64,000 nucleotides of DNA from an uncultured virus (IMG/VR IMGVR_UViG_3300033121_002286) (taxonomy: Duplodnaviria > Heunggongvirae > Uroviricota > Caudoviricetes): IMG/VR virus record IMGVR_UViG_3300033121_002286; one strand, written 5' to 3'. Positions 1 through 64,000 of the stretch are shown here, one piece after another; the first letter of the stretch is position 1, and each line of letters starts with the position of its first letter. A program made the position numbers and the translations under genes. The notes under the pieces are model-generated. The model saw only the letters and a program-made list of their open reading frames with translations. It did not search any database and was not told where the DNA came from.

Positions 1-130
1 AAAAACTTTTATAAAAGATAAATATAGGTTAAAAAACATAGTTCTAATCTTCTATAATGATAGTCTTAAAATAATAAGATGCCAGGAATTTGGTATTGGA
101 ATTGAATTTTCAAAAGAAGTACTTGGAAAT

Positions 131-445
131 ATGATAGACCAAAGAAAGATAGACAGCATATTTTTAAAATCAAATTCATCATCATATGACTTTCATAATT
201 TAATAAAAGAAAAATATGGTAATAAGGATTCTAGTAGAATAGTATTTTACCATGACACTTGTACGCAAACAATTACAAGAGATGTTGATCAAACGGATTT
301 TTGGTTTGGTAAAAAATCAAATACAACATTATACATAAGAAAGTACATCTACTCAGATTTGGATTGTAAAATTAAAATTTTAAACAGAATAGAATGTTAT
401 GATAATGGCTTCTATTATAGATATATAACCACTAAAGGGATGTAA
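131..445 (+). CDS. hypothetical protein
   Basis: 104-aa ORF, co-oriented with downstream genes; no recognisable motif. Confidence 0.5.
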   Translation: MIDQRKIDSIFLKSNSSSYDFHNLIKEKYGNKDSSRIVFYHDTCTQTITRDVDQTDFWFGKKSNTTLYIRKYIYSDLDCKIKILNRIECYDNGFYYRYITTKGM

Positions 446-469
446 CTTTTAAAAAAAAAAAAAACGTTT
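441..469 (+). promoter_or_regulatory. ECF-sigma-type promoter (TGTAAC...CGTTT)
   Basis: TGTAACTTTT-A14-CGTTTAAA; same motif at five other intergenic sites, where the spacer is 2 nt shorter (possible homopolymer error here). Confidence 0.6.
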
Positions 470-494
470 AAAAAATACAAAACTCCAACTAATC

Positions 495-914
495 ATGAAA
501 CTAACATTTATATTGCTCTTTTTCTCAACTTTCTGTCTAGCTCAAAATGGTGGAATTGAGAAGTATTTTGGCAAGAATATTGAATCTGTTGATTCTTTAA
601 TGAAAGAATCGAGTGCTTTGTACAAGCACAAAGAAGTGGAAAATAAAAATATGATTTTCTATGAAACCTCAGATACTATTTCTGGACTAATAACCAGGTT
701 TTATTTTGATTCTTTGGGGATGTGCAATTTAATTGGGTTTTATACAAACATGACCGACCTTGCAAGTAACTTGGTTTTTTTACATTCGCAATCTTGCAAG
801 GCAGATGGTAACAACAGATGGATTTATCAAAATAAAATTTTAATTAAATACAAAGAAGAAACAAAAGATAAATACCCATACCAATTTACTTATTCTCTTA
901 TAAATCAAAAATAA
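495..914 (+). CDS. secreted/periplasmic hypothetical protein
   Basis: Bacteroidota-style signal peptide MKLTFILLFFSTFCLAQ. Confidence 0.7.
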   Translation: MKLTFILLFFSTFCLAQNGGIEKYFGKNIESVDSLMKESSALYKHKEVENKNMIFYETSDTISGLITRFYFDSLGMCNLIGFYTNMTDLASNLVFLHSQSCKADGNNRWIYQNKILIKYKEETKDKYPYQFTYSLINQK

Positions 915-915
915 A

Positions 916-1311
916 ATGAGAAAAATAATTTTAAGCATTATTTTATGTTTGTTTTTTTCTTTTGCTTTTTCACAAGCAAGGATAGGTTATACAAAAAATG
1001 ACATTAAAAAAGAATATGAGCATAATTTAAATTTTAAAATTTTAAAAGATGGCCATGGGGAGTTCTTTCAAGTAAAACTCCAATCTTCGATTACTTATTA
1101 TTATTTTGACATGGATGATCTTTGTTATATGACCATTATAGTTCCAAACGGAATTTTGGATAAAGAAAGTTTGATCAGAGATTATAATTCCAGATACAAA
1201 AAAACATCTAATGACAAATGGGAGTTAAAAGAAAAATTTGGAACGTGTAATATAGAATTGAGGAACCAAAGTAACGGTGGTTACTATTTTCTTTGGAGAA
1301 AAGCATTTTAA
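916..1311 (+). CDS. secreted/periplasmic hypothetical protein, possible paralog of upstream gene
   Basis: Signal peptide MRKIILSIILCLFFSFAFSQ; shares YFDxxxxC and NxW motifs with 495..914. Confidence 0.7.
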   Translation: MRKIILSIILCLFFSFAFSQARIGYTKNDIKKEYEHNLNFKILKDGHGEFFQVKLQSSITYYYFDMDDLCYMTIIVPNGILDKESLIRDYNSRYKKTSNDKWELKEKFGTCNIELRNQSNGGYYFLWRKAF

Positions 1312-1332
1312 TTAAAATTTAAAATAAATAAA

Positions 1333-2790
1333 ATGATTATTATTTGTTGCGTATTAATTTTATTATATATTATTTTTGTGTATGATATTTTCCAAAAAAA
1401 GCATACTATTTTACACAATTATCCCATTGTTGGACATTTAAGGTTTCTACTTGAAAAAATAGGACCTGAACTCAGGCAATATTTTATTGAAAATAACAGA
1501 GAGGGATTGCCTTTTAACAGAAGTCAGAGAACTTATGTTTACGCCTCCTCAAAAAAAGAAAATAGTAATGAAGGTTTTGGATCAGATAAAGACTTTTCTG
1601 ATCCTAAGCATTTTTTTATTAACAACTCCTTGTTTCCAAAGAAAGAAAACCCATCAGATTTTTCTTATCCAATTTACCCCAAAAAATTAATTGGGCTAAA
1701 AAGAAAAAAACCTTTTTGGCCAAGTAGCTTTATTAATATATCAGGGATGAGTTTTGGTGCCCTGTCAGGAGCTGCTGTTGAAGCTTTAAATAAAGGTGCA
1801 AAACTTTCAGGCTGTTATCAGGCCACAGGCGAAGGTGGGCTTTCTAAATACCACAAGAGCGGGGCAGATATAGTTTTTCAATTTGGTACCGGATACAATG
1901 GTGTCCGTGGAAAAGATGGTAAATTTTCTTTTCCAATGATTGAAAAATTAGTTAAAGAGAATGCATTTATAAAAATGATTGAGATTAAACTTCATCAAGG
2001 AGCAAAGCCTGGGGCTTGGAGTATTCTTCCTAAAAACAAAATGACAAAAGAAATTTTAGAAACTCGTGGTTTAAAGAGTGGAGAGGATTCTGTTTCACCT
2101 GGCTATCACACTGCATTTTCTAACACACAAGAGTTAATAGATTTTATTGAAAAAATCGCATCAACAACAGGGCTTCCGGTGGGTATAAAGTGTGGGGTCG
2201 GTAACCTTGATTTGTGGTGGGAGCTTGCAGAAAAGATGGCAAAAACAGGAATGGGACCAGACTATATTGTTATTGATGGTGCTGAGGGTGGAACAGGTTC
2301 TGCAAAAGGAAGCTTTGTTGATCATGTGGGTTTGCCATTTGCTGAAGCGTTTTCTTCTGTGTATAAAATTTTTCAACATTATAAAATTGAAGAAAATATT
2401 ACATGGATTGGATCTGCAAAATTGGGATTTCCTGCACAGGCTATTTTTGCAATGGCTTTGGGATGTGATATGATAAACATAGGAAGGGAGGCGATGATGA
2501 GTATTGGTTGTATTCAGGCCCAACAATGCCACTTAAACACTTGTCCATCTGGAATAGCAACTCAAAACAAATGGAAGCAAAGAGGTTTGAACCCTGAGTT
2601 AAAATCAGTAAGATTTTCTAATTACCTTACACAACTACAAAGAGATATAATGGAAATAACAATTTCTGCTGGTTACTCACATCCATCTGAATTTACAACT
2701 TTGGATATTAAAGTTAATTCGGGAGATGGAAACACATTAATATCTCTTAATAATGTATATAATTATATTGCAACAAAAAAAACAAAATGA
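1333..2790 (+). CDS. FMN-binding glutamate synthase family protein
   Basis: MSFGALS, TGEGG, EIKLHQGAKPG, DGAEGGTG and CIQAQQCHLNTCPSGIATQ 3Fe-4S motif. Confidence 0.92.
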   Translation: MIIICCVLILLYIIFVYDIFQKKHTILHNYPIVGHLRFLLEKIGPELRQYFIENNREGLPFNRSQRTYVYASSKKENSNEGFGSDKDFSDPKHFFINNSLFPKKENPSDFSYPIYPKKLIGLKRKKPFWPSSFINISGMSFGALSGAAVEALNKGAKLSGCYQATGEGGLSKYHKSGADIVFQFGTGYNGVRGKDGKFSFPMIEKLVKENAFIKMIEIKLHQGAKPGAWSILPKNKMTKEILETRGLKSGEDSVSPGYHTAFSNTQELIDFIEKIASTTGLPVGIKCGVGNLDLWWELAEKMAKTGMGPDYIVIDGAEGGTGSAKGSFVDHVGLPFAEAFSSVYKIFQHYKIEENITWIGSAKLGFPAQAIFAMALGCDMINIGREAMMSIGCIQAQQCHLNTCPSGIATQNKWKQRGLNPELKSVRFSNYLTQLQRDIMEITISAGYSHPSEFTTLDIKVNSGDGNTLISLNNVYNYIATKKTK

Positions 2791-3017
2791 ATGGTTTCAG
2801 AATTACATCAAAAAGTCTTTTTGAAAAAGGTGATAATTTTATTTATTTGATAAAAAACACTTCAAAAAAAGAAGCGATTGATTTGTTTGAAAAATCTAGT
2901 TTAAATTTAAAATTATTTCATATGATTGAAATCAACATAACCGTATCCTGGTTTAGATCAAATACTGTTTATGTTTGGGATTCTAAAAACTCGTTCTACA
3001 TACCATTTAATAATTAA
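2787..3017 (+). CDS. hypothetical protein
   Basis: ATGA overlap with upstream stop. Confidence 0.55.
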   Translation: MNGFRITSKSLFEKGDNFIYLIKNTSKKEAIDLFEKSSLNLKLFHMIEINITVSWFRSNTVYVWDSKNSFYIPFNN

Positions 3018-3292
3018 AACATGAACAATAAGATTAAATTGATTTTTAATGTTATGTGGTATCTCATGATAGTTATTATGTGGTGCTTTATTATCTGGAA
3101 TATATGTAATGCTCATTAACTAATACTTTATTAAAAAATGATCAATCCAATCACTACCTGGATTTATGCTGCTAATGCAGCACTAAGAAGAAAATCTAAC
3201 CTTAAAAAAGAAGAGCCACCCAATTTGGATGGTTGTTTAAAAATATTAATTTTATTTGTCATAATATTTATTTTAATTACAATAGGTTTATA

Positions 3293-3300
3293 TATATTTG
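3293..3300 (+). promoter_or_regulatory. Bacteroidota sigma70 -7 element (TAnnTTTG)
   Basis: TATATTTG 22 nt upstream of infC. Same element upstream of genes/operons at 35045 (+) and 4583, 10946, 24513, 27495, 31995, 43303, 47605, 48885, 56008, 61345 (-). Confidence 0.7.
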
Positions 3301-3322
3301 TATAAAACAATATTAACAACAC

Positions 3323-3877
3323 ATGGAACCAAGAAGAAACAACTTCAGACCAAAATTTCAAAAAAAACAAGAACACAACATTAATAATTTCATCTCTCAC
3401 CAACAAGTGAGGGTTATTGGGGATGGAATTGAATCGAAAATATGCTCTTTAGCAGAAGCGCTGGAATTAGCGAGATCAATGGAATTAGATTTAGTTGAAA
3501 CCTCTTCCACTGCAACCCCGCCCGTTTGTAAAATTGTTGACTATGGGAAGTTTCTGTATGAGAAAAAGAAAAGAGAAAAAGAAATAAAGAATAACAACAA
3601 AACAGAAACTAAAGAAATTCAGCTAGGGCCCAATACACAACAGAATGATTTGGATTTTAAATCCAAACATGCTTTGAATTTTTTAAATGATGGAAACAAA
3701 GTTAAGCTTTCAATGAAATTTCAAGGGAGACAAATAGCGTACAAAGAACAAGGAGAAATATTAATGCTTCGTTTTCTACAAATGATTGAATCTGCTGGTA
3801 AGCCCGATTTCCTTCCTAAAATGGAGGGTAAAAATATGTATGTTATTATATCTCCTAAAAAGCAGAATAAAAATTGA
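3323..3877 (+). CDS. infC: translation initiation factor IF-3
   Basis: INNFI..VRVIG, LDLVE..PPVCKIVDYGKFLYE, KEIQLGP, GNKVKLSMKFQGR, PKMEGK. Confidence 0.95.
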   Translation: MEPRRNNFRPKFQKKQEHNINNFISHQQVRVIGDGIESKICSLAEALELARSMELDLVETSSTATPPVCKIVDYGKFLYEKKKREKEIKNNNKTETKEIQLGPNTQQNDLDFKSKHALNFLNDGNKVKLSMKFQGRQIAYKEQGEILMLRFLQMIESAGKPDFLPKMEGKNMYVIISPKKQNKN

Positions 3878-3884
3878 ACTACCT

Positions 3885-4577
3885 TTAAAACTGACTTTCC
3901 CGGTATATTTCTTGAATGGCTACTTGGTGATCTTTCAGCTCTTTCATTATGGCCTTATATTCAGACTTTGACAAATACTCTTTTTGATCGTTTATATCGC
4001 CTTCAATTAATCCGTTGATGATTTTCTGGACACTAGCCATAATACCCCTATAATTAATAAAAAGGTACTCTAACGAGCAATTTCCAGCGGCAACCAACGG
4101 ATACACTGAGGCTATAGTCTCTATATCAAAATCACCAACCCCTGTGAATTCATGTTGTATGTCTGTTTGTGGAAAATTGCCGGTAAAAGCCTGGGCCATC
4201 ATAAAATTAAAGCAAAAATCCTCAAAAGATATTTTTTTGTTGTTCACAAAAACCAAATCGTTATATGACCGAACATCAAACTTGGTTTTTAAAAACCTGC
4301 TATAAGAACTTGTAAAATTTGAAAAAACAAAAACCGAAAGAGAGGGGCTCAAATCGGCTTTTGTTAAAAACTCTCTATAATGAATAATTTCATTTTTTTT
4401 CAGATCAGAGTAAAACTCCTTATCCATTCCACTAACATCTTTATTAGTATCATGGAATTCAAAAAATTGTTTTGATCTTATGTCCCCCTGTGGTGTCAAA
4501 TCCGGCATGAAGATTTCATCTATAGCCACTTCTAATTCGAGACCTTTTCGTATATTGATTCCTGTGGTGTATTTCAT
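3885..4577 (-). CDS. hypothetical protein
   Basis: 230-aa ORF with TAnnTTTG element directly upstream. Confidence 0.7.
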   Translation of the reverse strand: MKYTTGINIRKGLELEVAIDEIFMPDLTPQGDIRSKQFFEFHDTNKDVSGMDKEFYSDLKKNEIIHYREFLTKADLSPSLSVFVFSNFTSSYSRFLKTKFDVRSYNDLVFVNNKKISFEDFCFNFMMAQAFTGNFPQTDIQHEFTGVGDFDIETIASVYPLVAAGNCSLEYLFINYRGIMASVQKIINGLIEGDINDQKEYLSKSEYKAIMKELKDHQVAIQEIYRESQF

Positions 4578-4608
4578 AGAAGCAAAAATACGAAATTTTA
4601 CGAATTAA

Positions 4609-5154
4609 TCAAGTTTGTTTTTTAGTTTCCTTTAATGCTCTTTTGAACAGGTTTGTTTTTCTGATTCTGTAAAAAGTCATTCTGTGAATGCTAAAAAGTT
4701 TTGAAATAATTTCTTGTTTATTCCTGGCTGTTGAAACATTCATCAACCTTGCCATTTCATAAAGCTGTTCTCTTGAAATAGAGCTGGTTATCATTCCATC
4801 CTTTTTAAGCTGGCGATTTTTATTTTTAAAATACTGACTTGCTCTGCCGGATGTGTCTGTCCAAAAAAGGTTTGTAATGTGAATGTTCTTTGGATTACCA
4901 TCTTTAAAGCCAATAATTTTTAATTTTCTTTTGCTTGGGTTTATCAAGTAATGTTGGGCAACAATCTTGTGTACATAACACTGCTTTTGTTTCCCACTTT
5001 TGTTAATAAGGGTCACCATCATGTATCCTGAGCCCGAAAGTCTGGGAGAAAGAATTTTTCCTTCATTTTTATTTTGTTTGAAAGAAACAATTTCTCCTGT
5101 AGGCAAAATTTTATACAGGTTCTCATACCCTTTTATCCAAAGTGCTTTTTGCAT
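4609..5154 (-). CDS. NUMOD4/HNH-like homing endonuclease family protein (HNH His apparently lost)
   Basis: WIKGYENLYKI..GEIVS, GYMMVTL, YVHKIVA, FKDGNPKNIHITNLFW. Confidence 0.75.
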   Translation of the reverse strand: MQKALWIKGYENLYKILPTGEIVSFKQNKNEGKILSPRLSGSGYMMVTLINKSGKQKQCYVHKIVAQHYLINPSKRKLKIIGFKDGNPKNIHITNLFWTDTSGRASQYFKNKNRQLKKDGMITSSISREQLYEMARLMNVSTARNKQEIISKLFSIHRMTFYRIRKTNLFKRALKETKKQT

Positions 5155-5156
5155 AA

Positions 5157-5411
5157 TTATTTTTTAGAAATTACTTTAATTTTTTTAATTGTGTACATTA
5201 CAAAAAGTAAATCCCCGGAGCAATATCCGCCAGGTGATTTTTGCCATTTAATTTTATTTTTAAAATCTTTTTCTGCATACCTTTTTGCCAACTCCACATC
5301 ATCAAAATGTTTCCTCCAATTATCAGTTGTGTATTCACTTCCCATTGGGCCTCCAAGGTGACTCAAGTTTTCACTTAACAGTTCATAAATTTCAATCGGT
5401 TGTTTTTTCAT
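5157..5411 (-). CDS. hypothetical protein
   Basis: 84-aa ORF tightly packed in operon. Confidence 0.65.
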   Translation of the reverse strand: MKKQPIEIYELLSENLSHLGGPMGSEYTTDNWRKHFDDVELAKRYAEKDFKNKIKWQKSPGGYCSGDLLFVMYTIKKIKVISKK

Positions 5412-5429
5412 TTTTTCTTTTTTTAGTGG

Positions 5430-6395
5430 TTATTTTAATTTAATATATCCATATTGTATCGCCATTTCACAAGCATTGTTGTAGGCAGACTGATAGGCGT
5501 GTAGTTCCCAATAATCATTTTTATAAGTTTTCTTATTGGATTCAAGATTTTGATTTAAAATAAAATCACAAACAACTTTGAAGTCCTGGTAGGAAGAGTG
5601 ATTTTTAAATTGTTCAACAAATTTTTTATACATTTTTTTGTGATCCAAAATCTCAACAGTTTTTGAATTATTTTTGTTTCCCAATTCTTCAACAGCCTCA
5701 TATTCTTCGGGTAAAAAATAAAGAATTTTACCATCTTTAATTTCATAATAAAGAGTACCCATTGGGCCTTTTCTGTTTTTTTGACCCCAATAGATTTTTC
5801 TGATTCCAGTTTTTTTATCATATTCCAAAACCATATGAGCATCCACCATTTGCATATTTTCGTTAGCACCGGCAAACTCTCCTGCTTTGGTGTTATGACC
5901 AATGATAAACAAAACCCCTTTTCTTTTCTTTATATAAGATGTTAGAGTCATTCGAACATAATCTACACCAGCATCTTCACCCATGTCTGAAAAATCAGCT
6001 TTGGCGATTGCTTGAAGAGAATCAACAATAACAATTTTAGGTTGAGTCTCTTCAATGTGTTTCATAAAATCATTAAAGTGAGGGAAAATATTAGCATCAG
6101 AGAAACATGCCTTTTCATTTGTAACAGTAAAAGGTTTTATTTGATCTTTAATTTCATCCAAATCAGATTCTCTTGCATAAAAATCAGATTCTACACCTTT
6201 ACACCATTCCATTAAGTTCACCATTGTGGTGGTTTTTCCTGCTCCAGAGGTACCTGTAACAAAAACAACTGATTTACAGACCATTCCTCCGAACCTGGAA
6301 AACCAAGAGTCAAACTTAACATTTCCAGTCATAATTCTTTCATCGGAATTTGATTCAATTTCGCTGAAAAGAAGTGGTTTTTTAGTGATTTCCAT
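5430..6395 (-). CDS. RadA/Sms-like RecA-family ATPase
   Basis: Walker A GTSGAGKTT, Walker B VIVDSLQ, IIGHNTKAGEFAG, MVDA, KNRKG (cf. RadA KNRFG); no Zn finger or Lon domain. Confidence 0.8.
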   Translation of the reverse strand: MEITKKPLLFSEIESNSDERIMTGNVKFDSWFSRFGGMVCKSVVFVTGTSGAGKTTTMVNLMEWCKGVESDFYARESDLDEIKDQIKPFTVTNEKACFSDANIFPHFNDFMKHIEETQPKIVIVDSLQAIAKADFSDMGEDAGVDYVRMTLTSYIKKRKGVLFIIGHNTKAGEFAGANENMQMVDAHMVLEYDKKTGIRKIYWGQKNRKGPMGTLYYEIKDGKILYFLPEEYEAVEELGNKNNSKTVEILDHKKMYKKFVEQFKNHSSYQDFKVVCDFILNQNLESNKKTYKNDYWELHAYQSAYNNACEMAIQYGYIKLK

Positions 6396-6422
6396 AGTGA
6401 TTATCTTGTTATTTGCTATTTT

Positions 6423-6449
6423 AAACGCATTGTGTAGAAAAAAGTTACA
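6423..6449 (-). promoter_or_regulatory. ECF-sigma-type promoter TGTAAC-N16-CGTTT
   Basis: Exact motif upstream of the RadA-like gene. Confidence 0.7.
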
Positions 6450-6462
6450 CTTAATTTAAAAC

Positions 6463-6469
6463 TATTTAT
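6463..6469 (+). promoter_or_regulatory. putative phage late promoter TATTTA(T/C)
   Basis: Recurs about 5-30 nt upstream of starts: 11026, 16974, 24575, 25640, 38554, 43812, 56041, 56600, 57332, 61376 (+); 16153, 23669, 29289, 36997, 38503, 50436, 51193, 59560 (-). Confidence 0.65.
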
Positions 6470-6493
6470 AGATAAGAAATTGGAGAAACAAGC

Positions 6494-7303
6494 ATGTTGG
6501 TTTCAAGTACGATTTGGGTTTTGATTTTGGCTATAGTTCCAATTATATTATATAGTTACTTAATTTACTATTTAGTACCGGTAAATTTTATATCTAAACA
6601 TAGAGCTAGAAGATATTTAATTACTGGCCTTTTGAGTCCGTCTTTAATCTCATTGTTTTATTTTATTTTTCCATATTGGGATTACCCTCAGAGTACCAAT
6701 TTTATTTTAGCTTTTATTATTTATGGAATAATTCAAATAGGAGCTTTAGAAGAATCAGCGAAGTATGCAACCTTTTGGTGGGTTTCAAAAGAAAGAAAAT
6801 CAGAAAAATATGATTTGCCAATAGCTGTGATGTTTTATTCCATGATGTCTGCTGTTGGTTTTGCAATTACTGAAAACATTTATTATTTGATAAGGATGCA
6901 AAAAGGAATTTTGAATATCCAATCAGTTTTTATAGATACCTCTCAAATACTTTCCAATTTAGCTTGGCAAAGATCAATGGTTGCTGTGGTGGCACATATG
7001 ATATGTGGTGTAATCATGGGATACTTTCTAGCCAAGGCCCATAAAATAAAATACAGCAACAACAATGGGGAATCAAAAATTCATAAAAACATCAGAAGAT
7101 ACAAAGAGGTTTTAAAAGGTATATTTTTTGCCGCACTCTTTCATGGTGTTTTTGATATCAACCTCCTGTTACCAAACAATCAATATGAGAGAATTTTCCT
7201 TTCAATCATATTGGGATTCGGATTAGTTATTGGAAACTTTATTATAAGAGAACTTATAAATGATAGTTTGTTAATAAGAAAAAATCAATTTAAAGAAAAA
7301 TAA
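6494..7303 (+). CDS. PrsW-family intramembrane glutamic protease
   Basis: Multiple TM helices; EESAK, GFAITEN, AHMICG, FHGVFD motifs. Confidence 0.88.
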   Translation: MLVSSTIWVLILAIVPIILYSYLIYYLVPVNFISKHRARRYLITGLLSPSLISLFYFIFPYWDYPQSTNFILAFIIYGIIQIGALEESAKYATFWWVSKERKSEKYDLPIAVMFYSMMSAVGFAITENIYYLIRMQKGILNIQSVFIDTSQILSNLAWQRSMVAVVAHMICGVIMGYFLAKAHKIKYSNNNGESKIHKNIRRYKEVLKGIFFAALFHGVFDINLLLPNNQYERIFLSIILGFGLVIGNFIIRELINDSLLIRKNQFKEK

Positions 7304-7305
7304 AA

Positions 7306-7521
7306 ATGAAACTAATAAATAAAACATATACGACAATAACCATTGAACTTACAAGAAAGGAAATGGTTGATACAGGGTTTGATAAAATATGGGATGAAAT
7401 AAGAGAATCTTATTCTGCATCAGACTATGATATGGAAAGTTTTAGAGAAAGTGGTGATGGTCGGCTTTTATATATAAGCCTTATATATAAGAAAAATCTA
7501 AAAGTCATAGATGGAATTTAG
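7306..7521 (+). CDS. hypothetical protein
   Basis: 71-aa ORF 2 nt after prsW stop. Confidence 0.6.
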   Translation: MKLINKTYTTITIELTRKEMVDTGFDKIWDEIRESYSASDYDMESFRESGDGRLLYISLIYKKNLKVIDGI

Positions 7522-8183
7522 ATTTTATCAATTGTAATTTCTTTTATATACCCACTCTCATTTGAAACAAAGTCATAAAAAACATCCTTAACTTCAAGAG
7601 CAACAAGTTTCCCATTCGAATCGCTTACCAAAAATCTGGCACCAACTTGAAATTCACTTATTTCTTTTGGGAGTTTTACATCTTGTTCTGTATATAATAT
7701 GTTTAATTTAACTTCGTGTTGTTCCGGTTTGTTTGTGAATTCAACTTCTTTCTGAAACCGTTGAAACCACATTCCCATTTCTGCCTTCAATTCATCTTTT
7801 GTTTTTTTAAAATCCGAATCAAAGTTTTCTAATTTAGATTTTATTTGTTCATTAACTTGTTCGGTTGTTTGTTTTATTTGATTGCTGGCCTCCTCTATTT
7901 TTTTTTCAATGACCTGTTCCTTTGATGGGGAGGTGGAGTTTATTGTCAAACTCCTAGTACCATCCATATAATTTTTAATCAGCAATTTAATACTGTCAAG
8001 ACCGGAAAGTTTAGGATCATAATTTGGGTGCTTTGGGTAATTGTATTTGGTGAGAAAATAATATACTGCATCCAATTCCTGAGCAACATATTTAGAAAGA
8101 ATGTTGGGTATCTCTTTTTTATTACCTGGATTGTAACGGTCATAGAGATCGTTTAATAATAATTCAAAAACTTGTTTTTCCAT
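7518..8183 (-). CDS. hypothetical coiled-coil protein
   Basis: Start reassigned to MEKQVF (8183), downstream of terminator and TATTTAT motif. Confidence 0.7.
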   Translation of the reverse strand: MEKQVFELLLNDLYDRYNPGNKKEIPNILSKYVAQELDAVYYFLTKYNYPKHPNYDPKLSGLDSIKLLIKNYMDGTRSLTINSTSPSKEQVIEKKIEEASNQIKQTTEQVNEQIKSKLENFDSDFKKTKDELKAEMGMWFQRFQKEVEFTNKPEQHEVKLNILYTEQDVKLPKEISEFQVGARFLVSDSNGKLVALEVKDVFYDFVSNESGYIKEITIDKI

Positions 8184-8202
8184 AAATAAATATAATATAA
8201 GC

Positions 8203-8242
8203 AAAAAAAAAGGATACAATTACTTGTATCCTTTTTCTTTTT
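8203..8242. terminator. intrinsic terminator downstream of ssb
   Basis: AAAAAGGATACAA-TTAC-TTGTATCCTTTTT hairpin with A/T tracts. Confidence 0.8.
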
Positions 8243-8253
8243 AAACTTCCATT

Positions 8254-8703
8254 TTAAAAAGGAAGATCATCACTTGAATCTGCTTGAATTTCAGCCACTT
8301 CCGGCTCAGCAGTTTTCTTTGCTGAAGATTTAGCAGTTTCCTTTTTAGGAGCTTCAGCAGTATCAGTTGATTCTGAATCCTGCTTTCCACCAAGGAGTTC
8401 AAAGTTACTCATCATAACCTCAACGCTTTTTCCTTTTACACCGTCATCTTTTGTGTATTCTCTTACAACAAGACGGCCTTCAACTAAAATCTTACCACCC
8501 TTTTTGAGATACTTGCCAATATTTTCGGCATTTTTATCCCAGGCAACAATGTTAAACCACGTAGTGTTTTGAACATTCTCCCCTTTTTCGTTTTTGCTGT
8601 ACTCATTTACTGCGAGTCCAAATTTGGCAACCTTTTTGTCGCCTTTTACAGTAGCAATCTCAGGGTCTTTACCTGCATTGCCAGTTAGAATAATTTTGTT
8701 CAT
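8254..8703 (-). CDS. ssb: single-stranded DNA-binding protein
   Basis: MNKIILTGNAGKDPE, TTWFNIVAW, YLKKG..ILVEGRL, acidic tail DDLPF. Confidence 0.95.
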   Translation of the reverse strand: MNKIILTGNAGKDPEIATVKGDKKVAKFGLAVNEYSKNEKGENVQNTTWFNIVAWDKNAENIGKYLKKGGKILVEGRLVVREYTKDDGVKGKSVEVMMSNFELLGGKQDSESTDTAEAPKKETAKSSAKKTAEPEVAEIQADSSDDLPF

Positions 8704-8716
8704 TTTTTTTTGTTTT

Positions 8717-10924
8717 TTAATTATTAATTATTACTTGTTTATTAAATAGTTCCTGAAATTCAAGAATCTTTTTTTCGTAATATTCTTTGTTTATTTCCTC
8801 TTTGTTTTTTCGTTTTAATTCTATGTCTTTCAACAACTTAATTCTCAAATCATTACTTTTATCTGTTGGAAAAATATCTTTTCTTGATTCTCTCATTGAC
8901 TTTGTTCCATCTGCTTGTAAATCCCACGCAGAGCCATGCGATGAATCTATGTTTTTTAAATTAAAAAACTTATTTACAGCAGCAATAAGATATTGTGAAG
9001 AACGTGAATTTTGATAACTTTTTAATTGATCAAATTTAATTGTTTTTTCACTAATAATCAAGCCTAAGGTTGAATGTTCGTTAGAAATTTTATCAACAAC
9101 CCTCACAGCTAAATAATCTCCCCTGATTATTTTATCAATATAAGTGTTAATACAGTGACTCATAACTTTGTGTTCACGTTGTAATTCATAAGCAGAAGGT
9201 ATAACCTCAAATTGAAAGAAGTCCACCTCGTCATTTATATCTTTGTGTTTCTCTATTGAATGCGCATACGCCTCTACTTTAGCAGCATCTTGGAAAACAC
9301 TATATAAAATAGAATAATTATCGTGAATCTTTTTTAAATCTTTAGAATTTTTTACCTCAAAAATATCGGATTCTTTTACACTCAAATAAACACCAAGCGA
9401 CTCTCTTTCTGTTATTGAAATATTTGGGTGTTGTTTTATATAAGAAACGACTTTTTCTTGTGTAGATACTATATTCTGGATCGTTTTAACTGTATCACAG
9501 TAGTATGTCAAAAAATCCTTTTCAAATCCAATATGTAGTTTGTGCCTTATAATGTGTTCTACATTTTTAAATTTTATTTCTTTTTTTCTATCAGATTCTC
9601 CAAGGAAGCAAAATACCTGAAACAAATCTGAAGAATTATATTTTTGTAAAAGTTGTTCCAATTCTAATTTGGATACATAATTTTTTTGACTGAAAGACTT
9701 TAAATATTTAATATCATTAACTTGGCTTATTTTATTGAAAATAAGATTTGTTATTTTTAGATATTTTGCAATATCATGAATTTCCTCTGTTTGGTCTTTG
9801 TTTAAATCTTTATTTGAAACTGCGGTAAAATCTTTATTTACCTTCAACTTCCCGGATCTTGTATAGTTGGTGGAAATTTCAAAAATCCTTAAAGGGTTTG
9901 TTGCCTTATAAAGCTTATATACATTTGGGTTTACAATATACTCAGAGCATATAAAAGAATTAAAGAAAATGTATTTTTTGGTTAAAAATATTGTGATTAA
10001 TTCATTCAAGCAATTAATAGAAAATAAAATATTTGCTGAAGAAGTTATGCAACCTAAATAGGTTGATGGTTGTAATTCAATTTTAACCTTATCGTCCCCA
10101 AAAGAAAATTCATCTTCTGTATAAACATATCTTTTATAGATTGTTTTGCCAGGGGCAATTTCTTTTTTCTCCAAGAAAATTTTATAATTCTCCCAAAGCT
10201 GGGAAATAAAATATTGCTCACTTTTTATTTTATTAAAATCGATTAAAGTACTGCCGACTTCATTTAAAAAATGAAAACAAAATTCTAAGTTGGAATATGA
10301 AATATCTACATTAAAATTAAAAAACTGCTTAATTTGCATTAAAGAGTTAAAGGAAATGTCATTACTTATATTTGTTTTAAAAATAGAAAGTAAATTTTTG
10401 CTAGAATCAGAAGTGTCATTGGTTGGATCTAAAATTTTCTCAATAAAATTATCTTTAAAAAGAGAATTGTTTATAAAAATTGTAATTTTTTTAGTTTCAT
10501 AATTATAATTAAGCTCATCAAAAACAGACTGCTCCTTTACGGTTTGCTCTTTTTCATCATATATTGCATAAAACCTCTCCCTAACCAAGCGAATTACCTT
10601 TTGCCCATTGATAAGCTTATGTGTTTTTAAGAAATAATTAATATCCTTTAAAACGCCAACACCGGGTTCCAGTATGGCCAATTGGTTTTCTTGACTATAA
10701 ACAGTCTGACAATATGGACACTTAATTGATTCTAAATTATCCTCATTTTGAAAAATGGCGATATTAATAATAAGTACATCTTTCTTGATTTTCTGGTTGT
10801 ACTTATGCCTTCCACCACAAGTACAAAAAAGCTCTTGGTTATCTACTCCCTGACCTGTGGTATTGAATTTTGAGGGCTTAAATGTAGTACCTCCAATGTC
10901 AACAATATATGAGTGTTTTAGCAT
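8717..10924 (-). CDS. PcfJ-like domain protein with N-terminal Zn-binding Cys motifs
   Basis: CxC/CPYC at N-terminus; C-terminal ELQREHKVMSHCINTY..QLKSYQN. Confidence 0.65.
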   Translation of the reverse strand: MLKHSYIVDIGGTTFKPSKFNTTGQGVDNQELFCTCGGRHKYNQKIKKDVLIINIAIFQNEDNLESIKCPYCQTVYSQENQLAILEPGVGVLKDINYFLKTHKLINGQKVIRLVRERFYAIYDEKEQTVKEQSVFDELNYNYETKKITIFINNSLFKDNFIEKILDPTNDTSDSSKNLLSIFKTNISNDISFNSLMQIKQFFNFNVDISYSNLEFCFHFLNEVGSTLIDFNKIKSEQYFISQLWENYKIFLEKKEIAPGKTIYKRYVYTEDEFSFGDDKVKIELQPSTYLGCITSSANILFSINCLNELITIFLTKKYIFFNSFICSEYIVNPNVYKLYKATNPLRIFEISTNYTRSGKLKVNKDFTAVSNKDLNKDQTEEIHDIAKYLKITNLIFNKISQVNDIKYLKSFSQKNYVSKLELEQLLQKYNSSDLFQVFCFLGESDRKKEIKFKNVEHIIRHKLHIGFEKDFLTYYCDTVKTIQNIVSTQEKVVSYIKQHPNISITERESLGVYLSVKESDIFEVKNSKDLKKIHDNYSILYSVFQDAAKVEAYAHSIEKHKDINDEVDFFQFEVIPSAYELQREHKVMSHCINTYIDKIIRGDYLAVRVVDKISNEHSTLGLIISEKTIKFDQLKSYQNSRSSQYLIAAVNKFFNLKNIDSSHGSAWDLQADGTKSMRESRKDIFPTDKSNDLRIKLLKDIELKRKNKEEINKEYYEKKILEFQELFNKQVIINN

Positions 10925-11057
10925 ATCCTTAATTGTAATTTAATTCAAATATAGGTTTTTTTTTGAAATAAAAAATTAAAAATTAAAAATTTAAAAAATA
11001 ACTCGATTTTTATGGTTTTCTGTGATATTTATATGAAATTGTTTAAATTCCATATTC

Positions 11058-13322
11058 ATGTCAAAAATTTCAGAAAAATTTGAAAAAGAAATACTTAGGA
11101 TGTTATATCTCTCTGAGTTTAATAAACCAAAGAAAGAAATTCTATTAAATAAATCATTGAATAATGGTGTGGAATTTTTAAAAGAAGATTTTGGTGATGA
11201 TCTAGGTGATATTTTTGGCAATGAAGATGAGTTTTCAAATTTTAATACAAACGGATCTAAATCTATACTAACCAACGAGATGAAAGCTGCAATGTTGGTA
11301 GGTAGTTTAAGTGAATTTCAAACAGCCGCATTAAAATTATATAATGATTATCATCCCAGAAATTATTCCAACTATACAAAAGGAACAAAAGTAGAAGATG
11401 ATCCCAATGCCTTAACAGACAAACAACCAACAAAAAAAATAAAAGGGTCAGAAGAAGATTTGGCTCGATGGAAACTTTCTGGTCCACAAAACAATGATTT
11501 GGAGCATGAAAAAGGAAAAAGGTATGATAAAGAATTTGAAGAGTTTCAAAAATTATGGAGAGTTCCAATTACATTTGTTGGATCTGAAGTTAATTTAGAT
11601 AGTTTAATCGCTGCTGTTAGTGGTTATATTCAAAAGTGGGGTGGAAACAAAAAATCATTAAGTATGATTTCCTGGATACCAACCAAAAATGTTGGAAAAT
11701 ATAATTCTCAAATAGGAGGTTTAACAGATTTAGGTAAAGCACAACTAGAATTTTTAGCAAGAGCGGCATCCCTAAAACCAATTGATGAATTTGAAGCGAA
11801 GTTTTTTAAGGTTTTAGGTGAAGTTAAAGGTGAATCTCATATGGTTCAAACAGCCCAAGATGTGATAAGGCAATTTTACACTTTGGTTATGGAACCAAGA
11901 GTTGCAGAACTTTTAAAAAGACCAAATAAAAGCACTAGAGACACCCAAGTAACGGAATGGGTCGAAACAGCCATAAACCACGCATTAGATCAATTGCCAT
12001 CTAAATATGATCCTAAGAGAGGAAACTTAGGAAGTTTTATTATTACAACTGTAACCAACAAAGTAATAAACCAACTAAGAGGGGTTTCTGATCAGGTTTT
12101 AGACGTGGAATCTATTTCTAATATACTTTATAATTATAATGGAAAAGATGCAATTGTTGTTCAATCCTATGCTAATCCTAAAGAAATAGAATTTGAACCC
12201 ACTGATGACAGGTATGTAGCTGGACCCTTCATGGTAGATGGGCCAAGAAATAAAAAGATTAAAATTTTTAATTATTATTATAAAAATGTAACTGATTTAT
12301 ACCAAGACTTAATAAACAAAGGCAACGAAACAAAAGAAGTGTCTCCTCTTGCTAAACATTTTTTAACAGCAAAATCAAAAGAAATGTTTTATAAGTCTGT
12401 GCCAAAAGCTAATTATGAAGATGTTGAAGACATTTTAAATTATAAAAATTCAGAAAATCCTGAAAATTGGGAAGTTTTCAAAGTAGATCAACTCCCGAAA
12501 GAATCTAAAAATATAATTTATGGAATTTTAAATGACATTGCAAATATTATTATTACAGATGCTACAACTTATTCACCTAAAGAAATGCCAAAAGATAAAG
12601 AACCAGATATGTACGGAGATACTGGGGAATTTAAAAGATATGCAATTGGAGACAAAAGAACTGGAGATAGTAAAAGAGATAACAAACCAGATTTTGGATA
12701 TTTAGGAGGAACAAACAGAGATAAATATAAACCGCTTAGTGATAAAATTTATAAAACAAAAGAAGATTTAAAAGATATAAACAAAGACAACAATAAAAGA
12801 ATATTGGTTGAATTTTTATATGAGCTTTTGAATTATGGTGACTTAATATTGGTTTATACTGTAACCTGGGTAAAACCAAGTGGTTCAAAAATTCCACCAG
12901 GAAGACCAGTTGAATTTAATGATGACGGAACTGAGGTCCCAAATATAAAAGGTAGAACACCTGAAGATTATGAAACAAAGTTCATATGGTCAACCGGTGA
13001 GGTTGGAGGAAATAAAACTAAAATGAAAGGTAATTTCATAGGTAGATTTTTAGAAAAGGTTCAAAAATTAAATTTAAAAAGCTCCCCAGGTACTGAATCT
13101 TTAATTGAAAAACTTAGTGACCCAAAAACAGCAACAAGTTATTCCAGTGCAATATTAGGCGCATTACAAAAGATTTTTAATACTGATGATAGAATAAAAA
13201 AGAATACAGATAAGTTAAAAACTTTATTACAACACTATTCAAATTCAACTCTTGCCGAAAATAAGATGAGAAATGCAATAAAAAACTTATTAATAAATCA
13301 AATAAAAAATAAACAAAAATGA
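11058..13322 (+). CDS. large hypothetical protein with sigma70 region-2-like segment
   Basis: AINHALDQLPSKYDPKRGNLGSFIITTVTNKVINQLR resembles sigma 2.3-2.4; region 4 not recognised. Confidence 0.45.
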   Translation: MSKISEKFEKEILRMLYLSEFNKPKKEILLNKSLNNGVEFLKEDFGDDLGDIFGNEDEFSNFNTNGSKSILTNEMKAAMLVGSLSEFQTAALKLYNDYHPRNYSNYTKGTKVEDDPNALTDKQPTKKIKGSEEDLARWKLSGPQNNDLEHEKGKRYDKEFEEFQKLWRVPITFVGSEVNLDSLIAAVSGYIQKWGGNKKSLSMISWIPTKNVGKYNSQIGGLTDLGKAQLEFLARAASLKPIDEFEAKFFKVLGEVKGESHMVQTAQDVIRQFYTLVMEPRVAELLKRPNKSTRDTQVTEWVETAINHALDQLPSKYDPKRGNLGSFIITTVTNKVINQLRGVSDQVLDVESISNILYNYNGKDAIVVQSYANPKEIEFEPTDDRYVAGPFMVDGPRNKKIKIFNYYYKNVTDLYQDLINKGNETKEVSPLAKHFLTAKSKEMFYKSVPKANYEDVEDILNYKNSENPENWEVFKVDQLPKESKNIIYGILNDIANIIITDATTYSPKEMPKDKEPDMYGDTGEFKRYAIGDKRTGDSKRDNKPDFGYLGGTNRDKYKPLSDKIYKTKEDLKDINKDNNKRILVEFLYELLNYGDLILVYTVTWVKPSGSKIPPGRPVEFNDDGTEVPNIKGRTPEDYETKFIWSTGEVGGNKTKMKGNFIGRFLEKVQKLNLKSSPGTESLIEKLSDPKTATSYSSAILGALQKIFNTDDRIKKNTDKLKTLLQHYSNSTLAENKMRNAIKNLLINQIKNKQK

Positions 13323-14896
13323 TTAAGAAATTAGACTCTAAACTGTTTTATAAAATTCTCAACGAAGAACTTTCAGGTCTTATATCTGAAGAAGGAGAAG
13401 GACTTGAATTTTCACAATCAGGAAATAATGGAATCAATCCAAGTATAAAAGAACAACTTGTAAAATATACTGAAAAATTAGAACCAGAAGCTGAAGCGGC
13501 TGCAGACAGACAGATCCAGAAATGTTTGAGAACTGGAGTCCCATCTATAGACTATAATTTTTTTGATAAAAACAGGTATGCCTTTCTTTATATAACTGAT
13601 TATTTAGCCTATGTTGCAAAAGAAGATGCGGTAGTTGAAGGTGGTGGATCAAAAGCTAGAAACGCACTCATGATTATTTTTCAGCCTTATAGTTCAGAAC
13701 AAAAAATAGATTCATCTATGGGTGGTGTTAATAAAATGTCTGCTTTTTATTCCAAAATGAAAAGTTTCGCAAGCAATCAGTTAGACAGAAATGAAAAAAA
13801 CATTTCTTTAGGAAGCAACTCTGATGATGTGGATAATTTTGTAGAAGCCTTTTATAATGTTTTTGATGAGTGTATAAAAAAATTCAATGTTAGTTCAGGC
13901 AGTTTTAATTCCCTTCTTAGTCACACCTTAAATAGAGCTATAATAGATTTGTGGAGAAAGAAATTTTATATGGTTGGAGGTCAAAGAGTAAAAAAACAAG
14001 ATTCTTTAGATGATAAATTTTCTGATGACCAAGACTCTGAAACTTTTGGAAGTAAAATTGCAAATGATGTTTCATCAGACCAATATTCAGTTGAGAAAAA
14101 GCATGATAAAGAATGGGTAAATAAAGTTTGGGGCTTTATAAATAGTGCTATTGAAAAGGTTTTGTCTAAAAATCCAAATTATTTAGAAATATACAAAATG
14201 TATTCCCTTCAAAATATGGACTTAGAAGAAATGGCAAAAAAATTAGGAATAGCCTATAACAACCTCAGAATAGCAAAAATGAGAGCCGAAGATTTGGTAT
14301 TGCCATACATTCCTAAAATAGAAGATTCAGCAAGTAAACTTGCTGGACAAAAAGTTACAATTCCACTAATAAAAGGTAAGGGATCTGATAAACAAAGATT
14401 TGTTTTCCCTAGAATTGGAGGTAAAAAAGGATTGGAAGAAATGTTTATAATAAAAGATAATTGTATCATTTTAGAACTCAGTCAATTCTATAATGAATCT
14501 GAAGTCCTTTCAGAAGAAGAATTTTATAAACAAAATATTGTTGATGCGTTTGACGTAAAAGAAAAACTTGAAAAGCTAGAGGAGTTTTACAACAAAATCT
14601 ACAAATCACTTTTAAATTTAAATGAAGGTTCAGAAGTTGATACGCTTGATATGTTTACCCACGTTAAATCTTTTGTTGAAGAGGCTACAAAAATAATTCA
14701 CGCTCTTTATGGAGAAATACACAATATAGAAAATGTTGCTTATGAAATTAGTGGAGAATATAAAAATATCGCTGATGATATTTCACAAGTGGTTGACCCA
14801 ATAATAGAACAATTAGAGTTGTGGCCAAACAAACTTCAAGCAATGCTTGGAAGAATTAGAATGAGTTATAATCCACAAAGAGCATATGGACTTTAA
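13319..14896 (+). CDS. sigma70/ECF-like RNA polymerase sigma factor with long extensions
   Basis: Region 2 IKKFNVSSGSFNSLLSHTLNRAIIDLWRK; SLDD linker; region 4 HTH LEIYKMYSLQNMDLEEMAKKLGIAYNNLRIAKMRA. Confidence 0.72.
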   Translation: MIKKLDSKLFYKILNEELSGLISEEGEGLEFSQSGNNGINPSIKEQLVKYTEKLEPEAEAAADRQIQKCLRTGVPSIDYNFFDKNRYAFLYITDYLAYVAKEDAVVEGGGSKARNALMIIFQPYSSEQKIDSSMGGVNKMSAFYSKMKSFASNQLDRNEKNISLGSNSDDVDNFVEAFYNVFDECIKKFNVSSGSFNSLLSHTLNRAIIDLWRKKFYMVGGQRVKKQDSLDDKFSDDQDSETFGSKIANDVSSDQYSVEKKHDKEWVNKVWGFINSAIEKVLSKNPNYLEIYKMYSLQNMDLEEMAKKLGIAYNNLRIAKMRAEDLVLPYIPKIEDSASKLAGQKVTIPLIKGKGSDKQRFVFPRIGGKKGLEEMFIIKDNCIILELSQFYNESEVLSEEEFYKQNIVDAFDVKEKLEKLEEFYNKIYKSLLNLNEGSEVDTLDMFTHVKSFVEEATKIIHALYGEIHNIENVAYEISGEYKNIADDISQVVDPIIEQLELWPNKLQAMLGRIRMSYNPQRAYGL

Positions 14897-15338
14897 TAAC
14901 AAAATAAGAAAATTCATAAGGACTAAACTTTTAGAAGGTTCCATATTGGAATTTGATGAAGATATGGTGGATGAGGAGCGTATTGCAAACCCGGATTCAA
15001 AAGAATTTGTAAAACGTAGAGAAAACTTCATAGGAAGCCATATTTGGGGAGAAGATTTGGGTGATTTGGGACAAATGTATGTGACTTATAGTTACGGAAC
15101 TCAATATCCTGCCTTTGTTTATTATGATGGCCAATGGTACCACAATACTGACAATTATATTAATGATGATGGCTCAAAGAACGAATTCACTCCAAAACAC
15201 ATGGATGATATGAGACCAACCCTTGATACACATGGACTTTCAACCTATCACCTACAAAGCATGATAAGGAAATTTATGAAAGACAATAATGTTGAAGATG
15301 TAAATCACACAAGCGTTGAGCCTGGTGTGAAAAATTAA
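14886..15338 (+). CDS. hypothetical phage protein
   Basis: N-terminal KIRKFIRTKLLE leader; FIGSHIWG..YSYG..P.FVY..QWY..N..TPKH. Confidence 0.7.
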   Translation: MDFNNKIRKFIRTKLLEGSILEFDEDMVDEERIANPDSKEFVKRRENFIGSHIWGEDLGDLGQMYVTYSYGTQYPAFVYYDGQWYHNTDNYINDDGSKNEFTPKHMDDMRPTLDTHGLSTYHLQSMIRKFMKDNNVEDVNHTSVEPGVKN

Positions 15339-16147
15339 GCAACCTGTTTTTGGGCTACTTGAAATGTTTTTGTTTTATTAAACTCAGGAAAAAGAACCTG
15401 CAATTGATATAATAAATTATCAGAAGTTGTTTTGCCAATCTTTTTTACTGATTGTATAATTCCAACTCCATAACCAGGAAATTCCATTTTAGATCCGGCC
15501 CTATAACTTTTTTTAAGCTTTTGATTTATTGGGACTTTTTTATCTTGTTCATAATTTTTAAAGTTTAAGGTTAAACCTAAATTAACAAAATCCTTATCAA
15601 TTATTATTTTATTATTTTCACCCTTTCTATCAAAGTTGAATCTGTGCATTCTAATATATTTCTCTGCAGCTTTATACAGAAGATTGTCATTATTATGCAT
15701 AAATGTATTTATTGGTATTATATCTATAATAGCATCCCTATAAACAAAAAATACAAAAGAATTATAAAAAACTTTTTCTTGCATTGCAAAATATGGATTT
15801 TTATAGTCATTTATTAAAAAGGATAAATTTTGATCACCTGTGTCTGTTTTCACACGAAGTGCCTTTGATGGAAATACATAAAAATTTCCAGGCTCTGTAT
15901 TGCTTTCCTTTATTCTATTAAGAATTGCAGTGAAAGAGTCCTTCAAAAACTTAACAGTTTCTTTTGCGTATTCAGATGGTTTTAAATGAAATTCATGCCA
16001 GTCAACCTGTGGCAATGTCATTGGCATAAAATTCTCTACGTAAAAATTAATTAACCAACTAATTTTATCTCCCTCTTGGGCTTCATTTAAAGATTTTTCA
16101 AGCTGTTCCTTAATTAACAGTCTAAGTTTTAAAATATCATCTTTCAT
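15335..16147 (-). CDS. hypothetical protein (IKE/LNE leader; C-terminal PGYGVG SH3-like motif)
   Basis: Start reassigned to MKDDILKLRLLIKEQ, just downstream of TATTTAT. Confidence 0.7.
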   Translation of the reverse strand: MKDDILKLRLLIKEQLEKSLNEAQEGDKISWLINFYVENFMPMTLPQVDWHEFHLKPSEYAKETVKFLKDSFTAILNRIKESNTEPGNFYVFPSKALRVKTDTGDQNLSFLINDYKNPYFAMQEKVFYNSFVFFVYRDAIIDIIPINTFMHNNDNLLYKAAEKYIRMHRFNFDRKGENNKIIIDKDFVNLGLTLNFKNYEQDKKVPINQKLKKSYRAGSKMEFPGYGVGIIQSVKKIGKTTSDNLLYQLQVLFPEFNKTKTFQVAQKQVA

Positions 16148-16193
16148 TAAATATAAATATTCACAAATTTTCAATTTTTGATTAAATTTATTA

Positions 16194-16961
16194 ATGATTG
16201 AGCCTAATAACATTATTTTGGGTGATTGTTTGGATATAATGAATAATATCCAAGATAAATCTATAGATATGATTTTAACAGACCCCCCTTTTGGGTCAAC
16301 AAAGTGTGCATGGGATATTATCATACCTTTTAAAGATCTGTGGTTACAATATAGCCGTATTATTAAAGACAATGGTGCTATTTTAATTTTTGGAATGGAG
16401 CCCTTTAGCAGCATGCTGAGATTGTCTAATTTAGATATGTATAGATATGATATTATTTGGGACAAAATGAGTACAACAAATTTTGCTAATGCTAAAAAAA
16501 TGCCACTGAGTTGTACTGAAAACATAAGTGTTTTCTATAAAAAGCTCCCAACTTACAACCCAATAATGACAAACGCTGATCCAAAAAAAATAAGAGGATT
16601 ATATGTTCCTCTTGAAAACAAAAGCGAAACAAACATATTTCACAGTGGGATAACAAAAAAATATTCAGAAGGATATGATAAAACAAAACGTTATCCGACA
16701 AAGCTTATTAGATTTTCATCGAGAGAAGCTGAATGTAACGCACATAACAAAATTCACCCAGCGCAGAAACCAGTTAGTATGCTTGAATATTTAATCAGAT
16801 TATATTCAAATGAAGGTGATCTAATCTTAGATTCTTGTATGGGAGTAGGGTCAAGTGGAGTTGCAGCCGCCAATTCAAATAGAAAATTTATTGGCATAGA
16901 AAAAGACCCTAACTATTTCGAAAGCTGCAAGTTAAGACTACCAAGCGCAACAGTGATATAA
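16194..16961 (+). CDS. DNA methyltransferase, N4/N6 beta class
   Basis: GDCLD, ILTDPPF, HPAQKP, LDSCMGVGSSG, FIGIE. Confidence 0.9.
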   Translation: MIEPNNIILGDCLDIMNNIQDKSIDMILTDPPFGSTKCAWDIIIPFKDLWLQYSRIIKDNGAILIFGMEPFSSMLRLSNLDMYRYDIIWDKMSTTNFANAKKMPLSCTENISVFYKKLPTYNPIMTNADPKKIRGLYVPLENKSETNIFHSGITKKYSEGYDKTKRYPTKLIRFSSREAECNAHNKIHPAQKPVSMLEYLIRLYSNEGDLILDSCMGVGSSGVAAANSNRKFIGIEKDPNYFESCKLRLPSATVI

Positions 16962-16998
16962 CTAATTTTAAACTATTTATACAAATAATTAAAAACAA

Positions 16999-17343
16999 AT
17001 GAATATAATATTAACGTTTTTAAGCAAGTGGGGCAATCTAATAACTATCTTATTAATCCTCACAATTACATTCAGCACATGTGGTGTAAAAGGCCACGTA
17101 GAACGCCTAGAAAAGAAGGTGGTCAGTTTGGAGCAGCAGATAAATTATAATGACTCTATAAACAGAGAAGTACAATCAGTTGAAAGAGAGATATCAATGC
17201 TTGAAACTTCAAGAGAGGTAGTGTACACGTCCAATGCGATAGTACGCACTGCGACCCGTCCGGATGACGTTATGAACGAATATAGTCAAAAGATCAAAAC
17301 TTTATACCAAAAAAGAGATAAATTAAATGCAGCAAGAAAATAA
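16999..17343 (+). CDS. membrane-anchored coiled-coil protein
   Basis: N-terminal TM helix ending in STC, then coiled coil. Confidence 0.65.
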   Translation: MNIILTFLSKWGNLITILLILTITFSTCGVKGHVERLEKKVVSLEQQINYNDSINREVQSVEREISMLETSREVVYTSNAIVRTATRPDDVMNEYSQKIKTLYQKRDKLNAARK

Positions 17344-18337
17344 CAGATCTAAATTCTTTTGGTGGATTATAACATCTTTTTTATTGGTTCCATTAATAGT
17401 TTCGGTTGTAAGTACAATACACGTTATTAATTTTTTCGAACTTTCAAACTATAAAGCGCTAGCAATAACATTAGCTATTGCATTTGAGATTGGTGCACTT
17501 TCTGCGTTGGCCGGTTTGGTTGCTTTGGATAAAATAAATAAAAATGTGGTTTGGTTTATCTTCTGCATTCTTACAGCCTATCAAATGATGGGAAATAGTT
17601 ATTTTGCATATGACTATATGAGTAACAAAATGATAGGATTTCCAAGCCTCATCAAAAACTGGACTGAACTTTTTGGTTTCTCTTCTGACCCAGACGATCT
17701 AATTGTTGTTAAAAGAATAATAGCAGTTGTTTCAGGTGCAATACTTCCAATTGTTTCTTTATCTTTTTTAGATTTATCTGTTGATTATATTCAAAAAAGT
17801 ACTGGAGTTAAATTGAACAGACCTATTGGAAAGGATAAGGAAATTAAAAAAGAAGAAGAAATTTCAGAATTGCCTAAATTTGTTTCTCCTGGAATTTCAA
17901 CAATAGAGCAGGATAATAAAACAGAACCGAAATTAGAATACGAAAAATCAGATACGGAACAGACTCATGAAATTGAGGATGAAAATAAATTAGAGGATGA
18001 AAGTAAATTATATGAAAATTTAGAAAACACTCACGAAGACTTTCAAAAGATAATTGATGATAAAAAGAAGAAACTAGAAGAGTTAAGGGAGCCCAACCTA
18101 GATTTATTAAACACTTTTTACAAGAATGGTGAAACAAAAATTGGAGATGAACTACCAAGTTATAATGATTTCACAAAGATGGTTGATTTGAACGTTCACT
18201 CTCAAAGTGACATAAAAAAATTTCTTACGCTTTGTAATTACCTAGAAATATTCAGATTAACTGGGACCCAAAAAATAGCTTTAAAATCATATGAAGAAGC
18301 AAGCCAGGCTCTTGGAAGCTATTTAAGCTGGAACTGA
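17327..18337 (+). CDS. multi-pass membrane protein with acidic C-terminal region
   Basis: About four TM segments in the first 150 aa. Confidence 0.7.
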   Translation: MQQENNRSKFFWWIITSFLLVPLIVSVVSTIHVINFFELSNYKALAITLAIAFEIGALSALAGLVALDKINKNVVWFIFCILTAYQMMGNSYFAYDYMSNKMIGFPSLIKNWTELFGFSSDPDDLIVVKRIIAVVSGAILPIVSLSFLDLSVDYIQKSTGVKLNRPIGKDKEIKKEEEISELPKFVSPGISTIEQDNKTEPKLEYEKSDTEQTHEIEDENKLEDESKLYENLENTHEDFQKIIDDKKKKLEELREPNLDLLNTFYKNGETKIGDELPSYNDFTKMVDLNVHSQSDIKKFLTLCNYLEIFRLTGTQKIALKSYEEASQALGSYLSWN

Positions 18338-18820
18338 TCTATTGTATGTTAAATATTTATATTTAAGCCCACTTTTTGAGTCTAAAAAAAGATCGGTTTC
18401 TTCCACCAAAGTATAATTTTCAAGATCTATTTTAGGAAAAAAAGCATCACCTTCAAATTCTTTTTGTATCTCGGTAAGGTATATTTTATCAACCAAATCT
18501 TTTTCCATGGCCTCTTTATAAATCTGTTCCCCACCAATTATAAAAGACTCAACATCGCCCCTTGCTTTGCTCAATGCTTCTGATAATGAATTTACAACTA
18601 AAATATTATGCCCACTATATTTTTCATCCCTGCTAACAACTACATTAACTCTGTTTGGCAGTGGTTTACCAATAGACTCATATGTTTTTCTTCCCATTAT
18701 TATATGATGGTTTGAAGTCAAAACCTTAAAGTGCTTAAGCTCATCTGAAAGTTTCCATGGTAATGTATTGTTTATTCCAATAACATTATTTAGGGATTTT
18801 GCCGCTATTAATGATACCAT
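18323..18820 (-). CDS. folA: dihydrofolate reductase
   Basis: VIG.NNTLPW, IIMGRKTYESIGKPLPNR, IIGGEQIY, GDAFFP. Confidence 0.95.
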   Translation of the reverse strand: MVSLIAAKSLNNVIGINNTLPWKLSDELKHFKVLTSNHHIIMGRKTYESIGKPLPNRVNVVVSRDEKYSGHNILVVNSLSEALSKARGDVESFIIGGEQIYKEAMEKDLVDKIYLTEIQKEFEGDAFFPKIDLENYTLVEETDLFLDSKSGLKYKYLTYNRSVPA

Positions 18821-18821
18821 T

Positions 18822-19955
18822 TTATTGAGAATGTAAATTGTTAAATTCTTTTATCTTCTTAAAGATGCCTTTTTGGTGATTATTATGAGAAACATCAAAA
18901 GCTTTTTTCTTTCCTAATTTTTCAATTATTTTTTTATCTTCTTCACTAAGTTGCTTTGGTATATAAATATTTACATAAACATATAAATCACCAAAAAGAT
19001 TTGGATCATTTAAATTTGGCATTCCTTTACCTTGTAATCTTAATGTTTTTCCAGGTTCTGTCCCTTGGCTTAATACAGTTTTAACGGTACCATCTAATGT
19101 TTCTATTATAAGATTATCATTACCCAAAACAGAATCATGAATTGTTACAAATAGATCATAATGTAAATCATCTCCTATTCTTGAAAATTTTTCATCTGGA
19201 ATTTCAACAATATTAACAATTAAATCACCTGAAATATTGGCACCTTTTGAAAAATTACCTTTTTCGCTTATATTAAAACTCATGCCGCCATGAATTCCTT
19301 TTGGGATTTGTAAATCTAAAAACTCATCAACATTTTTTATAGATGTTCCATGACAAGTTTCACATTTTTTAGAAACCATCCTTCCTGTACCCCCACAATC
19401 ATCACACTCTTTTATAAACCTAGTTTGACCCCCAAAAAAAGATTGACCCATCATCACTTTTTGACCACTTCCTTGACATCCACTACAAGTTGTGTATGAA
19501 TTATTATCATATGCTCCTGTTCCACCACAATTGTTACATGGGGCAACCCTTCCATATTTAATTTTCTTTGTTAGTCCTGAGTAAATTTCTTTCAGAGTTA
19601 ATTTTAGGCTTATACTTATATCTTCTCCCTTTCTTATTACTTGACGATGTTGTTGGCCCCTATTAAAAAATTGATTAAAAAAACCCTCTCCAAAACCACC
19701 AAACCCTTCTGGAAAGCCGCCTTGGAAACCTTGAAAGCCTTGTTGACCACCAAACTTTTTTTGATGATCATATTGTGCTCTCTTCTTTTGATCTGATAGA
19801 ACATCAAATGCATGAGAAACCTTTTTGAAGGCCTCTTCATCACCTCCCTTATCTGGATGGAGCTCCTTGGCCTTTTTTCTATATGCCTTTTTTATTTCAT
19901 CTAGAGTAGCATCTTCTGAGACTCCAATCAATTGATATAAATCCTCTTCTTGCAT
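18822..19955 (-). CDS. dnaJ: molecular chaperone DnaJ
   Basis: J domain HPD, G/F region, four CxxCxGxG-type repeats, C-terminal LRLQGKGMP. Confidence 0.95.
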   Translation of the reverse strand: MQEEDLYQLIGVSEDATLDEIKKAYRKKAKELHPDKGGDEEAFKKVSHAFDVLSDQKKRAQYDHQKKFGGQQGFQGFQGGFPEGFGGFGEGFFNQFFNRGQQHRQVIRKGEDISISLKLTLKEIYSGLTKKIKYGRVAPCNNCGGTGAYDNNSYTTCSGCQGSGQKVMMGQSFFGGQTRFIKECDDCGGTGRMVSKKCETCHGTSIKNVDEFLDLQIPKGIHGGMSFNISEKGNFSKGANISGDLIVNIVEIPDEKFSRIGDDLHYDLFVTIHDSVLGNDNLIIETLDGTVKTVLSQGTEPGKTLRLQGKGMPNLNDPNLFGDLYVYVNIYIPKQLSEEDKKIIEKLGKKKAFDVSHNNHQKGIFKKIKEFNNLHSQ

Positions 19956-20155
19956 TATTTAAGTTTTTTTAAAAGATTAATTATAACAGCCAAGCAAAAA
20001 GGTAGGACAATTATTGTTCCAAGTAATAATATTGGAATCCACAGTGGAGAAAAAATCCAAACCCATCCCCAATGTAAAACTCCAAGCACCTTTAATACGA
20101 TAAAGGTAGCACATATTACCATTAATATGTTATCATTTTTTGATGTTTTTTTCAC
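19955..20155 (-). CDS. small phage membrane protein
   Basis: FIVLKVLGVLHWGWVWIFSPLWIP hydrophobic motif. Confidence 0.7.
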   Translation of the reverse strand: MKKTSKNDNILMVICATFIVLKVLGVLHWGWVWIFSPLWIPILLLGTIIVLPFCLAVIINLLKKLK

Positions 20156-20156
20156 T

Positions 20157-22403
20157 TTATGATTTTTCTTTATTTTTAATAATTACAACCTCTTCCTTAA
20201 CATAATCAATAGTAAATGAATCTCCTGGTTTTATTTTTTTCTCTAACATTGCTTTCGCAATTGTATTTTGAACATATGTTGTAATTGCTCTATGAACAGG
20301 ACGAACGCCAAACTCCTCCGAATAACCCTCCTCTGAAATAAAGTCCCTAATTGATTTTGTTGCTTTTACTTTATATCCAAGATCTTTTACTACATTCAAA
20401 AATTTATCTAAGTGTAAATCTGTTATTTTTGATATATTTTCTTTGGATAGTGTATTAAAAATAATCTGTTCATCAATTCTGTTTAATGTCTCTTTTCTAA
20501 ACACTTTTCCCAAAGCCTTGTCAATAATTGCCTTTGTATGCAACACGTCTTTAGTGCTATTTTTAGTAAATCCAACAGGTGAACTTTCACTCAATTCTTT
20601 TGTTCCAGCATTTGAAGTCATAATAATTATTGTGTTTTTAAAATTAATTACATGCCCTTCCGAATCAGTTAGCCTACCCTCATCTAATATTTGAAGTAAA
20701 ATATTTGTGATATTTGGATGTGCCTTTTCAATTTCATCAAACAACACAACACTATATGGTTTATTTCTAACCAACTCTGTTAATTGATTTGAATTTTCCC
20801 CATATCCTACAAATGAAGGGGGCGCTCCGATTATTTTTGTTATTGTATGCGCTTCCATAAATTCACTCATATCCAATTTAATAAGAGCAGACTCATCGTT
20901 AAATAAATACTCTGCTAATGCCTTTGCTAATTCCGTTTTGCCAACACCACTACTACCGAGAAATAAAAAATTTCCCAATGGTTTACGTGGATTACTTAAT
21001 CCAGTTCTGCTTCTTTGGATTACTTGACTAACTTTTGTAACAGCTTCATCTTGGCCTATAACTCTTTTCTTTAACTCCTCTTCCATTTTTAATAATTTGG
21101 TCCATTCATCTTGACCAATTTTTGTAACAGGAATACCAGTCATTTTGCCAACAACTTTTGCAATAATATCTACTGTGATTGGAATTTTATGAAGTTTCTG
21201 TTCCTCTTTCCATCTCAATTTAAATTCTTCAATTTTAGGAACCAATTCTTTTTCTTTGTCTCTTATCTTTGCAGCCTTTTCGTATTCTTGGCCTTTAACA
21301 ACTTTGTTTTTTTCATTCTTTAATTCAACAAGCTGTTTTTCCAAACCTTCAAGCTCCTTTGGAATAATGATGTTATCCAAATGTGCTCTTGCGCCAGCCT
21401 CATCAATGATATCTATTGATTTGTCCGGTTGAAAACGGTTTGTAATAAACCTGTCTGCAAAATCCACAGCTGCATCAATGGTTTCATCATCAAACTTTAC
21501 ATTATGAAAGTCCTCATATATATTTTTGATTTGTTTTAAAATTAATTTGGTTTCTTCTATTGAAGGTTCTGGGACCAAAATCTTTTGGAAACGTCTTTCC
21601 ATTGCTCCATCCTTTTCAATAGACTTTTTATATTCCTCAATAGTTGTTGCACCTATCACTTGCATTAAACCCCTGGCAAGAGCTGGCTTTATCATGTTTG
21701 ACACATCAAGAGCACCCATGGAATTACCGGCACCAATAATTGTGTGTAATTCATCTATAAAAAGAATGACATCAGGATTGTCTTCTATTTCATCCATGAT
21801 AGCCTTCATCCTCTCTTCAAATTGACCTCTGTATTTTGTTCCAGCAACAATCAAAGACAAATCAAGAGTAACTAATCTTTTACCATGTAATACAACACTA
21901 GTTTTTTTCTCTATGATTTTTTTTGCCAAACCTTCAACAATTGCCGTCTTACCAGTATTATGAGAAAAAATACCATTACTTTCATAGATGTGAGAGTCAG
22001 ATAAAACCTCTAAGTCATATGTGTCGTGAACTCCTATATTACTTATAGATAACACTTTAGAATCTCCATCTTTAGTGCAAACATAATCTCCAATATTTAT
22101 GTTTTTTAATCTAATAAAAAAGTTCCCATCTAAAAACTCTGATTTACCCACAATAAATTCAGGGACTTTAACAAGATGATCTTCAGAAGCTTTTAGACTC
22201 AAGCCATTATCTAACTTTATTTTTACACATGATTTTTCTGTTTTTAAATACAAATCACCAACTTCTTGAAAGCCGTTTTCTGTTAATATTTCATATTTCC
22301 CACCTTCTTTTAAAGTCAATTCAAAAAATTCTTTAATTGTTATTTTTTTTTCAACAAAAAATTCTTTAGTTTGTTCTTCTATTTCTAATAATTCGGAGTT
22401 CAT
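20157..22403 (-). CDS. clpC: ClpC-type AAA+ chaperone, C-terminal part, preceded by split-intein C fragment (149 aa, 21957..22403)
   Basis: Intein block B ASEDH, block F/G TYDLEV..NGIFSHN then TGKT; AGTKYRGQFEER, LFIDELH, UVR EYEKAAKIRD, GSSGVGKT, LFDEIEKAHP, PVGF loop. Confidence 0.93.
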   Translation of the reverse strand: MNSELLEIEEQTKEFFVEKKITIKEFFELTLKEGGKYEILTENGFQEVGDLYLKTEKSCVKIKLDNGLSLKASEDHLVKVPEFIVGKSEFLDGNFFIRLKNINIGDYVCTKDGDSKVLSISNIGVHDTYDLEVLSDSHIYESNGIFSHNTGKTAIVEGLAKKIIEKKTSVVLHGKRLVTLDLSLIVAGTKYRGQFEERMKAIMDEIEDNPDVILFIDELHTIIGAGNSMGALDVSNMIKPALARGLMQVIGATTIEEYKKSIEKDGAMERRFQKILVPEPSIEETKLILKQIKNIYEDFHNVKFDDETIDAAVDFADRFITNRFQPDKSIDIIDEAGARAHLDNIIIPKELEGLEKQLVELKNEKNKVVKGQEYEKAAKIRDKEKELVPKIEEFKLRWKEEQKLHKIPITVDIIAKVVGKMTGIPVTKIGQDEWTKLLKMEEELKKRVIGQDEAVTKVSQVIQRSRTGLSNPRKPLGNFLFLGSSGVGKTELAKALAEYLFNDESALIKLDMSEFMEAHTITKIIGAPPSFVGYGENSNQLTELVRNKPYSVVLFDEIEKAHPNITNILLQILDEGRLTDSEGHVINFKNTIIIMTSNAGTKELSESSPVGFTKNSTKDVLHTKAIIDKALGKVFRKETLNRIDEQIIFNTLSKENISKITDLHLDKFLNVVKDLGYKVKATKSIRDFISEEGYSEEFGVRPVHRAITTYVQNTIAKAMLEKKIKPGDSFTIDYVKEEVVIIKNKEKS

Positions 22404-22404
22404 A

Positions 22405-23628
22405 TTATTTTTGATTTTTGATTTTTAATTCATTTATTATATCATTGTAATTTTTAGAAAAAAGAAATTTAATTCCATTTTCATTACAATGTGATTTTTT
22501 TAGTTCAATTCTTTTTATATAATCCTTGTTTGATGATTTATACATTCCACAATACTCAACATATAAATCAAATTTTGGAATATAAAAATCATATTTTAGT
22601 CCTCTTGGTGGTTTAACGTTTTGATTGGGGTAAAAACCTTCATATTGATATTCTATATTATTCTCAAACAAAAATTTACTAATTATGTATTCTCCAGTAC
22701 TCCTACATATATGACCATTATATAACCAAGAATAACCATATCTACCTATTCTTTTTTTCAAAGTACCATGAGATTCGTATTCATTCAAAATATTTTTTTT
22801 TAATTCTTTATATGACATGTTATAAAATTCTTGTAAAACCTTAGATTTAAAAATCCAATCTATTATAAGTTGATTTTCAAATTCTATTTTATTTACAATA
22901 AATTTAGAAAGATCAGAAATGTTAGGACAAGCCAATAAACACTCTTTAATAAAAGAAGAATGGTCTTCTAAATAAGTACTATCATCCAACATTTTATAGC
23001 ACCAGTCTTCCCCATATTTATTTTTGTAACACTCTCCGCTTTTGCTAATTTTCTTTTTATTTATTTCTTTTAATTTGGCACTTGTTTTTGAGAATATTGT
23101 GTTAATCCACTTTATTTGTCTTTCTTCCCAAACTTTTATACCATCATCATTGCCAAACTTTTCTATACATTTTTTTTTAGAAAATGTTGTTTGTCTGTTT
23201 TTTAGTTCATTTTTTGCATCATCTTCGCTAAAACCTTTATTTAAATAATATTCTAACCTAGTGGATCTTTTTTTTGCCCATTCATTAAAATTTTCTTCTT
23301 TTAATTTTAAGCTTTTTTTTATCCCAACCCCTGATCTTCTAGATTGTTCTGCAGCAATTTTTTTAATAGATTCATCTTCGCTCCAGCCTCTATCCAACCA
23401 ATATTTTTTACTAAGCGCTGTGACAGAATAAAATATTTGAGCAAAAATTATTCTTAGTGGTTTTTTTGTTATTGTTATTTCTTTATTAATTACCAAATCA
23501 TACAATAAATTCTTATTGTATTCTGGTAAAGACTTAAAATTATTGAGCCACTTAAAATCCATAAATAATTTTATTGCCACTTTTACACCATCAATTTTAA
23601 TTTTTATTTTTTTTCCTTTGTATATCAT
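22405..23628 (-). CDS. free-standing putative homing endonuclease (PD-(D/E)xK / DUF559-like C-terminus)
   Basis: Repeated YWLDRGWSEDES/YYLNKGFSEDDA units; C-terminal RSTGE..YDFYIP..YVEYCG; lies between the two split-intein halves. Confidence 0.75.
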   Translation of the reverse strand: MIYKGKKIKIKIDGVKVAIKLFMDFKWLNNFKSLPEYNKNLLYDLVINKEITITKKPLRIIFAQIFYSVTALSKKYWLDRGWSEDESIKKIAAEQSRRSGVGIKKSLKLKEENFNEWAKKRSTRLEYYLNKGFSEDDAKNELKNRQTTFSKKKCIEKFGNDDGIKVWEERQIKWINTIFSKTSAKLKEINKKKISKSGECYKNKYGEDWCYKMLDDSTYLEDHSSFIKECLLACPNISDLSKFIVNKIEFENQLIIDWIFKSKVLQEFYNMSYKELKKNILNEYESHGTLKKRIGRYGYSWLYNGHICRSTGEYIISKFLFENNIEYQYEGFYPNQNVKPPRGLKYDFYIPKFDLYVEYCGMYKSSNKDYIKRIELKKSHCNENGIKFLFSKNYNDIINELKIKNQK

Positions 23629-23675
23629 GTGAAGTGCTGGGGCTGGGAAATGCCCAACCCCGCTTCACATAAATA
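23627..23675 (-). promoter_or_regulatory. GC-rich hairpin sequestering the endonuclease start codon, with overlapping TATTTAT motif
   Basis: ATGTGAAG-CGGGGTTGGG..CCCAGCCCC..CTTCACAT(G); stem includes AU of the AUG at 23628. Confidence 0.75.
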
Positions 23676-23686
23676 GTGTTGAAAAA

Positions 23687-23986
23687 TTAAATTTTAATAA
23701 TTTTATGTCTGCTGTCATTAGATGTCTTTCTTATAGTTATCAATGTATCTTCTAAAACACAACCTGGTTCCCCAATTAAAACTGGGTTGTTTTTCTTTTT
23801 TCTGCTAAGAATTTGAATAACTCTTTCAATTTCATCTTCCCTACCAATTACAGGTTCTAATTTTCCCTCTTCGGCCATTCTGGTTAAATCTTTTCCGAAA
23901 TTATCCAAGAGAGGGGTTGAAGATTTTTGCTTCTTTATATTTTCCTTAGAGGGCTTTACATCATCATCAAATTGTTCTATTGCCAT
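23687..23986 (-). CDS. clpC: ClpC N-terminal part (75 aa) fused to 24-aa split-intein N fragment (23690..23761)
   Basis: [45 protein letters not shown] then intein block A CVLEDTLI, then stop. Confidence 0.92.
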
Positions 23987-24008
23987 AATATTATTTTTTA
24001 CGTATTTG

Positions 24009-24494
24009 TTATTTTTTATCAGTTGATCCGAATCCGCCATCACCACGAGATGTGTCAGTTAAACTATCCGTTTCTATAAAATGATACAGGAGTACTTCCT
24101 CAAAAAATATTTGAGCTATTTTATCACCTAACTCATATATTTTTGGTTCTCTAAAAGCTTTCTGGAATCCATTTTCGTCAATATTATAATCGGATTTTTT
24201 TTTAGGTTTTAAAATCTTAAATCTCACCTTCCACTCTCCCCTATACAGGGAATCGACCTGTGCCGGTGAATTACACATAATTAAATCATATTTTGAAACA
24301 CTGCTTCTTGGTACAATAATTCCTTTATAACCAATTGGTATTTCTGTTGAAAACCCAAGACCATATTCCCAGCAATTTAATTCTTCAAGCCAAGTTCTGC
24401 TCATTGCAATAACGTCAGCCCCTGCATCCCCTTCGTGTGCCGGAATAGGCAAAACTACATCCGGGTTTAATTTTTTAAATTTTATGTTTATCAT
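24009..24494 (-). CDS. dut: dUTPase (trimeric)
   Basis: [32 protein letters not shown]. Confidence 0.95.
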
Positions 24495-24606
24495 TTTCTG
24501 TCTAATTTCTCACAAATATAAGAAATAAAATTAAAAATTAGAAACTATAAACTAAAAAAACACATATTTTAGCCTATTTACAAGTAGAAAGTTTTAACTT
24601 CTGAAG

Positions 24607-25176
24607 ATGAGCAACTTAAAAGACATTATAAAAAAGAAAATTATTGAAAATTTTCTCAACAACACAGGTCAATCAACACATTATGATTTTGAATTGGATA
24701 AAAAGGTTAAGATTTTAGCTGAAACCATTGATTTTAAAACCCAAACAGCAAAAGCAGAAATTGTGTCCGGAAAAGAAAGGGGCCAGATTATTTTGGTAAA
24801 TTTGGATAATATTATAAATTTAAAAGAAGCTCGTATGGTATTTGAAGATGAAAGTAACTATCCACCTGGTGCGGAATTTGATCCTAATGCACCATATAAT
24901 CAGCCGGAAGATCCAGAAATAAAAAAATATACCATTAACTATACAGATCAAAAATTTGAAGTTGAATTAATGAGCGGTCAAAGTTTTGAGTTGGATTTTA
25001 TTGATGTGTTAGAAGATTATTGGAAAAAAACTCCAGGCTCTTTTGAAAGAAATAACCAAGAATTTGGACACTTAGACACAGAAATGGATTCAGCAGTAAT
25101 AAAAAAACTTAGGGAAGAAAATTACGATTTTTCCGACTCTATAATGTCTATTGCTGAAACAAAGAATTTATTTTAA
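24607..25176 (+). CDS. hypothetical protein (IK..IIE leader; YPPGAEFDPNAPYNQ motif)
   Basis: 189-aa ORF after TATTTAC motif. Confidence 0.7.
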   Translation: MSNLKDIIKKKIIENFLNNTGQSTHYDFELDKKVKILAETIDFKTQTAKAEIVSGKERGQIILVNLDNIINLKEARMVFEDESNYPPGAEFDPNAPYNQPEDPEIKKYTINYTDQKFEVELMSGQSFELDFIDVLEDYWKKTPGSFERNNQEFGHLDTEMDSAVIKKLREENYDFSDSIMSIAETKNLF

Positions 25177-25605
25177 TTCTTTTAAAAATTCTTTCCTCAA
25201 ATATTCAATAGCCTTCTCTGTTCTTAAATTATTATATAATTCAGAATATAAATTTTCAGGCAAATTGAGTTTTTGATTCCTGTAATATTTCTTTGTCTGG
25301 TTTACAATTGTCTTGAGAGGCAGTTTTATTATTTTTTCAAAAAACATCTTTTCTTGATCTGTGAATTTAACAGAAAAAGGGTATAGAGAATTTTTTTCAG
25401 AAGATGTATTTAATATGTTTGGAGAAAAAATAGTACCATTTCTCAATTTTAATCTCATATTAGAAAAAAACCATTTCATTTCAGAAACTTCTACATCTTC
25501 AACACCTTCAGGCTTTAATTTTTCCAAATACAATTCAAAGGCATGCTGAAAATATCCATATGCCAGAATGTGGTGAAGTGAGTTTTTTATTATCACACTT
25601 TTCAT
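25168..25605 (-). CDS. hypothetical protein
   Basis: 145-aa ORF 7 nt downstream of ECF-type promoter. Confidence 0.7.
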   Translation of the reverse strand: MKSVIIKNSLHHILAYGYFQHAFELYLEKLKPEGVEDVEVSEMKWFFSNMRLKLRNGTIFSPNILNTSSEKNSLYPFSVKFTDQEKMFFEKIIKLPLKTIVNQTKKYYRNQKLNLPENLYSELYNNLRTEKAIEYLRKEFLKELK

Positions 25606-25612
25606 GACTTTT

Positions 25613-25639
25613 AAACGTTAAAATTAAAGAAAAGTTACA
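25613..25639 (-). promoter_or_regulatory. ECF-sigma-type promoter TGTAAC-N16-CGTTT
   Basis: Exact motif and spacing. Confidence 0.7.
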
Positions 25640-25651
25640 TATTTATTTGTA

Positions 25652-26074
25652 ATGAAAACTATAGGAGCAGGTATAATTGCCATAGAGAAACAAGAAGGGA
25701 AGGTGCTCTTGGGCCGCAGGGGATTAAAATGCGACAATCCCAACTGTTGGGTTCCCTTTGGCGGTACATTTGAATTAAAGGACGAATTTCCAAGGAGAAC
25801 AGCATTTAGAGAGTTTTTAGAAGAAACAGGATGCCAGGATAAATTTATGTTAGGCAAAAAGCCATTTTTCATACAAGAGGATAATCACCTTAGGTTTTAT
25901 ACCTATATAGGAATATTTGATTGCCCTTTTATTCCGGAATTAAACTCTGAAAATTTAGAGTTCGGATGGTTTGATATAGATTTGCTTCCAGAAAACTTAC
26001 ACCCTGGTTTTTTAAAACTTCTGCAAGAAAAAAAAGATGAACTTAAAGAACTTTGTAGATTTGTTACTTTTTAA
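25652..26074 (+). CDS. NUDIX hydrolase
   Basis: GGTFELKDEFPRRTAFREFLEETG Nudix box; LPENLHPG. Confidence 0.9.
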   Translation: MKTIGAGIIAIEKQEGKVLLGRRGLKCDNPNCWVPFGGTFELKDEFPRRTAFREFLEETGCQDKFMLGKKPFFIQEDNHLRFYTYIGIFDCPFIPELNSENLEFGWFDIDLLPENLHPGFLKLLQEKKDELKELCRFVTF

Positions 26075-26552
26075 TTTTCGCTAAAGCAGAGTTTGAGTAT
26101 TTTCTAATTCCTGTAATTTCTTTTCCAAACCATTCAGGGGCAACAAAAGTATGAGCTTCCTTTTCTGTTTTAAACTCAACTTCTATTACAATTAAACCTT
26201 TAAGATGTCCATAAAATATATCCAGTTCTCCAATAAATTTTTTATACACAAAGAAAAACCTTTTTTTGATAATTGGCTCTGTGATAGATCTCTTCACAAG
26301 AGACTGGAACTCTTTTTTGTTGATTTTAATTTCTTGCTCCGGTCTTGCCAGTGATTTTTTGTCTCCCTGGACTTTAACACAAAGAATAAATTCATTCCCG
26401 TCCTGTTGCCTAATTCTTATAACCGGCTTTTTACTGATGTACCATTGTTTAATCTCACTGAACAGCAATGTGGAGATGTCTATTTCTTCAGGAATTGTCT
26501 TAACAAGCCAACGCCTTTCTATCTCCTGTGTACCACTATTTATTTTTGCCAT
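26064..26552 (-). CDS. CYTH-domain (triphosphate tunnel) protein
   Basis: EIERRWLV, RIR, IKKR, ELDIF, EVEF, PEWFGKEIT..YSN. Confidence 0.9.
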   Translation of the reverse strand: MAKINSGTQEIERRWLVKTIPEEIDISTLLFSEIKQWYISKKPVIRIRQQDGNEFILCVKVQGDKKSLARPEQEIKINKKEFQSLVKRSITEPIIKKRFFFVYKKFIGELDIFYGHLKGLIVIEVEFKTEKEAHTFVAPEWFGKEITGIRKYSNSALAKIKK

Positions 26553-26560
26553 ATGTTTTT

Positions 26561-26587
26561 AAACGAAGAAATTCAAAAAAAGTTACA
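26561..26587 (-). promoter_or_regulatory. ECF-sigma-type promoter TGTAAC-N16-CGTTT
   Basis: Exact motif 8 nt upstream of the CYTH start. Confidence 0.7.
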
Positions 26588-26604
26588 CTCGTTAGCAGTA
26601 GTAA

Positions 26605-27489
26605 TTAATAAGATGCTATATCACCTTTGTAAAATTCCATATAATTATTAAACTGCCCACTTTTTGTTAGTTTAATCAATCCATACCGTTCAACATATAT
26701 ATAACCATCAATGTCTTTATCTTTAAACGGCATTATATATGTGGAATCTCCTTCAACTAATTTGTGAAATTTTATTCCATACTTTTTAAGTGTTTCCTGC
26801 ACTAATTCTAAATTTGTCATAATTTATATATTTTAACTGTTGTTTTAACAGTTTGTTCCCACCGTTCATTGCACTTATTGCATATATAATGTTTACCAAC
26901 ACTATCATAGTCATCAGATTTGCATTTAGGGCAAACCAATTTTATATCATTATTATTTTTTAACTTTTGCTCTAAGTTTTTATTTTTTTTCATGCTAGTT
27001 AAACAACTTCGTATAAATCATAATGTAATTCAACAAAATCTTCATTTGGTGATAATATAGGAAAGCAATTTTTTAAAAAACCACGTTCAGTTATTTTGTG
27101 AAACTCTACCATTTCTACATAATCTGATTTAGAATTTGCTGTTTTATTTTTGTCTTGCCATTTTTTAAAATAAAAAATATCAACTTCATCATTTAGTGGT
27201 ATAACTAATCTACCTTCATTATTATATCTTCCACTGAAAATTTTGTTATTTATTATAACTTTCATATTTCCTCTGAGTTTTTAATTGTTTCACGCCTTTG
27301 TTTATATTCATCTAATAATTTAATTGCGTTATCAACCCTCTCTTGTTTCCACTTATTATTTGGATCTCTAACCCACTCATCAACAAATAATATTTCACCA
27401 AATTGAAAGTTTTCATCCAACACATCATTAATTTTCATCAATGTACGTTTATGTAACAAATCTAATTGTATGCTTTTATCTAATTTCAT
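26605..27489 (-). other. run of small hypothetical CDSs (26605..26820, 26999..27265, 27262..27489)
   Basis: Co-oriented short ORFs downstream of TAnnTTTG at 27495. Confidence 0.6.
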
Positions 27490-27516
27490 AAAAACAAATA
27501 TACAAAAAAAGCAATA

Positions 27517-28521
27517 TCACTTAGGGAAATTAGACCACTTTAATTCATTGCTTTTCCACTTAAAATAATCATCAACAGCGTTTTTGCCAGAATTTATTAA
27601 AAAATCTATTTTTTCTTTTGACAATTTAAATTCGGTGGTACCAACATTTCCACTATCAATAAAAACAGTTCTATTCCAGTCATTATTATTTAAATGCTTT
27701 TTATTTACCATTTCCAATGTGAAATTAGCTAAAGTAACAATAAAATTTTTAAGACTTTTTGTTGAATGGGGGTCTACTTCCCAGGATGCAGACTCCTTTA
27801 AATAATTTTTTTCATCTTTTGAATCTACTCTAAAACCTAATGTTTCATAATTAAATGCGTAATCAGGATCATAATCTGAATATGCAAAAATAGCATTGTC
27901 TGGATTATATACATATTTTCTGTTGTCAAATAATTGTATTGGATAATTAGAAGTTAGTCCACCATCAACATAGTAATCATCATTTTCTTTTATACTTGTA
28001 AAAAATATTGGTATACTCATAGACATTCTTACTGCTTTATATATTGGAAGATCGGGATGATTTTCAAAAGATATTGCTTCTGCTTTTTGTTTTGTTACAT
28101 TGGTTGTTACCACATACAAGTCCTTGTATCCTGGTTCTTTTTTCTGAATTTTATTATTTAAATCCCTAAATGTAAAATTTCTATTTCCAGTCTTTTTCTC
28201 AATTAAGTCACCCAACCACTTTTCAAATGTATCACCCTTATTCCATCCATAATATTTTAAAAGTCTAATAATATCTCTAATAAATAAAAATGTATTGTCT
28301 TCAAATTTTTTAAAACTTGTTTCTGCAACAATATTTAAAATGTCATTTGAAGAATATCCAACCGCAATCAAACATGCTGTAATCGCTCCTGCAGAGGTTC
28401 CAGCAACACGAGTTAACCCTGAAATAATTCCAAGCTCATCAAGTTTTAAAAGAGAACCACCGTAAGCAATCCCCTTTACACCACCCCCTTCTAGAACTAA
28501 ATTTTTATAATTTAAATTCAT
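27517..28521 (-). CDS. patatin-like phospholipase
   Basis: EGGGVKG, GTSAG, DGG. Confidence 0.93.
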   Translation of the reverse strand: MNLNYKNLVLEGGGVKGIAYGGSLLKLDELGIISGLTRVAGTSAGAITACLIAVGYSSNDILNIVAETSFKKFEDNTFLFIRDIIRLLKYYGWNKGDTFEKWLGDLIEKKTGNRNFTFRDLNNKIQKKEPGYKDLYVVTTNVTKQKAEAISFENHPDLPIYKAVRMSMSIPIFFTSIKENDDYYVDGGLTSNYPIQLFDNRKYVYNPDNAIFAYSDYDPDYAFNYETLGFRVDSKDEKNYLKESASWEVDPHSTKSLKNFIVTLANFTLEMVNKKHLNNNDWNRTVFIDSGNVGTTEFKLSKEKIDFLINSGKNAVDDYFKWKSNELKWSNFPK

Positions 28522-28522
28522 T

Positions 28523-29269
28523 TTACCTATCAGTTATTAAAGCAAACTCTCCGTCTTCAGAAATTAATCTTTTAACTGTATCATACGGAATCCACACTTC
28601 CGGATAAAGTTTACCCCAAGAATTTTTTATCTTAAAAGCTTTTCTTTTATCTGAAGCCCCATATAAACAAACACAATGTCCCCCTCTTATTTCTCCAAGA
28701 CCTCCTTCACCAATCCAATACTCTCTCCCTTTTTTCTTTGGATCATCAAAATTAGAATACCAATTTACCCCCATTGACAAAGGAATGCCCATGGAGATTG
28801 CTGTTCTAATTTCATCTACAGTTGTTGCCCAACGATTTGTTGATATACCTTCATTCAAATCAACAGGAAGGTCTTTTGTTCCCTTAATTCTAACATGACC
28901 TTTTGTTCTTAATATATCACAAGCAGCCCTTACAGATGTACCATTATCATCACCTGGATTTGTATCAGGCCATTCATCAATCATCTTAGCATTGTTCCAA
29001 AGCCAAAAAGGATCATATTTGTGAGTGTATGGTTTTTCAGAAATTGTACGTGCTTGTTGTTCGTTTACAATGCTCATCATCATTGATGTGCCAAAACCCA
29101 CACAACTTCCTTGTTGGCCTTGATCCCAGCTTTTGTGGAAAGATGGTAATTTTAATGTTTTTTCAACGTTTATTACTGCTTTTGGAGCAACAGCCGAAAA
29201 AGGATATTTGCTTACATGCTTCCAATCACTTGGAGTTTTTCTGCCAAGAGGTCTTTGATTGTTATTCAT
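28523..29269 (-). CDS. papain-like (C1) cysteine peptidase
   Basis: DQGQQGSCVGF, GGHCV, IKNSWG. Confidence 0.9.
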   Translation of the reverse strand: MNNNQRPLGRKTPSDWKHVSKYPFSAVAPKAVINVEKTLKLPSFHKSWDQGQQGSCVGFGTSMMMSIVNEQQARTISEKPYTHKYDPFWLWNNAKMIDEWPDTNPGDDNGTSVRAACDILRTKGHVRIKGTKDLPVDLNEGISTNRWATTVDEIRTAISMGIPLSMGVNWYSNFDDPKKKGREYWIGEGGLGEIRGGHCVCLYGASDKRKAFKIKNSWGKLYPEVWIPYDTVKRLISEDGEFALITDR

Positions 29270-29495
29270 TTAAAATTTTATATTTTAAATAAATAGCACA
29301 AAAAATAAGACCTTAAATGATAGAAATTAGTTTTTTAAGAATCTGAATTTGTCCAATTGTCTGGTTTTCAATTTTTAATATTTCTATGTCTGAATTCTTA
29401 AAAACAATATTTTTTTTCATTTTCATAATGTCTTTCAATCTTTTTTTTGCACTCTCCAATTCCTCTTTTAATATTTTTTTAGTTTTCATGAGGTG

Positions 29496-30210
29496 CTAAT
29501 TTTTATTCTCATTTATTATTTTTTCTAATCTCTCTTGAAATTTACTTTTCTTGACCGGTTTATTTTCTGCATTTTCTTTTAGTTGGTGTTCAACAGTATC
29601 TTTTATTGCCTTTTTGACGAAGTTGTGAAGTGTTCCAGAAATTATAACACCCAACAATCCGGTTAAACCAATTTTTCCAGCAAAAGAAAAATCTCCCCAA
29701 ATCATGAGGAACAGGCTTGCTATCATACATAAGTCTCAGAATCAAATAAAATACAATAGCCTTTTTTTATAAAACCACAATCATCATCATCATTCTCATA
29801 ATCAAAAATATCACCAACTTTTACATATTTTTTTTCATATTTAAAGCCTTGTGTGATGTATTTGTTATTTAATAAGTATTATAAAATCGAAGTCTTACAA
29901 TATCTTTTGGTAAACTATCCAGATAAACATCAAAACCTTCTGACATTTCTCCACGATAAATATCATAGTGTTTACCTTTTTTTAATTTTATTGTTAATTT
30001 TTTTTCTGCCAGCTCTTGAATATAAGATTCGTCAACATTTTTATCGCCAACATTATCAAATAGGTCTTCTATATTTTTAAAATACTCCATTGTTTGCCTG
30101 GGTACATCTACTTGTTCATTGTGACACATTAACAGTATTTTAAGATGTTTTTTATAGTCTTTATCATTATCTGCAATATAAGCCTCTATTGTATTATCCT
30201 CTGTTCCCAT
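29496..30210 (-). other. small hypothetical CDSs (29496..29726 membrane, 29869..30210)
   Basis: Short co-oriented ORFs. Confidence 0.55.
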
Positions 30211-30286
30211 GATTTTGTTTGTTTAATTATTGCTTTTTATTTTAAAATAAACATAAAATTATAAATTATAATTCAAAAAAGCAAAT

Positions 30287-30318
30287 AAAAAAGCCCCATC
30301 AAATTAATGATGAGGCTT
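30287..30318 (-). terminator. intrinsic terminator closing the His/Asn tRNA operon
   Basis: AAGCCTCATC..GATGGGGCTT followed by T tract on minus strand, directly after tRNA-Asn. Confidence 0.85.
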
Positions 30319-30320
30319 TG

Positions 30321-30629
30321 CTCTGAAGGTGGGTATCGAACCCACAACCGTGTGGTTACTGATTTGTGTTGGTTACCCAACTCTCTGGACTATTTCTTTA
30401 TCCACGTCTTTACGTTTGGATAGTGGACGCTAATTCCGGTTATTAAGAAGACTATACTTCTCCGGTAGTCTCTGAACCTTCAATCAGTGTACTGATTGCT
30501 TGGCTTAATGTTGACCTTAATTATTTAATTAAGGCTTTCGTTAAATTCATCCACAGTTTCAATCATTATTTCTAATGAAAGCTGCTAAAAATTACAGCCA
30601 CCAGCTCTGCCTAACCGAGCTCCTTCAGA
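30321..30629 (-). tRNA. tRNA-Asn(GTT) interrupted by a group I intron (exons 30594..30629 and 30321..30358)
   Basis: Acceptor TCTGAAG/CTTCAGA, D stem GCTC/GAGC, T arm GTGGG-TTCGATA-CCCAC; joined loop CTGT|TAA gives anticodon GTT; G73. Confidence 0.88.
30359..30593 (-). mobile_element. group I intron (235 nt, no ORF) at anticodon position 35/36
   Basis: P1 GCUGU/GCAGC with U-G at the 5' splice site; R element AGAGACTAC; S element AAGAAATAGTCC; terminal G. Confidence 0.88.
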
Positions 30630-30701
30630 ATATTTCAATGAACTATTACTTTTCGAGAGTATTACCCCTCTATATAACAACGATTTGTTATATTACTATT
30701 T

Positions 30702-30772
30702 GCCTCCCTGGTGGATTACAATCCCACGACCTTTTGTGCACAAACGCTCTTATGATACTGAGCTACAGGGAA
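30702..30772 (-). ncRNA. tRNA-like RNA lacking a normal anticodon loop
   Basis: Acceptor TTCCCTG/CAGGGAG, TAGCTCAG..GAGC D arm; anticodon arm collapsed to TTTGTGCACAAA; aberrant T loop. Confidence 0.65.
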
Positions 30773-30804
30773 GATGTTTAACTAATTAAAAATCAATTAG
30801 TTAT

Positions 30805-30891
30805 TGGGTGAAAGAAGGGGCTCGAACCCTCATACCTTGCGGTACGTCTTCACAGGACGCTTGGAATTTCCATTTACCAGCTACAATCACC
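30805..30891 (-). tRNA. tRNA-His(GTG), non-canonical with long variable arm
   Basis: G-1/C73, GCGTC-CTGTGAA-GACGT, variable hairpin ACC-GCAA-GGT, GGTTCGAGCC; two acceptor mismatches. Confidence 0.7.
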
Positions 30892-31171
30892 ATATATTTT
30901 ATACCCTTCCAGGTATATGTAATTTTTGTATTTTTTATTTTTCAGAGGTAAAACACCAACCATCTCAAGATTCATTATCCCTATCGGGTATAATTTTGTA
31001 TGACATATCACTCATTATATATCACAAATTGATTTAATGCATGATATATCATTCATTTTTGCCCTTCCAGAAGCTTCGAATCTTCTTTGTGCTATCTTGC
31101 AAGATATTAACACAATCCGGTCCCATAACCGGCAGAAGGTTATTCATATGTCACATTTGTTGTTCTCTCAT

Positions 31172-31510
31172 TTACAACATCAAATTTTTTAACTCTTTAG
31201 TGAGTTGGTTTTTCATTCTATTCCTTGCTGAAGACTTTTCATCCTGTCTTTCTGCCTTTAATTGTCTTCTAATTGATCTAACTTCTTTGGCGTTGTACCA
31301 GTGAGTAAAAGGTTTTTTGTTTTTTATTTTATCATCACCATAAAAGTCATCCTGATTTAAATCGTTTTCAATAAACACCAAGTTGTGTCTTTGACCTGAA
31401 ATTTTATCGGCACTTAACGATAGAGGTGTCATTTTTCTTTTTGGCTTTCTAAAACCATATTTTCCAAATCCCTTTTTGTGGCTTTTTAAGTCTTTATGTG
31501 TTTTACTCAT
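31172..31510 (-). CDS. small highly basic protein in attenuated tRNA operon
   Basis: 112 aa, K/R rich. Confidence 0.7.
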   Translation of the reverse strand: MSKTHKDLKSHKKGFGKYGFRKPKRKMTPLSLSADKISGQRHNLVFIENDLNQDDFYGDDKIKNKKPFTHWYNAKEVRSIRRQLKAERQDEKSSARNRMKNQLTKELKNLML

Positions 31511-31706
31511 GATCTAAATATTTTAAGGTTTCAACTCTCGTTTCTCTTTTAAGCTCTTGTCTATAAGCTTTTTTTAAGGAACGATTTGCATTCTTAACTT
31601 CCAGTCTTTGTTCTGGAGTTTTGCTTCTTCCATCTTCAGCAACTTTAAACTTGCTTCTGACTTTAGATTTTTTATTTCCATCTTTTATATAAGGTCTTAT
31701 TTTCAT
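31503..31706 (-). CDS. small highly basic protein in attenuated tRNA operon
   Basis: Likely start MKIRPY; KNANRSLKKAYRQELKRE. Confidence 0.7.
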   Translation of the reverse strand: MKIRPYIKDGNKKSKVRSKFKVAEDGRSKTPEQRLEVKNANRSLKKAYRQELKRETRVETLKYLDHE

Positions 31707-31753
31707 TTTTCTGTTGGTTTGATTAATTTCCCCCAGAGACCTTGTGTACATTA

Positions 31754-31766
31754 TGTCAAAGAACAT
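31754..31766 (-). promoter_or_regulatory. boxA-like antitermination element
   Basis: ATGTTCTTTGACA immediately after the attenuator terminator; similar CGTTCTTTGA at 48668..48677. Confidence 0.5.
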
Positions 31767-31802
31767 AAAACAAAAAGCCCCGGAGATTTTGTCTCCGAGG
31801 CT
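31767..31802 (-). terminator. attenuator terminator of the His/Asn tRNA operon
   Basis: AGCCTCGGAGA-CAAAA-TCTCCGGGGCT-TTTTGTTTT; 5' arm complementary to TCTCCGA in the leader ORF. Confidence 0.85.
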
Positions 31803-31828
31803 CTATGATTTTATTTGGTTCAGTTTGG

Positions 31829-31897
31829 TCAAATCATATCCATTCGGAGAATTCCTTTTCCGTTATTATTGTGATTATGATTGATTACAGTGAACAT
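31829..31897 (-). CDS. Asn/His-rich leader peptide MFTVINHNHNNNGKGILRMDMI
   Basis: 22-aa ORF between promoter (31995) and terminator; 7 consecutive Asn/His codons. Confidence 0.85.
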   Translation of the reverse strand: MFTVINHNHNNNGKGILRMDMI

Positions 31898-32086
31898 TGT
31901 GTTTTTATTTTTTATACCCTGTGAGTTGCCTGGCACCTCTTGAGTCGTTATCGTTTTATTTACAGTAAATAGTATAATTTTATTTTTCTGAACACAAACA
32001 TACAACAATAATACGCTTTTACAAACATTTTTTAATTTAAAATGTATAATTCATTGATTTGTAGGGTGATAATTTATTGAAAATTG

Positions 32087-34961
32087 TTATTTATCTGTTT
32101 GTGGGTTATAGGGTTCAGGAATGGTGATAGGTTGCCACGCAAGAGGTTCTCCTATAGATATCCATTTGTTTTTGTAAGGATTAAATAATGCCTTTACAGT
32201 AAAAATGCTATCATCTACCTTTACTGTCAAATAATATCTTCCCGATACAATAGGATTTCTCACTTCAACTAGAATCCAACTGGGTTGAGTTTGAGAAACA
32301 CATTCGTTATAAGCTTCTATTACAGCAGATTCATAAAATAAAAAATCATCTTCGTAATCATCTGTGCAGTTGTGTGTTATTTTTCTCCTCAATATTTCTT
32401 TAAATGGGTTTGTTTTCATTTCGGTATTCTTAGATCTTTGGTTAAATTAATGACTATTTTTCAAAAATATTAAGGATCATTTTTATTTCATTAATCTTTG
32501 CATTTGCTCCATGGTTTATACCATTTTCGAACCCTTTATCATAAACCTTTTGTAACACATCTTCAAACCTATAAGGCTCATACAAATTCACCTCTCCTAC
32601 TTGCGGAATGAAAAATTTGTTAGGGTGAATTTTGCTATTCATATGAATTACACCCATTTTTTCTAAATCTTTTTTTGTTATATTTTTCATTTCGGTTGTT
32701 ATTTTTAGCAAACAGAATTTTCTCTAATACATTTTTCTATTGAGTTTTTGTCCCAAAGTTTTTTAACTGGGAAATCTTTTATTTTCTGAGTGTCAATACC
32801 AATAAAAGGCCTATTGTATTTTTTAACGCACTCTTTAATAAAATTAATCATTTCCTTTTTGCTCATATCTTTAGAAACATAAAAGTCATAACCCAAAGTT
32901 GGTGGTCCCCCACATTTAATATCCGCCCAGTCATTATCTTTACAATAAACACTATACAATATAGCTTCGCAAACTTCAATTGTTTTTGTTTTCATATTAT
33001 AATTTATTTAATAAATCTTGTATATCATCCCACTTAACAAACCTACTATTTTTAGTTTTTTGTGTTGTTAAAAAAATATCACTATCATCCTCCTCGTTAA
33101 TTTCAGCGTCACAAGTGTATCTATCCAACTTAGATAATAAATTTTAACATCAGATATGTGTAGCTTTTTTATCTGTGCTTTATTTTATTTTTTCATTAAA
33201 TCTGTGTGTTTAAACTTGTTTATTAAAACAATGTGTTACAATACCCTTGTATTTAATATAAAACCCAGTAATATGATTTAAAACGAATTCTTTTGCTTTT
33301 TGTTCGTTTAATTTTTTATCGCTTTTTTTATTACTAGATTCTCCACTTGCCAAATCTGGGTGTTGAATGTGCACATCTGCTCTAGAAAGTTCAAGATTCA
33401 TATCTTGAATCAACTGTTTTTTCATTTCTCGCTCTGACAATAAAATCTTTAAAATAGCGGGAGTAACACTTTCATCTGTTGCTAGATGTTCAATAATTAA
33501 ACGTTCCTTGGTTTGATCATCATAAATTTTATGATCAACAATTTCTTTGATTTTTTTTTAAATTCATAACTCTGATTTTAATTATTTTACAATATGAGAC
33601 TCAACCCAATCCTTTAGGTCAACATTTAAAAAATGTTGAATTAATTTCTCGTGGTCATGTGTTCTTTGTTCCTCCAAAGAACTCCATTGCCCTATAATAT
33701 ATCGTGTTAAAGATTCGAGATCTATAATAGAAACAGATCCACTATCATTTACGATTTTTATGATTTTGTTTTTCATTTTTCAGTTTATTTGAGTTTAAAG
33801 ATTTTAAAATGTTTATGGCAAATTTCTCAAGCCCTTTATCCTTTAAATACAATTTACCACTTGAATCTTTGTTATTAATAAATTGCACTTGAACATAGGG
33901 TTTATCTTTAGGTTTTTTGCCTATTATGGAAATTGTTGCATCACAACGTGTATTTATTTTCTCCAACTTAAATGTTGTTTTCATTTTTATTATCATTTAA
34001 TTCATGTATTCTTATTGCTGAACCTTGTCCATCAATTCTTTCGAAAACACACTTTTCGTAAACATACATTGAGGATGTAAACGTACAACCAAATTTTTCA
34101 TATTCTTCATCAGTTGCTTCTCTGCCATATTTTCCTGCAAACTTGTATAAGAACCAATACAAATCTTCTGGGGGCTCAATACCTCTATTGTACCAGCGAT
34201 CTCTGTATTTTTTGGATTCATATTTTTCTTCTACTTTTTTCACAGTTTCAAAAAAACGATTACCAACTTTTTTTTGAAATCGTTCCATTTGATTTTCTAG
34301 CAGTACCTCTTTCCTTTCTATGTTTTCAAAAAACTCTTTAGTTTGCCGTTCTCCCTCCTCGGAATTCAGCCACTCCTTCCACTTTTCAAATCTACTTTCT
34401 AAGTCCTGGTTCATGGCTGTTTTTTTTTAATTGTTGTCTATAATAAGCGACTTCTAAGCTGTCTTTTGTTAAATTGATTGCATAAATAGCATAGCCGGTT
34501 TGAGATGAGGAATATGTTTTGTAAAAAACCTCAAACTTCATCTCATCAAAATATTGCACTTGCGTAATATATCCTTCTGACCAATAAGTGGTCGCTTTAG
34601 ATTCCCTTACTTTAATCTCACAATTGCTTAATATAACACAAACTATAAGCATAACAGTTTTTTTCATGGCTGTTTATTTTGGTAAATAATAAATATTTTT
34701 ATGTTGAATAATCTTCACTAAAGATACACAAAAAACGTTTTCTTGAGCTACCTGAAATGCAATTGTTCTTTTTGGCTTTGTTCCTTTTTTGGTGGTTGTT
34801 CTTGAAAGTTTTTTTAAAACTATATCACTTCTCGATTCTTTTTTTATTTTAAAATTTCCTTTAGAATCTCTACTATATGCACTGGCAAAACGGAAATGTG
34901 ACCAGGGAACATACATGTATGTTATTCCGAAAGGTCCACTATATGGATTTGTAAACACCAT
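32087..34961 (-). other. run of small hypothetical CDSs (32087, 32454, 32705, 33210, 33582, 33745, 33968, 34392, 34674)
   Basis: Closely packed co-oriented short ORFs typical of phage early regions. Confidence 0.6.
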
Positions 34962-34992
34962 AGTTTTAAAGGTATTTTATTAACTTAATTTT

Positions 34993-35019
34993 AAACGAAA
35001 AAAGTTCAAAAAAGTTACA
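34993..35019 (-). promoter_or_regulatory. ECF-sigma-type promoter TGTAAC-N16-CGTTT
   Basis: Exact motif heading the small-ORF run. Confidence 0.7.
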
Positions 35020-35077
35020 AAAATTAAAATTTGATATTTTTTGCTATATTTGTAATTATAAATTATAAAATCAACGT

Positions 35078-35926
35078 ATGTACAACGATATTCTCATTTT
35101 TAAAAACAACAGCTTATTAATTGAATATTATAGCAATGAATCAAAGCAAAAAGAGATTGATGAAGTAGATCCTGATTTTTTTTACACACTTTATGATTGC
35201 AAGGTTGTGTTTGATAAAAGCCTAACAGTAGAAGGCTTTTTAATGGCATTAAAACCATTTATAGAAATTATAGAATTTCATTTTGCATCTTATCTGGAAG
35301 GTGTTGAATTAAAGCCCTATTATAAGTTACTAAAAAAGAAGCCCGAAATAATTAAAGGCAATAAAAGTAAAATTGAATATATAGAAATGTATTGGGTTTG
35401 TGAGATTTTTCAATTTTTTGATGAGTTGGAAAACAAACATGTTAGTGAGTTTGAAAAATATGGAAACTATCACGGGGTTTCTGATGATGAAGGGGAGTAT
35501 TTTGGAATGGGACTTACACCTTTAAATAATTGGAAACACTATAATTTAAAACTTAACCCAAAATTAGAATGCTATTTGAATGGAGAGGGTGTCGTTCAAG
35601 CTAAATTGTTTGAGGCTGAGTTACAATGGTCCCTGCACGATGTGATTCGATATTTCTTTTATGAACTAACATTTTTGGGATCTGTTGAAGATAGTGAGGC
35701 TTTTAGAGAGGATATGGATAGAAGAATAGAGGAGGTTAGAAATGGAGGAGCGGAGATTGGTAAAACTTATAATTTAGATGATTTAAAATCAGAATATGAA
35801 TTAGAAACACTCACAAGACAATTAAATTCTGCCGTAGAAAAAGAAGATTATGAAATAGCTCAAAGACTAAAAGAAAAAATTGACAGGCTTAATTCTGAAA
35901 ATAAAAATTCAAAGCCCAAAAGCTGA
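35078..35926 (+). CDS. protein with C-terminal UvrB/UvrC (UVR) motif
   Basis: LNSAVEKEDYEIAQRLKEKI. Confidence 0.75.
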   Translation: MYNDILIFKNNSLLIEYYSNESKQKEIDEVDPDFFYTLYDCKVVFDKSLTVEGFLMALKPFIEIIEFHFASYLEGVELKPYYKLLKKKPEIIKGNKSKIEYIEMYWVCEIFQFFDELENKHVSEFEKYGNYHGVSDDEGEYFGMGLTPLNNWKHYNLKLNPKLECYLNGEGVVQAKLFEAELQWSLHDVIRYFFYELTFLGSVEDSEAFREDMDRRIEEVRNGGAEIGKTYNLDDLKSEYELETLTRQLNSAVEKEDYEIAQRLKEKIDRLNSENKNSKPKS

Positions 35927-36226
35927 ATTGTCAAAATCCTTATCTAACTTAAAAATAATTGGAGTTGGATCTGGACCAATAGGATCAACACCGCAAGTCA
36001 TCATACCTGTAGAACAAATTGTAAAATTTAAATTAACAAATTGAGGTTGATCTTTAGATATTTTAAGAGTTGTGAAAATCAAAGATTTTTCCTCAATATT
36101 TTTTTCAGCATACCTTTCAGACTCAACAGTGTCAAATTCTAAAATAATTTCTTTTGGTGTGTTTGATATATGTTTAATTTGCCTGATCCAATCATGTACA
36201 CTAATTTCACAAATCAATTGATCCAT
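35909..36226 (-). CDS. EF-ERY module fused to tail-sheath-like C-terminal fragment
   Basis: LEFDTVESERY; TLKISKDQPQFVNLNFTICSTG. Confidence 0.55.
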   Translation of the reverse strand: MDQLICEISVHDWIRQIKHISNTPKEIILEFDTVESERYAEKNIEEKSLIFTTLKISKDQPQFVNLNFTICSTGMMTCGVDPIGPDPTPIIFKLDKDFDNSAFGL

Positions 36227-36605
36227 AATAATTTTTTTTTATTTTTTTATTTTTATATCTTCTTGAGATTTTTTTTCTTGGCTTAAAATCTGGTTCACTT
36301 ATCCAAACAGCTGGTGTTACATACGTAGGGATATATGGTGCCCAAACATAACCGGCATCAAACCACGACTTATTTTCTATAAGTCTTTCACAATACCTTT
36401 CTTCATCAATAGAATCAAACTCCAAAAGTAGTTCTGGTACAGATACAGAATAATAAAACAGAGTTCCACCGCTAGAATATATATTCACATGTTGTTTTGG
36501 TTCTTCTGCCATTTGCAGGCCTCCCCAAAACTCAGCTTCTTTTTCTGCTTGTGGAAATTTATAATTGTTTGACTTTTTTATCTTTTTTTTCATGTGAATT
36601 TTCAC
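36207..36605 (-). CDS. EF-ERY module fused to major-capsid (gp23-like) fragment
   Basis: LEFDSIDEERY; FDAGYVWAPYIPTYVTP..PDFKPRKKISRRY. Confidence 0.7.
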   Translation of the reverse strand: MKIHMKKKIKKSNNYKFPQAEKEAEFWGGLQMAEEPKQHVNIYSSGGTLFYYSVSVPELLLEFDSIDEERYCERLIENKSWFDAGYVWAPYIPTYVTPAVWISEPDFKPRKKISRRYKNKKIKKNYYGSIDL

Positions 36606-36817
36606 CTTTCTATATAAAATACTTCTGGTATCTCTAGGTTTGGTATTTTAAGGGATGCGTACATCTTCTTTTTCATTTCATATATAAGATCCTCAATTTC
36701 ACTTCCGGTCATACCATGTATACTAATTTCAAGAATTCTTCTAATATGTCTTCCATCACCATATCTTTCAATATCAACAGGTTCAAATTCAATTAATATT
36801 TTTCTTTGATTACTCAT
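36602..36817 (-). CDS. EF-ERY module fused to portal (gp20-like) fragments
   Basis: IEFEPVDIERY; RRILEISIHGMTGSEIEDLIYEMKKKMYASLKIP. Confidence 0.55.
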   Translation of the reverse strand: MSNQRKILIEFEPVDIERYGDGRHIRRILEISIHGMTGSEIEDLIYEMKKKMYASLKIPNLEIPEVFYIER

Positions 36818-36992
36818 TCCAATTCTAAATTAAATAGACTTCTCATTATCTCTATGTCAATTTCTTCTGCCAACGCCTGTGATAATAAACCAACAAGCGA
36901 CTCTTCAGCATCCCACCATTCAATCCATTTTTACCATATCTTTCAATATCAACAGGTTCAAATTCAAGTAATAAAACACCAGACGCTTTCAT
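36814..36992 (-). pseudogene. EF-ERY module fused to second major-capsid-like fragment; 1-nt frameshift in an A5 run (possible assembly error)
   Basis: LEFEPVDIERYGK / WDAEESLVGLLSQALAEEIDIEIMRSL; corrected frame ends in ATGA overlap with next gene; 35 bp identical between 36758..36792 and 36933..36967. Confidence 0.6.
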
Positions 36993-37205
36993 GATCATAA
37001 ATATAATAATTAAAAATTAGAAAAAAAACACTAAAAATGTTTCCGAACTGGTTAAAAACAAATCTGAGCAAGTAATATTTGCTGGTAAAGTAGGCAGAGT
37101 TAATATTTAATTAAATCTAAAATGTTTAAAAAAACAATAATTTCGAATGTTTTTATAATATAAAATTTACATAAAAAATTTTTAAGATTAGTTTCATATT
37201 TAGTT

Positions 37206-37619
37206 GTGAAAACAAAAAACATGAAAAAGACATTTAGAATAGCAATTATAATAATTTTAACAGCCCTTTCAATTGCCGCAATGGGTGTTCATTTGTTTAG
37301 CAAACCACATCAAGATATAAGCAATGAAACCCCAGCGTTATCAATTAATTCTAGTTTATTGGTGGCAGACTTTGAAGGAGATGAGAATATAGCCAACTCA
37401 AAATACTTGGGGAAAATAATAGAAGTAACTGGCACAATCACTGAAAAAGATAGTGTAAGTATAATATTAAAAGCCACTGATTTGTCCGGTGTTAACTGTG
37501 CTATGGACAAAAATTATAAAATAGATCATTTAAAAGAGGGACAACAAGTTAAAATAAAAGGAATTTGCACCGGGATATTAATGGACGTTGTTTTGGTGGA
37601 TTGTGTTATAGAAAATTAA
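37206..37619 (+). CDS. membrane-anchored OB-fold protein (tRNA_anti-like)
   Basis: TM helix, ANSKYLGKIIEVTGTI, LKEGQQVKIKGICTG. Confidence 0.75.
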   Translation: MKTKNMKKTFRIAIIIILTALSIAAMGVHLFSKPHQDISNETPALSINSSLLVADFEGDENIANSKYLGKIIEVTGTITEKDSVSIILKATDLSGVNCAMDKNYKIDHLKEGQQVKIKGICTGILMDVVLVDCVIEN

Positions 37620-37622
37620 AAA

Positions 37623-38498
37623 TCAAAGTTCTGGAACTTTGTAGTCAGACCAATATTTATATAATCTTTTTGTGATATTTTTTTTCATTATATCCGTTAG
37701 CTGCTTCCAACCTTCAAATCTATATTTGAAATCCTTATAAACTTCATCAAATGGTTTTTTATAAGCTTCAGTATAAGAGTTATCCTTAAATTTATCAAAA
37801 TGAATTTTGTTAATTGCCTGAGTCATCCTAGCGTTAATTTCATGCGGCAACCTCCAATAAGACAAAAACATATCAGCATCTTTTTCTAAGGTTTTTTCTT
37901 CTTTTGAATAGTTTACAAATTTATTCTGAAATTTATTCCATCTTTTGGAGTTTAAATATTTTCCCCCAGATCTGTAATCATCATAGGCGTGTCTTAGTTC
38001 ATGCAATAGTGTATCGTGAAATTTATAATACAATTTAAAATAAATGTCATCAGATTTTGGCTCCATGGGTTTGTCAAAAAGCATGTATTTTCTATTTAAC
38101 ATTAAATAAATATCTAATAGATCATCCATTTCGTAAACCAGGAAAATAGAATGCGGTCTGACATACCAACCTTTACTTGTTGTGGAGTCTGTCATCTTTT
38201 TTTCAGAAGATGTTAAATAAACAGAAATGTTGTTCTCTTCAATCCACCTTTGAAAAACTTCTGGCAATGAACTTAAATCCAAAACCCCTTTATAAAAATT
38301 AAAATCTCCTTCATATAAAACAAACCTTTTCTTACCATCACTTTCTGTTTGAGCATATATTTTGCTCCTTTGCTTCTTAAATAGTTCTTCAGCAATGTAT
38401 TTCAACATTAAAGTTGTGAGATTATTTAGGCTTTTTTCATCCTCTAAACCCTCTTTAATTAAATCCCTTACAAACCTTCTGATCTCATGGAGTTCCAT
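37623..38498 (-). CDS. putative zincin-type HExxH protein with IRRFVRDLIKE leader
   Basis: LLHELRHAYD..Y..PHEINAR; start reassigned to MELHEI after TATTTAT. Confidence 0.65.
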   Translation of the reverse strand: MELHEIRRFVRDLIKEGLEDEKSLNNLTTLMLKYIAEELFKKQRSKIYAQTESDGKKRFVLYEGDFNFYKGVLDLSSLPEVFQRWIEENNISVYLTSSEKKMTDSTTSKGWYVRPHSIFLVYEMDDLLDIYLMLNRKYMLFDKPMEPKSDDIYFKLYYKFHDTLLHELRHAYDDYRSGGKYLNSKRWNKFQNKFVNYSKEEKTLEKDADMFLSYWRLPHEINARMTQAINKIHFDKFKDNSYTEAYKKPFDEVYKDFKYRFEGWKQLTDIMKKNITKRLYKYWSDYKVPEL

Positions 38499-38571
38499 GG
38501 AAATAAATAGCTGTAGAAAAATACTGCGGGAATGATTTTCGAATTTTTCAGCATATTTATTTCGAAAAGAT

Positions 38572-39156
38572 ATGGCACAAAAAATACGCAAATTAGATTC
38601 TCCACAATCTGCTGGTGGCAGAGCAACTGCAATTATTTTAAGAAAAAAAGCATTAGAATCATATTATAGCAACCCATCAATTTGTAAACAATGCTCAAAA
38701 ATAATTACAGTTCAAGACAATCAAAAAGTTCCAGATGTAAGGAGAAAAAAGTTTTGTAGTCAATCATGTTCTGCTTCACATAACAACTCCATAAGAGAAA
38801 GAAAAATAAAATTAAAAGTTTTAAAAGAAAAAAAAATAATTGATAAATTTAATTGTTTAAAGAATATTTCTAAAAAAGAAATGTTCGATAAATGTCCAAA
38901 TTACCAATCAGCCAGAGCGAGGATTCAAAAACACGCAAGATATATATACTCAATTTCAAACAAACCAGAGTGTTGTTCCGAATGTGGATATGATAAACAC
39001 TATGAAGTCTGCCATATAAAACCGGTTTCTAAATTTAGTGATGAATCATTAATAATTGAAAATATAAATAACATTAATAATTTAATAGCGTTTTGCCCAA
39101 CACATCATTGGGAATTTGACAATGGTATTTTAAAAATAAAAACCTCCAATAGATAA
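38572..39156 (+). CDS. HNH endonuclease with N-terminal Zn-binding motif
   Basis: CKQC..FCSQSC; CSECG..EVCHIKP..NLIAFCPTHHWEFD. Confidence 0.85.
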   Translation: MAQKIRKLDSPQSAGGRATAIILRKKALESYYSNPSICKQCSKIITVQDNQKVPDVRRKKFCSQSCSASHNNSIRERKIKLKVLKEKKIIDKFNCLKNISKKEMFDKCPNYQSARARIQKHARYIYSISNKPECCSECGYDKHYEVCHIKPVSKFSDESLIIENINNINNLIAFCPTHHWEFDNGILKIKTSNR

Positions 39157-39182
39157 CTACTACGGAGGTTTTTATTTAATTG

Positions 39183-39265
39183 TAGCGGAAGGAGGACTCG
39201 AACCTCCGAGGCGTTATGCACTAGATTATGAGTCTAGACCGATGACCATCTTCGGACATTCCGCA
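39183..39265 (-). tRNA. tRNA-Met(CAT), 1:72 mismatch, enlarged variable region
   Basis: TGCGGAA/TTCCGCT-A; CTAGA-CTCATAA-TCTAG; GGAGG-TTCGAGT-CCTCC. Confidence 0.85.
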
Positions 39266-39310
39266 ATATAATTGTAAATATACATAAATAATTTTATAAT
39301 GCAATAGATA

Positions 39311-40153
39311 TTAATCATTATAAAAATTATTTTCTTCACGCTCTGCTTTTAAGACAGATTTATTTATGTTAGATCCAGAGGTCACATTGCTTTTAAGTAA
39401 ATTTTTAATTTTAGACAAAAAACTTTCAGCCCCCTTGTTTACAACAGGAAGTTCTTTTATTCTTTTCTCAGAAATTTTTCTAAAGGCTTTATCCAACCTT
39501 TCTCTTTGGTTCATAGTTAAGCTCATTTGAAATGCAAATTTAATGGTTTCTAATTTATAAATATTCAAATTTATTTGATTTTTATCAACGAGTCGTTGTT
39601 AATTGCTTTCCTAACATATCTCATCAGGGTAATGCATTTGATTGAAGCTGGAAACGTAGAAGTCCCAACGTCATCTCTGTCATTCATGTCAACAGGAAAC
39701 ATGTATTGATTACCCGATTCAGTAATAACCTGATAATACAACACACCGGCAATGGCATGTGATAAGTTGGCCATATTGTTGTTTCCAACAATATCTTTCA
39801 GATCGAATTTGTTTTCATTTTGTGTTTTAATTTGTGTCATCGTTTTTGTTTATTAAATTGTTTTTAAGAAATAAAATTACTTCATCAATCATATCAAGTT
39901 TGGTGATTTTTTGAGAATACATGTGGTATCTACCAGTAAAATCAAATACTGTATAAAACAATATAAATCCTCCAGATGGAGTTCTGTTATATTGAACCCA
40001 AATTGTATCTATCCAATCAAATTCAGTTCCAACTAATCTTTCTGGAATTATTGATTGAATATTCCAAACATTATTAAAGTGTTCTCTTTCTCTTTCAGAA
40101 TATTGTGCACTAGGAGAATAGATTGCGTATAGATTTTGACCTCTTGTTCTCAT
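39311..40153 (-). other. three small hypothetical CDSs (39311..39568, 39571..39840, 39827..~40153)
   Basis: Co-oriented ORFs downstream of the Lys tRNAs. Confidence 0.6.
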
Positions 40154-40167
40154 TTTTTTTATTTTTG

Positions 40168-40253
40168 TCCTCCCAGTGGGACTCGAACCCACGATGGACT
40201 TTTACATCACCTGCTTAAGAGGCAGATCCAATCGCCACTATGGAGATGGGAGG
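40168..40253 (-). tRNA. tRNA-Lys(CTT) with long variable arm
   Basis: CCTCCCA/TGGGAGG-A; CTGC-CTCTTAA-GCAG; GTGGG-TTCGAGT-CCCAC; 86 nt. Confidence 0.85.
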
Positions 40254-40259
40254 AAGTTG

Positions 40260-40347
40260 TGTACCTGGTGGGATTCGAACCCACGATGCAACTTACGTTG
40301 GACGGTTTAAAAGACCGATGTATTCGACCAGCTCTACGCACAGATAC
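40260..40347 (-). tRNA. tRNA-Lys(TTT) with long variable arm
   Basis: GTATCTG/CAGGTAC-A; CGGT-CTTTTAA-ACCG; variable hairpin CAAC-GTAA-GTTG; 88 nt. Confidence 0.85.
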
Positions 40348-40354
40348 ATTTTTG

Positions 40355-40438
40355 TACAGATGGTGGGACTCGAACCCACGATGGATTATTAATCTCCGGT
40401 TTAAAAGACCGTTCCAATCGCCACTATGGGACATCTGC
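40355..40438 (-). tRNA. tRNA-Lys(TTT) with long variable arm
   Basis: GCAGATG/CATCTGT-A; CGGT-CTTTTAA-ACCG; variable hairpin GATT-AAT-AATC; 84 nt. Confidence 0.85.
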
Positions 40439-40440
40439 AT

Positions 40441-40470
40441 AAAAAAAGCACATCTTTTTGTGATGTGCTT
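40441..40470 (-). terminator. attenuator terminator directly 5' of the tRNA-Lys cluster
   Basis: AAGCACATC-ACAAAAA-GATGTGCTT-TTTTT; 5' arm complementary to AGATGTGCTTT (40507..40517) in the leader. Confidence 0.85.
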
Positions 40471-40493
40471 CTTTCAGTTTAGACAATATCCTC

Positions 40494-40556
40494 TCAAGAG
40501 GATGCGAAAGCACATCTTCGATGTTTTTGTTTTTTATGTTTAAGAGTAATTGTCAT
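40494..40556 (-). CDS. Lys-rich leader peptide MTITLKHKKQKHRRCAFASS
   Basis: 20-aa ORF with four AAA codons among codons 6-11, ending 23 nt before the terminator. Confidence 0.8.
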   Translation of the reverse strand: MTITLKHKKQKHRRCAFASS

Positions 40557-40557
40557 T

Positions 40558-40803
40558 TTATTTTTTATAATTTAATTTTAAAAATTCTACTATTTCTTTA
40601 CTTGAAACTAAAGTTGCACCTTGGTTTATTGCATCTTTAAATTTACTTTCTTTAACATCATAATGAGGTTGGTTTTTTCCTCTTTTGTTTTGGAACCAGC
40701 ATTTTTTAATTCCAATCGTTTGTGCAAATATATGTAATTCTTCAATACTATCAGCAATCATGTGACTCCAGCCTTTTATTGGTGTATCAATATAAATTGC
40801 CAT
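40558..40803 (-). CDS. DUF4031-like protein
   Basis: IYID..WSHMIADSIEELH.FA..IG..WFQ..PHYDV. Confidence 0.8.
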   Translation of the reverse strand: MAIYIDTPIKGWSHMIADSIEELHIFAQTIGIKKCWFQNKRGKNQPHYDVKESKFKDAINQGATLVSSKEIVEFLKLNYKK

Positions 40804-40955
40804 ATGTTTAAATCCTCTTACCTTTCTTAATCAACATTCTGATATTTTTGATTTTGAAAATTTCCTGGTTCAAATATATTTTTATAGCCATTGTCACCGG
40901 ATACATTTTAAGTAACCACTTTATTGTATAATTTCCTCCATACCCACCTTTGTAT

Positions 40956-41988
40956 TTAAAAATCATTTTTATATTGCCTTTTTCTGTGTTCTTTCCAATT
41001 GTTATTTATTTGCATTCGGTTTCTGTTACATCCTCTTCCGGGAGAACAAATTCCACAACTGCTAAATTTTCTTGTATGACATTTGTTGTATACATATCGA
41101 TTGTTTGTAATCGACATTTCCTCATTAAAAGTCAATTGATTTATTTTTTCTTTTTCCATTTGAATAAAACATTAATTGTTTTATCCAAAATCTTTTTCCT
41201 TTTTCATTTTTAAATTATTTATATTTAGTTTTTCTGTTGTACTTCCAGGTTCTATACATTCTGTATTGCCAACTGGTTATTTCTTTTTTAAGTTTCTTTA
41301 AAGTTCTTTTTCCTCTGGATCTGTGGAAACAAATTCCTTCATCCCAATACGGTTCTACTTTTATTACTGTAATGTGATAAGCCCTTCCGTTTGTTTCGTT
41401 TTTTAGGCTTGATCTTTTTTTGTTTTTTTTGCTCATGGCATATAGGTTTTTAAACCTAATGCTCATCAAATTTCTTTTTCATTTTTATCTTTTTTACATT
41501 AATCGTAATATCCAATTATTTTTACATTTTTAGGATCACACAATATTTTTGGTGCCTTTCCATCTCCTGGCTTACTTAAATAGACTGGTATTTTTCCATT
41601 TATTAGATCGTCAGAGTTTTTTGTATATCCTAAACCATGTTTTGTTTCAACTAATTTTCCTTTCTTCTTTGCCATATTAAATAATATTATTTAATTGTTT
41701 TTGAATGTGTTGTTTTTCCAACAATTCAATATAACCCATGGGTGAAGTTCCAGGAGGAAGAAAACTAATATCTTTAAATCCATTCTCTTTTGTTATAATA
41801 GATTCTGACATGTTTACTCCTGCTGCATTTTTCTTTCCATAATCCCCAGTTTCTAATTTCTTAGTAGCCGGATTTACGTCTCCCCATTGTGTTCTATCCA
41901 GATTATCCGGATGATCTTCCATAACTTCAACATAGAAAGTTTTATTTAAAATTGTGGAGTGTATAGTTGTATATTTTACGTTGCTCAT
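40956..41988 (-). other. small, mostly basic hypothetical CDSs (40956..41159, 41215..~41438, 41677..41988)
   Basis: K/R-rich ORFs, two ending in WK..RK.(Q/K)YK. Confidence 0.6.
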
Positions 41989-42181
41989 TTTTTTAACTTA
42001 TTAATTTATTTATTTCATCTATTCCTTTAGACATAGATTCTGTTACTTGTTTAATTGCATCCAATATAGAAGGTGCATATATTTGATTTTTCCATTCTTC
42101 AAAATTCAAAAGAGATTCTGGATTTTGAATTTTATATTGTTTATATTGACTATCTAATGTCATATCTCAATTTGTTTTTTG

Positions 42182-42266
42182 AGGAGAGTACTGGAATTGA
42201 ACCAGTGCAGGTGTTACCCTGACCTCTGTTTAGCAAACAGGCACATTACCACTCTGTCAACTCTCC
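42182..42266 (-). tRNA. tRNA-Ser(GCT)
   Basis: GGAGAGT/ACTCTCC; CTGT-TTGCTAA-ACAG; long variable arm. Confidence 0.9.
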
Positions 42267-42283
42267 ATTTATTTATTGGAAAT

Positions 42284-42601
42284 TTAATTTTCATCCAAAA
42301 ATTTATTCCAACTTTTAATCAACCCTTCTATATTCTCCTTTCCAACCCCATTTGCAGAATGAACATTTACAATCATTCCTCTGAGATCAAATTGCTTTTC
42401 ATTAATTAACCACTTAACACAATCTATTCCATCTTTTCCTTCTCCGGCCCCAAGATCATGATCAAAGGAGCATTCTACTGGCACTCCGAAGTTTTCAATC
42501 GTTGAGATGAAATCTTCATAACTACGAACTACAACCCAAGGTCCGGGAGTTTTTGGATTTCTTTCGTCATCCAAATATAATTTATAGTTTTTAAATTTCA
42601 T
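42284..42601 (-). CDS. cyclic-phosphate-processing receiver-like domain protein
   Basis: LYLDDERNP, VVRSY, SFDHDLG, HSANGVG. Confidence 0.75.
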   Translation of the reverse strand: MKFKNYKLYLDDERNPKTPGPWVVVRSYEDFISTIENFGVPVECSFDHDLGAGEGKDGIDCVKWLINEKQFDLRGMIVNVHSANGVGKENIEGLIKSWNKFLDEN

Positions 42602-42619
42602 AGTTTAACAATTTATTAG

Positions 42620-42706
42620 AGGAAAGCGAAGGAACCGACCCCTTACCAGCTCATCACTGATACCATAGTTTTCAAGACTATTTGTACTCCATGTACGGCG
42701 CTTTCC
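42620..42706 (-). tRNA. tRNA-Ser(TGA), possible 8/4 acceptor/T-stem fold
   Basis: GGAAAGCG/CGCTTTCC 8 bp; ATAGT-CTTGAAA-ACTAT; T loop GTCGGTT. Confidence 0.8.
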
Positions 42707-42715
42707 CTGTTTTTG

Positions 42716-42789
42716 TGGACCCCCTGGGAATTGAACCCAAACCCGCAGTTTTTCAGACTGCTGTGCACACCAAATTACACCAAAGGTCC
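42716..42789 (-). tRNA. tRNA-Phe(GAA)
   Basis: GGACCTT/GGGGTCC-A; GCAGT-CTGAAAA-ACTGC. Confidence 0.9.
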
Positions 42790-42802
42790 ATAATAAAAGT
42801 TA

Positions 42803-42874
42803 TCTCAGCCAGCACGGTTAGCGCACGTAGCCGCCTTGTTTTTCCCATTGTTTGGCGCATATGGGTACTGAGCA
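42803..42874 (-). ncRNA. unidentified GC-rich structured RNA between tRNA-Met and tRNA-Phe
   Basis: Closing stem CTCAGT/GCTGAG; CCCAT/ATGGG hairpin whose loop CGCC can pair with downstream GGCG. Confidence 0.5.
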
Positions 42875-42883
42875 TCACCTTTG

Positions 42884-42987
42884 TAACGGAGGCGAGAATC
42901 GAACTCGCATTCTCTTTCGAGATCGGGTTTATGAGACCCGGCTGGACTTCATTTGTGTGAAGCTTGCCATTTCCAGTCCACTCCGCA
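42884..42987 (-). tRNA. tRNA-Met(CAT), 104 nt, extra D-loop hairpin and long variable arm
   Basis: TGCGGAG/CTCCGTT-A; CGGGT-CTCATAA-ACCCG; CTTCA-CACAAA-TGAAG insert; TCTC-GAAA-GAGA. Confidence 0.8.
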
Positions 42988-43054
42988 ATATATATTTTAT
43001 GTTGTACTGTTAGTTGGTAATGATGTTGTAGTATTAGTTGGTAATGATGTTGTA

Positions 43055-43087
43055 AACAAAAAAGCCCCGGAGATTATCCAGGGCTTC
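43055..43087 (-). terminator. attenuator terminator of the Met/Phe/Ser tRNA operon
   Basis: AAGCCCTGGA-TAATC-TCCGGGGCTT-TTTT; 5' arm complementary to CCAGGGTTC (43139..43147) in the leader. Confidence 0.85.
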
Positions 43088-43113
43088 TTTTACTTTTTGG
43101 TTTCTTTATATAT

Positions 43114-43221
43114 TCAACTTAGAAACTTATAGGCAATAGAACCCTGGCTCGTCATTTTACTAAATGACGAGAAGAAGCTTTTTGATTTGCTTACTGAGTT
43201 CATATTTGTTACAAGTTGCAT
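43114..43221 (-). CDS. Ser/Phe/Met-rich leader peptide MQLVTNMNSVSKSKSFFSSFSKMTSQGSIAYKFLS
   Basis: 35 aa with 10 Ser, 4 Phe, 3 Met, between promoter (43303) and terminator. Confidence 0.85.
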   Translation of the reverse strand: MQLVTNMNSVSKSKSFFSSFSKMTSQGSIAYKFLS

Positions 43222-43376
43222 TGAAGACTTTTTATTGATTTTGTTAATGTAAATATGCAGAAAAATTTTTTCTGCAGAATTTTTTATTATTTGTTTAGAC
43301 TGCAAACATACATTAGTAATCTGCAGTTTGCAAACATTTTCTAATTTATTTTAATTTAAACACTGTAACTTGTTGA

Positions 43377-43643
43377 TTAGCAAGTTGATATTTTAGAATT
43401 AATAATAAACTCATGCTCTGTAATTATGCATTTTATTTTTTTATCAAACACCGTATCATATTTCATGAATGCTTCTACATGCTCTTTCAATTCAAACCTT
43501 TGTGCTTGTAGAGGATCTCTTGTCCAGGATGGAAATAATTCTATGTTAAAATCATGAGCATAAATTCCTTCTACCGGAGTTCTGTTTAAATAATACCACT
43601 CATGAGTGTCTGTTCTTTCTATAAAATAATAATATTGCTTCAT
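43377..43643 (-). CDS. hypothetical protein
   Basis: 88-aa ORF; WTRDP..A..F, ITEHEF. Confidence 0.6.
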   Translation of the reverse strand: MKQYYYFIERTDTHEWYYLNRTPVEGIYAHDFNIELFPSWTRDPLQAQRFELKEHVEAFMKYDTVFDKKIKCIITEHEFIINSKISTC

Positions 43644-43712
43644 ATGTAGAGAACGCTGAAGCGTGACAAAATCTATAACGTGTTTTTGCTAATTTTTAAT
43701 TTATCTTGAAAT

Positions 43713-45125
43713 CCACCTTCTTTGAAGGTGGTAATATCCTTATGGTTTTGCTTGGAATTAATAAAAAACAAATTAACCAAAAATATTTGTGGTTAAAATA
43801 ATTTTTTCATATATTTATACTTAGAAATTAAAAATGCTTAAAACTTATAAATATAGAATTTCGCCAACCCAAAAGCAAAAACTGCTCTTGGAAAAGCATT
43901 TTGGTGCTGTTCGGTTTGTTTATAATTTAGCACTGGAGACAAAAACAATAGCTTATTCTTCTATTAAATACAACATATCTAGATATGAACTTCAAGAACA
44001 ACTGCGTGATTTAAAAGAAGGATATGAATGGCTGAAAGAAATAAACAGTCAGTCTTTGCAATTCTCTTTACTTAACTTAGATGTAGCTTACACAAACTTT
44101 TTTAAAGGCAGGGCAAAGTTTCCAAATTTTAAAAACAAATATTCTTCTAAACATAGTTTTCATTGTCCACAAAATATTGCCATTGAAAATGGTTTGATAA
44201 CTTTACCGAAATTTAAAGAGGGAATAAAAATAAAATTGCATAGAAAATTTTTTGGAGAAATAAGAAATGCCACGGTAAGCAAAACCTCAACAAATAAATA
44301 TTTTGTATCCATTTTAGTGGATACAAAAGAGAGCACTCCAGATAAACTTTTAATCGAAAAGCAAACAGCAGTTGGAATAGATATGGGAGTTAAAATCTTT
44401 GCCACGTTGTCAAATGGAGAAGATATTCCCAATTCGACTTTTTTAAAATCTTCATTGCAAAGACTAAAAGTTTTGCAAAGGAGATTATCCAAAAAGAAAA
44501 AGGGAAGTGCAAACAGAAAAAAATCAACATTAAAATTAGCGAAGCAACATGAAAAAATAGCAAACCGAAGAAAAGATTTTCTTCACAAAACAACAAATGC
44601 GATAACCAAGCAATATAATACAGTTGTTATTGAAGACTTGAATATAAAAGGAATGAGTGCAAAGTGCAAATCTCAAAAAGATGAGAATGGAAAATACATT
44701 CACAACGGACAGTCAGCAAAGACAGGATTGAACAGATCTATTCTCGATGCTGGCTGGGGCATGTTTGCAGAATTTCTGAAATATAAATGCGAGTGGCGTG
44801 GAAAGAATTTTATCCAAATTGGAAGATTCGAACCTTCTAGTAAAATACACAATGGGTGTGGTTATTATAACCACTCTTTAACTTTACAAGAGAGAGAATG
44901 GATATGTCCAAAATGTGGTAAGTTGGTTGACAGGGAAAAAAACGCAGCATTAAACATATTAGATTTTGGATTAAATCCAAAGCAAAAACAAAAAGATTCA
45001 GGTGTGGAACGCACCGTTGAGCCTGTGGAGTTGCCGACAATGGTTAGGACTGTGAAGCAGGAAAAATTTATGGTTAAGTCTTGTACTTAATTATAATACT
45101 ACCTGCTTTGCAGGTGGTTGTTCAC
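43713..45125 (+). mobile_element. IS200/IS605-family (IS1341-like, TnpB-only) element
   Basis: Hairpins CCACCTTC-TTT-GAAGGTGG (43713..43731) and ACTACCTGC-TTT-GCAGGTGGT (45098..45118) then TGTTCAC; no tnpA; left boundary uncertain. Confidence 0.7.
43834..45090 (+). CDS. tnpB: RNA-guided endonuclease TnpB family protein
   Basis: YKYRISPT..FG.VRFVYN, VGIDMG, VVIEDL, SSK..CG..WICPKCG..DREKNAALNI. Confidence 0.93.
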   Translation: MLKTYKYRISPTQKQKLLLEKHFGAVRFVYNLALETKTIAYSSIKYNISRYELQEQLRDLKEGYEWLKEINSQSLQFSLLNLDVAYTNFFKGRAKFPNFKNKYSSKHSFHCPQNIAIENGLITLPKFKEGIKIKLHRKFFGEIRNATVSKTSTNKYFVSILVDTKESTPDKLLIEKQTAVGIDMGVKIFATLSNGEDIPNSTFLKSSLQRLKVLQRRLSKKKKGSANRKKSTLKLAKQHEKIANRRKDFLHKTTNAITKQYNTVVIEDLNIKGMSAKCKSQKDENGKYIHNGQSAKTGLNRSILDAGWGMFAEFLKYKCEWRGKNFIQIGRFEPSSKIHNGCGYYNHSLTLQEREWICPKCGKLVDREKNAALNILDFGLNPKQKQKDSGVERTVEPVELPTMVRTVKQEKFMVKSCT

Positions 45126-45136
45126 TAAAATTACTG

Positions 45137-45190
45137 ATATTTATTTAAATATCTATATTTATTTAAATATCTATATTTATTTAAATATCT
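45137..45190 (+). repeat. three exact tandem 18-bp repeats ATATTTATTTAAATATCT
   Basis: Copies at 45137, 45155, 45173, each containing TATTTAT. Confidence 0.9.
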
Positions 45191-45199
45191 AAGTAAAAT

Positions 45200-46786
45200 A
45201 TGAAAAATTTAATAAAAACACTCCGTATAAAAATTAAAAATCAATTAAGGGAAAACCTTGAGGATGAAATTGAAAATAAGTGGATAAGTATTTGTTCTAA
45301 GCACAAAGAATATGAACCAGGATGCAGTCTTTGCAATAAAAAAGTAAGATTAAGTGAAGATTTTGAAAGGAATAAAATAATTGCCGGGGAAATAATCAAG
45401 CAACTTGGTGGATTTGGTAAATTAAAATCAATGACCGGTGCTCACACTTTCGTAGCTCACGAAAGTGGGGTTTCTTTTAAAATAAAAAATCCAAAAGCAA
45501 ATTATATCAAAATAATATTAAATGGGAATGATAATTATGATGTGGAAGTTGGAAGAATAAGAGGAATGGATTATAAAGTTTTGGTTAGTGAAACAGATAT
45601 TCCTGCTGAAGGTTTAAAAAATTTAATTGAAAAAAGCACAGGTATGTATCTTTCTTTGTTTGAAAATGGGGTGAATGCTTTATGGAGAAAAGATTTTGAA
45701 AACCAAATAAAACCGGAAGAAGAACGGGATAAAACTTCTGAAATTGAATCAGAAATAGAAATGAGAATGAGTCCTTCTTGGGACGCACTTCCATACTCTG
45801 AAATAAATGAAATAGCCGAAACCTACGGGGTTGACTTTGAAGATGTTTTAAATATAATGCAATCTTATTTAATCAAAAGAAACAATGAGAGAGTTTCTGA
45901 TTTAAAATATTGGGTTAAAGAATTGTTGGATCAATTTGAAAATTCGGGAAACGATAATCCTTCTTGGCAAGAGTTTTATTTAATGTGGACAAAAGAAGGT
46001 TTTCAACATGAAAATTCTTGGGCAACAGAAGGTGATGTAGAAACGGAATACAAAAAACAAACTTCAGATCCAAACCAACTTTCTCTATTTGAAAATTTAA
46101 TAAAAAATTACTTAATAAAAGAATTATATGATAACTTCGGAGATGAGGGATCTCAACCTGGAGATGCTGAATATCATCATGATATGGGACACAATAAAGC
46201 CAATAATGGTAGAGATGTATTTGCCAATATAGATTGGAAAGTATTTTGGGAAACCCTTATAAACAACACAGAAATAACTAAAGATAAAACAAGAGAAGGT
46301 ATTACATATAATGTTTCTGATTTAACAGATGATGATGGGTTTTTAAGCTTTGATAGTTTGAAACATTTGGAAGATTATGGTTTAATTTATAATTGGGATG
46401 GCATTCCTATTATTGATGAACCTGAATATTTAGATTTCAATAAATTTTATAATAAAGCAAAAGAAATTTGGCTTAAAGATGTTAGGGTAAAAAATGACCC
46501 ATCACACGAACCATCTCCTTATTATAGAGGCAATGAAGATTCAATGCTTGAGAATGATTTGCCAGGAGAAAATATAGAATATGAAGTCAAATATGATAAA
46601 TTGGTTGATGGGGAGTACGAACCAAGCAAAGCGTTTTTTAAAGATTTAAAAATGGCAATAATGTTCGCCAAAGAAAAATATGCGGCAATAAGATATACCA
46701 AAACACTTTCAGATGGAAGAGAGGAAACTGGCTATGTTAACGTATCAGATCCTTCTTATCCTTTAATACCTGATAAAAGATTTTAA
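45200..46786 (+). CDS. acidic multi-module hypothetical protein with internal LxE linkers
   Basis: LRE, LSE, LFE, IKE, MLE boundaries; IIKQLGG..MTGA module; DPNQLSLFE. Confidence 0.7.
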   Translation: MKNLIKTLRIKIKNQLRENLEDEIENKWISICSKHKEYEPGCSLCNKKVRLSEDFERNKIIAGEIIKQLGGFGKLKSMTGAHTFVAHESGVSFKIKNPKANYIKIILNGNDNYDVEVGRIRGMDYKVLVSETDIPAEGLKNLIEKSTGMYLSLFENGVNALWRKDFENQIKPEEERDKTSEIESEIEMRMSPSWDALPYSEINEIAETYGVDFEDVLNIMQSYLIKRNNERVSDLKYWVKELLDQFENSGNDNPSWQEFYLMWTKEGFQHENSWATEGDVETEYKKQTSDPNQLSLFENLIKNYLIKELYDNFGDEGSQPGDAEYHHDMGHNKANNGRDVFANIDWKVFWETLINNTEITKDKTREGITYNVSDLTDDDGFLSFDSLKHLEDYGLIYNWDGIPIIDEPEYLDFNKFYNKAKEIWLKDVRVKNDPSHEPSPYYRGNEDSMLENDLPGENIEYEVKYDKLVDGEYEPSKAFFKDLKMAIMFAKEKYAAIRYTKTLSDGREETGYVNVSDPSYPLIPDKRF

Positions 46787-46968
46787 AAACTATTCTTCGA
46801 TAATAGAACAATTATCTTTTCTGACTCTTACAGTTTCTTTCCTTTCTCTTTTGGGATCATAATATTCTCCAATATAAGAGTCTGAATTTTCCTTTAATAC
46901 ATTAACAATTCCATCTTTTGGGACCATCAAAGCATCCCTGTTGTTTTTAAGCTTAACTTTCATTTCTT

Positions 46969-47598
46969 TCATTTTATGTTTATTAATTTTTCAATAAAGT
47001 TTAAATCATTTTTTCTTTTTTGCATATATTTTTCATACATGAATTTTCCGTAATTGGTCATGGGTTTCATTCCCTCAATAAATTTAACATATAACATGGG
47101 AGAAGTTTTAAAATTTAAATTCATTTCCTGAGAAAGGCCATAAAAAACCTGTTGCAAATAATTATTTTCATACCATTGCATCAAATCACAGTCTCTAATT
47201 ATTTTTTGCTCTAAAAAAAGTTCATTTTCAGAAATAACATAAGGGTATTGTGTGGCCTTTATTATTTCAACTATTTTTTCTGAATCAATTTCAGATTCAA
47301 CACTATATTTCCAAAAAGAAGAAATGGAATTTTTTACATTCACATCATCAGTAAATTTCCCGGCAGAATGGTTGAAGTCATGGAACAAAGCAGCGATTAG
47401 CAAAAGTCTTGTTTTCTTTTTTTCTAATCTTTCTTTTTTAGAGGCTCTGTAACAATTTGTAAAAACTGTGAGTATATGGTAATTATTGTGATATGGATTT
47501 GTTGCGCCTGTATTTTCAGTAAGTAAAATATGAAAATAAAACTCCAATTTAAAAATTTGGATTATTCTTAAATACTCACTAACAATTAGTTTTTTCAT
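46969..47598 (-). CDS. HD-domain phosphohydrolase / PDEase-like protein
   Basis: NPYHNNYH, AALFHDFNHS, IRDCDL; start reassigned to MKKLIV after TAnnTTTG at 47605. Confidence 0.85.
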   Translation of the reverse strand: MKKLIVSEYLRIIQIFKLEFYFHILLTENTGATNPYHNNYHILTVFTNCYRASKKERLEKKKTRLLLIAALFHDFNHSAGKFTDDVNVKNSISSFWKYSVESEIDSEKIVEIIKATQYPYVISENELFLEQKIIRDCDLMQWYENNYLQQVFYGLSQEMNLNFKTSPMLYVKFIEGMKPMTNYGKFMYEKYMQKRKNDLNFIEKLINIK

Positions 47599-47626
47599 CA
47601 GGATCAAAGATACAAATTTTAAAATT

Positions 47627-47663
47627 AAAAAACCCCGAAAAACTAGGTTCTTCAGGGTTTTTT
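47627..47663. terminator. intrinsic terminator closing the large ncRNA transcript
   Basis: AAAAAACCCCGAA..TTCAGGGTTTTTT. Confidence 0.8.
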
Positions 47664-47669
47664 GATGCC

Positions 47670-48660
47670 AACTAGGTTTTTCCTTTATGATAGAAGTTTT
47701 TATGTCTTCTAAGTTGGTCTTGGTAATGTCGTTAAAATAGTCTGAGACTACAACTATTTTTTGAGAGTCTCTGAGAGCATTATACCTTTTGGGCTTCTCT
47801 CTTTTATCCACAGATATTTCTACCTGTATCTCTCATCCTCAATGTTTCGAAATCAGCGAACTGACTTCCGGATATCAACCGTATCGTGTGCGATATTCGA
47901 CAAACTATTCCATCGTCAAGGCTTGCATAACCCTGGTGCGACAGCTTCATCTATCAAACTATCCATGCTTGGAGAGCGAAGATAGCACTCTGTTACATTA
48001 TCCACTCCGAAGAGTGGCAAGCGGTCAGAGCTTTAGAGGACTTTGTTCAACACACGTTACCAGACTTTCTCTTGTATAATGTATATGTTATAATAGAGAT
48101 TATACCTAAACCGAGCATTGGAAGACGAGCTGGTAAGTGAAGTTCCCTGGCTTTTGACCAGCGAATGCTTCTCGCCTTCCTGTGAGACTGCGAATCTCAC
48201 CACAACATAACGATCAACCACCTCAGTACTTTAATTGTTTTTTGCAACCAAAGCCAACTCATCGTTTAATTGTTTGCACAACCAACTGCATAAGCAGTGA
48301 ATGAGAAGTTCGACCTATATATTGTTGGCCAATGCATTTGTCATGTTGCACATAACTTACACATTATTTAAATACGATTTTTTGAACCGCATATAAACCA
48401 CACTCCATGTCTGAAGCATGAACGCCCTGACTTTCTCCTGTTGTCTGTTAAAACTCAACAACCGTCTCGGAACGATTGTCTGGTGTTTTTGAAACACACC
48501 AGGTACTAATCAGTGTTTGGGTGTTCTCCGCCATGCGGAGCGTATCTGCCTGCCCCTCTAAAACATGCTTTCACACATTAAGAGGTAAAGGTATATCAAC
48601 GACAGATACCTATAGTCCCATTGCTGGGGTTTACCTTAAGGGTGCCAAACCACCCTATAA
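47670..48660 (-). ncRNA. large (~1 kb) structured ncRNA, GOLLD-like candidate
   Basis: No credible ORF, raised GC, many hairpins (CCACTC-TTCG-GAGTGG, GTGAGATT-CGC-AGTCTCAC, CTGGTGT..ACACCAG); bounded by promoter, tRNA-like gene, boxA and terminator; family identity unverified. Confidence 0.7.
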
Positions 48661-48687
48661 TCTTAAATCAAAGAACGTTTTCTTTTG

Positions 48688-48785
48688 TCGGGAAACAAGG
48701 ACTTGAACCTCATTCTCTTAGCCTAATGTCCACAAGTTTTGACACCTGCGACCATACGACCCGTGCTACCAGTACACCAGCCCCG
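48688..48785 (-). tRNA. degenerate tRNA-Pro-like RNA with insertion in the anticodon arm
   Basis: CGGG..CCCG-A ends, GTGTACTGGTAGCAC D arm, AGGTTCAAGTCCT T arm; ~25 extra nt forming CGCAGGT/ACTTGTG stem. Confidence 0.5.
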
Positions 48786-49021
48786 ATTTTAAATTTTAGA
48801 CTTCACTACCTAAACTAACCTAACCTACAATAGTAGGTATTTTTCAAAAAATGTGTCAAATCATATTTTATTAATTTGACTCTGCAAATATACACACGAT
48901 TTTTCTTTTCGCAAGTGTTTTGCAAAATATTTTTCTTTTTTGTTTTCAACAAATAAATTGTTCATTGTTAATAATAGTTAAGTTGCTGAAAACCATTTTT
49001 TTATAAATTAAAAATTAAACT

Positions 49022-49297
49022 TTAAATTGCAGATTGTTGATTTTCAGCACTTTGATTTTCTATGTTGAATTCAAACTCCAAATTTTCTTTCATACAGTTG
49101 CACTTTATAAAACCAAAAAATTTGTTTTCAGATCTTTTACATTCAACAAATAAACCTTCTAAAGAAATATCAGAAGTCTTTAATATATAATCTGATAGTG
49201 CTTTCGATTCGTCTTCTGCAAGATCACCTGTGTGATTATAAAAATATTTTTTCAAAAGATTGGAAATGTATCTCTCAACAGATTTCAGATAAATCAT
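49022..49297 (-). CDS. hypothetical protein
   Basis: 91-aa ORF. Confidence 0.55.
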   Translation of the reverse strand: MIYLKSVERYISNLLKKYFYNHTGDLAEDESKALSDYILKTSDISLEGLFVECKRSENKFFGFIKCNCMKENLEFEFNIENQSAENQQSAI

Positions 49298-49388
49298 TTT
49301 TCTTTTCCTTAAAACTATTTTGTTGCGTTTATTTTCGTTTTTGGATCGGTATACGCAATTAGTTGCGTATATATTATGTTATAGGTAA

Positions 49389-49562
49389 TTAAAAAATTGA
49401 TTTCAACCGTTTCCACCACGATTTCCATCTGAACCTAACTATTGTATCACATATCATACATTTATCCATTGTATAATGCTCCGTATTTGTGTAAACGATA
49501 TTACGGAAATCGTTGCAGTCGTGCTTAGGAAAAGTTACTGCGTTGTCTTGTTCTTTATTCAT
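49389..49562 (-). CDS. cassette 1 small protein (57 aa; HDC and CxxC motifs)
   Basis: MNKEQDNAVTFPKHDCNDFRN..KCMICDTIVRFRWKSWWKRLKSIF fills the cassette. Confidence 0.65.
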   Translation of the reverse strand: MNKEQDNAVTFPKHDCNDFRNIVYTNTEHYTMDKCMICDTIVRFRWKSWWKRLKSIF

Positions 49563-49579
49563 AATCAATTTTTCAACAT

Positions 49580-49680
49580 ACCTATAACAAAGTGTATAAG
49601 TAATGTGGCTAATTAAATTTATCTGTAAGTCGAAAGTATGTGCAAAGCCACACTACTCATACACTCGACCGTTATATGCA
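49580..49680. repeat. attC-like site 1
   Basis: CCTATAAC-AA-AGTGTAT.AGTA.TGTGGCT..AGCCACA.TACT.ATACACT-CGACC-GTTATAT. Confidence 0.8.
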
Positions 49681-49751
49681 ATGCTACGTTATCACTTCGT
49701 ATTAAGTTTTGTGGTTAAATCTTTTTGTTTTATTTTTTTCCACCCACACAA

Positions 49752-50411
49752 TTATAAATCAATAAGTTTTACTTGACCATATTTATCTTGCATTAAATTA
49801 TCACCATGAAAATCTACATAATTAAAACCAAATGCTTGTTTGTATTCTTGAAATGCTGATTGTATATCATTAATAAAAGTTTCATAATCACTATAATTTT
49901 CATAAAACCATTTTAATTTATCAACATATTGTTTTTCTGAAATACTATCAATATCAGTCTCTTCCATCAATTCTTCTACCTTTAAATAAAGGTCATCACG
50001 TAAATTATCTTCTAACCAAACATCTAAACCATCTTCATCATTAGTGTAGAATAAATAATCAATGCAATCTATGATGTTTTTTTCTTCTTGTGAAATTGGT
50101 AATAAAACTTCCATAACAACACAATATTTACCATTGATTTTCCTAACATCATAGACTGTCGGTAAATAATCATAGTATTCATCTATAAGTGCTGAATAAT
50201 CACCAACCATTTCAGTTCGTATATTTAATGCAAAATTACCTTTGTTTGTGATTATTTTATATGTTTTACTATAATCACCACTACCCAAGTCAGTAATATT
50301 ATTCACTACAATATTATTTTCTTTAAAGTATTGTAGATATTCTTCATCGTGATTTAATTGTTCATTCAAATATTCACGTATAGTAGTTGCTATAAATTTT
50401 CTTAATTCCAT
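49752..50411 (-). CDS. cassette 2: protein-kinase-like (APH/PKL fold) protein with LRKFIATTIREYLNE leader
   Basis: LGSGDYSKTY, VVMEVL, DFHGDNLM, VKLID. Confidence 0.75.
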   Translation of the reverse strand: MELRKFIATTIREYLNEQLNHDEEYLQYFKENNIVVNNITDLGSGDYSKTYKIITNKGNFALNIRTEMVGDYSALIDEYYDYLPTVYDVRKINGKYCVVMEVLLPISQEEKNIIDCIDYLFYTNDEDGLDVWLEDNLRDDLYLKVEELMEETDIDSISEKQYVDKLKWFYENYSDYETFINDIQSAFQEYKQAFGFNYVDFHGDNLMQDKYGQVKLIDL

Positions 50412-50526
50412 ATTCTTAAATAGTTTTATTCTATATATAAATATTCAAATTTTAATTTTCATCCCACAAAAAATAAAACAAAAATATTTCATGCTTCGTA
50501 TCAAAGTTTCTACTATAAATCCGCAC

Positions 50527-50626
50527 TGCATATAACAAGGTGTATAAAACATAACCCATTATAATTCAGTGGTTAATATCAAAGTTCATGGTTGGGTTAC
50601 GTTTCATACACCCAACCGTTATGCTC
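50527..50626. repeat. attC-like site 2
   Basis: CATATAAC-AA-GGTGTAT.AAAC.TAACCCA..TGGGTTA.GTTT.ATACACC-CAACC-GTTATGC. Confidence 0.8.
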
Positions 50627-50693
50627 CATGCCTTAGTTTAGTGTTTCAATTTGAGTTTCATGATGAAAAACAAAAAAAATTTTTCCAACGCAC

Positions 50694-51179
50694 TTATTGA
50701 ATTATTTGGATATTATCTTTATCGAAAACACCAATTGATTCAACATCTCTTTCTAATTCTTCAGCAATTAATATTGAATCAAACCCATTTGAAATAGCAC
50801 AATAATAAGCATCATCACAAGTCCAATAAGGTAGTTCTTTATAAAATTGTTCATCCAATATTTCATCAATTTCTTCATTAGTTTTACCATCATTTTTCAA
50901 ATAATCTATAAATAATTCAAAATGATTTTTATTTGAAGTATCGAAAGTGTTGTGAATATTTAATTTTACCTTATAAATATATTTACCATAAGTTTTAGCA
51001 TAGTCCAAATTTTTAGTAAAAAACCAGACAGGTAAATCAATTTCCATATATGTTTTATTATATACTAAATCAAACATATCAAATTTATTATTTGAACCGT
51101 GATACCAAATATCGTTGGAATAATTCTCATTCAAATATTCTCTAATAGTGGTTGCTATAAACTTTCTCAAATCTTTCAT
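50694..51179 (-). CDS. cassette 3: ADP-ribosyltransferase-like protein with LRKFIATTIREYLNE leader
   Basis: WYHGS..F..F, WFFT..YA..YG, GFDSI, E.IGVF. Confidence 0.65.
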   Translation of the reverse strand: MKDLRKFIATTIREYLNENYSNDIWYHGSNNKFDMFDLVYNKTYMEIDLPVWFFTKNLDYAKTYGKYIYKVKLNIHNTFDTSNKNHFELFIDYLKNDGKTNEEIDEILDEQFYKELPYWTCDDAYYCAISNGFDSILIAEELERDVESIGVFDKDNIQIIQ

Positions 51180-51286
51180 TTTTTCTTTTATATATAAATA
51201 TTCAATTTTAAAATATCCACCCTAAAATTCTTTTTATTTTTCTTTCGTGTTTCAAATTAAGTTTAGTGGTTAATAAGTCGGCACAA

Positions 51287-51418
51287 GAGCATAACAAGGT
51301 GTATATGTAATGTGAGTTTCAGTTGTATATTGAACATTTGTTCTTCTAATTAAGTTTATCTGTAATTGAAAGTTCAGTTATTCTAATCTCACACTACATA
51401 TACACCCAACCGTTAGGC
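51287..51418. repeat. attC-like site 3
   Basis: GCATAAC-AA-GGTGTATATGTA.TGTGAG..CTCACA.TACATATACACC-CAACC-GTTAGGC. Confidence 0.8.
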
Positions 51419-51552
51419 ACAATGCAAGTGCGTAACCCGAAGGAAATCTTCTTTGTCTATTGAAATAAACTTATCTGTTATTCCTTTCACAAATTCTTGA
51501 TATTCTTTTTCGTATTTCATTTTTTTATTCGTATAAAATTTTTAAAACTAAA

Positions 51553-51606
51553 ACATAACAGCAAATAAAACACTTTAAAACGATGTTTTATTTGCAACCG
51601 TTATAT
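51553..51606. repeat. attC-like site 4 (short)
   Basis: ACATAAC-A-GCAAATAAAACA..TGTTTTATTTGC-AACC-GTTATAT. Confidence 0.75.
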
Positions 51607-51610
51607 GGTA

Positions 51611-51817
51611 TTAAGAAGACCCGTAGTGAAAACTTGACCAACAATCATATTCCGAGTTCCATCTAAAACCAAGTTCACATAATTTATCCTTATCTTCTTT
51701 CGACACTTCCTCTTCTGTAATTCCAACCACCATAAGTATATCGTGTTCACAATTCGTTGGGTAAGTTTCGTTTTTGTACTTTAAGAAAATTTGTAATGCT
51801 TCAATTAACTTTTCCAT
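51611..51817 (-). CDS. cassette 5 hypothetical phage protein
   Basis: MEKLIEALQIFLKY..PTNCEHD..LGF..SFHYGS. Confidence 0.7.
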   Translation of the reverse strand: MEKLIEALQIFLKYKNETYPTNCEHDILMVVGITEEEVSKEDKDKLCELGFRWNSEYDCWSSFHYGSS

Positions 51818-51856
51818 TTTGCTTTGAAATTTAACTGCACACAACAAGTGTGGTGA

Positions 51857-52090
51857 TTAATTTTTATTTTTTAATTTACATTCGTGCTTTATAAAACTGC
51901 AGCAAATCCATTCAATAAATCTACCAAGCCAACCGATACATTCTCCACATTTTTGACAACAATAACTTGGATATTTAGATTTAAATGTTTTACAATTTCT
52001 ACACAATGAGTTTGGCTGTCTCAAATCACAAACAACACCCATTCCTGGATTTATTGCTTTATTGTGAATACATTTTAATTCTCTTTTCAT
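51857..52090 (-). CDS. small Cys-rich hypothetical protein
   Basis: Multiple CxxC motifs. Confidence 0.6.
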   Translation of the reverse strand: MKRELKCIHNKAINPGMGVVCDLRQPNSLCRNCKTFKSKYPSYCCQKCGECIGWLGRFIEWICCSFIKHECKLKNKN

Positions 52091-52425
52091 ATCATATTAT
52101 TTTTGGCTGATACTGCCAAAGAAATTCTTTTTTGAACCTCTGCATAATGTTGCATATATTCATCTTTTGTGATTTCAAACCACTCTTCTTCAATATCATC
52201 ATCCCATTTCTTAGGATTAAAATAACCATAATATTCTATATCAAAGTGAGAAGTTTCATTACCCTCCCAATAACCCAAACGCAACATCATTGGTTCGCAC
52301 CTTTCTTCGTCTGTTGAATAAACAAACAACTTCGTAACACTCCACCAATATTTTCCAGCCAAAAAGCGTTTTTCTTATTCTGTACTTTCCTGTTAGCTTC
52401 CTCATGTTGTTTATCTTTTTAATTT

Positions 52426-52953
52426 TTAATTTATCGTTATATATTTTATTGGAACACTGTCTGTCAAATAAACGTTGTTGTTTGATTTATAAAAGGTAAA
52501 ACCATCATTATTCATTTGAACGGCATCTATTTTTAAAACGACAGGCGATCCATGTCGCTTACCAACATTGATAGCTGTTTCAAGATTATCAGACAAATGT
52601 ACGTGATTTCTTGATTGTTTGGTTAGACCTAAATCCATAATTGATCCAAGAAAGCGATGTGCGGTTCCATGATACAAAAAACCGGAAGGAATAAATGGTT
52701 GGAGTTCCACATCCACTTCTACACTATGCCCCTGCCTGGCTCTTATTCTTTGTTGATGCTGGTCAAACTCAAACCTTTTTTTATCATTAGTTTCAACAAT
52801 TTCATCAAGTTCTGTTTTTTTTATTTTTAAAATTTTTAAAATGTCAGAAACATTTGCCCAACCCTTATCACTTAAAACTATCCCAACAGATTCGGGGTCA
52901 TGCCTTAAAATTTTTGATAAAAATTTGCTTTGCCTTTGTAATTCTTTTCTCAT
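52426..52953 (-). CDS. kptA: RNA 2'-phosphotransferase Tpt1/KptA
   Basis: SKFLSKILRHDP, NDKKRF, IRARQGHS, LYHGT, RNHVHLS, VGKRHG. Confidence 0.95.
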   Translation of the reverse strand: MRKELQRQSKFLSKILRHDPESVGIVLSDKGWANVSDILKILKIKKTELDEIVETNDKKRFEFDQHQQRIRARQGHSVEVDVELQPFIPSGFLYHGTAHRFLGSIMDLGLTKQSRNHVHLSDNLETAINVGKRHGSPVVLKIDAVQMNNDGFTFYKSNNNVYLTDSVPIKYITIN

Positions 52954-52961
52954 TGGTATTT

Positions 52962-52988
52962 AAACGGTTAAAAGTTATAAAAGTTACA
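52962..52988 (-). promoter_or_regulatory. ECF-sigma-type promoter TGTAAC-N16-CGTTT
   Basis: Exact motif 8 nt upstream of the kptA start. Confidence 0.7.
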
Positions 52989-55900
52989 AACTTTTCTTTT
53001 TGCTTAAAACAATTTGCAACAAATCATCAAAAACACTATGTTTAACAGAGTTCTCTCTGTGTTCACCATCTAAAATTTGCATTGTTATTTTTTCTTTTTT
53101 ATTAAGCAACTCTTCGATATATTCATCTATTGTGTCTTGAACAACAAGCCTTATAATTTGTACATTATCCGATTCTTGTCCTGCCCGATGACAACGATCC
53201 TCAGCCTGAATTCGATCTGATGGTGTCCATGGCTGATCAATAAAAAGGACAGTACTGGCTGATGTCAAAGTAAGACCAACACCTGCAGCACCAATAGTTC
53301 CTGAAAACACCTTTTTCTTTTCATCTTCCATGAATTTTTCTCTTGCTTCTTCCTTTTCCTCAGCCGATTTTTTCCCGGTATACCAAACAGCATTGTCTTT
53401 AAACTCCTCATATATCATTCGTGTTGTTTCAACATATTGAGAAAAAACAACAACCTTTTCATCTCCATCAATTATGTTTCTTATAAATTCAAATGATCTT
53501 TGGGCACAAATTTTAGAAGTAAACATTTTTAATTTCTGAATTTTTGCCAAACCAACCATCCTATCATCATCTTCAGAGGTATCTTCAACAACTCCTTTTT
53601 CTAATTTTTTATATTCCCTTAATTCTTCTGGGGTTAAATAAATTGGAATTATTGTATATGTTTTTGCTGGTAAATATTCTAAAACTCCAGGATCTTTTTT
53701 TCTTCTTCTTAAATATAAATAAGATAATTTTTGAAACAACTCTGCTTCATTCGTAGAATCATCATAATTCCAATGTCCCCACTCATCTTCTTTACCGCCA
53801 CAATATTTTACTCCAAAACTGTGTGAGTTAACCCATTCAAAGGGATCAAGAAAGTTTAATACAGGAAAAAACTCATAAGGCTTGTTTTTAATGGCAGTTC
53901 CAGACATTAAAATTTTTCTTGGTGTCTTTTTAAATCCAGCATTAACAAGCTTGTATCTGCTCGATTTTACATTTTTGATATAATGACAATTAGATACCAG
54001 TATATTATTTGCATAATAATTATGATTGTCTGAAATTTCTAAATTAAAAACTTCTTTATTTCCAACACAACCGCTTCTATTGAATTGTCTATTTCCTGAT
54101 TCCAGAATCTCAATACTTTCCACCCTAGAAAATTCAATATTTCCGTTTTCCTCTTGTCCAAAAATTTCCATTTTTTCATTAGATGCGTTTTTCCATCTAC
54201 CTCTATTGATAATTTCAATTCTGGAAATGCCAAATCCACTTTGTAATGATTTGGCAAACTTTTGAAAAATCCCCTCGCTGGCCTTGTTTTTATTGGATAT
54301 TCCATTACCCATCCTTCTCCCAAAGAATCGTATAACCTTTGTTGCTGTTTTGTTATTTGTCCATTGCCACCTCTTGATAAAAATGTTTTTCCAACTGAAC
54401 TCTTTTTCATTTTTTCTATGTTTTTTTGATCCGCCATAGGGTTGTTCAATTTCATTCGAATTGAAGATTTTTGGGCTCTTGCAGGGTTGTTCTGATAATT
54501 TTTTAAATTTGACTCTTTTACTTTTCGCTTGGTTTCTTCCGTATATATCTTTGCCCTTATTTCCGGTTGGGACATTCTCCATTTTGCAGAACAATTCGTT
54601 GAACAAAATCTTCTTTTTTGAGATTGTTTTCCGTTTGATTTTATTTTGAATGTTTTTCCACACCATTGACATGATTTTACTATCAAAGGCTTTGAATTTC
54701 GTTTCTTTACTGCCAATTTTGATTTCTGGGTGTTCATAATTGTTTTTGAGGCGCAACTCACACTGCAATATTTTCCCTTTTTCCATATTTGCTTTTTGCT
54801 CAGCGGTTTTTGACAACACCCACACAGTATCTCCAGTTTTAATTTCTTCTGCTCTGACATATTTGTTTCCGTTTATATAGATTTTGTGATTTGGAGTGCA
54901 AACGATATCTTGTCCATTGTTTGTTCTTATTTTTAACAAACAAGATGATGTTTGCTTCTTTATATATCTGTTTATTTTTTTATATTCATTTTTTTTTGTA
55001 ATATGATTATAACTTAGTACTTTAAAATCTAAATTAAATTCAACCAAATCTCCTATTGGAACATTACCAAATTCGGTCATAATATTTGTTTCATAAACAA
55101 AGCATTCATCAATTACGACCAAATCATAAATTGATGTTTTTAAATCCACACCACCCTTGTCAACAAAACTACACAATTCTGTATTCCTAGATTTAACAGA
55201 ATTTTCTTTAAAACACTTGGGACACATTTTGTGTTTTTTCACCTGGCTCACTTCATCAAAATCACAATAAGGATTTTGACATTTATGATGAACGTCAAAC
55301 TTCAAATAAGTCTCTAAAGCATTATAACTTACAATGTGAATTTTACTTGTTTCTGGACTGCCCAATTGTAGTCCTTCTTTTTTCTTTATCTTATATTTAA
55401 AGACATATGGTACCTCATGTGTAAATTTCAAAATTTCCTTTGCCCAAATAAGCGCAAGAGAGGCAGGACATATAATTAAAGTTTGGAAGTGGTGTTTGGC
55501 TGAATATGAAATTGCTGTAAGGGTCTTGCCCACACCTGGCTCATCCCCCAACAAAGCTACACCATCAGAACATTCAAAAAATTTAACAGCTTTCTTCTGA
55601 TATAAATAAGGCTCGATCTTCATAAAAGAATAATCCTCATTTTTTATTTCCTCATCAAAATCTCCATTCTTAAATTTTTCTACCTGGATTAATCTTTCTT
55701 TTCTTTTTTTAACATACTCTTCAACTTTCCAAATTTCTTTTTCTGATAAATTTTCGTATTGATATAAAATGTGATTATCTTGACAATACCACATTATTTT
55801 CATTAATCCGTGAATGTTGCAAATATGAAACCAATCTTTTTTAGACTGTCCACTATCCGTAATTACAGTGTCAAAAGCGGTCTTAATCTGTTCTTTGGAT

Positions 55901-55989
55901 ATGGTTTTAAGGTGTTTTATGAGTTCTTCGTCATACCCAAACCTGACCTGAAAATTGGTCCTTATACGTTTAATCTTGACTACTGGCAT
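52984..55989 (-). CDS. SNF2-family (SMARCAL1/HARP-like) helicase with intein
   Basis: DEPGVGKT, IICPASL, VIDE|CH, MSGTA, KVVVFS, AAGVGLTLT, QAEDRCHRAGQ. Confidence 0.92.
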   Translation of the reverse strand: MPVVKIKRIRTNFQVRFGYDEELIKHLKTISKEQIKTAFDTVITDSGQSKKDWFHICNIHGLMKIMWYCQDNHILYQYENLSEKEIWKVEEYVKKRKERLIQVEKFKNGDFDEEIKNEDYSFMKIEPYLYQKKAVKFFECSDGVALLGDEPGVGKTLTAISYSAKHHFQTLIICPASLALIWAKEILKFTHEVPYVFKYKIKKKEGLQLGSPETSKIHIVSYNALETYLKFDVHHKCQNPYCDFDEVSQVKKHKMCPKCFKENSVKSRNTELCSFVDKGGVDLKTSIYDLVVIDECFVYETNIMTEFGNVPIGDLVEFNLDFKVLSYNHITKKNEYKKINRYIKKQTSSCLLKIRTNNGQDIVCTPNHKIYINGNKYVRAEEIKTGDTVWVLSKTAEQKANMEKGKILQCELRLKNNYEHPEIKIGSKETKFKAFDSKIMSMVWKNIQNKIKRKTISKKKILFNELFCKMENVPTGNKGKDIYGRNQAKSKRVKFKKLSEQPCKSPKIFNSNEIEQPYGGSKKHRKNEKEFSWKNIFIKRWQWTNNKTATKVIRFFGRRMGNGISNKNKASEGIFQKFAKSLQSGFGISRIEIINRGRWKNASNEKMEIFGQEENGNIEFSRVESIEILESGNRQFNRSGCVGNKEVFNLEISDNHNYYANNILVSNCHYIKNVKSSRYKLVNAGFKKTPRKILMSGTAIKNKPYEFFPVLNFLDPFEWVNSHSFGVKYCGGKEDEWGHWNYDDSTNEAELFQKLSYLYLRRRKKDPGVLEYLPAKTYTIIPIYLTPEELREYKKLEKGVVEDTSEDDDRMVGLAKIQKLKMFTSKICAQRSFEFIRNIIDGDEKVVVFSQYVETTRMIYEEFKDNAVWYTGKKSAEEKEEAREKFMEDEKKKVFSGTIGAAGVGLTLTSASTVLFIDQPWTPSDRIQAEDRCHRAGQESDNVQIIRLVVQDTIDEYIEELLNKKEKITMQILDGEHRENSVKHSVFDDLLQIVLSKKKSL
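53989..55104 (-). mobile_element. intein (372 aa) inserted in the DE|CH box
   Basis: Starts CFVYET, block B CTPNH, ends VFNLEISDNHNYYANNILVSN followed by Cys. Confidence 0.92.
54039..54860 (-). CDS. DUF559/Vsr-like endonuclease encoded out of frame inside the intein
   Basis: CGCC..YCSVSC, CQWC..FCSTNC, RMKLNNPM, YKVDLA..IEVDGKTH..DKRK..GWKVLRFWN. Confidence 0.85.
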   Translation of the reverse strand: MSEQKKLKLEILCGCCQKPLSKKQIWKKGKYCSVSCASKTIMNTQKSKLAVKKRNSKPLIVKSCQWCGKTFKIKSNGKQSQKRRFCSTNCSAKWRMSQPEIRAKIYTEETKRKVKESNLKNYQNNPARAQKSSIRMKLNNPMADQKNIEKMKKSSVGKTFLSRGGNGQITKQQQRLYDSLGEGWVMEYPIKTRPARGFFKSLPNHYKVDLAFPELKLSIEVDGKTHLMKKWKFLDKRKTEILNFLGWKVLRFWNQEIDNSIEAVVLEIKKFLI

Positions 55990-56071
55990 TTTAATTTATA
56001 ATTTAAACAAAAATACAAATTAAAAATTAAAAAAACAAACTATTTACTAATACATAGTCTATTATACAATC

Positions 56072-56590
56072 ATGGAAAAGAACGAAAAATATAAGGTAAA
56101 AGACCTAAAATCAATGATTTCAGAAGAGGTAAAACGCCAAAGAGCAATTAAAAAATTGGCGGAGCAAAAAGAAATGTTGAAGAAAGAACTTCAAGACCTT
56201 TTAGAGGAAGATTACAATGTTGGAAGTTCTAATTATTTGTATCAAAAGCCGGAAGAGCAGAAGGAAGGCAAATCTGAAAATATTTTTAAAACAAAACCTG
56301 GTAATAGTATTTCTTTGAGTTTTGAAGATGTAGAAGGTATTAAATTGAGAAGACAAAAAAGGGAAACTGAAGGTATGGTTAATGATGATTTTATGTGGGA
56401 AGTAATTGATGCAAAAAACAGCGTTCATTTAAAGGATGGTGATTATCTTAAGTTAGAAGGAAATGATAATTTGAGGGTTGGAAACAATTTAACTTTTAAA
56501 ATTTATAGAGTTGTAAATGGTGAATTAAAACCAACAGGTGTAACATACAAGACTAATAAGATAACTAGCTGGTTGATTAATCTTTCTTAA
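56072..56590 (+). CDS. hypothetical protein (LKSMISEE leader)
   Basis: 172-aa ORF after TATTTAC. Confidence 0.7.
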   Translation: MEKNEKYKVKDLKSMISEEVKRQRAIKKLAEQKEMLKKELQDLLEEDYNVGSSNYLYQKPEEQKEGKSENIFKTKPGNSISLSFEDVEGIKLRRQKRETEGMVNDDFMWEVIDAKNSVHLKDGDYLKLEGNDNLRVGNNLTFKIYRVVNGELKPTGVTYKTNKITSWLINLS

Positions 56591-56621
56591 AAATTATTCT
56601 ATTTATGGTTAAACACAAACC

Positions 56622-57317
56622 ATGAATAATATAAAACTGGGCGACACCTCCCCTCAGGTAAATGATTTGCAAGTTAAATTAAAGGGTTTAGGATATGGCA
56701 TAAAGTCAGATTCAAATTTTGGTCAAAATACGCTTGGCGCTTTACATTCTTTTCAAAAATTAAATGGATTGCCAGAAACTGATTTTGTTGATGAAAATAC
56801 ATATAATTTAATTGTTTCAGATTTAAACAACAATTCTTTGGTTGACAAGCCATCTTTACCAAAAATAATGAGTTTACATCCTAAGATTAGATTTGAAGTT
56901 TTACATCTTTTTAAAGAGCTTTTAAAAAAGAATTTAAAAATAAGAATCGTCCAAGGTTTCAGGACATTTGCTGAGCAGGATGAATTGTATGCCCAAGGTA
57001 GAACAAAACCTGGCTCAATTGTCACAAATGCTCGTGGTGGCTTCTCGAATCATTGCTATGGTTTGTCAATAGATTTTTGCATCTTGCATAATGACGGATC
57101 AATTTCCTGGAGTTTAAGTGAAGATGCAAACCATGATGGAAACGCAGACTGGATGCAAGTTGTTGGTTTGTTTAAATCTCATGGGTATGATTGGGGAGGA
57201 GATTGGAAGTTTAAAGATAACCCACACATAGAAAAAACCTTTGGATTAAGCGTAAGACAATTGTTAAATTTATACAATGCATTTCATTTAGATGACGATG
57301 GATATGTTACTATTTGA
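56622..57317 (+). CDS. endolysin: PG-binding domain + M15 (L-Ala-D-Glu) peptidase
   Basis: VNDLQVKL..LGY..FG..T..FQ; GFRT..EQ.ELYAQGRT, SNHCYGLSID, WGGDW..DNPHIE. Confidence 0.9.
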   Translation: MNNIKLGDTSPQVNDLQVKLKGLGYGIKSDSNFGQNTLGALHSFQKLNGLPETDFVDENTYNLIVSDLNNNSLVDKPSLPKIMSLHPKIRFEVLHLFKELLKKNLKIRIVQGFRTFAEQDELYAQGRTKPGSIVTNARGGFSNHCYGLSIDFCILHNDGSISWSLSEDANHDGNADWMQVVGLFKSHGYDWGGDWKFKDNPHIEKTFGLSVRQLLNLYNAFHLDDDGYVTI

Positions 57318-57345
57318 TGTTTTTCCTAGACTATTTATGATATAG

Positions 57346-58318
57346 ATGAAATCCCAAAAACAAATAAACGAAGCTTCCTCAAAGAAAGTTCAGGATATGA
57401 ATAAAGAAGATCTAAAATCTTTTATTAAAGATATTTTTGATGAGGAGATGAATAAACCAAAAAACAAATCTGTTGGAGAAGATAAGGTTCGCCAAATCAT
57501 CAGAGATATGTTAAAGAGACAATATAAACTATTTTGGGAAAAATCTTCACTCTTCTTAGATAAATTGTAAGCCATGAATAAAAGAGACTTATTTAAATTA
57601 ATTGAAGATGAGGTGTCTGCTGTTGTTAATGAACCATTAACGGAGCCTCAAAAGACACAGAAACCTCTTTATAAACCAGTTTTACAAAACGAAGATGACA
57701 TTGATGATATTTTGTTTTATACTGGCAATACGCCAGAAGAAGTTAAAGAGAAGAGAGATAAAAGAAAAAACAATAAAAAACTATTAAGCTTTGGAAAATA
57801 CTAAACCACAAATAACAACTACTGAAATCCAAGATTGGGAAAAAAAATTCAAGGAATCAGTATCTCCATTAGTTCAATTCGATGCGGATGAACAAAGTGG
57901 TGGAAATTCTTTAAAATTATATAACGGACAAAGCGGAATAGAAGCAAGTTGGGCTGGAACTATTATCCTAAATAATGATAACTATATAAAATGGAGTTTT
58001 TCAATTCAAAACGATCCATTTATAGAATGTAAGTTAAATTATACAAAAGAAAATTATGATATTTTAACAAAATTGTTCAATTTTTATGCTACATGGAAAT
58101 CTGAGTGGGCAAAACAATTAAGCATTCCTGGTTATACAGATGAACAGCCTGCTGCTGGTGGAGAACAAAGTCAACAGCCACCAATACAAGATCAAGGAAT
58201 GGGACAAATGCCAGGATTAGACCAAGGTAGTTCTCAATTGCAGGAAAACGAAAGGACAAAATTAAATATAATAAAGAATCACAAAGAAAGAATGCAAAAA
58301 CTTTCAGGGTTACGCTAA
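57346..58318 (+). other. three hypothetical CDSs (57346..57570, 57574..57804, 57791..58318) with I..E / RMQKLSG motifs
   Basis: Co-oriented after TATTTAT at 57332. Confidence 0.65.
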
Positions 58319-60366
58319 ATAGCGCTTTTTCATTCCTGACAACTCTTTCATTCTATGTAATTCACCATTTAAGCTTATTTCGTTTAAGACAATTTGTTTT
58401 TCATATTGAGAAATGTAAAACTCCATTTCTTCCAAAATTGATTTTTTAATTTCATCATTAAAAAAATCATGAAAGTCATAATCTTGTATTTCTTGAAAGG
58501 CTTCGTTTAAAAAGTTTTTATTATCATTAAAAGTAACGCATCCAATCTTTTTATTGTTTTTAAAAACCAAGAACGGTATTTTCTTGGGATTATAATTTTT
58601 TAATGTTTCAGAAACTAAAGCATAAACATCTTTTGTAAAATAATCATTAAACTTAATACCAATGGTAATTTTTGGCAAATCATTGATTGTTTCAAATTTT
58701 ACTTTATGCTCTAGTTTCTGTTTATACATTTTATGGTTTTGGATTATCGTTTGTTAATCTGAAAATTTTACCATTTATTTTTACACGTCCATCACCAAGT
58801 AGTTCCATTTTGTTATTAGACGATTCTACAACTGGTTTTTTTGGCTGTGCAATAACTGGCTTTGTAGTTTTCTTTGCATATTCACTTAACACCTCTTTAA
58901 TAACTTCTGTGGCTACCTGTCTAGCAACTTGTTTAGAAATAGATATAATTTTCTTTTTTAAATCTTCCTCATTTAAGACAATCATCCCGCTTTGAAGTTG
59001 TTGGGAATATCCCTGCCCATGTTGGGATTGAGCTTCCATTTCTTTTTCAGAGAGTCTTTCGTTTAATTTGTTTCTAAAATTTTGAGTAAAGCCCCTTCCC
59101 AAATCACCATCTTCTGATTGTAATTTAAGATTACCCCTTGATTGTGCTGGCGCTGATCCGGAGCCAAACAAATTTTCCAGTTGATCCAATTTAGGATCTC
59201 TTTCTGCAGTAAACTCTTCTAGGGGCACATGTATTTTATTTTGTGGTTGACCTTTTTCTGTTAGGATTGGCTTTTTATTATTATTTTTAGGTGGCTCAGG
59301 CACTCCTTGAAATCCTGGCGCATTGTTTCCACCCTTATCAAAAACCTCTAAATTAAAATCCTTTTTTAAATTACCATTTTTGATTTGCTGAATACGTTTA
59401 AGCATGTTTGGGTCTTTTACATTGACCACCTGAGACATTGCAGGCTTATCAATTGGCATTGGTAATCCCATTTCCTGAAGTCTTCTTTTTCTTTGCTCCT
59501 TTATACTTTGAGCTTGTTCCGGAGATATGTTTTCTTCCATATTTTAGTATAATTATTTTATAAATAGGTTTAAATTTATTGTTTTACTCAACATCTGGCA
59601 TTAAAGTTTTTTCATCCTGTTCATCTTCATCCTCTTCATCATCTGAACTTTTATCCTTATTTAACAGAAATTTGTTGTTTTTCTCATCAAAGTTTTTACT
59701 ATCAGTGATAATTGTAATATTAGAAACAATCCAATTATGAATCATTTTTATTTTATCTTCTTCAAGAGTTTTTTTAAATGCTTCTATTTCAACATCCAAC
59801 ATATCAGCCTTTATAGTAAGTACTTGGCCCAATCTCCCATATTTTCTAAACTTAATATCTCTAGAGATATTTACAAATAAAATTTCCTTGAATTCAATAT
59901 AGCTTTTCTGTTCTATTTCCTGATACCTTATATGCTCACCATATTCACATTCAAAAAAATTCAAAGAATGTTCATATTTTATATCAATCAAAACAACCTT
60001 GGTGTTATCTCTCTCTTTTTTCATATAGTTTTATTTATCTTCGTATTTTAATTTTAAAACCTGTTGATTGGTTTCATCCCAAAAAGCATAAAACTTAGGA
60101 TAAATATTTTTCCAACTTATAAAATAATTATTTATCTCTTTTGTGATATTAATTTTCTTTGCACGATCAAGCATTTTTTTCTTTTCTTGAATAACTTCCT
60201 GGTCTTTTGTTTTGATCAGCCTTAACTCTTTTTTCATTAAAGAAAATTCTTTTTTCAAAGAATCAACAATTTGTTCTCTATACTTTTGTTGATTTTCAAT
60301 TATTTGTTTTCTAGTATGATACATAATTTCTAAAAGTAATTCTAAAGTCAAAAAAGTAAAGGCCAA
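58310..60366 (-). other. four hypothetical CDSs (58310..58729, 58731..59540, 59584..60024, 60031..~60324)
   Basis: Long ORFs; 58310 ends RMKELSGM; 58731 ends VKINGKIF. Confidence 0.65.
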
Positions 60367-60411
60367 ATCTTTCGAAATGGCCTTTGTTTTAAATAAATAA
60401 CTGAAAAAAAA

Positions 60412-61326
60412 TCAAACCGTTTCTTTCAATCTATATTCTTTTAAAAGATCCTTTGATTGTAAAACTCCATTGTTGCAATAAAAAGTATTGTCTTTAAAAG
60501 GGCAAAAGAAACAATTCTTTTTTTGATCATTTAATTTAGCTTTTTCAAATTTGTTTTCAATGTGTATTTTTCTAATAACTTCCGCAACGTTCAAAACTGA
60601 TTCTTTTATATCATTTAGATTGGAGTAAATCTCTACATACTGCAATTCTCCCAAACCCATCTCCGGGTATTTCTTATTTTTTAAGCGATTTAATACAACA
60701 TACTTACAATCTATTTGATCCAGGGGGATATTATTTTTTCTGGCATAAAAATATTTATACAATCTCATTTGAGCCATAAAAACCTGATCCTTCTTTTTTT
60801 TATTTACATCCCAAGCCTCCCCAGATGTTTTCCAGTCAATAATAACATATCTTCCAGTCTTTCTATCACGAACAATTAAATCAATAAAGCCCTTAAAATA
60901 AAAAGGACCGTACAATTGCTCATACAAAGCAAATTCAACCCCTATAATTTCATATTCTTTTATAATATTCTCAGTGGATAAATATCTTATAATATGTTCT
61001 CCCTGAACCATAAAATCATTAAAATCTGCCATCTCCGGAGTATCATGTAATTTGTCATGCATCTCCTTGTAAAAATCCTCCCTAAATATCAACACCCTTT
61101 CATCAACAGTAGCCAATTCTTTAATTCCCAATTCAATGGCTTTGTGAATTGAATTACCAAAAATTAGATGAATTGATGGTTGGTCTTCAACTAATTTTAA
61201 ATACTTTTCAATTAAATGCCGGTGACCGCAAGATTTATATTTACTAAATTCACTGAAAGATATGTGAATTCTGCCAGTATTTACAGTCTTTAAAAGCTCA
61301 TATTCTAATGTTTTATCTATAACCAT
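60412..61326 (-). CDS. PD-(D/E)xK exonuclease (RecB/AddB/Cas4-like)
   Basis: ISFS..Y..C, FGNSIH, E..FKGFIDL..IIDWKTS, QMRLY, CFFCPF..C. Confidence 0.88.
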   Translation of the reverse strand: MVIDKTLEYELLKTVNTGRIHISFSEFSKYKSCGHRHLIEKYLKLVEDQPSIHLIFGNSIHKAIELGIKELATVDERVLIFREDFYKEMHDKLHDTPEMADFNDFMVQGEHIIRYLSTENIIKEYEIIGVEFALYEQLYGPFYFKGFIDLIVRDRKTGRYVIIDWKTSGEAWDVNKKKKDQVFMAQMRLYKYFYARKNNIPLDQIDCKYVVLNRLKNKKYPEMGLGELQYVEIYSNLNDIKESVLNVAEVIRKIHIENKFEKAKLNDQKKNCFFCPFKDNTFYCNNGVLQSKDLLKEYRLKETV

Positions 61327-61400
61327 TTTTCTAATTTATAATTACAAATATAAGAAAAAACAAAGAATTTTAAACTATTTATCTACAAATCTTTGCCCCC

Positions 61401-61868
61401 ATGTTCAATAAATACATAATCATAGCCGTTTCAATTGTTGGAGTTTTACTTATTTTAAGATTCTTTGTTTGCAATTTCTTCTATAAATGCACTTTATTAA
61501 ATGAAATTTTAAAAGAACAATTATCAGATAAAAGTTGGAGATATAGCCAGTCAAGAACCTATCTTTTACTTTCAATTTTGTGTTATTATATTACCTTAGG
61601 AATAATGACAGGGAAAGCATTAAGACCAAATATGAGTGTGGATACAAAAACATTGGAAATGATCGTGGATGCTTTACAGTGGGCAATATTGTTATTTGCC
61701 GGATATTCTTTTGGTAACAAAGGTCTTGAAATGATTAAATTGGTTATGGGTTATAAAAAAGGTGGAACAAACGGAAATGACAGTGAGAATAAAGCAAAAG
61801 AACAAGTGCCTGCTGGTCAACAACAAGTGAACACACCTCCAATTGAAGGTCAAAATATGCAACAATAA
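61401..61868 (+). CDS. membrane protein, holin-like candidate
   Basis: Three TM segments, YSQSR motif, polar tail. Confidence 0.55.
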   Translation: MFNKYIIIAVSIVGVLLILRFFVCNFFYKCTLLNEILKEQLSDKSWRYSQSRTYLLLSILCYYITLGIMTGKALRPNMSVDTKTLEMIVDALQWAILLFAGYSFGNKGLEMIKLVMGYKKGGTNGNDSENKAKEQVPAGQQQVNTPPIEGQNMQQ

Positions 61869-62506
61869 TGTTACTATCAGAATCATATAAAAATAGATTA
61901 AAAAAACTTGCAGGGATTCTTTCTGAGATAACTGACCAAGAAAGAGCTACCGCTTTTTCTAAATCAGGGGAAAGGGTTCCTTATAATAAGGACATGATGA
62001 TTCAGGCTATTGAGCAAGGCAGAGAGGTTGGTATTTTATTTCAATCCAATAACGATAAGTATAAAATGCCAACTCCAAAATATAGAATAATTTACCCTGT
62101 CGTATTGGGGCTTTCAAAAAAAGGAAATCCAGTTTTAAGAGCCTTCCACAAAATGGGTCAATCAGAAAAAGAAGCTTTAAGAACAGGAAAAAGAAGTGCT
62201 GAAATTGAAAACACATGGAGGTTGTTTAAAGTTGAAAACATTAAGTCTATGTGGATGACCGGCAACTTTTTTAGAGGCCCCTTAGAAGCTTATAATTCGG
62301 GTGGAGATGACGGTATGATAAACATTGAAGCTCAGGCAGATTTCAATAAGATAATAAAATATCAAGATGATTTCATTGCAAACATGAAAGATCAAAGGTC
62401 ACAAGAACAAAAAAGAAAAAATATAGTACACCTATTTAAACAAACTGGGGAAAGACCAATAGAAGAGCCCATAAAAAACCCAGAGACAAAAAACAACATT
62501 AAATAA
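61868..62506 (+). CDS. WYL-like domain protein with RLKKLAG leader
   Basis: RIIYPVVLG..LRAF..WRLFKVENIKS. Confidence 0.6.
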   Translation: MLLSESYKNRLKKLAGILSEITDQERATAFSKSGERVPYNKDMMIQAIEQGREVGILFQSNNDKYKMPTPKYRIIYPVVLGLSKKGNPVLRAFHKMGQSEKEALRTGKRSAEIENTWRLFKVENIKSMWMTGNFFRGPLEAYNSGGDDGMINIEAQADFNKIIKYQDDFIANMKDQRSQEQKRKNIVHLFKQTGERPIEEPIKNPETKNNIK

Positions 62507-62507
62507 A

Positions 62508-63167
62508 ATGAAAATTAGTTGCACAAATTGTTATCATAGTTGGGACATTAAAAAAAACGATAGTGATTCGTATTTTTGTCATAAATGCGGATATGACAAT
62601 AAAAGCAAAGAATTTAATTTATTAAAACTAAAAGATTGGATGAAAAATAATCAAAAATTAGTAAGCGAACAATACAAAAACAGGCTCCAGCAATTAGCTG
62701 GACTAGTTAAAGAAAATGCCTATATAGACGCTAATGGTCAATTACAAAACTTAAATTACATTCCTGGAACAAAAGAGTTTACATATTCGATTACATATCA
62801 AGAAATAGATAGAAGCCAATTTGCTGACGGAGAAGATATAAGTGATTATACAGATCAGGGATATGATATTGAGCCCACAAATTCAAGACTTTCTTTTATT
62901 GTTGAAAATGCAAAAAATAATTATGGAATTTATGAACCATCAAGTTCGCCTGTAATGGCGGGTTGCTCGTGGAGTTCTACTCAGCCCAAACAGAATAGAG
63001 AGTTTTTTGAAAAGGGTAAAGAGGTTTATTATAGTTTGCACATAAAAAACCAAGATGGTTCTGATTTAACAAAAGAGGAGTCAGAATTTATAACAAAACT
63101 ATTAAACTCATCATTAAGAACATATTGGGATGATAACGAAAATAAATGGCAGGGAATAGATTTATAA
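62508..63167 (+). CDS. hypothetical protein, N-terminal Zn ribbon, RLQQLAG motif
   Basis: CTNCYHSW..CHKCG. Confidence 0.7.
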   Translation: MKISCTNCYHSWDIKKNDSDSYFCHKCGYDNKSKEFNLLKLKDWMKNNQKLVSEQYKNRLQQLAGLVKENAYIDANGQLQNLNYIPGTKEFTYSITYQEIDRSQFADGEDISDYTDQGYDIEPTNSRLSFIVENAKNNYGIYEPSSSPVMAGCSWSSTQPKQNREFFEKGKEVYYSLHIKNQDGSDLTKEESEFITKLLNSSLRTYWDDNENKWQGIDL

Positions 63168-63225
63168 AAAAATAATAAAAGAAATTGTCGAAGGTATTAA
63201 TTTAAAAGATTCTGTCAATCAATTA

Positions 63226-63555
63226 ATGGATAGAATATCTGATGAATTAAAAGTTTCTACGGATCTCTATTTTTATAATTATCCTGAAAGTGGTCCGGCT
63301 ATTAAACTTTCTCTAATTAAAGTTGATCCTGAATACAGAAATCAAGGTCTCGGAAACAAAGCCATGCAAATGATAATTGATTTTGCTGATGAAAATGGTG
63401 TGAAGATTTTTTTAACTCCATCCACTGATTTTGGATCATCAAAAAAAAGATTAAATGATTTTTATAGAAGGTTTGGATTTGTTCCAAACTCTGGAAGAAA
63501 TAAAGATTGGCATTTTAGAGAAAGTTTAGTTCGATTGCCAAGCAAAACTAAATAA
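63226..63555 (+). CDS. GNAT-family acetyltransferase (true start probably upstream)
   Basis: IKVDPEYRNQGLG, FAD, RLNDFYRRFGF. Confidence 0.85.
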   Translation: MDRISDELKVSTDLYFYNYPESGPAIKLSLIKVDPEYRNQGLGNKAMQMIIDFADENGVKIFLTPSTDFGSSKKRLNDFYRRFGFVPNSGRNKDWHFRESLVRLPSKTK

Positions 63556-63582
63556 AAAGCCGGATGTTACTCCGGTTTTTTT
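63556..63582. terminator. bidirectional intrinsic terminator
   Basis: AAAAGCCGGA-TGTTAC-TCCGGTTTTTTT between convergent genes. Confidence 0.8.
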
Positions 63583-63583
63583 G

Positions 63584-63985
63584 TTAACAAAAATGATCAG
63601 CTGCATACGAAGCCGCAAAACTAGCACAGTCGTTTGGTTTTTTTATAACAAGATTAAAACCCACTGTTTTTAAATAGTTACTAGCTTCAGCAACAACGCC
63701 ATTTGATTTTAAATTTTCATTTCCATTATAATCAGAATGTATTTCAAGAGGCATATTGATACTTCTGAAAAACTCCTTATTATTTCTGGCGAATTCAGCA
63801 GAGATATCAATTTCTCTCAAGAGCCTATATCTGTAATCATAAATTTTTGGAACATCAAATTTAAAAATCAAAGTATTAACTCCATTACGTTCGACTTTTA
63901 AGCACAGGGCCAAGACAAAACGAGTATACTGTAAATAATTCTGGGAATCGCAGCCAACAAACGCCTCAACCTTTCTTCCGGCCAT
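63584..63985 (-). CDS. RNase H-like YkuK/DUF458 family protein (may start beyond the window)
   Basis: FVGCDSQ, RLLRE..S, LEIHSDYN, KP..FAASYAADH. Confidence 0.8.
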   Translation of the reverse strand: MAGRKVEAFVGCDSQNYLQYTRFVLALCLKVERNGVNTLIFKFDVPKIYDYRYRLLREIDISAEFARNNKEFFRSINMPLEIHSDYNGNENLKSNGVVAEASNYLKTVGFNLVIKKPNDCASFAASYAADHFC

Positions 63986-64000
63986 GGCATTGTCATATTG

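What the first reader, a model, noticed from the sequence alone, without database searches (positions are those of the whole stretch)
47627..48892. Stand-alone ~1-kb structured RNA operon arranged like an rRNA unit
Seen: promoter (TTGC..TATATTTG, 48885), a tRNA-Pro-like RNA with an expanded anticodon arm, boxA-like CGTTCTTTGA, about 1 kb of GC-elevated ORF-free hairpin-rich sequence, then a terminator. Known: giant phage ncRNAs such as GOLLD and ROOL are tRNA-associated and of unknown function. Inference: a GOLLD-like or new giant RNA, on the long side for those classes.
Basis: partly seen in the sequence, partly recalled or inferred. Interest (0 to 1): 0.7.

Follow-up and report, generated by a model that had tools for sequence, protein, structure and literature searches.

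The report
Phage GOLLD RNA with rRNA-style leader
This gene-free kilobase of a large phage encodes a member of the known cage-forming GOLLD RNA family, set up like the spacer of a ribosomal RNA operon (a tRNA-shaped element, then a boxA signal, then the big RNA) and found as RNA in wastewater samples.

Summary
Window 47627-48892 (minus strand) is a self-contained RNA gene.

Its 3' half (47739-48180) matches Rfam GOLLD (RF02032) over the whole model. The score is 151 bits against a cut-off of 150, E 8e-42. Its 5' half aligns with the start of the 5' domain of other viral GOLLD RNAs. So this is a new member of a known family. It is neither a new class nor unusually long.

The "boxA-like" motif is real. 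Exact GTTCTTT[GA]A sits in the same slot in 53 of 77 independently fetched viral GOLLD loci. The same 9-mer follows tRNA-Ala and precedes 23S rRNA in 18 of 18 checked bacterial rRNA spacers.

The "tRNA-Pro-like" element is a tRNA-shaped RNA with no anticodon loop. In its place is a 14-bp arm capped by GUCAAA, which the closest relative conserves. It is probably a processing signal.

RNA contigs from four metatranscriptome studies cover 47748-48649 without a mismatch.

GOLLD's biological function remains unknown.

The parts
48885..48914 (-). Candidate promoter: TTGC (48914-48911), 18 nt, then TATATTTG (48892-48885), a TAnnTTTG-type box. An alternative sigma-70-like pair, TTGACA/TACTAT, lies at 48859-48830.
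   Evidence: Sequence read; scan (7 sites against 6.6 expected, so not beyond chance). A TAnnTTTG box lies within 70 nt upstream of boxA in 44 of the 53 boxA-bearing viral GOLLD loci. That TAnnTTTG is the Bacteroidota -7 box is recalled, not tested.
48787..48878 (-). 5' leader with hairpins, including ACCUACUAUUGUAGGU at 48838-48823
   Evidence: Fold (-18.8 kcal/mol, z -2.67); hairpin also flagged. The transcription start is inferred, not mapped.
48687..48786 (-). tRNA-like element: acceptor stem, D arm (GUGU/GCAC), T arm (loop UUCAAGU), and a 14-bp arm (4+3+7 bp) capped by GUCAAA in place of the anticodon arm
   Evidence: Not called by ARAGORN or by Rfam tRNA at E<=10. The closest relative L142 has the same layout, the same D stem and the same GUCAAA loop on a different-sequence 16-bp arm. 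Its 3' end lies 877 nt before GTGGATA. That is the slot where 17 of 77 other loci hold a real tRNA, 16 of them tRNA-Met.
48668..48677 (-). boxA-like motif CGUUCUUUGA, 11 nt after the tRNA-like element
   Evidence: position. 53 of 77 viral GOLLD loci hold GTTCTTT[GA]A 650-950 nt before the 3' motif. In 74 loci with full flanks the exact 9-mer falls in that bin in 46, against 0-3 in each of nine other bins. The same 9-mer lies between tRNA-Ala and 23S in 18 of 18 checked rRNA spacers.
48181..48656 (-). GOLLD 5' domain, about 475 nt, starting with hairpins GGGUG..CACCC and CCCA-GCAA-UGGG
   Evidence: Aligns with the 5' start of 13 other viral GOLLDs and 4 relatives, with covarying hairpins. Helices 1-18 lie here, and 13 of those 18 helices have pairs with changes on both sides.
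47739..48180 (-). GOLLD conserved 3' region (closing hairpin with UCAAAAG loop, AU-rich linker, pseudoknotted 3' domain)
   Evidence: Rfam RF02032, model 1-416 of 416, 151 bits (cut-off 150), E 8e-42 / 2.7e-40. One model hairpin (positions about 253-271) is absent and two loops are longer.
47748..48649 (-). Stretch found as RNA-library contigs (the likely stable RNA)
   Evidence: Contigs without a mismatch: 47748-48649 (X9, depth 150), 47774-48645 (X12), 47794-48079 plus 48097-48641 (X19), and 47830-48640 in 3 pieces (X20). These are four metatranscriptome runs from four studies.
47618..47738 (-). 3' tail with a weak hairpin, then an intrinsic terminator (stem 47663-47627, U run to 47618)
   Evidence: -20 kcal/mol, z -4.08; tail hairpin -10.2 kcal/mol, z -2.40. 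The pattern scan missed this terminator.

Best explanation
The region is the gene for a GOLLD RNA of a large, probably Bacteroidota-infecting phage from wastewater or activated sludge.

Shown:
- The 3' half is a full-length match to the GOLLD family model.
- The 5' half begins like other GOLLD 5' domains.
- The body of the RNA (about 0.9 kb) occurs in RNA libraries.
- The gene is bracketed by a tRNA-shaped element plus a GUUCUUUGA motif upstream and a strong intrinsic terminator downstream.

Inferred mechanism:
1. A promoter near 48.89 kb gives a precursor of about 1.25 kb.
2. The GUUCUUUGA motif is identical to the boxA found after tRNA-Ala in 16S-23S spacers. It loads host NusB/S10 and the rRNA-type antitermination complex on RNA polymerase. 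This lets the polymerase run through some 30 hairpins and helps the giant RNA fold as it is made.
3. The tRNA-shaped element has kept its acceptor, D and T arms but lost the anticodon loop. RNase P and a tRNA 3'-end nuclease cut it, which frees the 5' side of GOLLD.
4. By homology with the solved GOLLD env-38, the mature RNA assembles with copies of itself into an RNA-only cage during lytic growth. What the cage does is unknown.
For: Family membership:
- Rfam GOLLD, 151 bits against a cut-off of 150, model 1-416 of 416, E 8e-42, pseudoknot arms complementary.
- It is the only GOLLD in the window at E<=0.05.
- The 5' domain start aligns with 13 other viral GOLLDs, with covarying hairpins.

Structure across six relatives:
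- 192 pairs, 86.4% of cells paired against 37-44% when the partners are slid.
- 65 pairs changed on both sides against 14-19 in the slid controls; 0 of 500 shuffles reach this.

boxA:
- 53 of 77 loci that were fetched by a 3'-end pattern only carry GTTCTTT[GA]A in the same slot.
- In the binned control the 9-mer falls in that bin in 46 of 74 loci, against 0-3 in each other bin.
- 44 of the 53 have a TAnnTTTG box within 70 nt upstream, and 30 of 53 have a small hairpin just before the motif.
- The tRNA-Ala .. GTTCTTTGA pattern gave at least 120 stretches in named bacteria of many phyla. All 18 of 18 that I checked lie between the 16S 3' end and position 1 of 23S.
- Published boxA consensus sequences: GYTCTTTAANA (PMC5725501, passages); E. 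coli UGCUCUUUAACA and B. subtilis AUGAUCUUUGAAA, the latter preceded by a small hairpin (PMC13753749, passages).

tRNA-like element:
-.
- It occupies the slot of the upstream tRNA in 17 of 77 loci.

Expression:
- 8 metatranscriptome runs hold 0.50-0.69 of the words of the stretch.
- Contigs of four runs from four studies cover 47748-48649 or less with 0 mismatches, and their 5' limits fall within 10 nt of each other at 48640-48649. The tool rates this a weak hint of an RNA end.

Cage formation:
- Kretsch et al., passages read.

Phage context:
- ClpB, DnaJ, TnpB, an SNF2 helicase with an intein, Tpt1 and a tRNA cluster.
- The best named phage hit for the nuclease is in Flavobacterium phages, at 28.5% identity.
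Against: - The Rfam score clears the cut-off by only 1 bit, and one model hairpin is missing.
- Within the window the 9-mer and the promoter-like sites are no more frequent than chance.
- No binding of NusB/S10, no antitermination and no RNase P or Z cut was tested. 24 of 77 GOLLD loci lack the exact motif, so it is not obligatory.
- RNAalifold can pair UCUUUGA with a conserved 3' junction. A structural role therefore cannot be excluded, although those columns never vary.
- The RNA evidence consists of assembled contigs. These cannot show strand, true ends or level, and no DNA run was laid beside them.
- The relatives used for covariation number only six, four of them close. The structure was also derived from the same alignment.
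- The host is inferred from weak similarity and a recalled promoter motif.
Confidence: 0.85

Rival explanations
1. The GUUCUUUGA motif is not an antitermination signal. It would instead be a structural piece of GOLLD (for instance a 5'-3' closing helix with the conserved 3' junction) or a sequence kept for some other reason such as processing.
For: Default RNAalifold pairs columns 17-23 (UCUUUGA) with columns 964-970 (UCA[A/G]AG[A/G]) in all six relatives. 24 of 77 GOLLD loci do without the exact motif. No Nus binding was tested.
Against: The pairing shows no covariation, because all the columns are invariant or vary on one side only. It is also absent from the second (ribosum) prediction. The 9-mer is identical to the one that follows tRNA-Ala in rRNA spacers of many phyla, and in 30 of 53 loci a leader hairpin precedes it, as in rrn leaders. 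The RNA contigs of four studies all stop 19-28 nt short of it (weak hint).
Confidence: 0.3
2. The tRNA-like element is a decaying pseudo-tRNA left over from a tRNA that once stood before GOLLD, with no present function. Alternatively it is a working tRNA whose long arm holds an intron.
For: Real tRNAs (16 tRNA-Met, 1 tRNA-Trp) occupy this slot in 17 of 77 loci. The acceptor stem has one mismatch. The relatives L135, L137 and L140 have more degenerate versions.
Against: The window and L142 are only about 66% identical over 672 nt of GOLLD. Even so, both keep the four-way shape, the identical D stem and the identical GUCAAA loop on arms of different sequence that still pair: 14 of 14 and 16 of 16 pairs. 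That points to selection. There is no 7-nt anticodon loop, no bulge-helix-bulge motif, and ARAGORN's intron mode finds nothing.
Confidence: 0.2
3. The region is a new giant RNA class that merely resembles GOLLD, or a decayed coding or intron sequence.
For: The Rfam score is only 1 bit above the cut-off. blastn finds no similar DNA in 50,697 phage records.
Against: The match is full length at E 8e-42 with the pseudoknot kept. The 5' domain is homologous too. Relatives of the same subfamily score 177-178 bits. No ORF above 96 aa lies inside. No intron family is hit at E<=0.05.
Confidence: 0.03

Closest known systems
GOLLD RNA (Rfam RF02032; env-38 cryo-EM structure, Kretsch et al. 2025, PMC12286853)
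   Same: Full-length match to the family model. Two-domain layout with a variable 5' and a conserved 3' region. Length above 800 nt. Phage context near tRNAs. An upstream tRNA slot, as for env-38, which lies downstream of tRNA-Met (passages).
   Different: Divergent sequence: 151 bits, against 177-223 bits for three other viral copies. One 3'-domain hairpin is missing and two loops are enlarged. The upstream tRNA is replaced by a non-decoding tRNA-like element. It has its own promoter-like region and terminator instead of sitting inside a tRNA array. Cage formation was not tested.
rRNA operon leader and 16S-23S spacer (boxA, NusB/S10 antitermination complex)
   Same: The order tRNA - GUUCUUUGA - large structured RNA is the order tRNA-Ala - GUUCUUUGA - 23S in 18 of 18 checked spacers. 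In other GOLLD loci the order is a small hairpin then boxA, as described for B. subtilis rrn leaders (passages).
   Different: No rRNA is present, no boxC was sought, and no Nus factor binding or antitermination was shown. The downstream product is a phage RNA of unknown function.
tRNA-like processing signals and tRNA punctuation (mitochondrial transcripts, MALAT1 mascRNA; recalled, not read here)
   Same: An acceptor/T-arm/D-arm shape without decoding capacity, placed exactly at the border of a long RNA. It could be cut by RNase P and RNase Z.
   Different: The context is bacterial phage. A long arm with a conserved GUCAAA loop replaces the anticodon arm. Cleavage was not tested.
ROOL RNA (the other phage nanocage RNA)
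   Same: A large, ornate, phage- and tRNA-associated RNA (passages).
   Different: No ROOL match in the window at E<=0.05. Its sequence and fold are distinct from GOLLD, according to the paper.

Membership tests
GOLLD RNA (RF02032) | Covariance-model score at or above Rfam's gathering cut-off over the conserved 3' region | tested here: met
   151 bits against 150, model 1-416 of 416, E 8e-42. This is a narrow pass.
GOLLD RNA (RF02032) | Pseudoknot and helices of the 3' domain | tested here: met
   The pseudoknot arms CGUGUG / CACACG are complementary and most helices align. One hairpin (model positions about 253-271) is deleted. Helices 20-28 keep pairing in relatives.
GOLLD RNA (RF02032) | A less conserved 5' domain of about 400 nt upstream of the 3' region, total length above 800 nt | tested here: met
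   About 475 nt (48656-48181). Its first two hairpins and joining sequences align with 13 other viral GOLLDs. Total length is about 920 nt.
GOLLD RNA (RF02032) | Phage or prophage location, often beside tRNAs | tested here: met
   Phage-like gene content. Six tRNAs lie 5-9 kb away on the same strand. A tRNA-like element abuts the RNA.
GOLLD RNA (RF02032) | Self-assembly into a 14-mer cage through kissing loops and A-minor contacts | not testable with these tools
   Known for env-38 only. The loops involved could not be mapped because the published GOLLD alignment is not held.
GOLLD RNA (RF02032) | Accumulates as a stable RNA | tested here: met
   Contigs from four RNA libraries of four studies cover 47748-48649 with 0 mismatches. 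Contigs do not give strand or true ends.
boxA / Nus-factor antitermination site | Sequence fits the boxA consensus | tested here: met
   GUUCUUUGAUU against GYUCUUUAANA gives 9 of 11 (consensus from PMC5725501). The core UCUUUGA is identical to that of B. subtilis AUGAUCUUUGAAA. The 9-mer is identical to the one in 18 of 18 checked rRNA spacers.
boxA / Nus-factor antitermination site | Lies in the 5' leader of a long non-translated transcript, conserved in position | tested here: met
   53 of 77 loci; 46 of 74 in one bin against 0-3 in each other bin.
boxA / Nus-factor antitermination site | Binds NusB/S10 and confers read-through of terminators | not testable with these tools
tRNA | Cloverleaf with a 7-nt anticodon loop, recognised by tRNA models | tested here: not met
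   No ARAGORN call, with or without introns. No Rfam tRNA match at E<=10. A 14-bp arm with a 6-nt GUCAAA loop stands in place of the anticodon arm.

The most novel reading that the evidence does not exclude
GOLLD genes are built as mimics of the rRNA operon. Most viral GOLLDs start with the same boxA that precedes 23S rRNA. This would let the phage borrow the host's Nus antitermination and RNA-folding complex, and the tRNA-end nucleases, to make its cage RNA. In this lineage the upstream tRNA has evolved into a dedicated non-decoding handle whose conserved GUCAAA-capped arm has a role of its own in processing or cage assembly. I found no paper in the searched library that holds both GOLLD and boxA in this sense. 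Weinberg et al. 2009 and the GOLLD alignment of Kretsch et al. could not be read.
Probability: 0.45. Interest if true: 0.6.

Novelty: new member of a known kind. Interest (0 to 1): 0.38.

Why it matters
GOLLD is one of very few natural RNAs known to build protein-free cages, and its function and biogenesis are open questions. This copy adds a divergent, environmentally abundant member that is seen in RNA libraries of four studies.

The comparison made here gives a testable idea of how such RNAs are made. An rRNA-type boxA is present in about two thirds of the viral GOLLD loci examined. tRNA or tRNA-like elements sit at the borders as cutting signals. If confirmed, this would tie GOLLD production to the host's ribosome-making machinery and would tell experimenters which leader to keep when expressing these RNAs in cells.

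Tried and rejected
- No whole genome is held for the window.
- blastn of the region against 50,697 phage records found no match.
- Looking for closer relatives: the pattern gave 0 loci. The 15-mer gave 82 loci, none related by blastn. In the end only L142 and the L135/L137/L140/L141 group were usable.
- Host clue from promoters: TTTG-N17-21-TAnnTTTG occurs 9 times against 6.3 expected in the window, which is not informative.
- boxA 9-mer in the window: 4 against 3.6 expected, which is not informative on its own.
- The long-range pairing of boxA with the 3' junction was not adopted. It has no covariation and is absent from the second prediction.
- Published GOLLD alignment: the supplement archive is held cut, and only the ROOL file is readable. 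The kissing-loop positions and the authors' 5' boundary therefore could not be compared.
- Earlier notes of the scan, searched by place and by sequence, gave nothing.
- Parts without RNA cover: 46500-47720 and 48720-49385 carry no contig in any of the four RNA runs, and X9 has one low contig at 49399-49668. The tRNA-like element, boxA, 3' tail and terminator are also uncovered. As the tool states, holes in contigs prove nothing, and I did not lay a DNA run beside them.
- The small ORFs inside the region (up to 96 aa) were not searched for homologues.

Full report
**What is there**

On the minus strand, window 47627-48892 holds, in order:
- promoter-like boxes (TTGC at 48914-48911, TATATTTG at 48892-48885; alternatively TTGACA/TACTAT at 48859-48830);
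- a 92-nt leader with hairpins;
- a tRNA-shaped element (48786-48687);
- the motif CGUUCUUUGA (48677-48668);
- about 920 nt of hairpin-rich RNA (48656-47739);
- a 75-nt tail;
- a 17-bp terminator hairpin with a U run (47663-47618).

GC content is 0.385-0.455 here, against 0.20-0.34 beside it and 30.4% for the window. No ORF above 96 aa lies wholly inside. The 280-aa frame that reaches in from the right is the run-on of a downstream HD phosphohydrolase gene. Its likely start is at 47604.

**It is GOLLD**

Rfam's GOLLD model (RF02032) matches 47739-48180 from the first to the last of its 416 positions. The score is 151 bits against a cut-off of 150, with E 8e-42 in the local search and 2.7e-40 in the whole-window search. 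The pseudoknot arms are complementary, one model hairpin is missing, and two loops are longer. This is the only GOLLD match in the window at E<=0.05, and no other family matches apart from six tRNAs.

The Rfam model covers only the conserved 3' region, so I tested the 5' half separately. I fetched 119 viral loci with a pattern taken from the 3' end of the family. Starting at the motif, the window aligns with 13 of them and with 4 closer relatives. The shared layout is an AU-rich spacer, a hairpin (GGGUG..CACCC here, GGCCG..GGUC elsewhere), UAAGGUAAAC, a second hairpin whose stem covaries (CCCA-GCAA-UGGG, CCAC-GAAA-GUGG, CUGC-GAAA-GCAG, CUCCGGUGACGGAG), and then AUAAAGUG-like sequence.

The closest relatives are a metagenome contig, L142 (66% identity over 672 nt), and a group L135/L137/L140/L141.

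I aligned these six sequences and kept the 192 base pairs common to two RNAalifold runs.
- 86.4% of cells are paired, against 37-44% when the partners are slid.
- 65 pairs change on both sides, against 14-19 in the slid controls.
- 0 of 500 shuffles reach the observed values.

The caveat is that there are only six sequences, four of them close, and the structure was derived from the same alignment.

The size is ordinary for the family. The motif lies 865 nt before the 3' GTGGATA box here and 684-921 nt before it elsewhere.

**The boxA-like motif**

Inside the window the 9-mer is no more frequent than chance, at 4 against 3.6 expected. Across the loci chosen by their 3' end only, the picture is different.
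- 53 of the 77 loci with enough upstream DNA hold GTTCTTT[GA]A 650-950 nt before the 3' box. These make up 49 distinct sequences.
- In 74 loci with 1600 nt on both sides, the exact 9-mer falls in that 300-nt bin in 46. It falls in each of nine other bins in 0-3, and its reverse complement in 0-3.
- Of the 53, 44 have a TAnnTTTG box within 70 nt upstream. 30 have a small hairpin just before the motif. One (L004) has a tRNA directly before it.
- 24 of 77 lack the exact motif, and 13 of those have a tRNA abutting the 5' domain instead.

The motif fits published boxA sequences. These are GYTCTTTAANA for gamma-proteobacteria (PMC5725501, passages), and E. coli UGCUCUUUAACA and B. subtilis AUGAUCUUUGAAA, the latter preceded by a small 5' hairpin (PMC13753749, passages).

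To test the link without relying on memory, I scanned bacterial genomes for a tRNA-Ala anticodon arm and T loop followed by GTTCTTTGA.
- I picked 18 of them for long flanks and spread of phyla. All 18 place the motif between the 16S 3' end, the spacer tRNAs and position 1 of 23S.

That the motif recruits NusB/S10 is inference.

One alternative is a helix between UCUUUGA and a conserved 3' junction, which RNAalifold predicted once. It has no covariation and was not reproduced.

**The tRNA-like element**

It has the following parts:
- an acceptor stem (6 of 7 pairs);
- U8;
- a D arm (GUGU/GCAC, loop with GG);
- a T arm (6 pairs, loop UUCAAGU);
- a 14-bp arm (4+3+7 bp with two 2x2 internal loops) capped by GUCAAA, where the anticodon arm should be.

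ARAGORN, with and without introns, and Rfam tRNA at E<=10 do not call it. The label tRNA-Pro therefore has no support.

L142 has the same shape, the identical D stem and the identical GUCAAA loop. They sit on a 16-bp arm of different sequence that still pairs, and its minimum-energy fold is a four-way cloverleaf (z -2.74).

The element ends 877 nt before GTGGATA. In 17 of 77 other loci a real tRNA (16 Met, 1 Trp) ends 780-940 nt before that box. 28 of 119 loci have a tRNA 8-21 nt after the GOLLD 3' end. L008 has acceptor/T-arm minihelices on both sides.

The simplest reading is that tRNAs and their degenerate descendants serve as RNase P and RNase Z cutting signals at GOLLD's borders. This was not tested.

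**Expression**

The stretch is held by 20 public runs of 12 studies, from activated sludge, wastewater, river and digester samples. Eight metatranscriptome runs hold 0.50-0.69 of its sampled words.

I laid four RNA runs from four studies on 46500-49800. Their contigs cover 47748-48649 (902 nt, depth 150), 47774-48645, 47794-48641 in two pieces, and 47830-48640 in three pieces, all without a mismatch. The 5' limits agree within 10 nt, which the tool rates a weak hint of an RNA end. The uncovered flanks are listed under Tried and rejected, as the tool asks. These contigs give neither strand nor true ends.

**Context and host**

The window looks like part of a very large phage. It encodes ClpB, DnaJ, a glutamate-synthase domain, patatin, TnpB, an SNF2 helicase with an intein, Tpt1, a PD-(D/E)XK nuclease and six tRNAs. 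The nuclease is closest to Flavobacterium phages at 28.5% identity. ClpB is closest to uncultured huge phages at 52%. A Bacteroidota host is a guess.

**What is known and what is new**

GOLLD was described in 2009 (recalled, not read). Its 14-mer cage was solved in 2025 (PMC12286853 and its preprint, passages). Those texts note tRNA neighbourhood, tRNAs in the linker, ribosome pull-down and unknown function.

A search for papers holding both GOLLD and boxA gave four plant papers only. A second search with Nus terms listed no GOLLD paper among the 15 shown of 664. Subscription papers and the GOLLD alignment supplement could not be read.

An earlier agent of this scan noted a boxA leader on a GOLLD in another genome. 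My counts were made independently.

**Verdict**

Two details are worth following up: the family-wide boxA and the non-decoding tRNA-like handle.

Noticed in passing
window 39182-40438 (-): Three tandem tRNA-Lys (CTT, TTT, TTT; 85-89 nt) and a tRNA-Met (84 nt) have long variable regions of 13-16 nt, with 3-5 bp stems in the Lys genes. Such arms are usual only for Leu, Ser and Tyr tRNAs in bacteria (recalled). The three Lys genes share one T arm. An RNA 2'-phosphotransferase (Tpt1) gene lies at 52426-52953.
   Followed up: partly
L127/L135 and L137 contigs (handles G001, G002); also L140, L141, L142: The closest relatives carry two GOLLD genes in tandem. An upstream copy scores 69-86 bits (full model), then comes a degenerate tRNA-like element and boxA, then a downstream copy scoring 177-178 bits. 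The window has only the second kind.
   Followed up: partly
L008 2490-2545 (-) and 1535-1595 (-): A 223-bit viral GOLLD is flanked on both sides by acceptor-stem plus T-arm minihelices (GGTTCGATTCC-type loops) that ARAGORN does not call. They look like minimal RNase P or RNase Z substrates.
   Followed up: partly
window 46969-47604 (-); L135, L137, L140 downstream ORFs: An HD-superfamily phosphohydrolase gene follows GOLLD directly in the window (phrog_16069, E 1e-28). An HD_4-like ORF (below Pfam's cut-off) follows it in the L135 group. The two proteins belong to different HD families.
   Followed up: partly
window 43834-45090 (+): A TnpB (IS605 OrfB / Cas12f-like) gene lies about 2.6 kb downstream of the GOLLD terminator (on the plus-strand map, to its left). 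Its guide RNA was not sought.
   Followed up: no
window 52984-55989 (-): The SNF2-family helicase is interrupted by an intein splicing domain (Pfam PF14890, E 8e-13).
   Followed up: no
Supplementary ROOL alignment of PMC12286853: A few ROOL rows begin with UUCUUUGA(C/A)AA at their 5' edge (6 occurrences in the part of the file that is held). The boxA leader may therefore not be limited to GOLLD.
   Followed up: no
window 48164-48144 and 48745-48740 (-): The apical loop of the tRNA-like long arm (GUCAAA, followed by A) resembles the conserved UCAAAAG loop of the hairpin that opens the Rfam GOLLD model (CUGG-UCAAAAG-CCAG). This could be a shared contact motif or coincidence.
   Followed up: no

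What the first reader, a model, noticed from the sequence alone, without database searches (positions are those of the whole stretch)
49350..51855. Integron-like cassette array in a phage, stocked with phage-type effector genes
Seen: four attC-like palindromes (TAAC..stem..CC-GTTA, one ending GTTAGGC) separate single-gene units. Each of units 1-3 has self-complementary ends that differ between units (GTTATAGGT/ACCTATAAC; GTTATATGCA/TGCATATAAC; GTTATGCTC/GAGCATAAC), as expected if each was once a circle recombined at the GTT. Units 4-5 have mismatched ends and both outer sites are truncated. Cargo includes kinase-like and ART-like proteins with their own TATTTAT promoter and the LRKFIATTIREYLNE tag. 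No integrase is in the window. Inference: a cassette-shuffling system diversifying injected effectors, using a distant phage or host tyrosine recombinase.
Basis: partly seen in the sequence, partly recalled or inferred. Interest (0 to 1): 0.85.

Follow-up and report, generated by a model that had tools for sequence, protein, structure and literature searches.

The report
Phage integron-like gene cassette array
This stretch of a large phage genome is a real integron-like array of small swappable gene cassettes separated by folded recombination sites, and it belongs to a widespread family in Flavobacteria and their phages that uses a recombinase different from the classical integron integrase.

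Summary
Window 49350-51610 has an integrase-proximal (attI-like) junction, four attC-like hairpin sites (TAAC..stem..GTTA) and four cassettes, with all genes on the minus strand. The 6 nt after GTTA at one end of a cassette are the reverse complement of the 6 nt before TAAC at its other end (6, 6, 5 and 0 of 6 in the window).

In IMG/VR relatives this holds for 64 of 161 adjacent site pairs, against 3 of 242 same-site pairs and 2% of random pairs. At least 20 related viral contigs carry a 266-286 aa tyrosine recombinase at one fixed end of such arrays, next to a conserved AT-rich ..TA|GTTA junction. It is Xer/IntI-like but lacks the IntI-specific insert.

The window has that junction but no recombinase in 64 kb. 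Metagenome contigs of the same phage show cassette 1 plus its site deleted exactly between two GTTATA cores (two studies). Another carries a different first cassette after the same core.

Flavobacteriaceae chromosomes carry the same platform. Published tools and papers that I could search have not recognised it. The claim of "injected effectors" rests only on an N-terminal tag found in a minority of cassettes. Verdict: a real, active or recently active, non-IntI integron-like system, and a new variant of a known kind.

The parts
49350..49381 (+). attI-like junction: 9-bp hairpin (49350-58 pairs with 49363-71), AT-rich TATATATTAT, then the GTTA core at 49378-81
   Evidence: Fold. Alignment with 15 integrase-proximal junctions and 9 chromosomal ones. 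Joint and loose end at this core in other samples.
49022..49297 (-). 91-aa ORF of no known family, in the place where relatives carry the recombinase gene
   Evidence: no family. (position of the recombinase in relatives).
49378..49588 (-). Cassette 1 (211 nt, small ORF 49389-49568), ends GTTATAGGTA / TACCTATAAC
   Evidence: Absent, together with site 1, in contigs of runs X2 and X6.
49580..49680 (-). attC-like site 1 (R'' box, 20-bp stem with 2 wobble positions, R' box)
   Evidence: (I14). DNA fold of the minus strand is -15.7 against -10.8 kcal/mol for the plus strand.
49671..50536 (-). Cassette 2: 219-aa tagged protein (ORF 49752-50411), weakly kinase-like
50527..50626 (-). attC-like site 2
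   Evidence: (I17). Fold -17.8 (minus) against -11.6 (plus); z -4.26.
50618..51295 (-). Cassette 3: 161-aa tagged ART-like protein (ORF 50694-51179)
   Evidence: (ART-PolyVal E 1.2e-6, below cut-off).
51287..51419 (-). attC-like site 3 (long type, ends GTTAGGC)
   Evidence: (I7).
51412..51559 (-). Cassette 4: 148-nt remnant with a 35-aa ORF (51413-51520) and mismatched ends
   Evidence: A promoter-like repeat lies at 51515-51553 (D1).
51550..51611 (-). attC-like site 4 (short type, 12-bp stem, loop CTTTAAAACGA)
   Evidence: Same type as short sites in IMG/VR arrays and as P12002L_attC1.
51600..51855 (-). Unit after the last site (ORF 51611-51847); probably backbone, since no distal site was found
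   Evidence: Contigs of 4 runs run through 51850 unchanged (table 8).
50433..50450 (-). Conserved upstream motif of cassette 2 (gene strand reads ..AATATTTATATAT); second copy at 51190-51207 before cassette 3
   Evidence: D4, D11, D19. The motif is found in 22 of 173 cassettes and 12 of 13 tagged ones.
50362..50408 (-). Coding sequence of the shared N-terminal tag (LRKFIATTIREYLNE); second copy at 51127-51173
   Evidence: (D3, 85% identical).

Best explanation
The region is the cassette array of an integron-like platform that lacks its own recombinase gene. Each cassette is a small gene plus one folded attC-like site. The site consists of an R box made of TAAC/GTTA plus 6-8 cassette-specific bases, a 3-nt bulge, and a 12-21 bp stem. 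Cassettes are inserted and excised by site-specific recombination within the GTTA core. The events occur at an attI-like junction (..TATATATTAT|GTTA, 49368-49381) and between sites. The enzyme is a Xer/IntI-like tyrosine recombinase of 266-286 aa that lacks the IntI-specific insert. Relatives encode it directly beside the junction. In this phage it must come from elsewhere in the genome, from a co-infecting relative or from the Flavobacteria-type host, or else it was lost recently.

Shown: the site architecture; the end-complementarity rule; the linkage of recombinase, junction and array in relatives; natural variants of this very array that differ by whole cassettes at the cores.

Inferred: that the gene (minus) strand folds as single-stranded DNA and is the strand exchanged; the exact cleavage position; resolution by replication; the source of the enzyme.

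The cargo is a stock of small accessory genes. Where identifiable, these are DNA methyltransferases, RNA-repair enzymes, acetyltransferases and ART-like enzymes, which suggests host takeover and counter-defence.
For: (1) Sites. Four sites lie in the window and nowhere else in 64 kb. The stems differ in sequence but keep pairing.

(2) End rule. The window gives 6, 6, 5 and 0 of 6, against 2, 1, 0 and 1 for same-site controls. In the family, 64 of 161 adjacent pairs match at all 6 positions, with 19 more at 5 and 13 at 4. Same-site pairs give 3 of 242 and random pairs 406 of 20000.

(3) Recombinase. PF00589 is found in 5 of 5 viral records searched, next to the arrays. tblastn finds homologues in 31 loci rows, which are at least 20 differently named contigs. 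The gene is always at the same end, transcribed away from the array, with array genes pointing toward it. The catalytic motifs align to XerA.

(4) Junction. 13 of 15 integrase-proximal junctions share an AT-rich ..TA|GTTA core. 11 of 15 have the exact complement of GTTA+6 at the first site. The window fits both.

(5) Strand asymmetry. Stem mismatches are A.C 605 against G.T 82 on one strand, so they are wobbles on the gene strand. Minus-strand DNA folds are better at sites 1-3.

(6) Mobility in this array. A joint 49377>49671 removes cassette 1 plus site 1, 293 nt between two GTTATA cores. It appears in a 611-nt contig with 0 mismatches (run X2) and in run X6, from two studies. A 5589-nt contig of X3 is identical over 48900-49383 and then continues with a different cassette beginning GTTATAAACAAT.

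(7) Mobility in relatives. L004 and L018 are 99.86% identical over 7284 bp and unrelated beyond a site core. All 4 of 4 homologous cassette pairs sit in different contexts, with breaks at the cores.

(8) Cassette orientation. 173 of 189 unique cassettes have their longest ORF on the same relative strand.
Against: No recombinase is in the 64 kb window, and the rest of the genome is not held.

No circles were seen. The run evidence comes from assembled contigs, which cannot show rare forms, and a 6-bp repeat could also mediate a slippage deletion.

65 of 161 adjacent pairs match at fewer than 4 positions, and cassette 4 of the window does not match.

Which hairpin travels with a cassette is not consistent in the few homologous pairs. 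In one pair the proximal hairpin is shared, in another the distal one.

A member of the short site type (P12002L_attC1) did not recombine with IntI1 in the published assay. That fits a different enzyme but is no positive evidence.

My site finder is home-made, gap-free and tuned on these sites, so it can miss or invent sites. Folding as ssDNA cannot be told apart from folding in the mRNA, because the better-folding strand is the gene strand.
Confidence: 0.8

Rival explanations
1. Regulatory repeats shuffled by homologous recombination, like the promoter-stem-loop (PeSL) cassettes of T4-type phages. The hairpins would be terminators or RNA elements, the conserved upstream motifs would be promoters, and exchange would happen by ordinary recombination between near-identical repeats.
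For: Hairpins of one type are highly similar across contigs. Tagged cassettes share conserved 5' and 3' untranslated parts and an upstream motif. Contigs replace an ORF precisely between conserved flanks, for example 50694>51180. The wobble pairs lie on the transcribed strand. PeSL exchange and mini-circles are documented in T4-type phages (abstract of PMC2839356).
Against: Homologous exchange inside 50-130 nt repeats would not leave the 6-nt flank of one site complementary to the flank of the next. It would not put breaks at the 4-bp core. A conserved tyrosine recombinase and junction at a fixed end of the arrays would be unexplained. Hairpins of quite different sequence obey the same rule.
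Confidence: 0.08
2. An inert relic. The array was built by the integron-like mechanism, but in this phage it is dead: the recombinase is lost and one cassette is truncated. The population variants would then be old alleles spread by general recombination among related phages.
For: No recombinase in 64 kb. Cassette 4 is a 148-nt remnant with mismatched ends. An unrelated 91-aa ORF sits where the recombinase gene lies in relatives.
Against: Three alleles at the same attI-like core occur on otherwise identical backbone with 0 mismatches, which points to recent events. Homologous recombinases are frequent in the likely host family, 123 of 201 genomes, and could act in trans.
Confidence: 0.1
3. A fragment of a bacterial integron picked up passively by the phage (a CALIN in the sense of the published phage survey), with no role for the phage.
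For: The same platform exists in Flavobacteriaceae chromosomes. Phage CALINs have been read this way (PMC9892861, section 3.4).
Against: Arrays of 10-16 sites with their own recombinase occur in many large viral contigs. The phage version has its own fixed gene orientation. The cargo is phage-like: orphan methyltransferases, RNA repair, and tagged enzymes with a phage-type upstream motif.
Confidence: 0.02

Closest known systems
Integrons (IntI, attI, attC cassettes; sedentary chromosomal integrons with uniform attC sites)
   Same: A recombinase gene sits at one end and is transcribed away from the array. A junction site lies next to it. Single-gene cassettes are each bounded by an imperfect palindrome with AAC...GTT cores. 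The cassette start is complementary to the inverse core of the cassette's own site. Site lengths of 38-170 nt (median 89) are similar to the published range, which I recall as roughly 57-141. One strand folds better. Sites within an array are similar to each other. Most cargo has no known family.
   Different: The recombinase lacks the IntI-specific insert, with about 48 residues fewer than VchIntIA in that region, and scores below the integron-integrase cut-offs. The R box is longer, 10-12 bp. There is a 3-nt bulge instead of recognisable extrahelical bases. In phages the cassette genes point toward the recombinase, so a promoter at the junction cannot drive them. Cassettes are very small, median 377 nt. 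IntegronFinder surveys report almost no integrons in Bacteroidetes (passage of PMC9024848).
Clusters of attC sites lacking an integrase (CALIN) reported in phages, e.g. Polaribacter phage P12002L (Qi et al. 2023, PMC9892861)
   Same: P12002L carries two or three cassettes of this very family. P12002L_attC1 has the same geometry and loop as window site 4. Methyltransferase genes lie on the opposite strand. The flank GTTAGGCAC is matched by GTGCCTAAC. Like the window, it has no recombinase.
   Different: The paper treats these as bacterial-type attC sites tested with IntI1. attC1 was the one site of six that gave no recombinants. It does not describe a dedicated recombinase, large arrays, or the chromosomal counterpart.
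PeSL regulatory cassettes of T4-type phages (Arbiol et al. 2010, PMC2839356; Comeau et al. 2014, PMC4122927)
   Same: Small accessory genes in a variable region of a large phage, flanked by repeated promoter and stem-loop modules. Circles and modular shuffling are reported (abstract read; second paper seen in listing only).
   Different: PeSL exchange is homologous recombination between repeats, with no dedicated recombinase, no 4-bp core and no end-complementarity rule.
T4 internal proteins with a capsid targeting sequence
   Same: Diverse defence-countering proteins share only a short N-terminal targeting sequence (passage of PMC3012670). Here ART-like, acetyltransferase and kinase-like bodies share the N-terminal tag LRKFI.TTIREYLNE.
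   Different: No capsid protease, scaffold or virion data are available here. My memory that the T4 prohead protease cuts after L/I-x-E, which the tag contains twice, is recalled and not checked. The analogy is only a lead.
Xer-dependent modules (pdif modules of Acinetobacter plasmids; recalled, not looked up)
   Same: Small gene modules are bounded by sites for a Xer-type tyrosine recombinase.
   Different: Those sites are short 28-bp double-stranded dif-like sites in alternating orientation, served by the host XerC/XerD. Here the sites are 40-170-nt hairpins in one orientation, with a dedicated recombinase and junction.

Membership tests
Integron (strict sense) | Integrase of the IntI type, with the IntI-specific additional domain in the catalytic fold | tested here: not met
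   The family recombinase scores 151 bits on TIGR02249 (cut-off 265) and 100.8 on NF011946 (cut-off 435); its best hit is XerA-like, at 176 bits (cut-off 220). Aligned to VchIntIA (2a3v) in two pieces, query 174>209 corresponds to chain 177>260, so about 48 residues are missing. The window itself has no recombinase.
Integron (strict sense) | attI site adjacent to the integrase gene, where cassettes enter | tested here: met
   A conserved AT-rich ..TA|GTTA junction lies 35-60 nt from the start codon in 13 of 15 phage loci. Its flank is matched by the first site in 11 of 15. It is also present in 9 of 9 chromosomal loci inspected. The window keeps the junction, and it is polymorphic exactly there. 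Function as an entry site is inferred.
Integron (strict sense) | Common promoter (Pc) at the platform driving promoterless cassettes outward | tested here: not met
   In the phage version, cassette genes point toward the recombinase (173 of 189). 22 of 173 have their own upstream motif. The rest have leaders with a median of 50 nt and no identified promoter.
attC recombination site | Imperfect palindrome with an inverse core ending AAC and a core starting GTT, with the variable central part paired | tested here: met
attC recombination site | Cassette signature: bases after G|TT at the cassette start are complementary to the inverse core of the cassette's own site | tested here: met
   Window: 6, 6, 5 and 0 of 6. 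Family: 64 of 161, against 3 of 242 and 2% in controls.
attC recombination site | Extrahelical bases and an unpaired central spacer that mark the recombined (bottom) strand | tested here: inconclusive
   Folds show a 3-nt bulge between the R helix and the stem on the better-folding strand. A 2-nt against 5-nt spacer asymmetry occurs in 254 of 371 sites, but no single bulged bases are seen. The published features are recalled, not re-read.
attC recombination site | Recognised by the attC covariance model / recombined by IntI1 | not testable with these tools
   No attC model is held here. Rfam has no match. In print, P12002L_attC1, a member of the short type, was predicted by HattCI only and gave no IntI1 recombinants.
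PeSL cassettes of T4-type phages | Strong early promoter plus terminator stem-loop as the repeated unit; exchange by homology | tested here: not met
   The repeat unit here is a hairpin with a 4-bp core, and breaks fall at the core. The upstream motif occurs in only 22 of 173 cassettes.

The most novel reading that the evidence does not exclude
A second lineage of integron-like gene-capture platforms exists in Flavobacteriaceae chromosomes and, in an inverted and much expanded form, in their large phages. It is run by a Xer-like recombinase without the IntI insert and is invisible to current integron finders. The phages use it to stock and exchange small counter-defence and host-takeover genes between phages, and possibly with hosts. 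A subset of cassettes carries a shared N-terminal tag that may target the enzyme into the capsid for injection.
Probability: 0.55. Interest if true: 0.9.

Novelty: new variant of a known kind. Interest (0 to 1): 0.85.

Why it matters
Integrons are held to be a bacterial device defined by IntI. Phage cases in print are a handful of small, bacterial-looking fragments. Here the same logic (junction, folded sites, circular-cassette signature) appears with a different recombinase. It forms arrays of ten or more cassettes in many large uncultured phages, and it is present in the chromosomes of more than half of the sampled Flavobacteriaceae as judged by the recombinase. That would give phages a dedicated gene-capture system for accessory genes. 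It would open a direct route for cassette traffic between host and phage, and it would explain part of the 'hyperplastic' small-ORF regions of big phages. The sites and enzyme would also offer a new structure-specific recombination tool. Everything needed for a bench test (enzyme, junction, sites) is defined by sequence.

Tried and rejected
Own genome: not held.

Source contig: a 41-mer of site 2 is not in IMG/VR. A 28-mer of the junction is not in the JGI metagenome contigs. There is no near match of window 40000-64000 in GenBank phages.

Close relatives of the flanking Tpt1 gene and of the ART-like cassette protein were not found in IMG/VR: 25 and 32 pattern hits respectively, none confirmed. 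Synteny with close relatives therefore could not be compared that way.

A type-A site has no blastn match in GenBank phages.

Rfam: no family at the sites. The only hits were two chance matches below their gathering scores.

IS200/IS605 idea: a TnpB gene lies 4.3 kb away. However, no TnpA is present, the sites show no target duplication, and relatives link the arrays to a tyrosine recombinase. Rejected.

MITE with target-site duplication: flanks of one site are neither direct repeats nor complementary (same-site control). Rejected.

Giant-virus-style hairpin terminators: considered because of AAAATTGA-like motifs and hairpins between genes. Rejected because the proteins and relatives are phage-like and the hairpins form a conserved family with cores.

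Prohead protease in the window, to support capsid targeting: none found.

Circular junctions: the only 'go-back' joint (51184>50432, run X5) is explained by another tagged cassette sharing the conserved flanks. Contigs cannot show circles.

Literature searches found no description of this recombinase-plus-array system. The library lacks most subscription journals.
Full report
**What is in the window.** The window is a large, AT-rich phage-like contig. It encodes SSB, a Lon-type protease, DHFR, dUTPase, an endolysin, a phage IF3, six tRNAs and a GOLLD RNA. No whole genome is held for it.

Between 49350 and 51610 all genes lie on the minus strand and are separated by four structured sites.
- Sites 1-3 share the ends ATAACAARGTGTATA and ATACACNNRMCCGTTA. 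Each end occurs three times in 64 kb at 0 mismatches, only here. About 0.7-0.9 matches are expected even with two mismatches allowed.
- Site 4 has the same plan with an unrelated 12-bp stem.
- A gap-free hairpin finder that I wrote looks for TAAC, a short spacer, a stem, a longer spacer and GTTA. At score 10 or more it finds these four sites and nothing else in the window.

**The cassette signature.** The 6 bases after GTTA at the low-coordinate end of a unit are the reverse complement of the 6 bases before TAAC at its high-coordinate end.
- Unit 1: 6 of 6.
- Unit 2: 6 of 6.
- Unit 3: 5 of 6.
- Unit 4: 0 of 6.
- The two flanks of one and the same site match at only 2, 1, 0 and 1 positions.

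This is what is expected if each unit was once a circle carrying one complete site and was opened within GTTA.

**The family.** 77 of 111 distinct hits have the matching 5' half upstream, so the rest are probably chance.

The sites fall into several conserved types of about 48, 88 and 125 nt (range 38-170, median 89). Of the 128 loci, 46 hold 3 or more sites, 27 hold 5 or more and 11 hold 10 or more. 376 of 395 sites follow the majority orientation of their locus.

Among 161 adjacent site pairs:
- the flank rule holds at all 6 positions in 64, at 5 in 19 and at 4 in 13;
- same-site pairs give 3 of 242;
- random pairs give 406 of 20000;
- 65 pairs match at fewer than 4 positions.

Many matches continue after one A/G difference, which is a wobble on the gene strand. 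The R box is therefore 10-12 bp.

**Which strand folds.** The spacers are asymmetric, 2 nt on one side and 5 nt on the other in 254 of 371 sites. Stem mismatches are A.C 605 times and G.T 82 times on the strand that reads outward from the junction. On the complementary (gene) strand they are therefore mostly G.T wobbles.

Folded as DNA, the minus strand gives -15.7, -17.8 and -19.2 kcal/mol for sites 1-3, against -10.8, -11.6 and -17.2 for the plus strand. Site 4 is equal on both strands. The minus-strand fold is a 6-7 bp R helix, a 3-nt bulge and an uninterrupted stem.

Relative to the junction, this is the strand that integron workers call the bottom strand. That definition is recalled, not checked. 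Because it is also the mRNA strand, a role of the hairpins in RNA cannot be separated from a role as folded DNA.

**The recombinase.**
- PF00589 was found in 5 of 5 viral records searched, each time beside the array.
- tblastn with four of these proteins finds homologues in 31 loci rows, which correspond to at least 20 differently named contigs. Three of those are partial copies.
- The same search finds nothing in the window (best E 0.28).
- The arrangement is constant. The gene lies at one end and is transcribed away from the array, and the array genes point toward it.

The proteins are 266-286 aa.
- Their best NCBIfam hit is XerA-like, at 176 bits (cut-off 220).
- The integron-integrase model gives 151 bits (cut-off 265).
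- Against solved structures the order is XerA, VchIntIA, XerA, XerD.
- The alignment to VchIntIA breaks where IntI has its extra domain, so about 48 residues are missing there. The catalytic motifs align.
- A published classification notes that this insertion is essential for integron function and is not fully conserved in its 'integron-like' subgroup (passage of PMC8138268).

**The junction.** Between the recombinase start codon and the first cassette, 13 of 15 phage loci share an AT-rich core ending ..TA|GTTA, followed by a cassette-specific flank. In 11 of 15 the exact complement of GTTA+6 stands at the first site. Two loci with more distant recombinases have a different junction..CTAACCCC.C|GTTA.

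The window has ..GCGTATATATTAT|GTTATAGGTA at 49365-49387, preceded by a 9-bp hairpin, and its complement stands at site 1. The recombinase gene that should follow is replaced by a 91-aa ORF of no known family, followed by the GOLLD RNA.

On this reading the array has four cassettes, each with its site on the side away from the junction. The unit after site 4 is backbone. I found no site at the right outer end.

**Evidence that cassettes move.**

First, in this very array. Twenty public runs from 13 studies hold part of the stretch; where a source is recorded it is wastewater, sludge (activated-sludge or digester) or river metagenomes. I laid the contigs of four runs.
- A 611-nt contig of run X2 matches 49011-49377 and 49671-49914 with 0 mismatches. 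It skips 293 nt, which is exactly cassette 1 plus site 1, between two GTTATA cores.
- Run X6, from another study, has the same joint.
- A 5589-nt contig of X3 is identical over 48900-49383 and then continues with other sequence, giving a first cassette that starts GTTATAAACAAT.
- Further loose ends start or stop at the cores of sites 1, 2, 3 and 4.

The backbone therefore carries at least three alleles at the junction core. These are contigs, so rare forms and circles cannot be seen.

Second, in relatives.
- L004 and L018 are 99.86% identical over 7284 bp and unrelated beyond a site core, on the recombinase side.
- Among 189 unique cassettes only 4 homologous pairs exist. All 4 sit in different contexts, with the break at a core.
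- In those pairs the shared hairpin is sometimes the proximal and sometimes the distal one, which the simple model does not explain.

**Cargo.** Cassettes are small: median 377 nt, with a median longest ORF of 87 aa. 173 of 189 have that ORF on the same relative strand.

Of 139 ORFs of 60 aa or more, about 17 have a Pfam hit at E 0.001 or better. These include six DNA methyltransferases, two GNAT acetyltransferases, an RNA ligase, a HAD domain of RNA-repair proteins, YopX, DUF3850 and DUF6527.

In the window:
- the 161-aa protein is ART-like, just below the cut-off;
- the 219-aa protein is only weakly kinase-like;
- a Tpt1 RNA 2'-phosphotransferase lies just outside the array.

The N-terminal tag occurs in 13 of 173 cassette ORFs, on unrelated bodies. 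The upstream TATTTATATA motif occurs in 22 of 173, including 12 of the 13 tagged ones. Typical leaders are too short (median 50 nt) to hold a promoter.

The parallel with T4 internal proteins is a lead only. In T4, diverse anti-restriction proteins share just a capsid targeting sequence (passage of PMC3012670). No virion or protease evidence is in the window.

**Hosts and chromosomal counterparts.** The nearest recombinases in cultured phages are those of Cellulophaga and Polaribacter phages, at 35-41% identity.

True sites occur in 24 of 120 loci from the bacterial and archaeal genome collection, mostly on small contigs binned into MAGs. One isolate, Flavobacterium cheonanense JCM 17069, shows the layout clearly.
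- A 344-aa recombinase is 46% identical to the phage one and has no insert.
- It is followed by ..ATATATACTA|GTTAGCAACT and then a 311-aa ORF.
- A site follows whose flank CAGTTGCTAAC matches.
- The whole lies next to ordinary chromosomal genes.
- Here the recombinase points into the array.

In a sample of 201 genomes of that family, 123 have a homologue at E 1e-60 or better. 7 of the 20 best loci show a site downstream within the short flank held. All 9 loci that I read have a ..A|GTT junction about 100 nt after the stop codon, often behind an inverted or direct repeat.

IntegronFinder 2.0 reports only one complete integron in Bacteroidetes proper (passage of PMC9024848).

**What is in print.** A survey of 10,705 phage genomes found 3 integrons, one In0 and 17 CALINs, and read them as bacterial integron parts (PMC9892861; abstract, section 3.4, passages and one supplementary file read).

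Its Polaribacter phage P12002L carries cassettes of this family. P12002L_attC1 (30001-30057 of the record) has the geometry and loop of window site 4. Its flanks obey the rule, and the methyltransferase genes lie on the opposite strand. That site was the one of six that gave no IntI1 recombinants.

Five full-text searches found no description of the recombinase-plus-array system. Subscription journals are largely absent from the library, so this does not prove novelty.

**Verdict.** The integron-like reading is supported by four independent lines: the end rule, the linked recombinase and junction in relatives, strand-asymmetric structure, and cassette-level variants at the cores in this very array.

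It works like an integron, but it fails the membership test for the integrase and for the common promoter. It is therefore a new variant, not a member.

Three questions remain open: where this phage gets its enzyme, whether the sites act as folded single strands, and whether the tagged enzymes are packaged.

Noticed in passing
window 47739-48180 (-), with ORF-poor sequence on to about 48800: GOLLD RNA match at 151 bits against a gathering score of 150. It lies directly beside the array, in the place where relatives have the recombinase and its neighbours.
   Followed up: no
window 43834-45090 (+): TnpB / OrfB_IS605 gene (Pfam E 2.8e-31; phrog_506 E 4.8e-117) with no TnpA nearby.
   Followed up: partly
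window 52984-55989 (-): SNF2-type helicase split by an intein: Intein_splicing E 8e-13 at residues 309-667, with the SNF2 domain in two stretches.
   Followed up: partly
window 3323-3877 (+); 39182-42789 (-): Phage-encoded translation initiation factor IF3, with both domains, and six tRNA genes: Met, three Lys, Ser, Phe.
   Followed up: no
window 49717-49738 and 50468-50489: A 22-nt inverted repeat, 95% complementary, lies between the 3' and 5' untranslated parts of cassette 2 (I4). In the circular form it would extend the site by an outer stem. The same untranslated parts recur around different genes in L032 and L059 and in run contigs that replace only the ORF (joints 49738>50358 and 50694>51180).
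   Followed up: partly
L006 about 4014-4260: Next to the junction there is a near-empty unit, GTTATGGCA..TGCCATAAC only 11 nt apart. It is followed by a site whose loop holds an insertion of about 190 nt.
   Followed up: no
L031, L032 (IMG/VR): Recombinases only 43-47% identical to the main phage group have a different junction..TCTAACCCC(A/C)C|GTTA. This suggests that enzyme and junction co-vary.
   Followed up: no
L256-L275 (Flavobacteriaceae genomes): Many chromosomal homologues of the recombinase lie within a few hundred bases of a contig end on the side where the array should start. This would be expected if repeated sites break assemblies.
   Followed up: no
window 27517-28521 (-), 1333-2790 (+): A patatin-like phospholipase and a glutamate-synthase-domain protein are encoded by the phage.
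   Followed up: no
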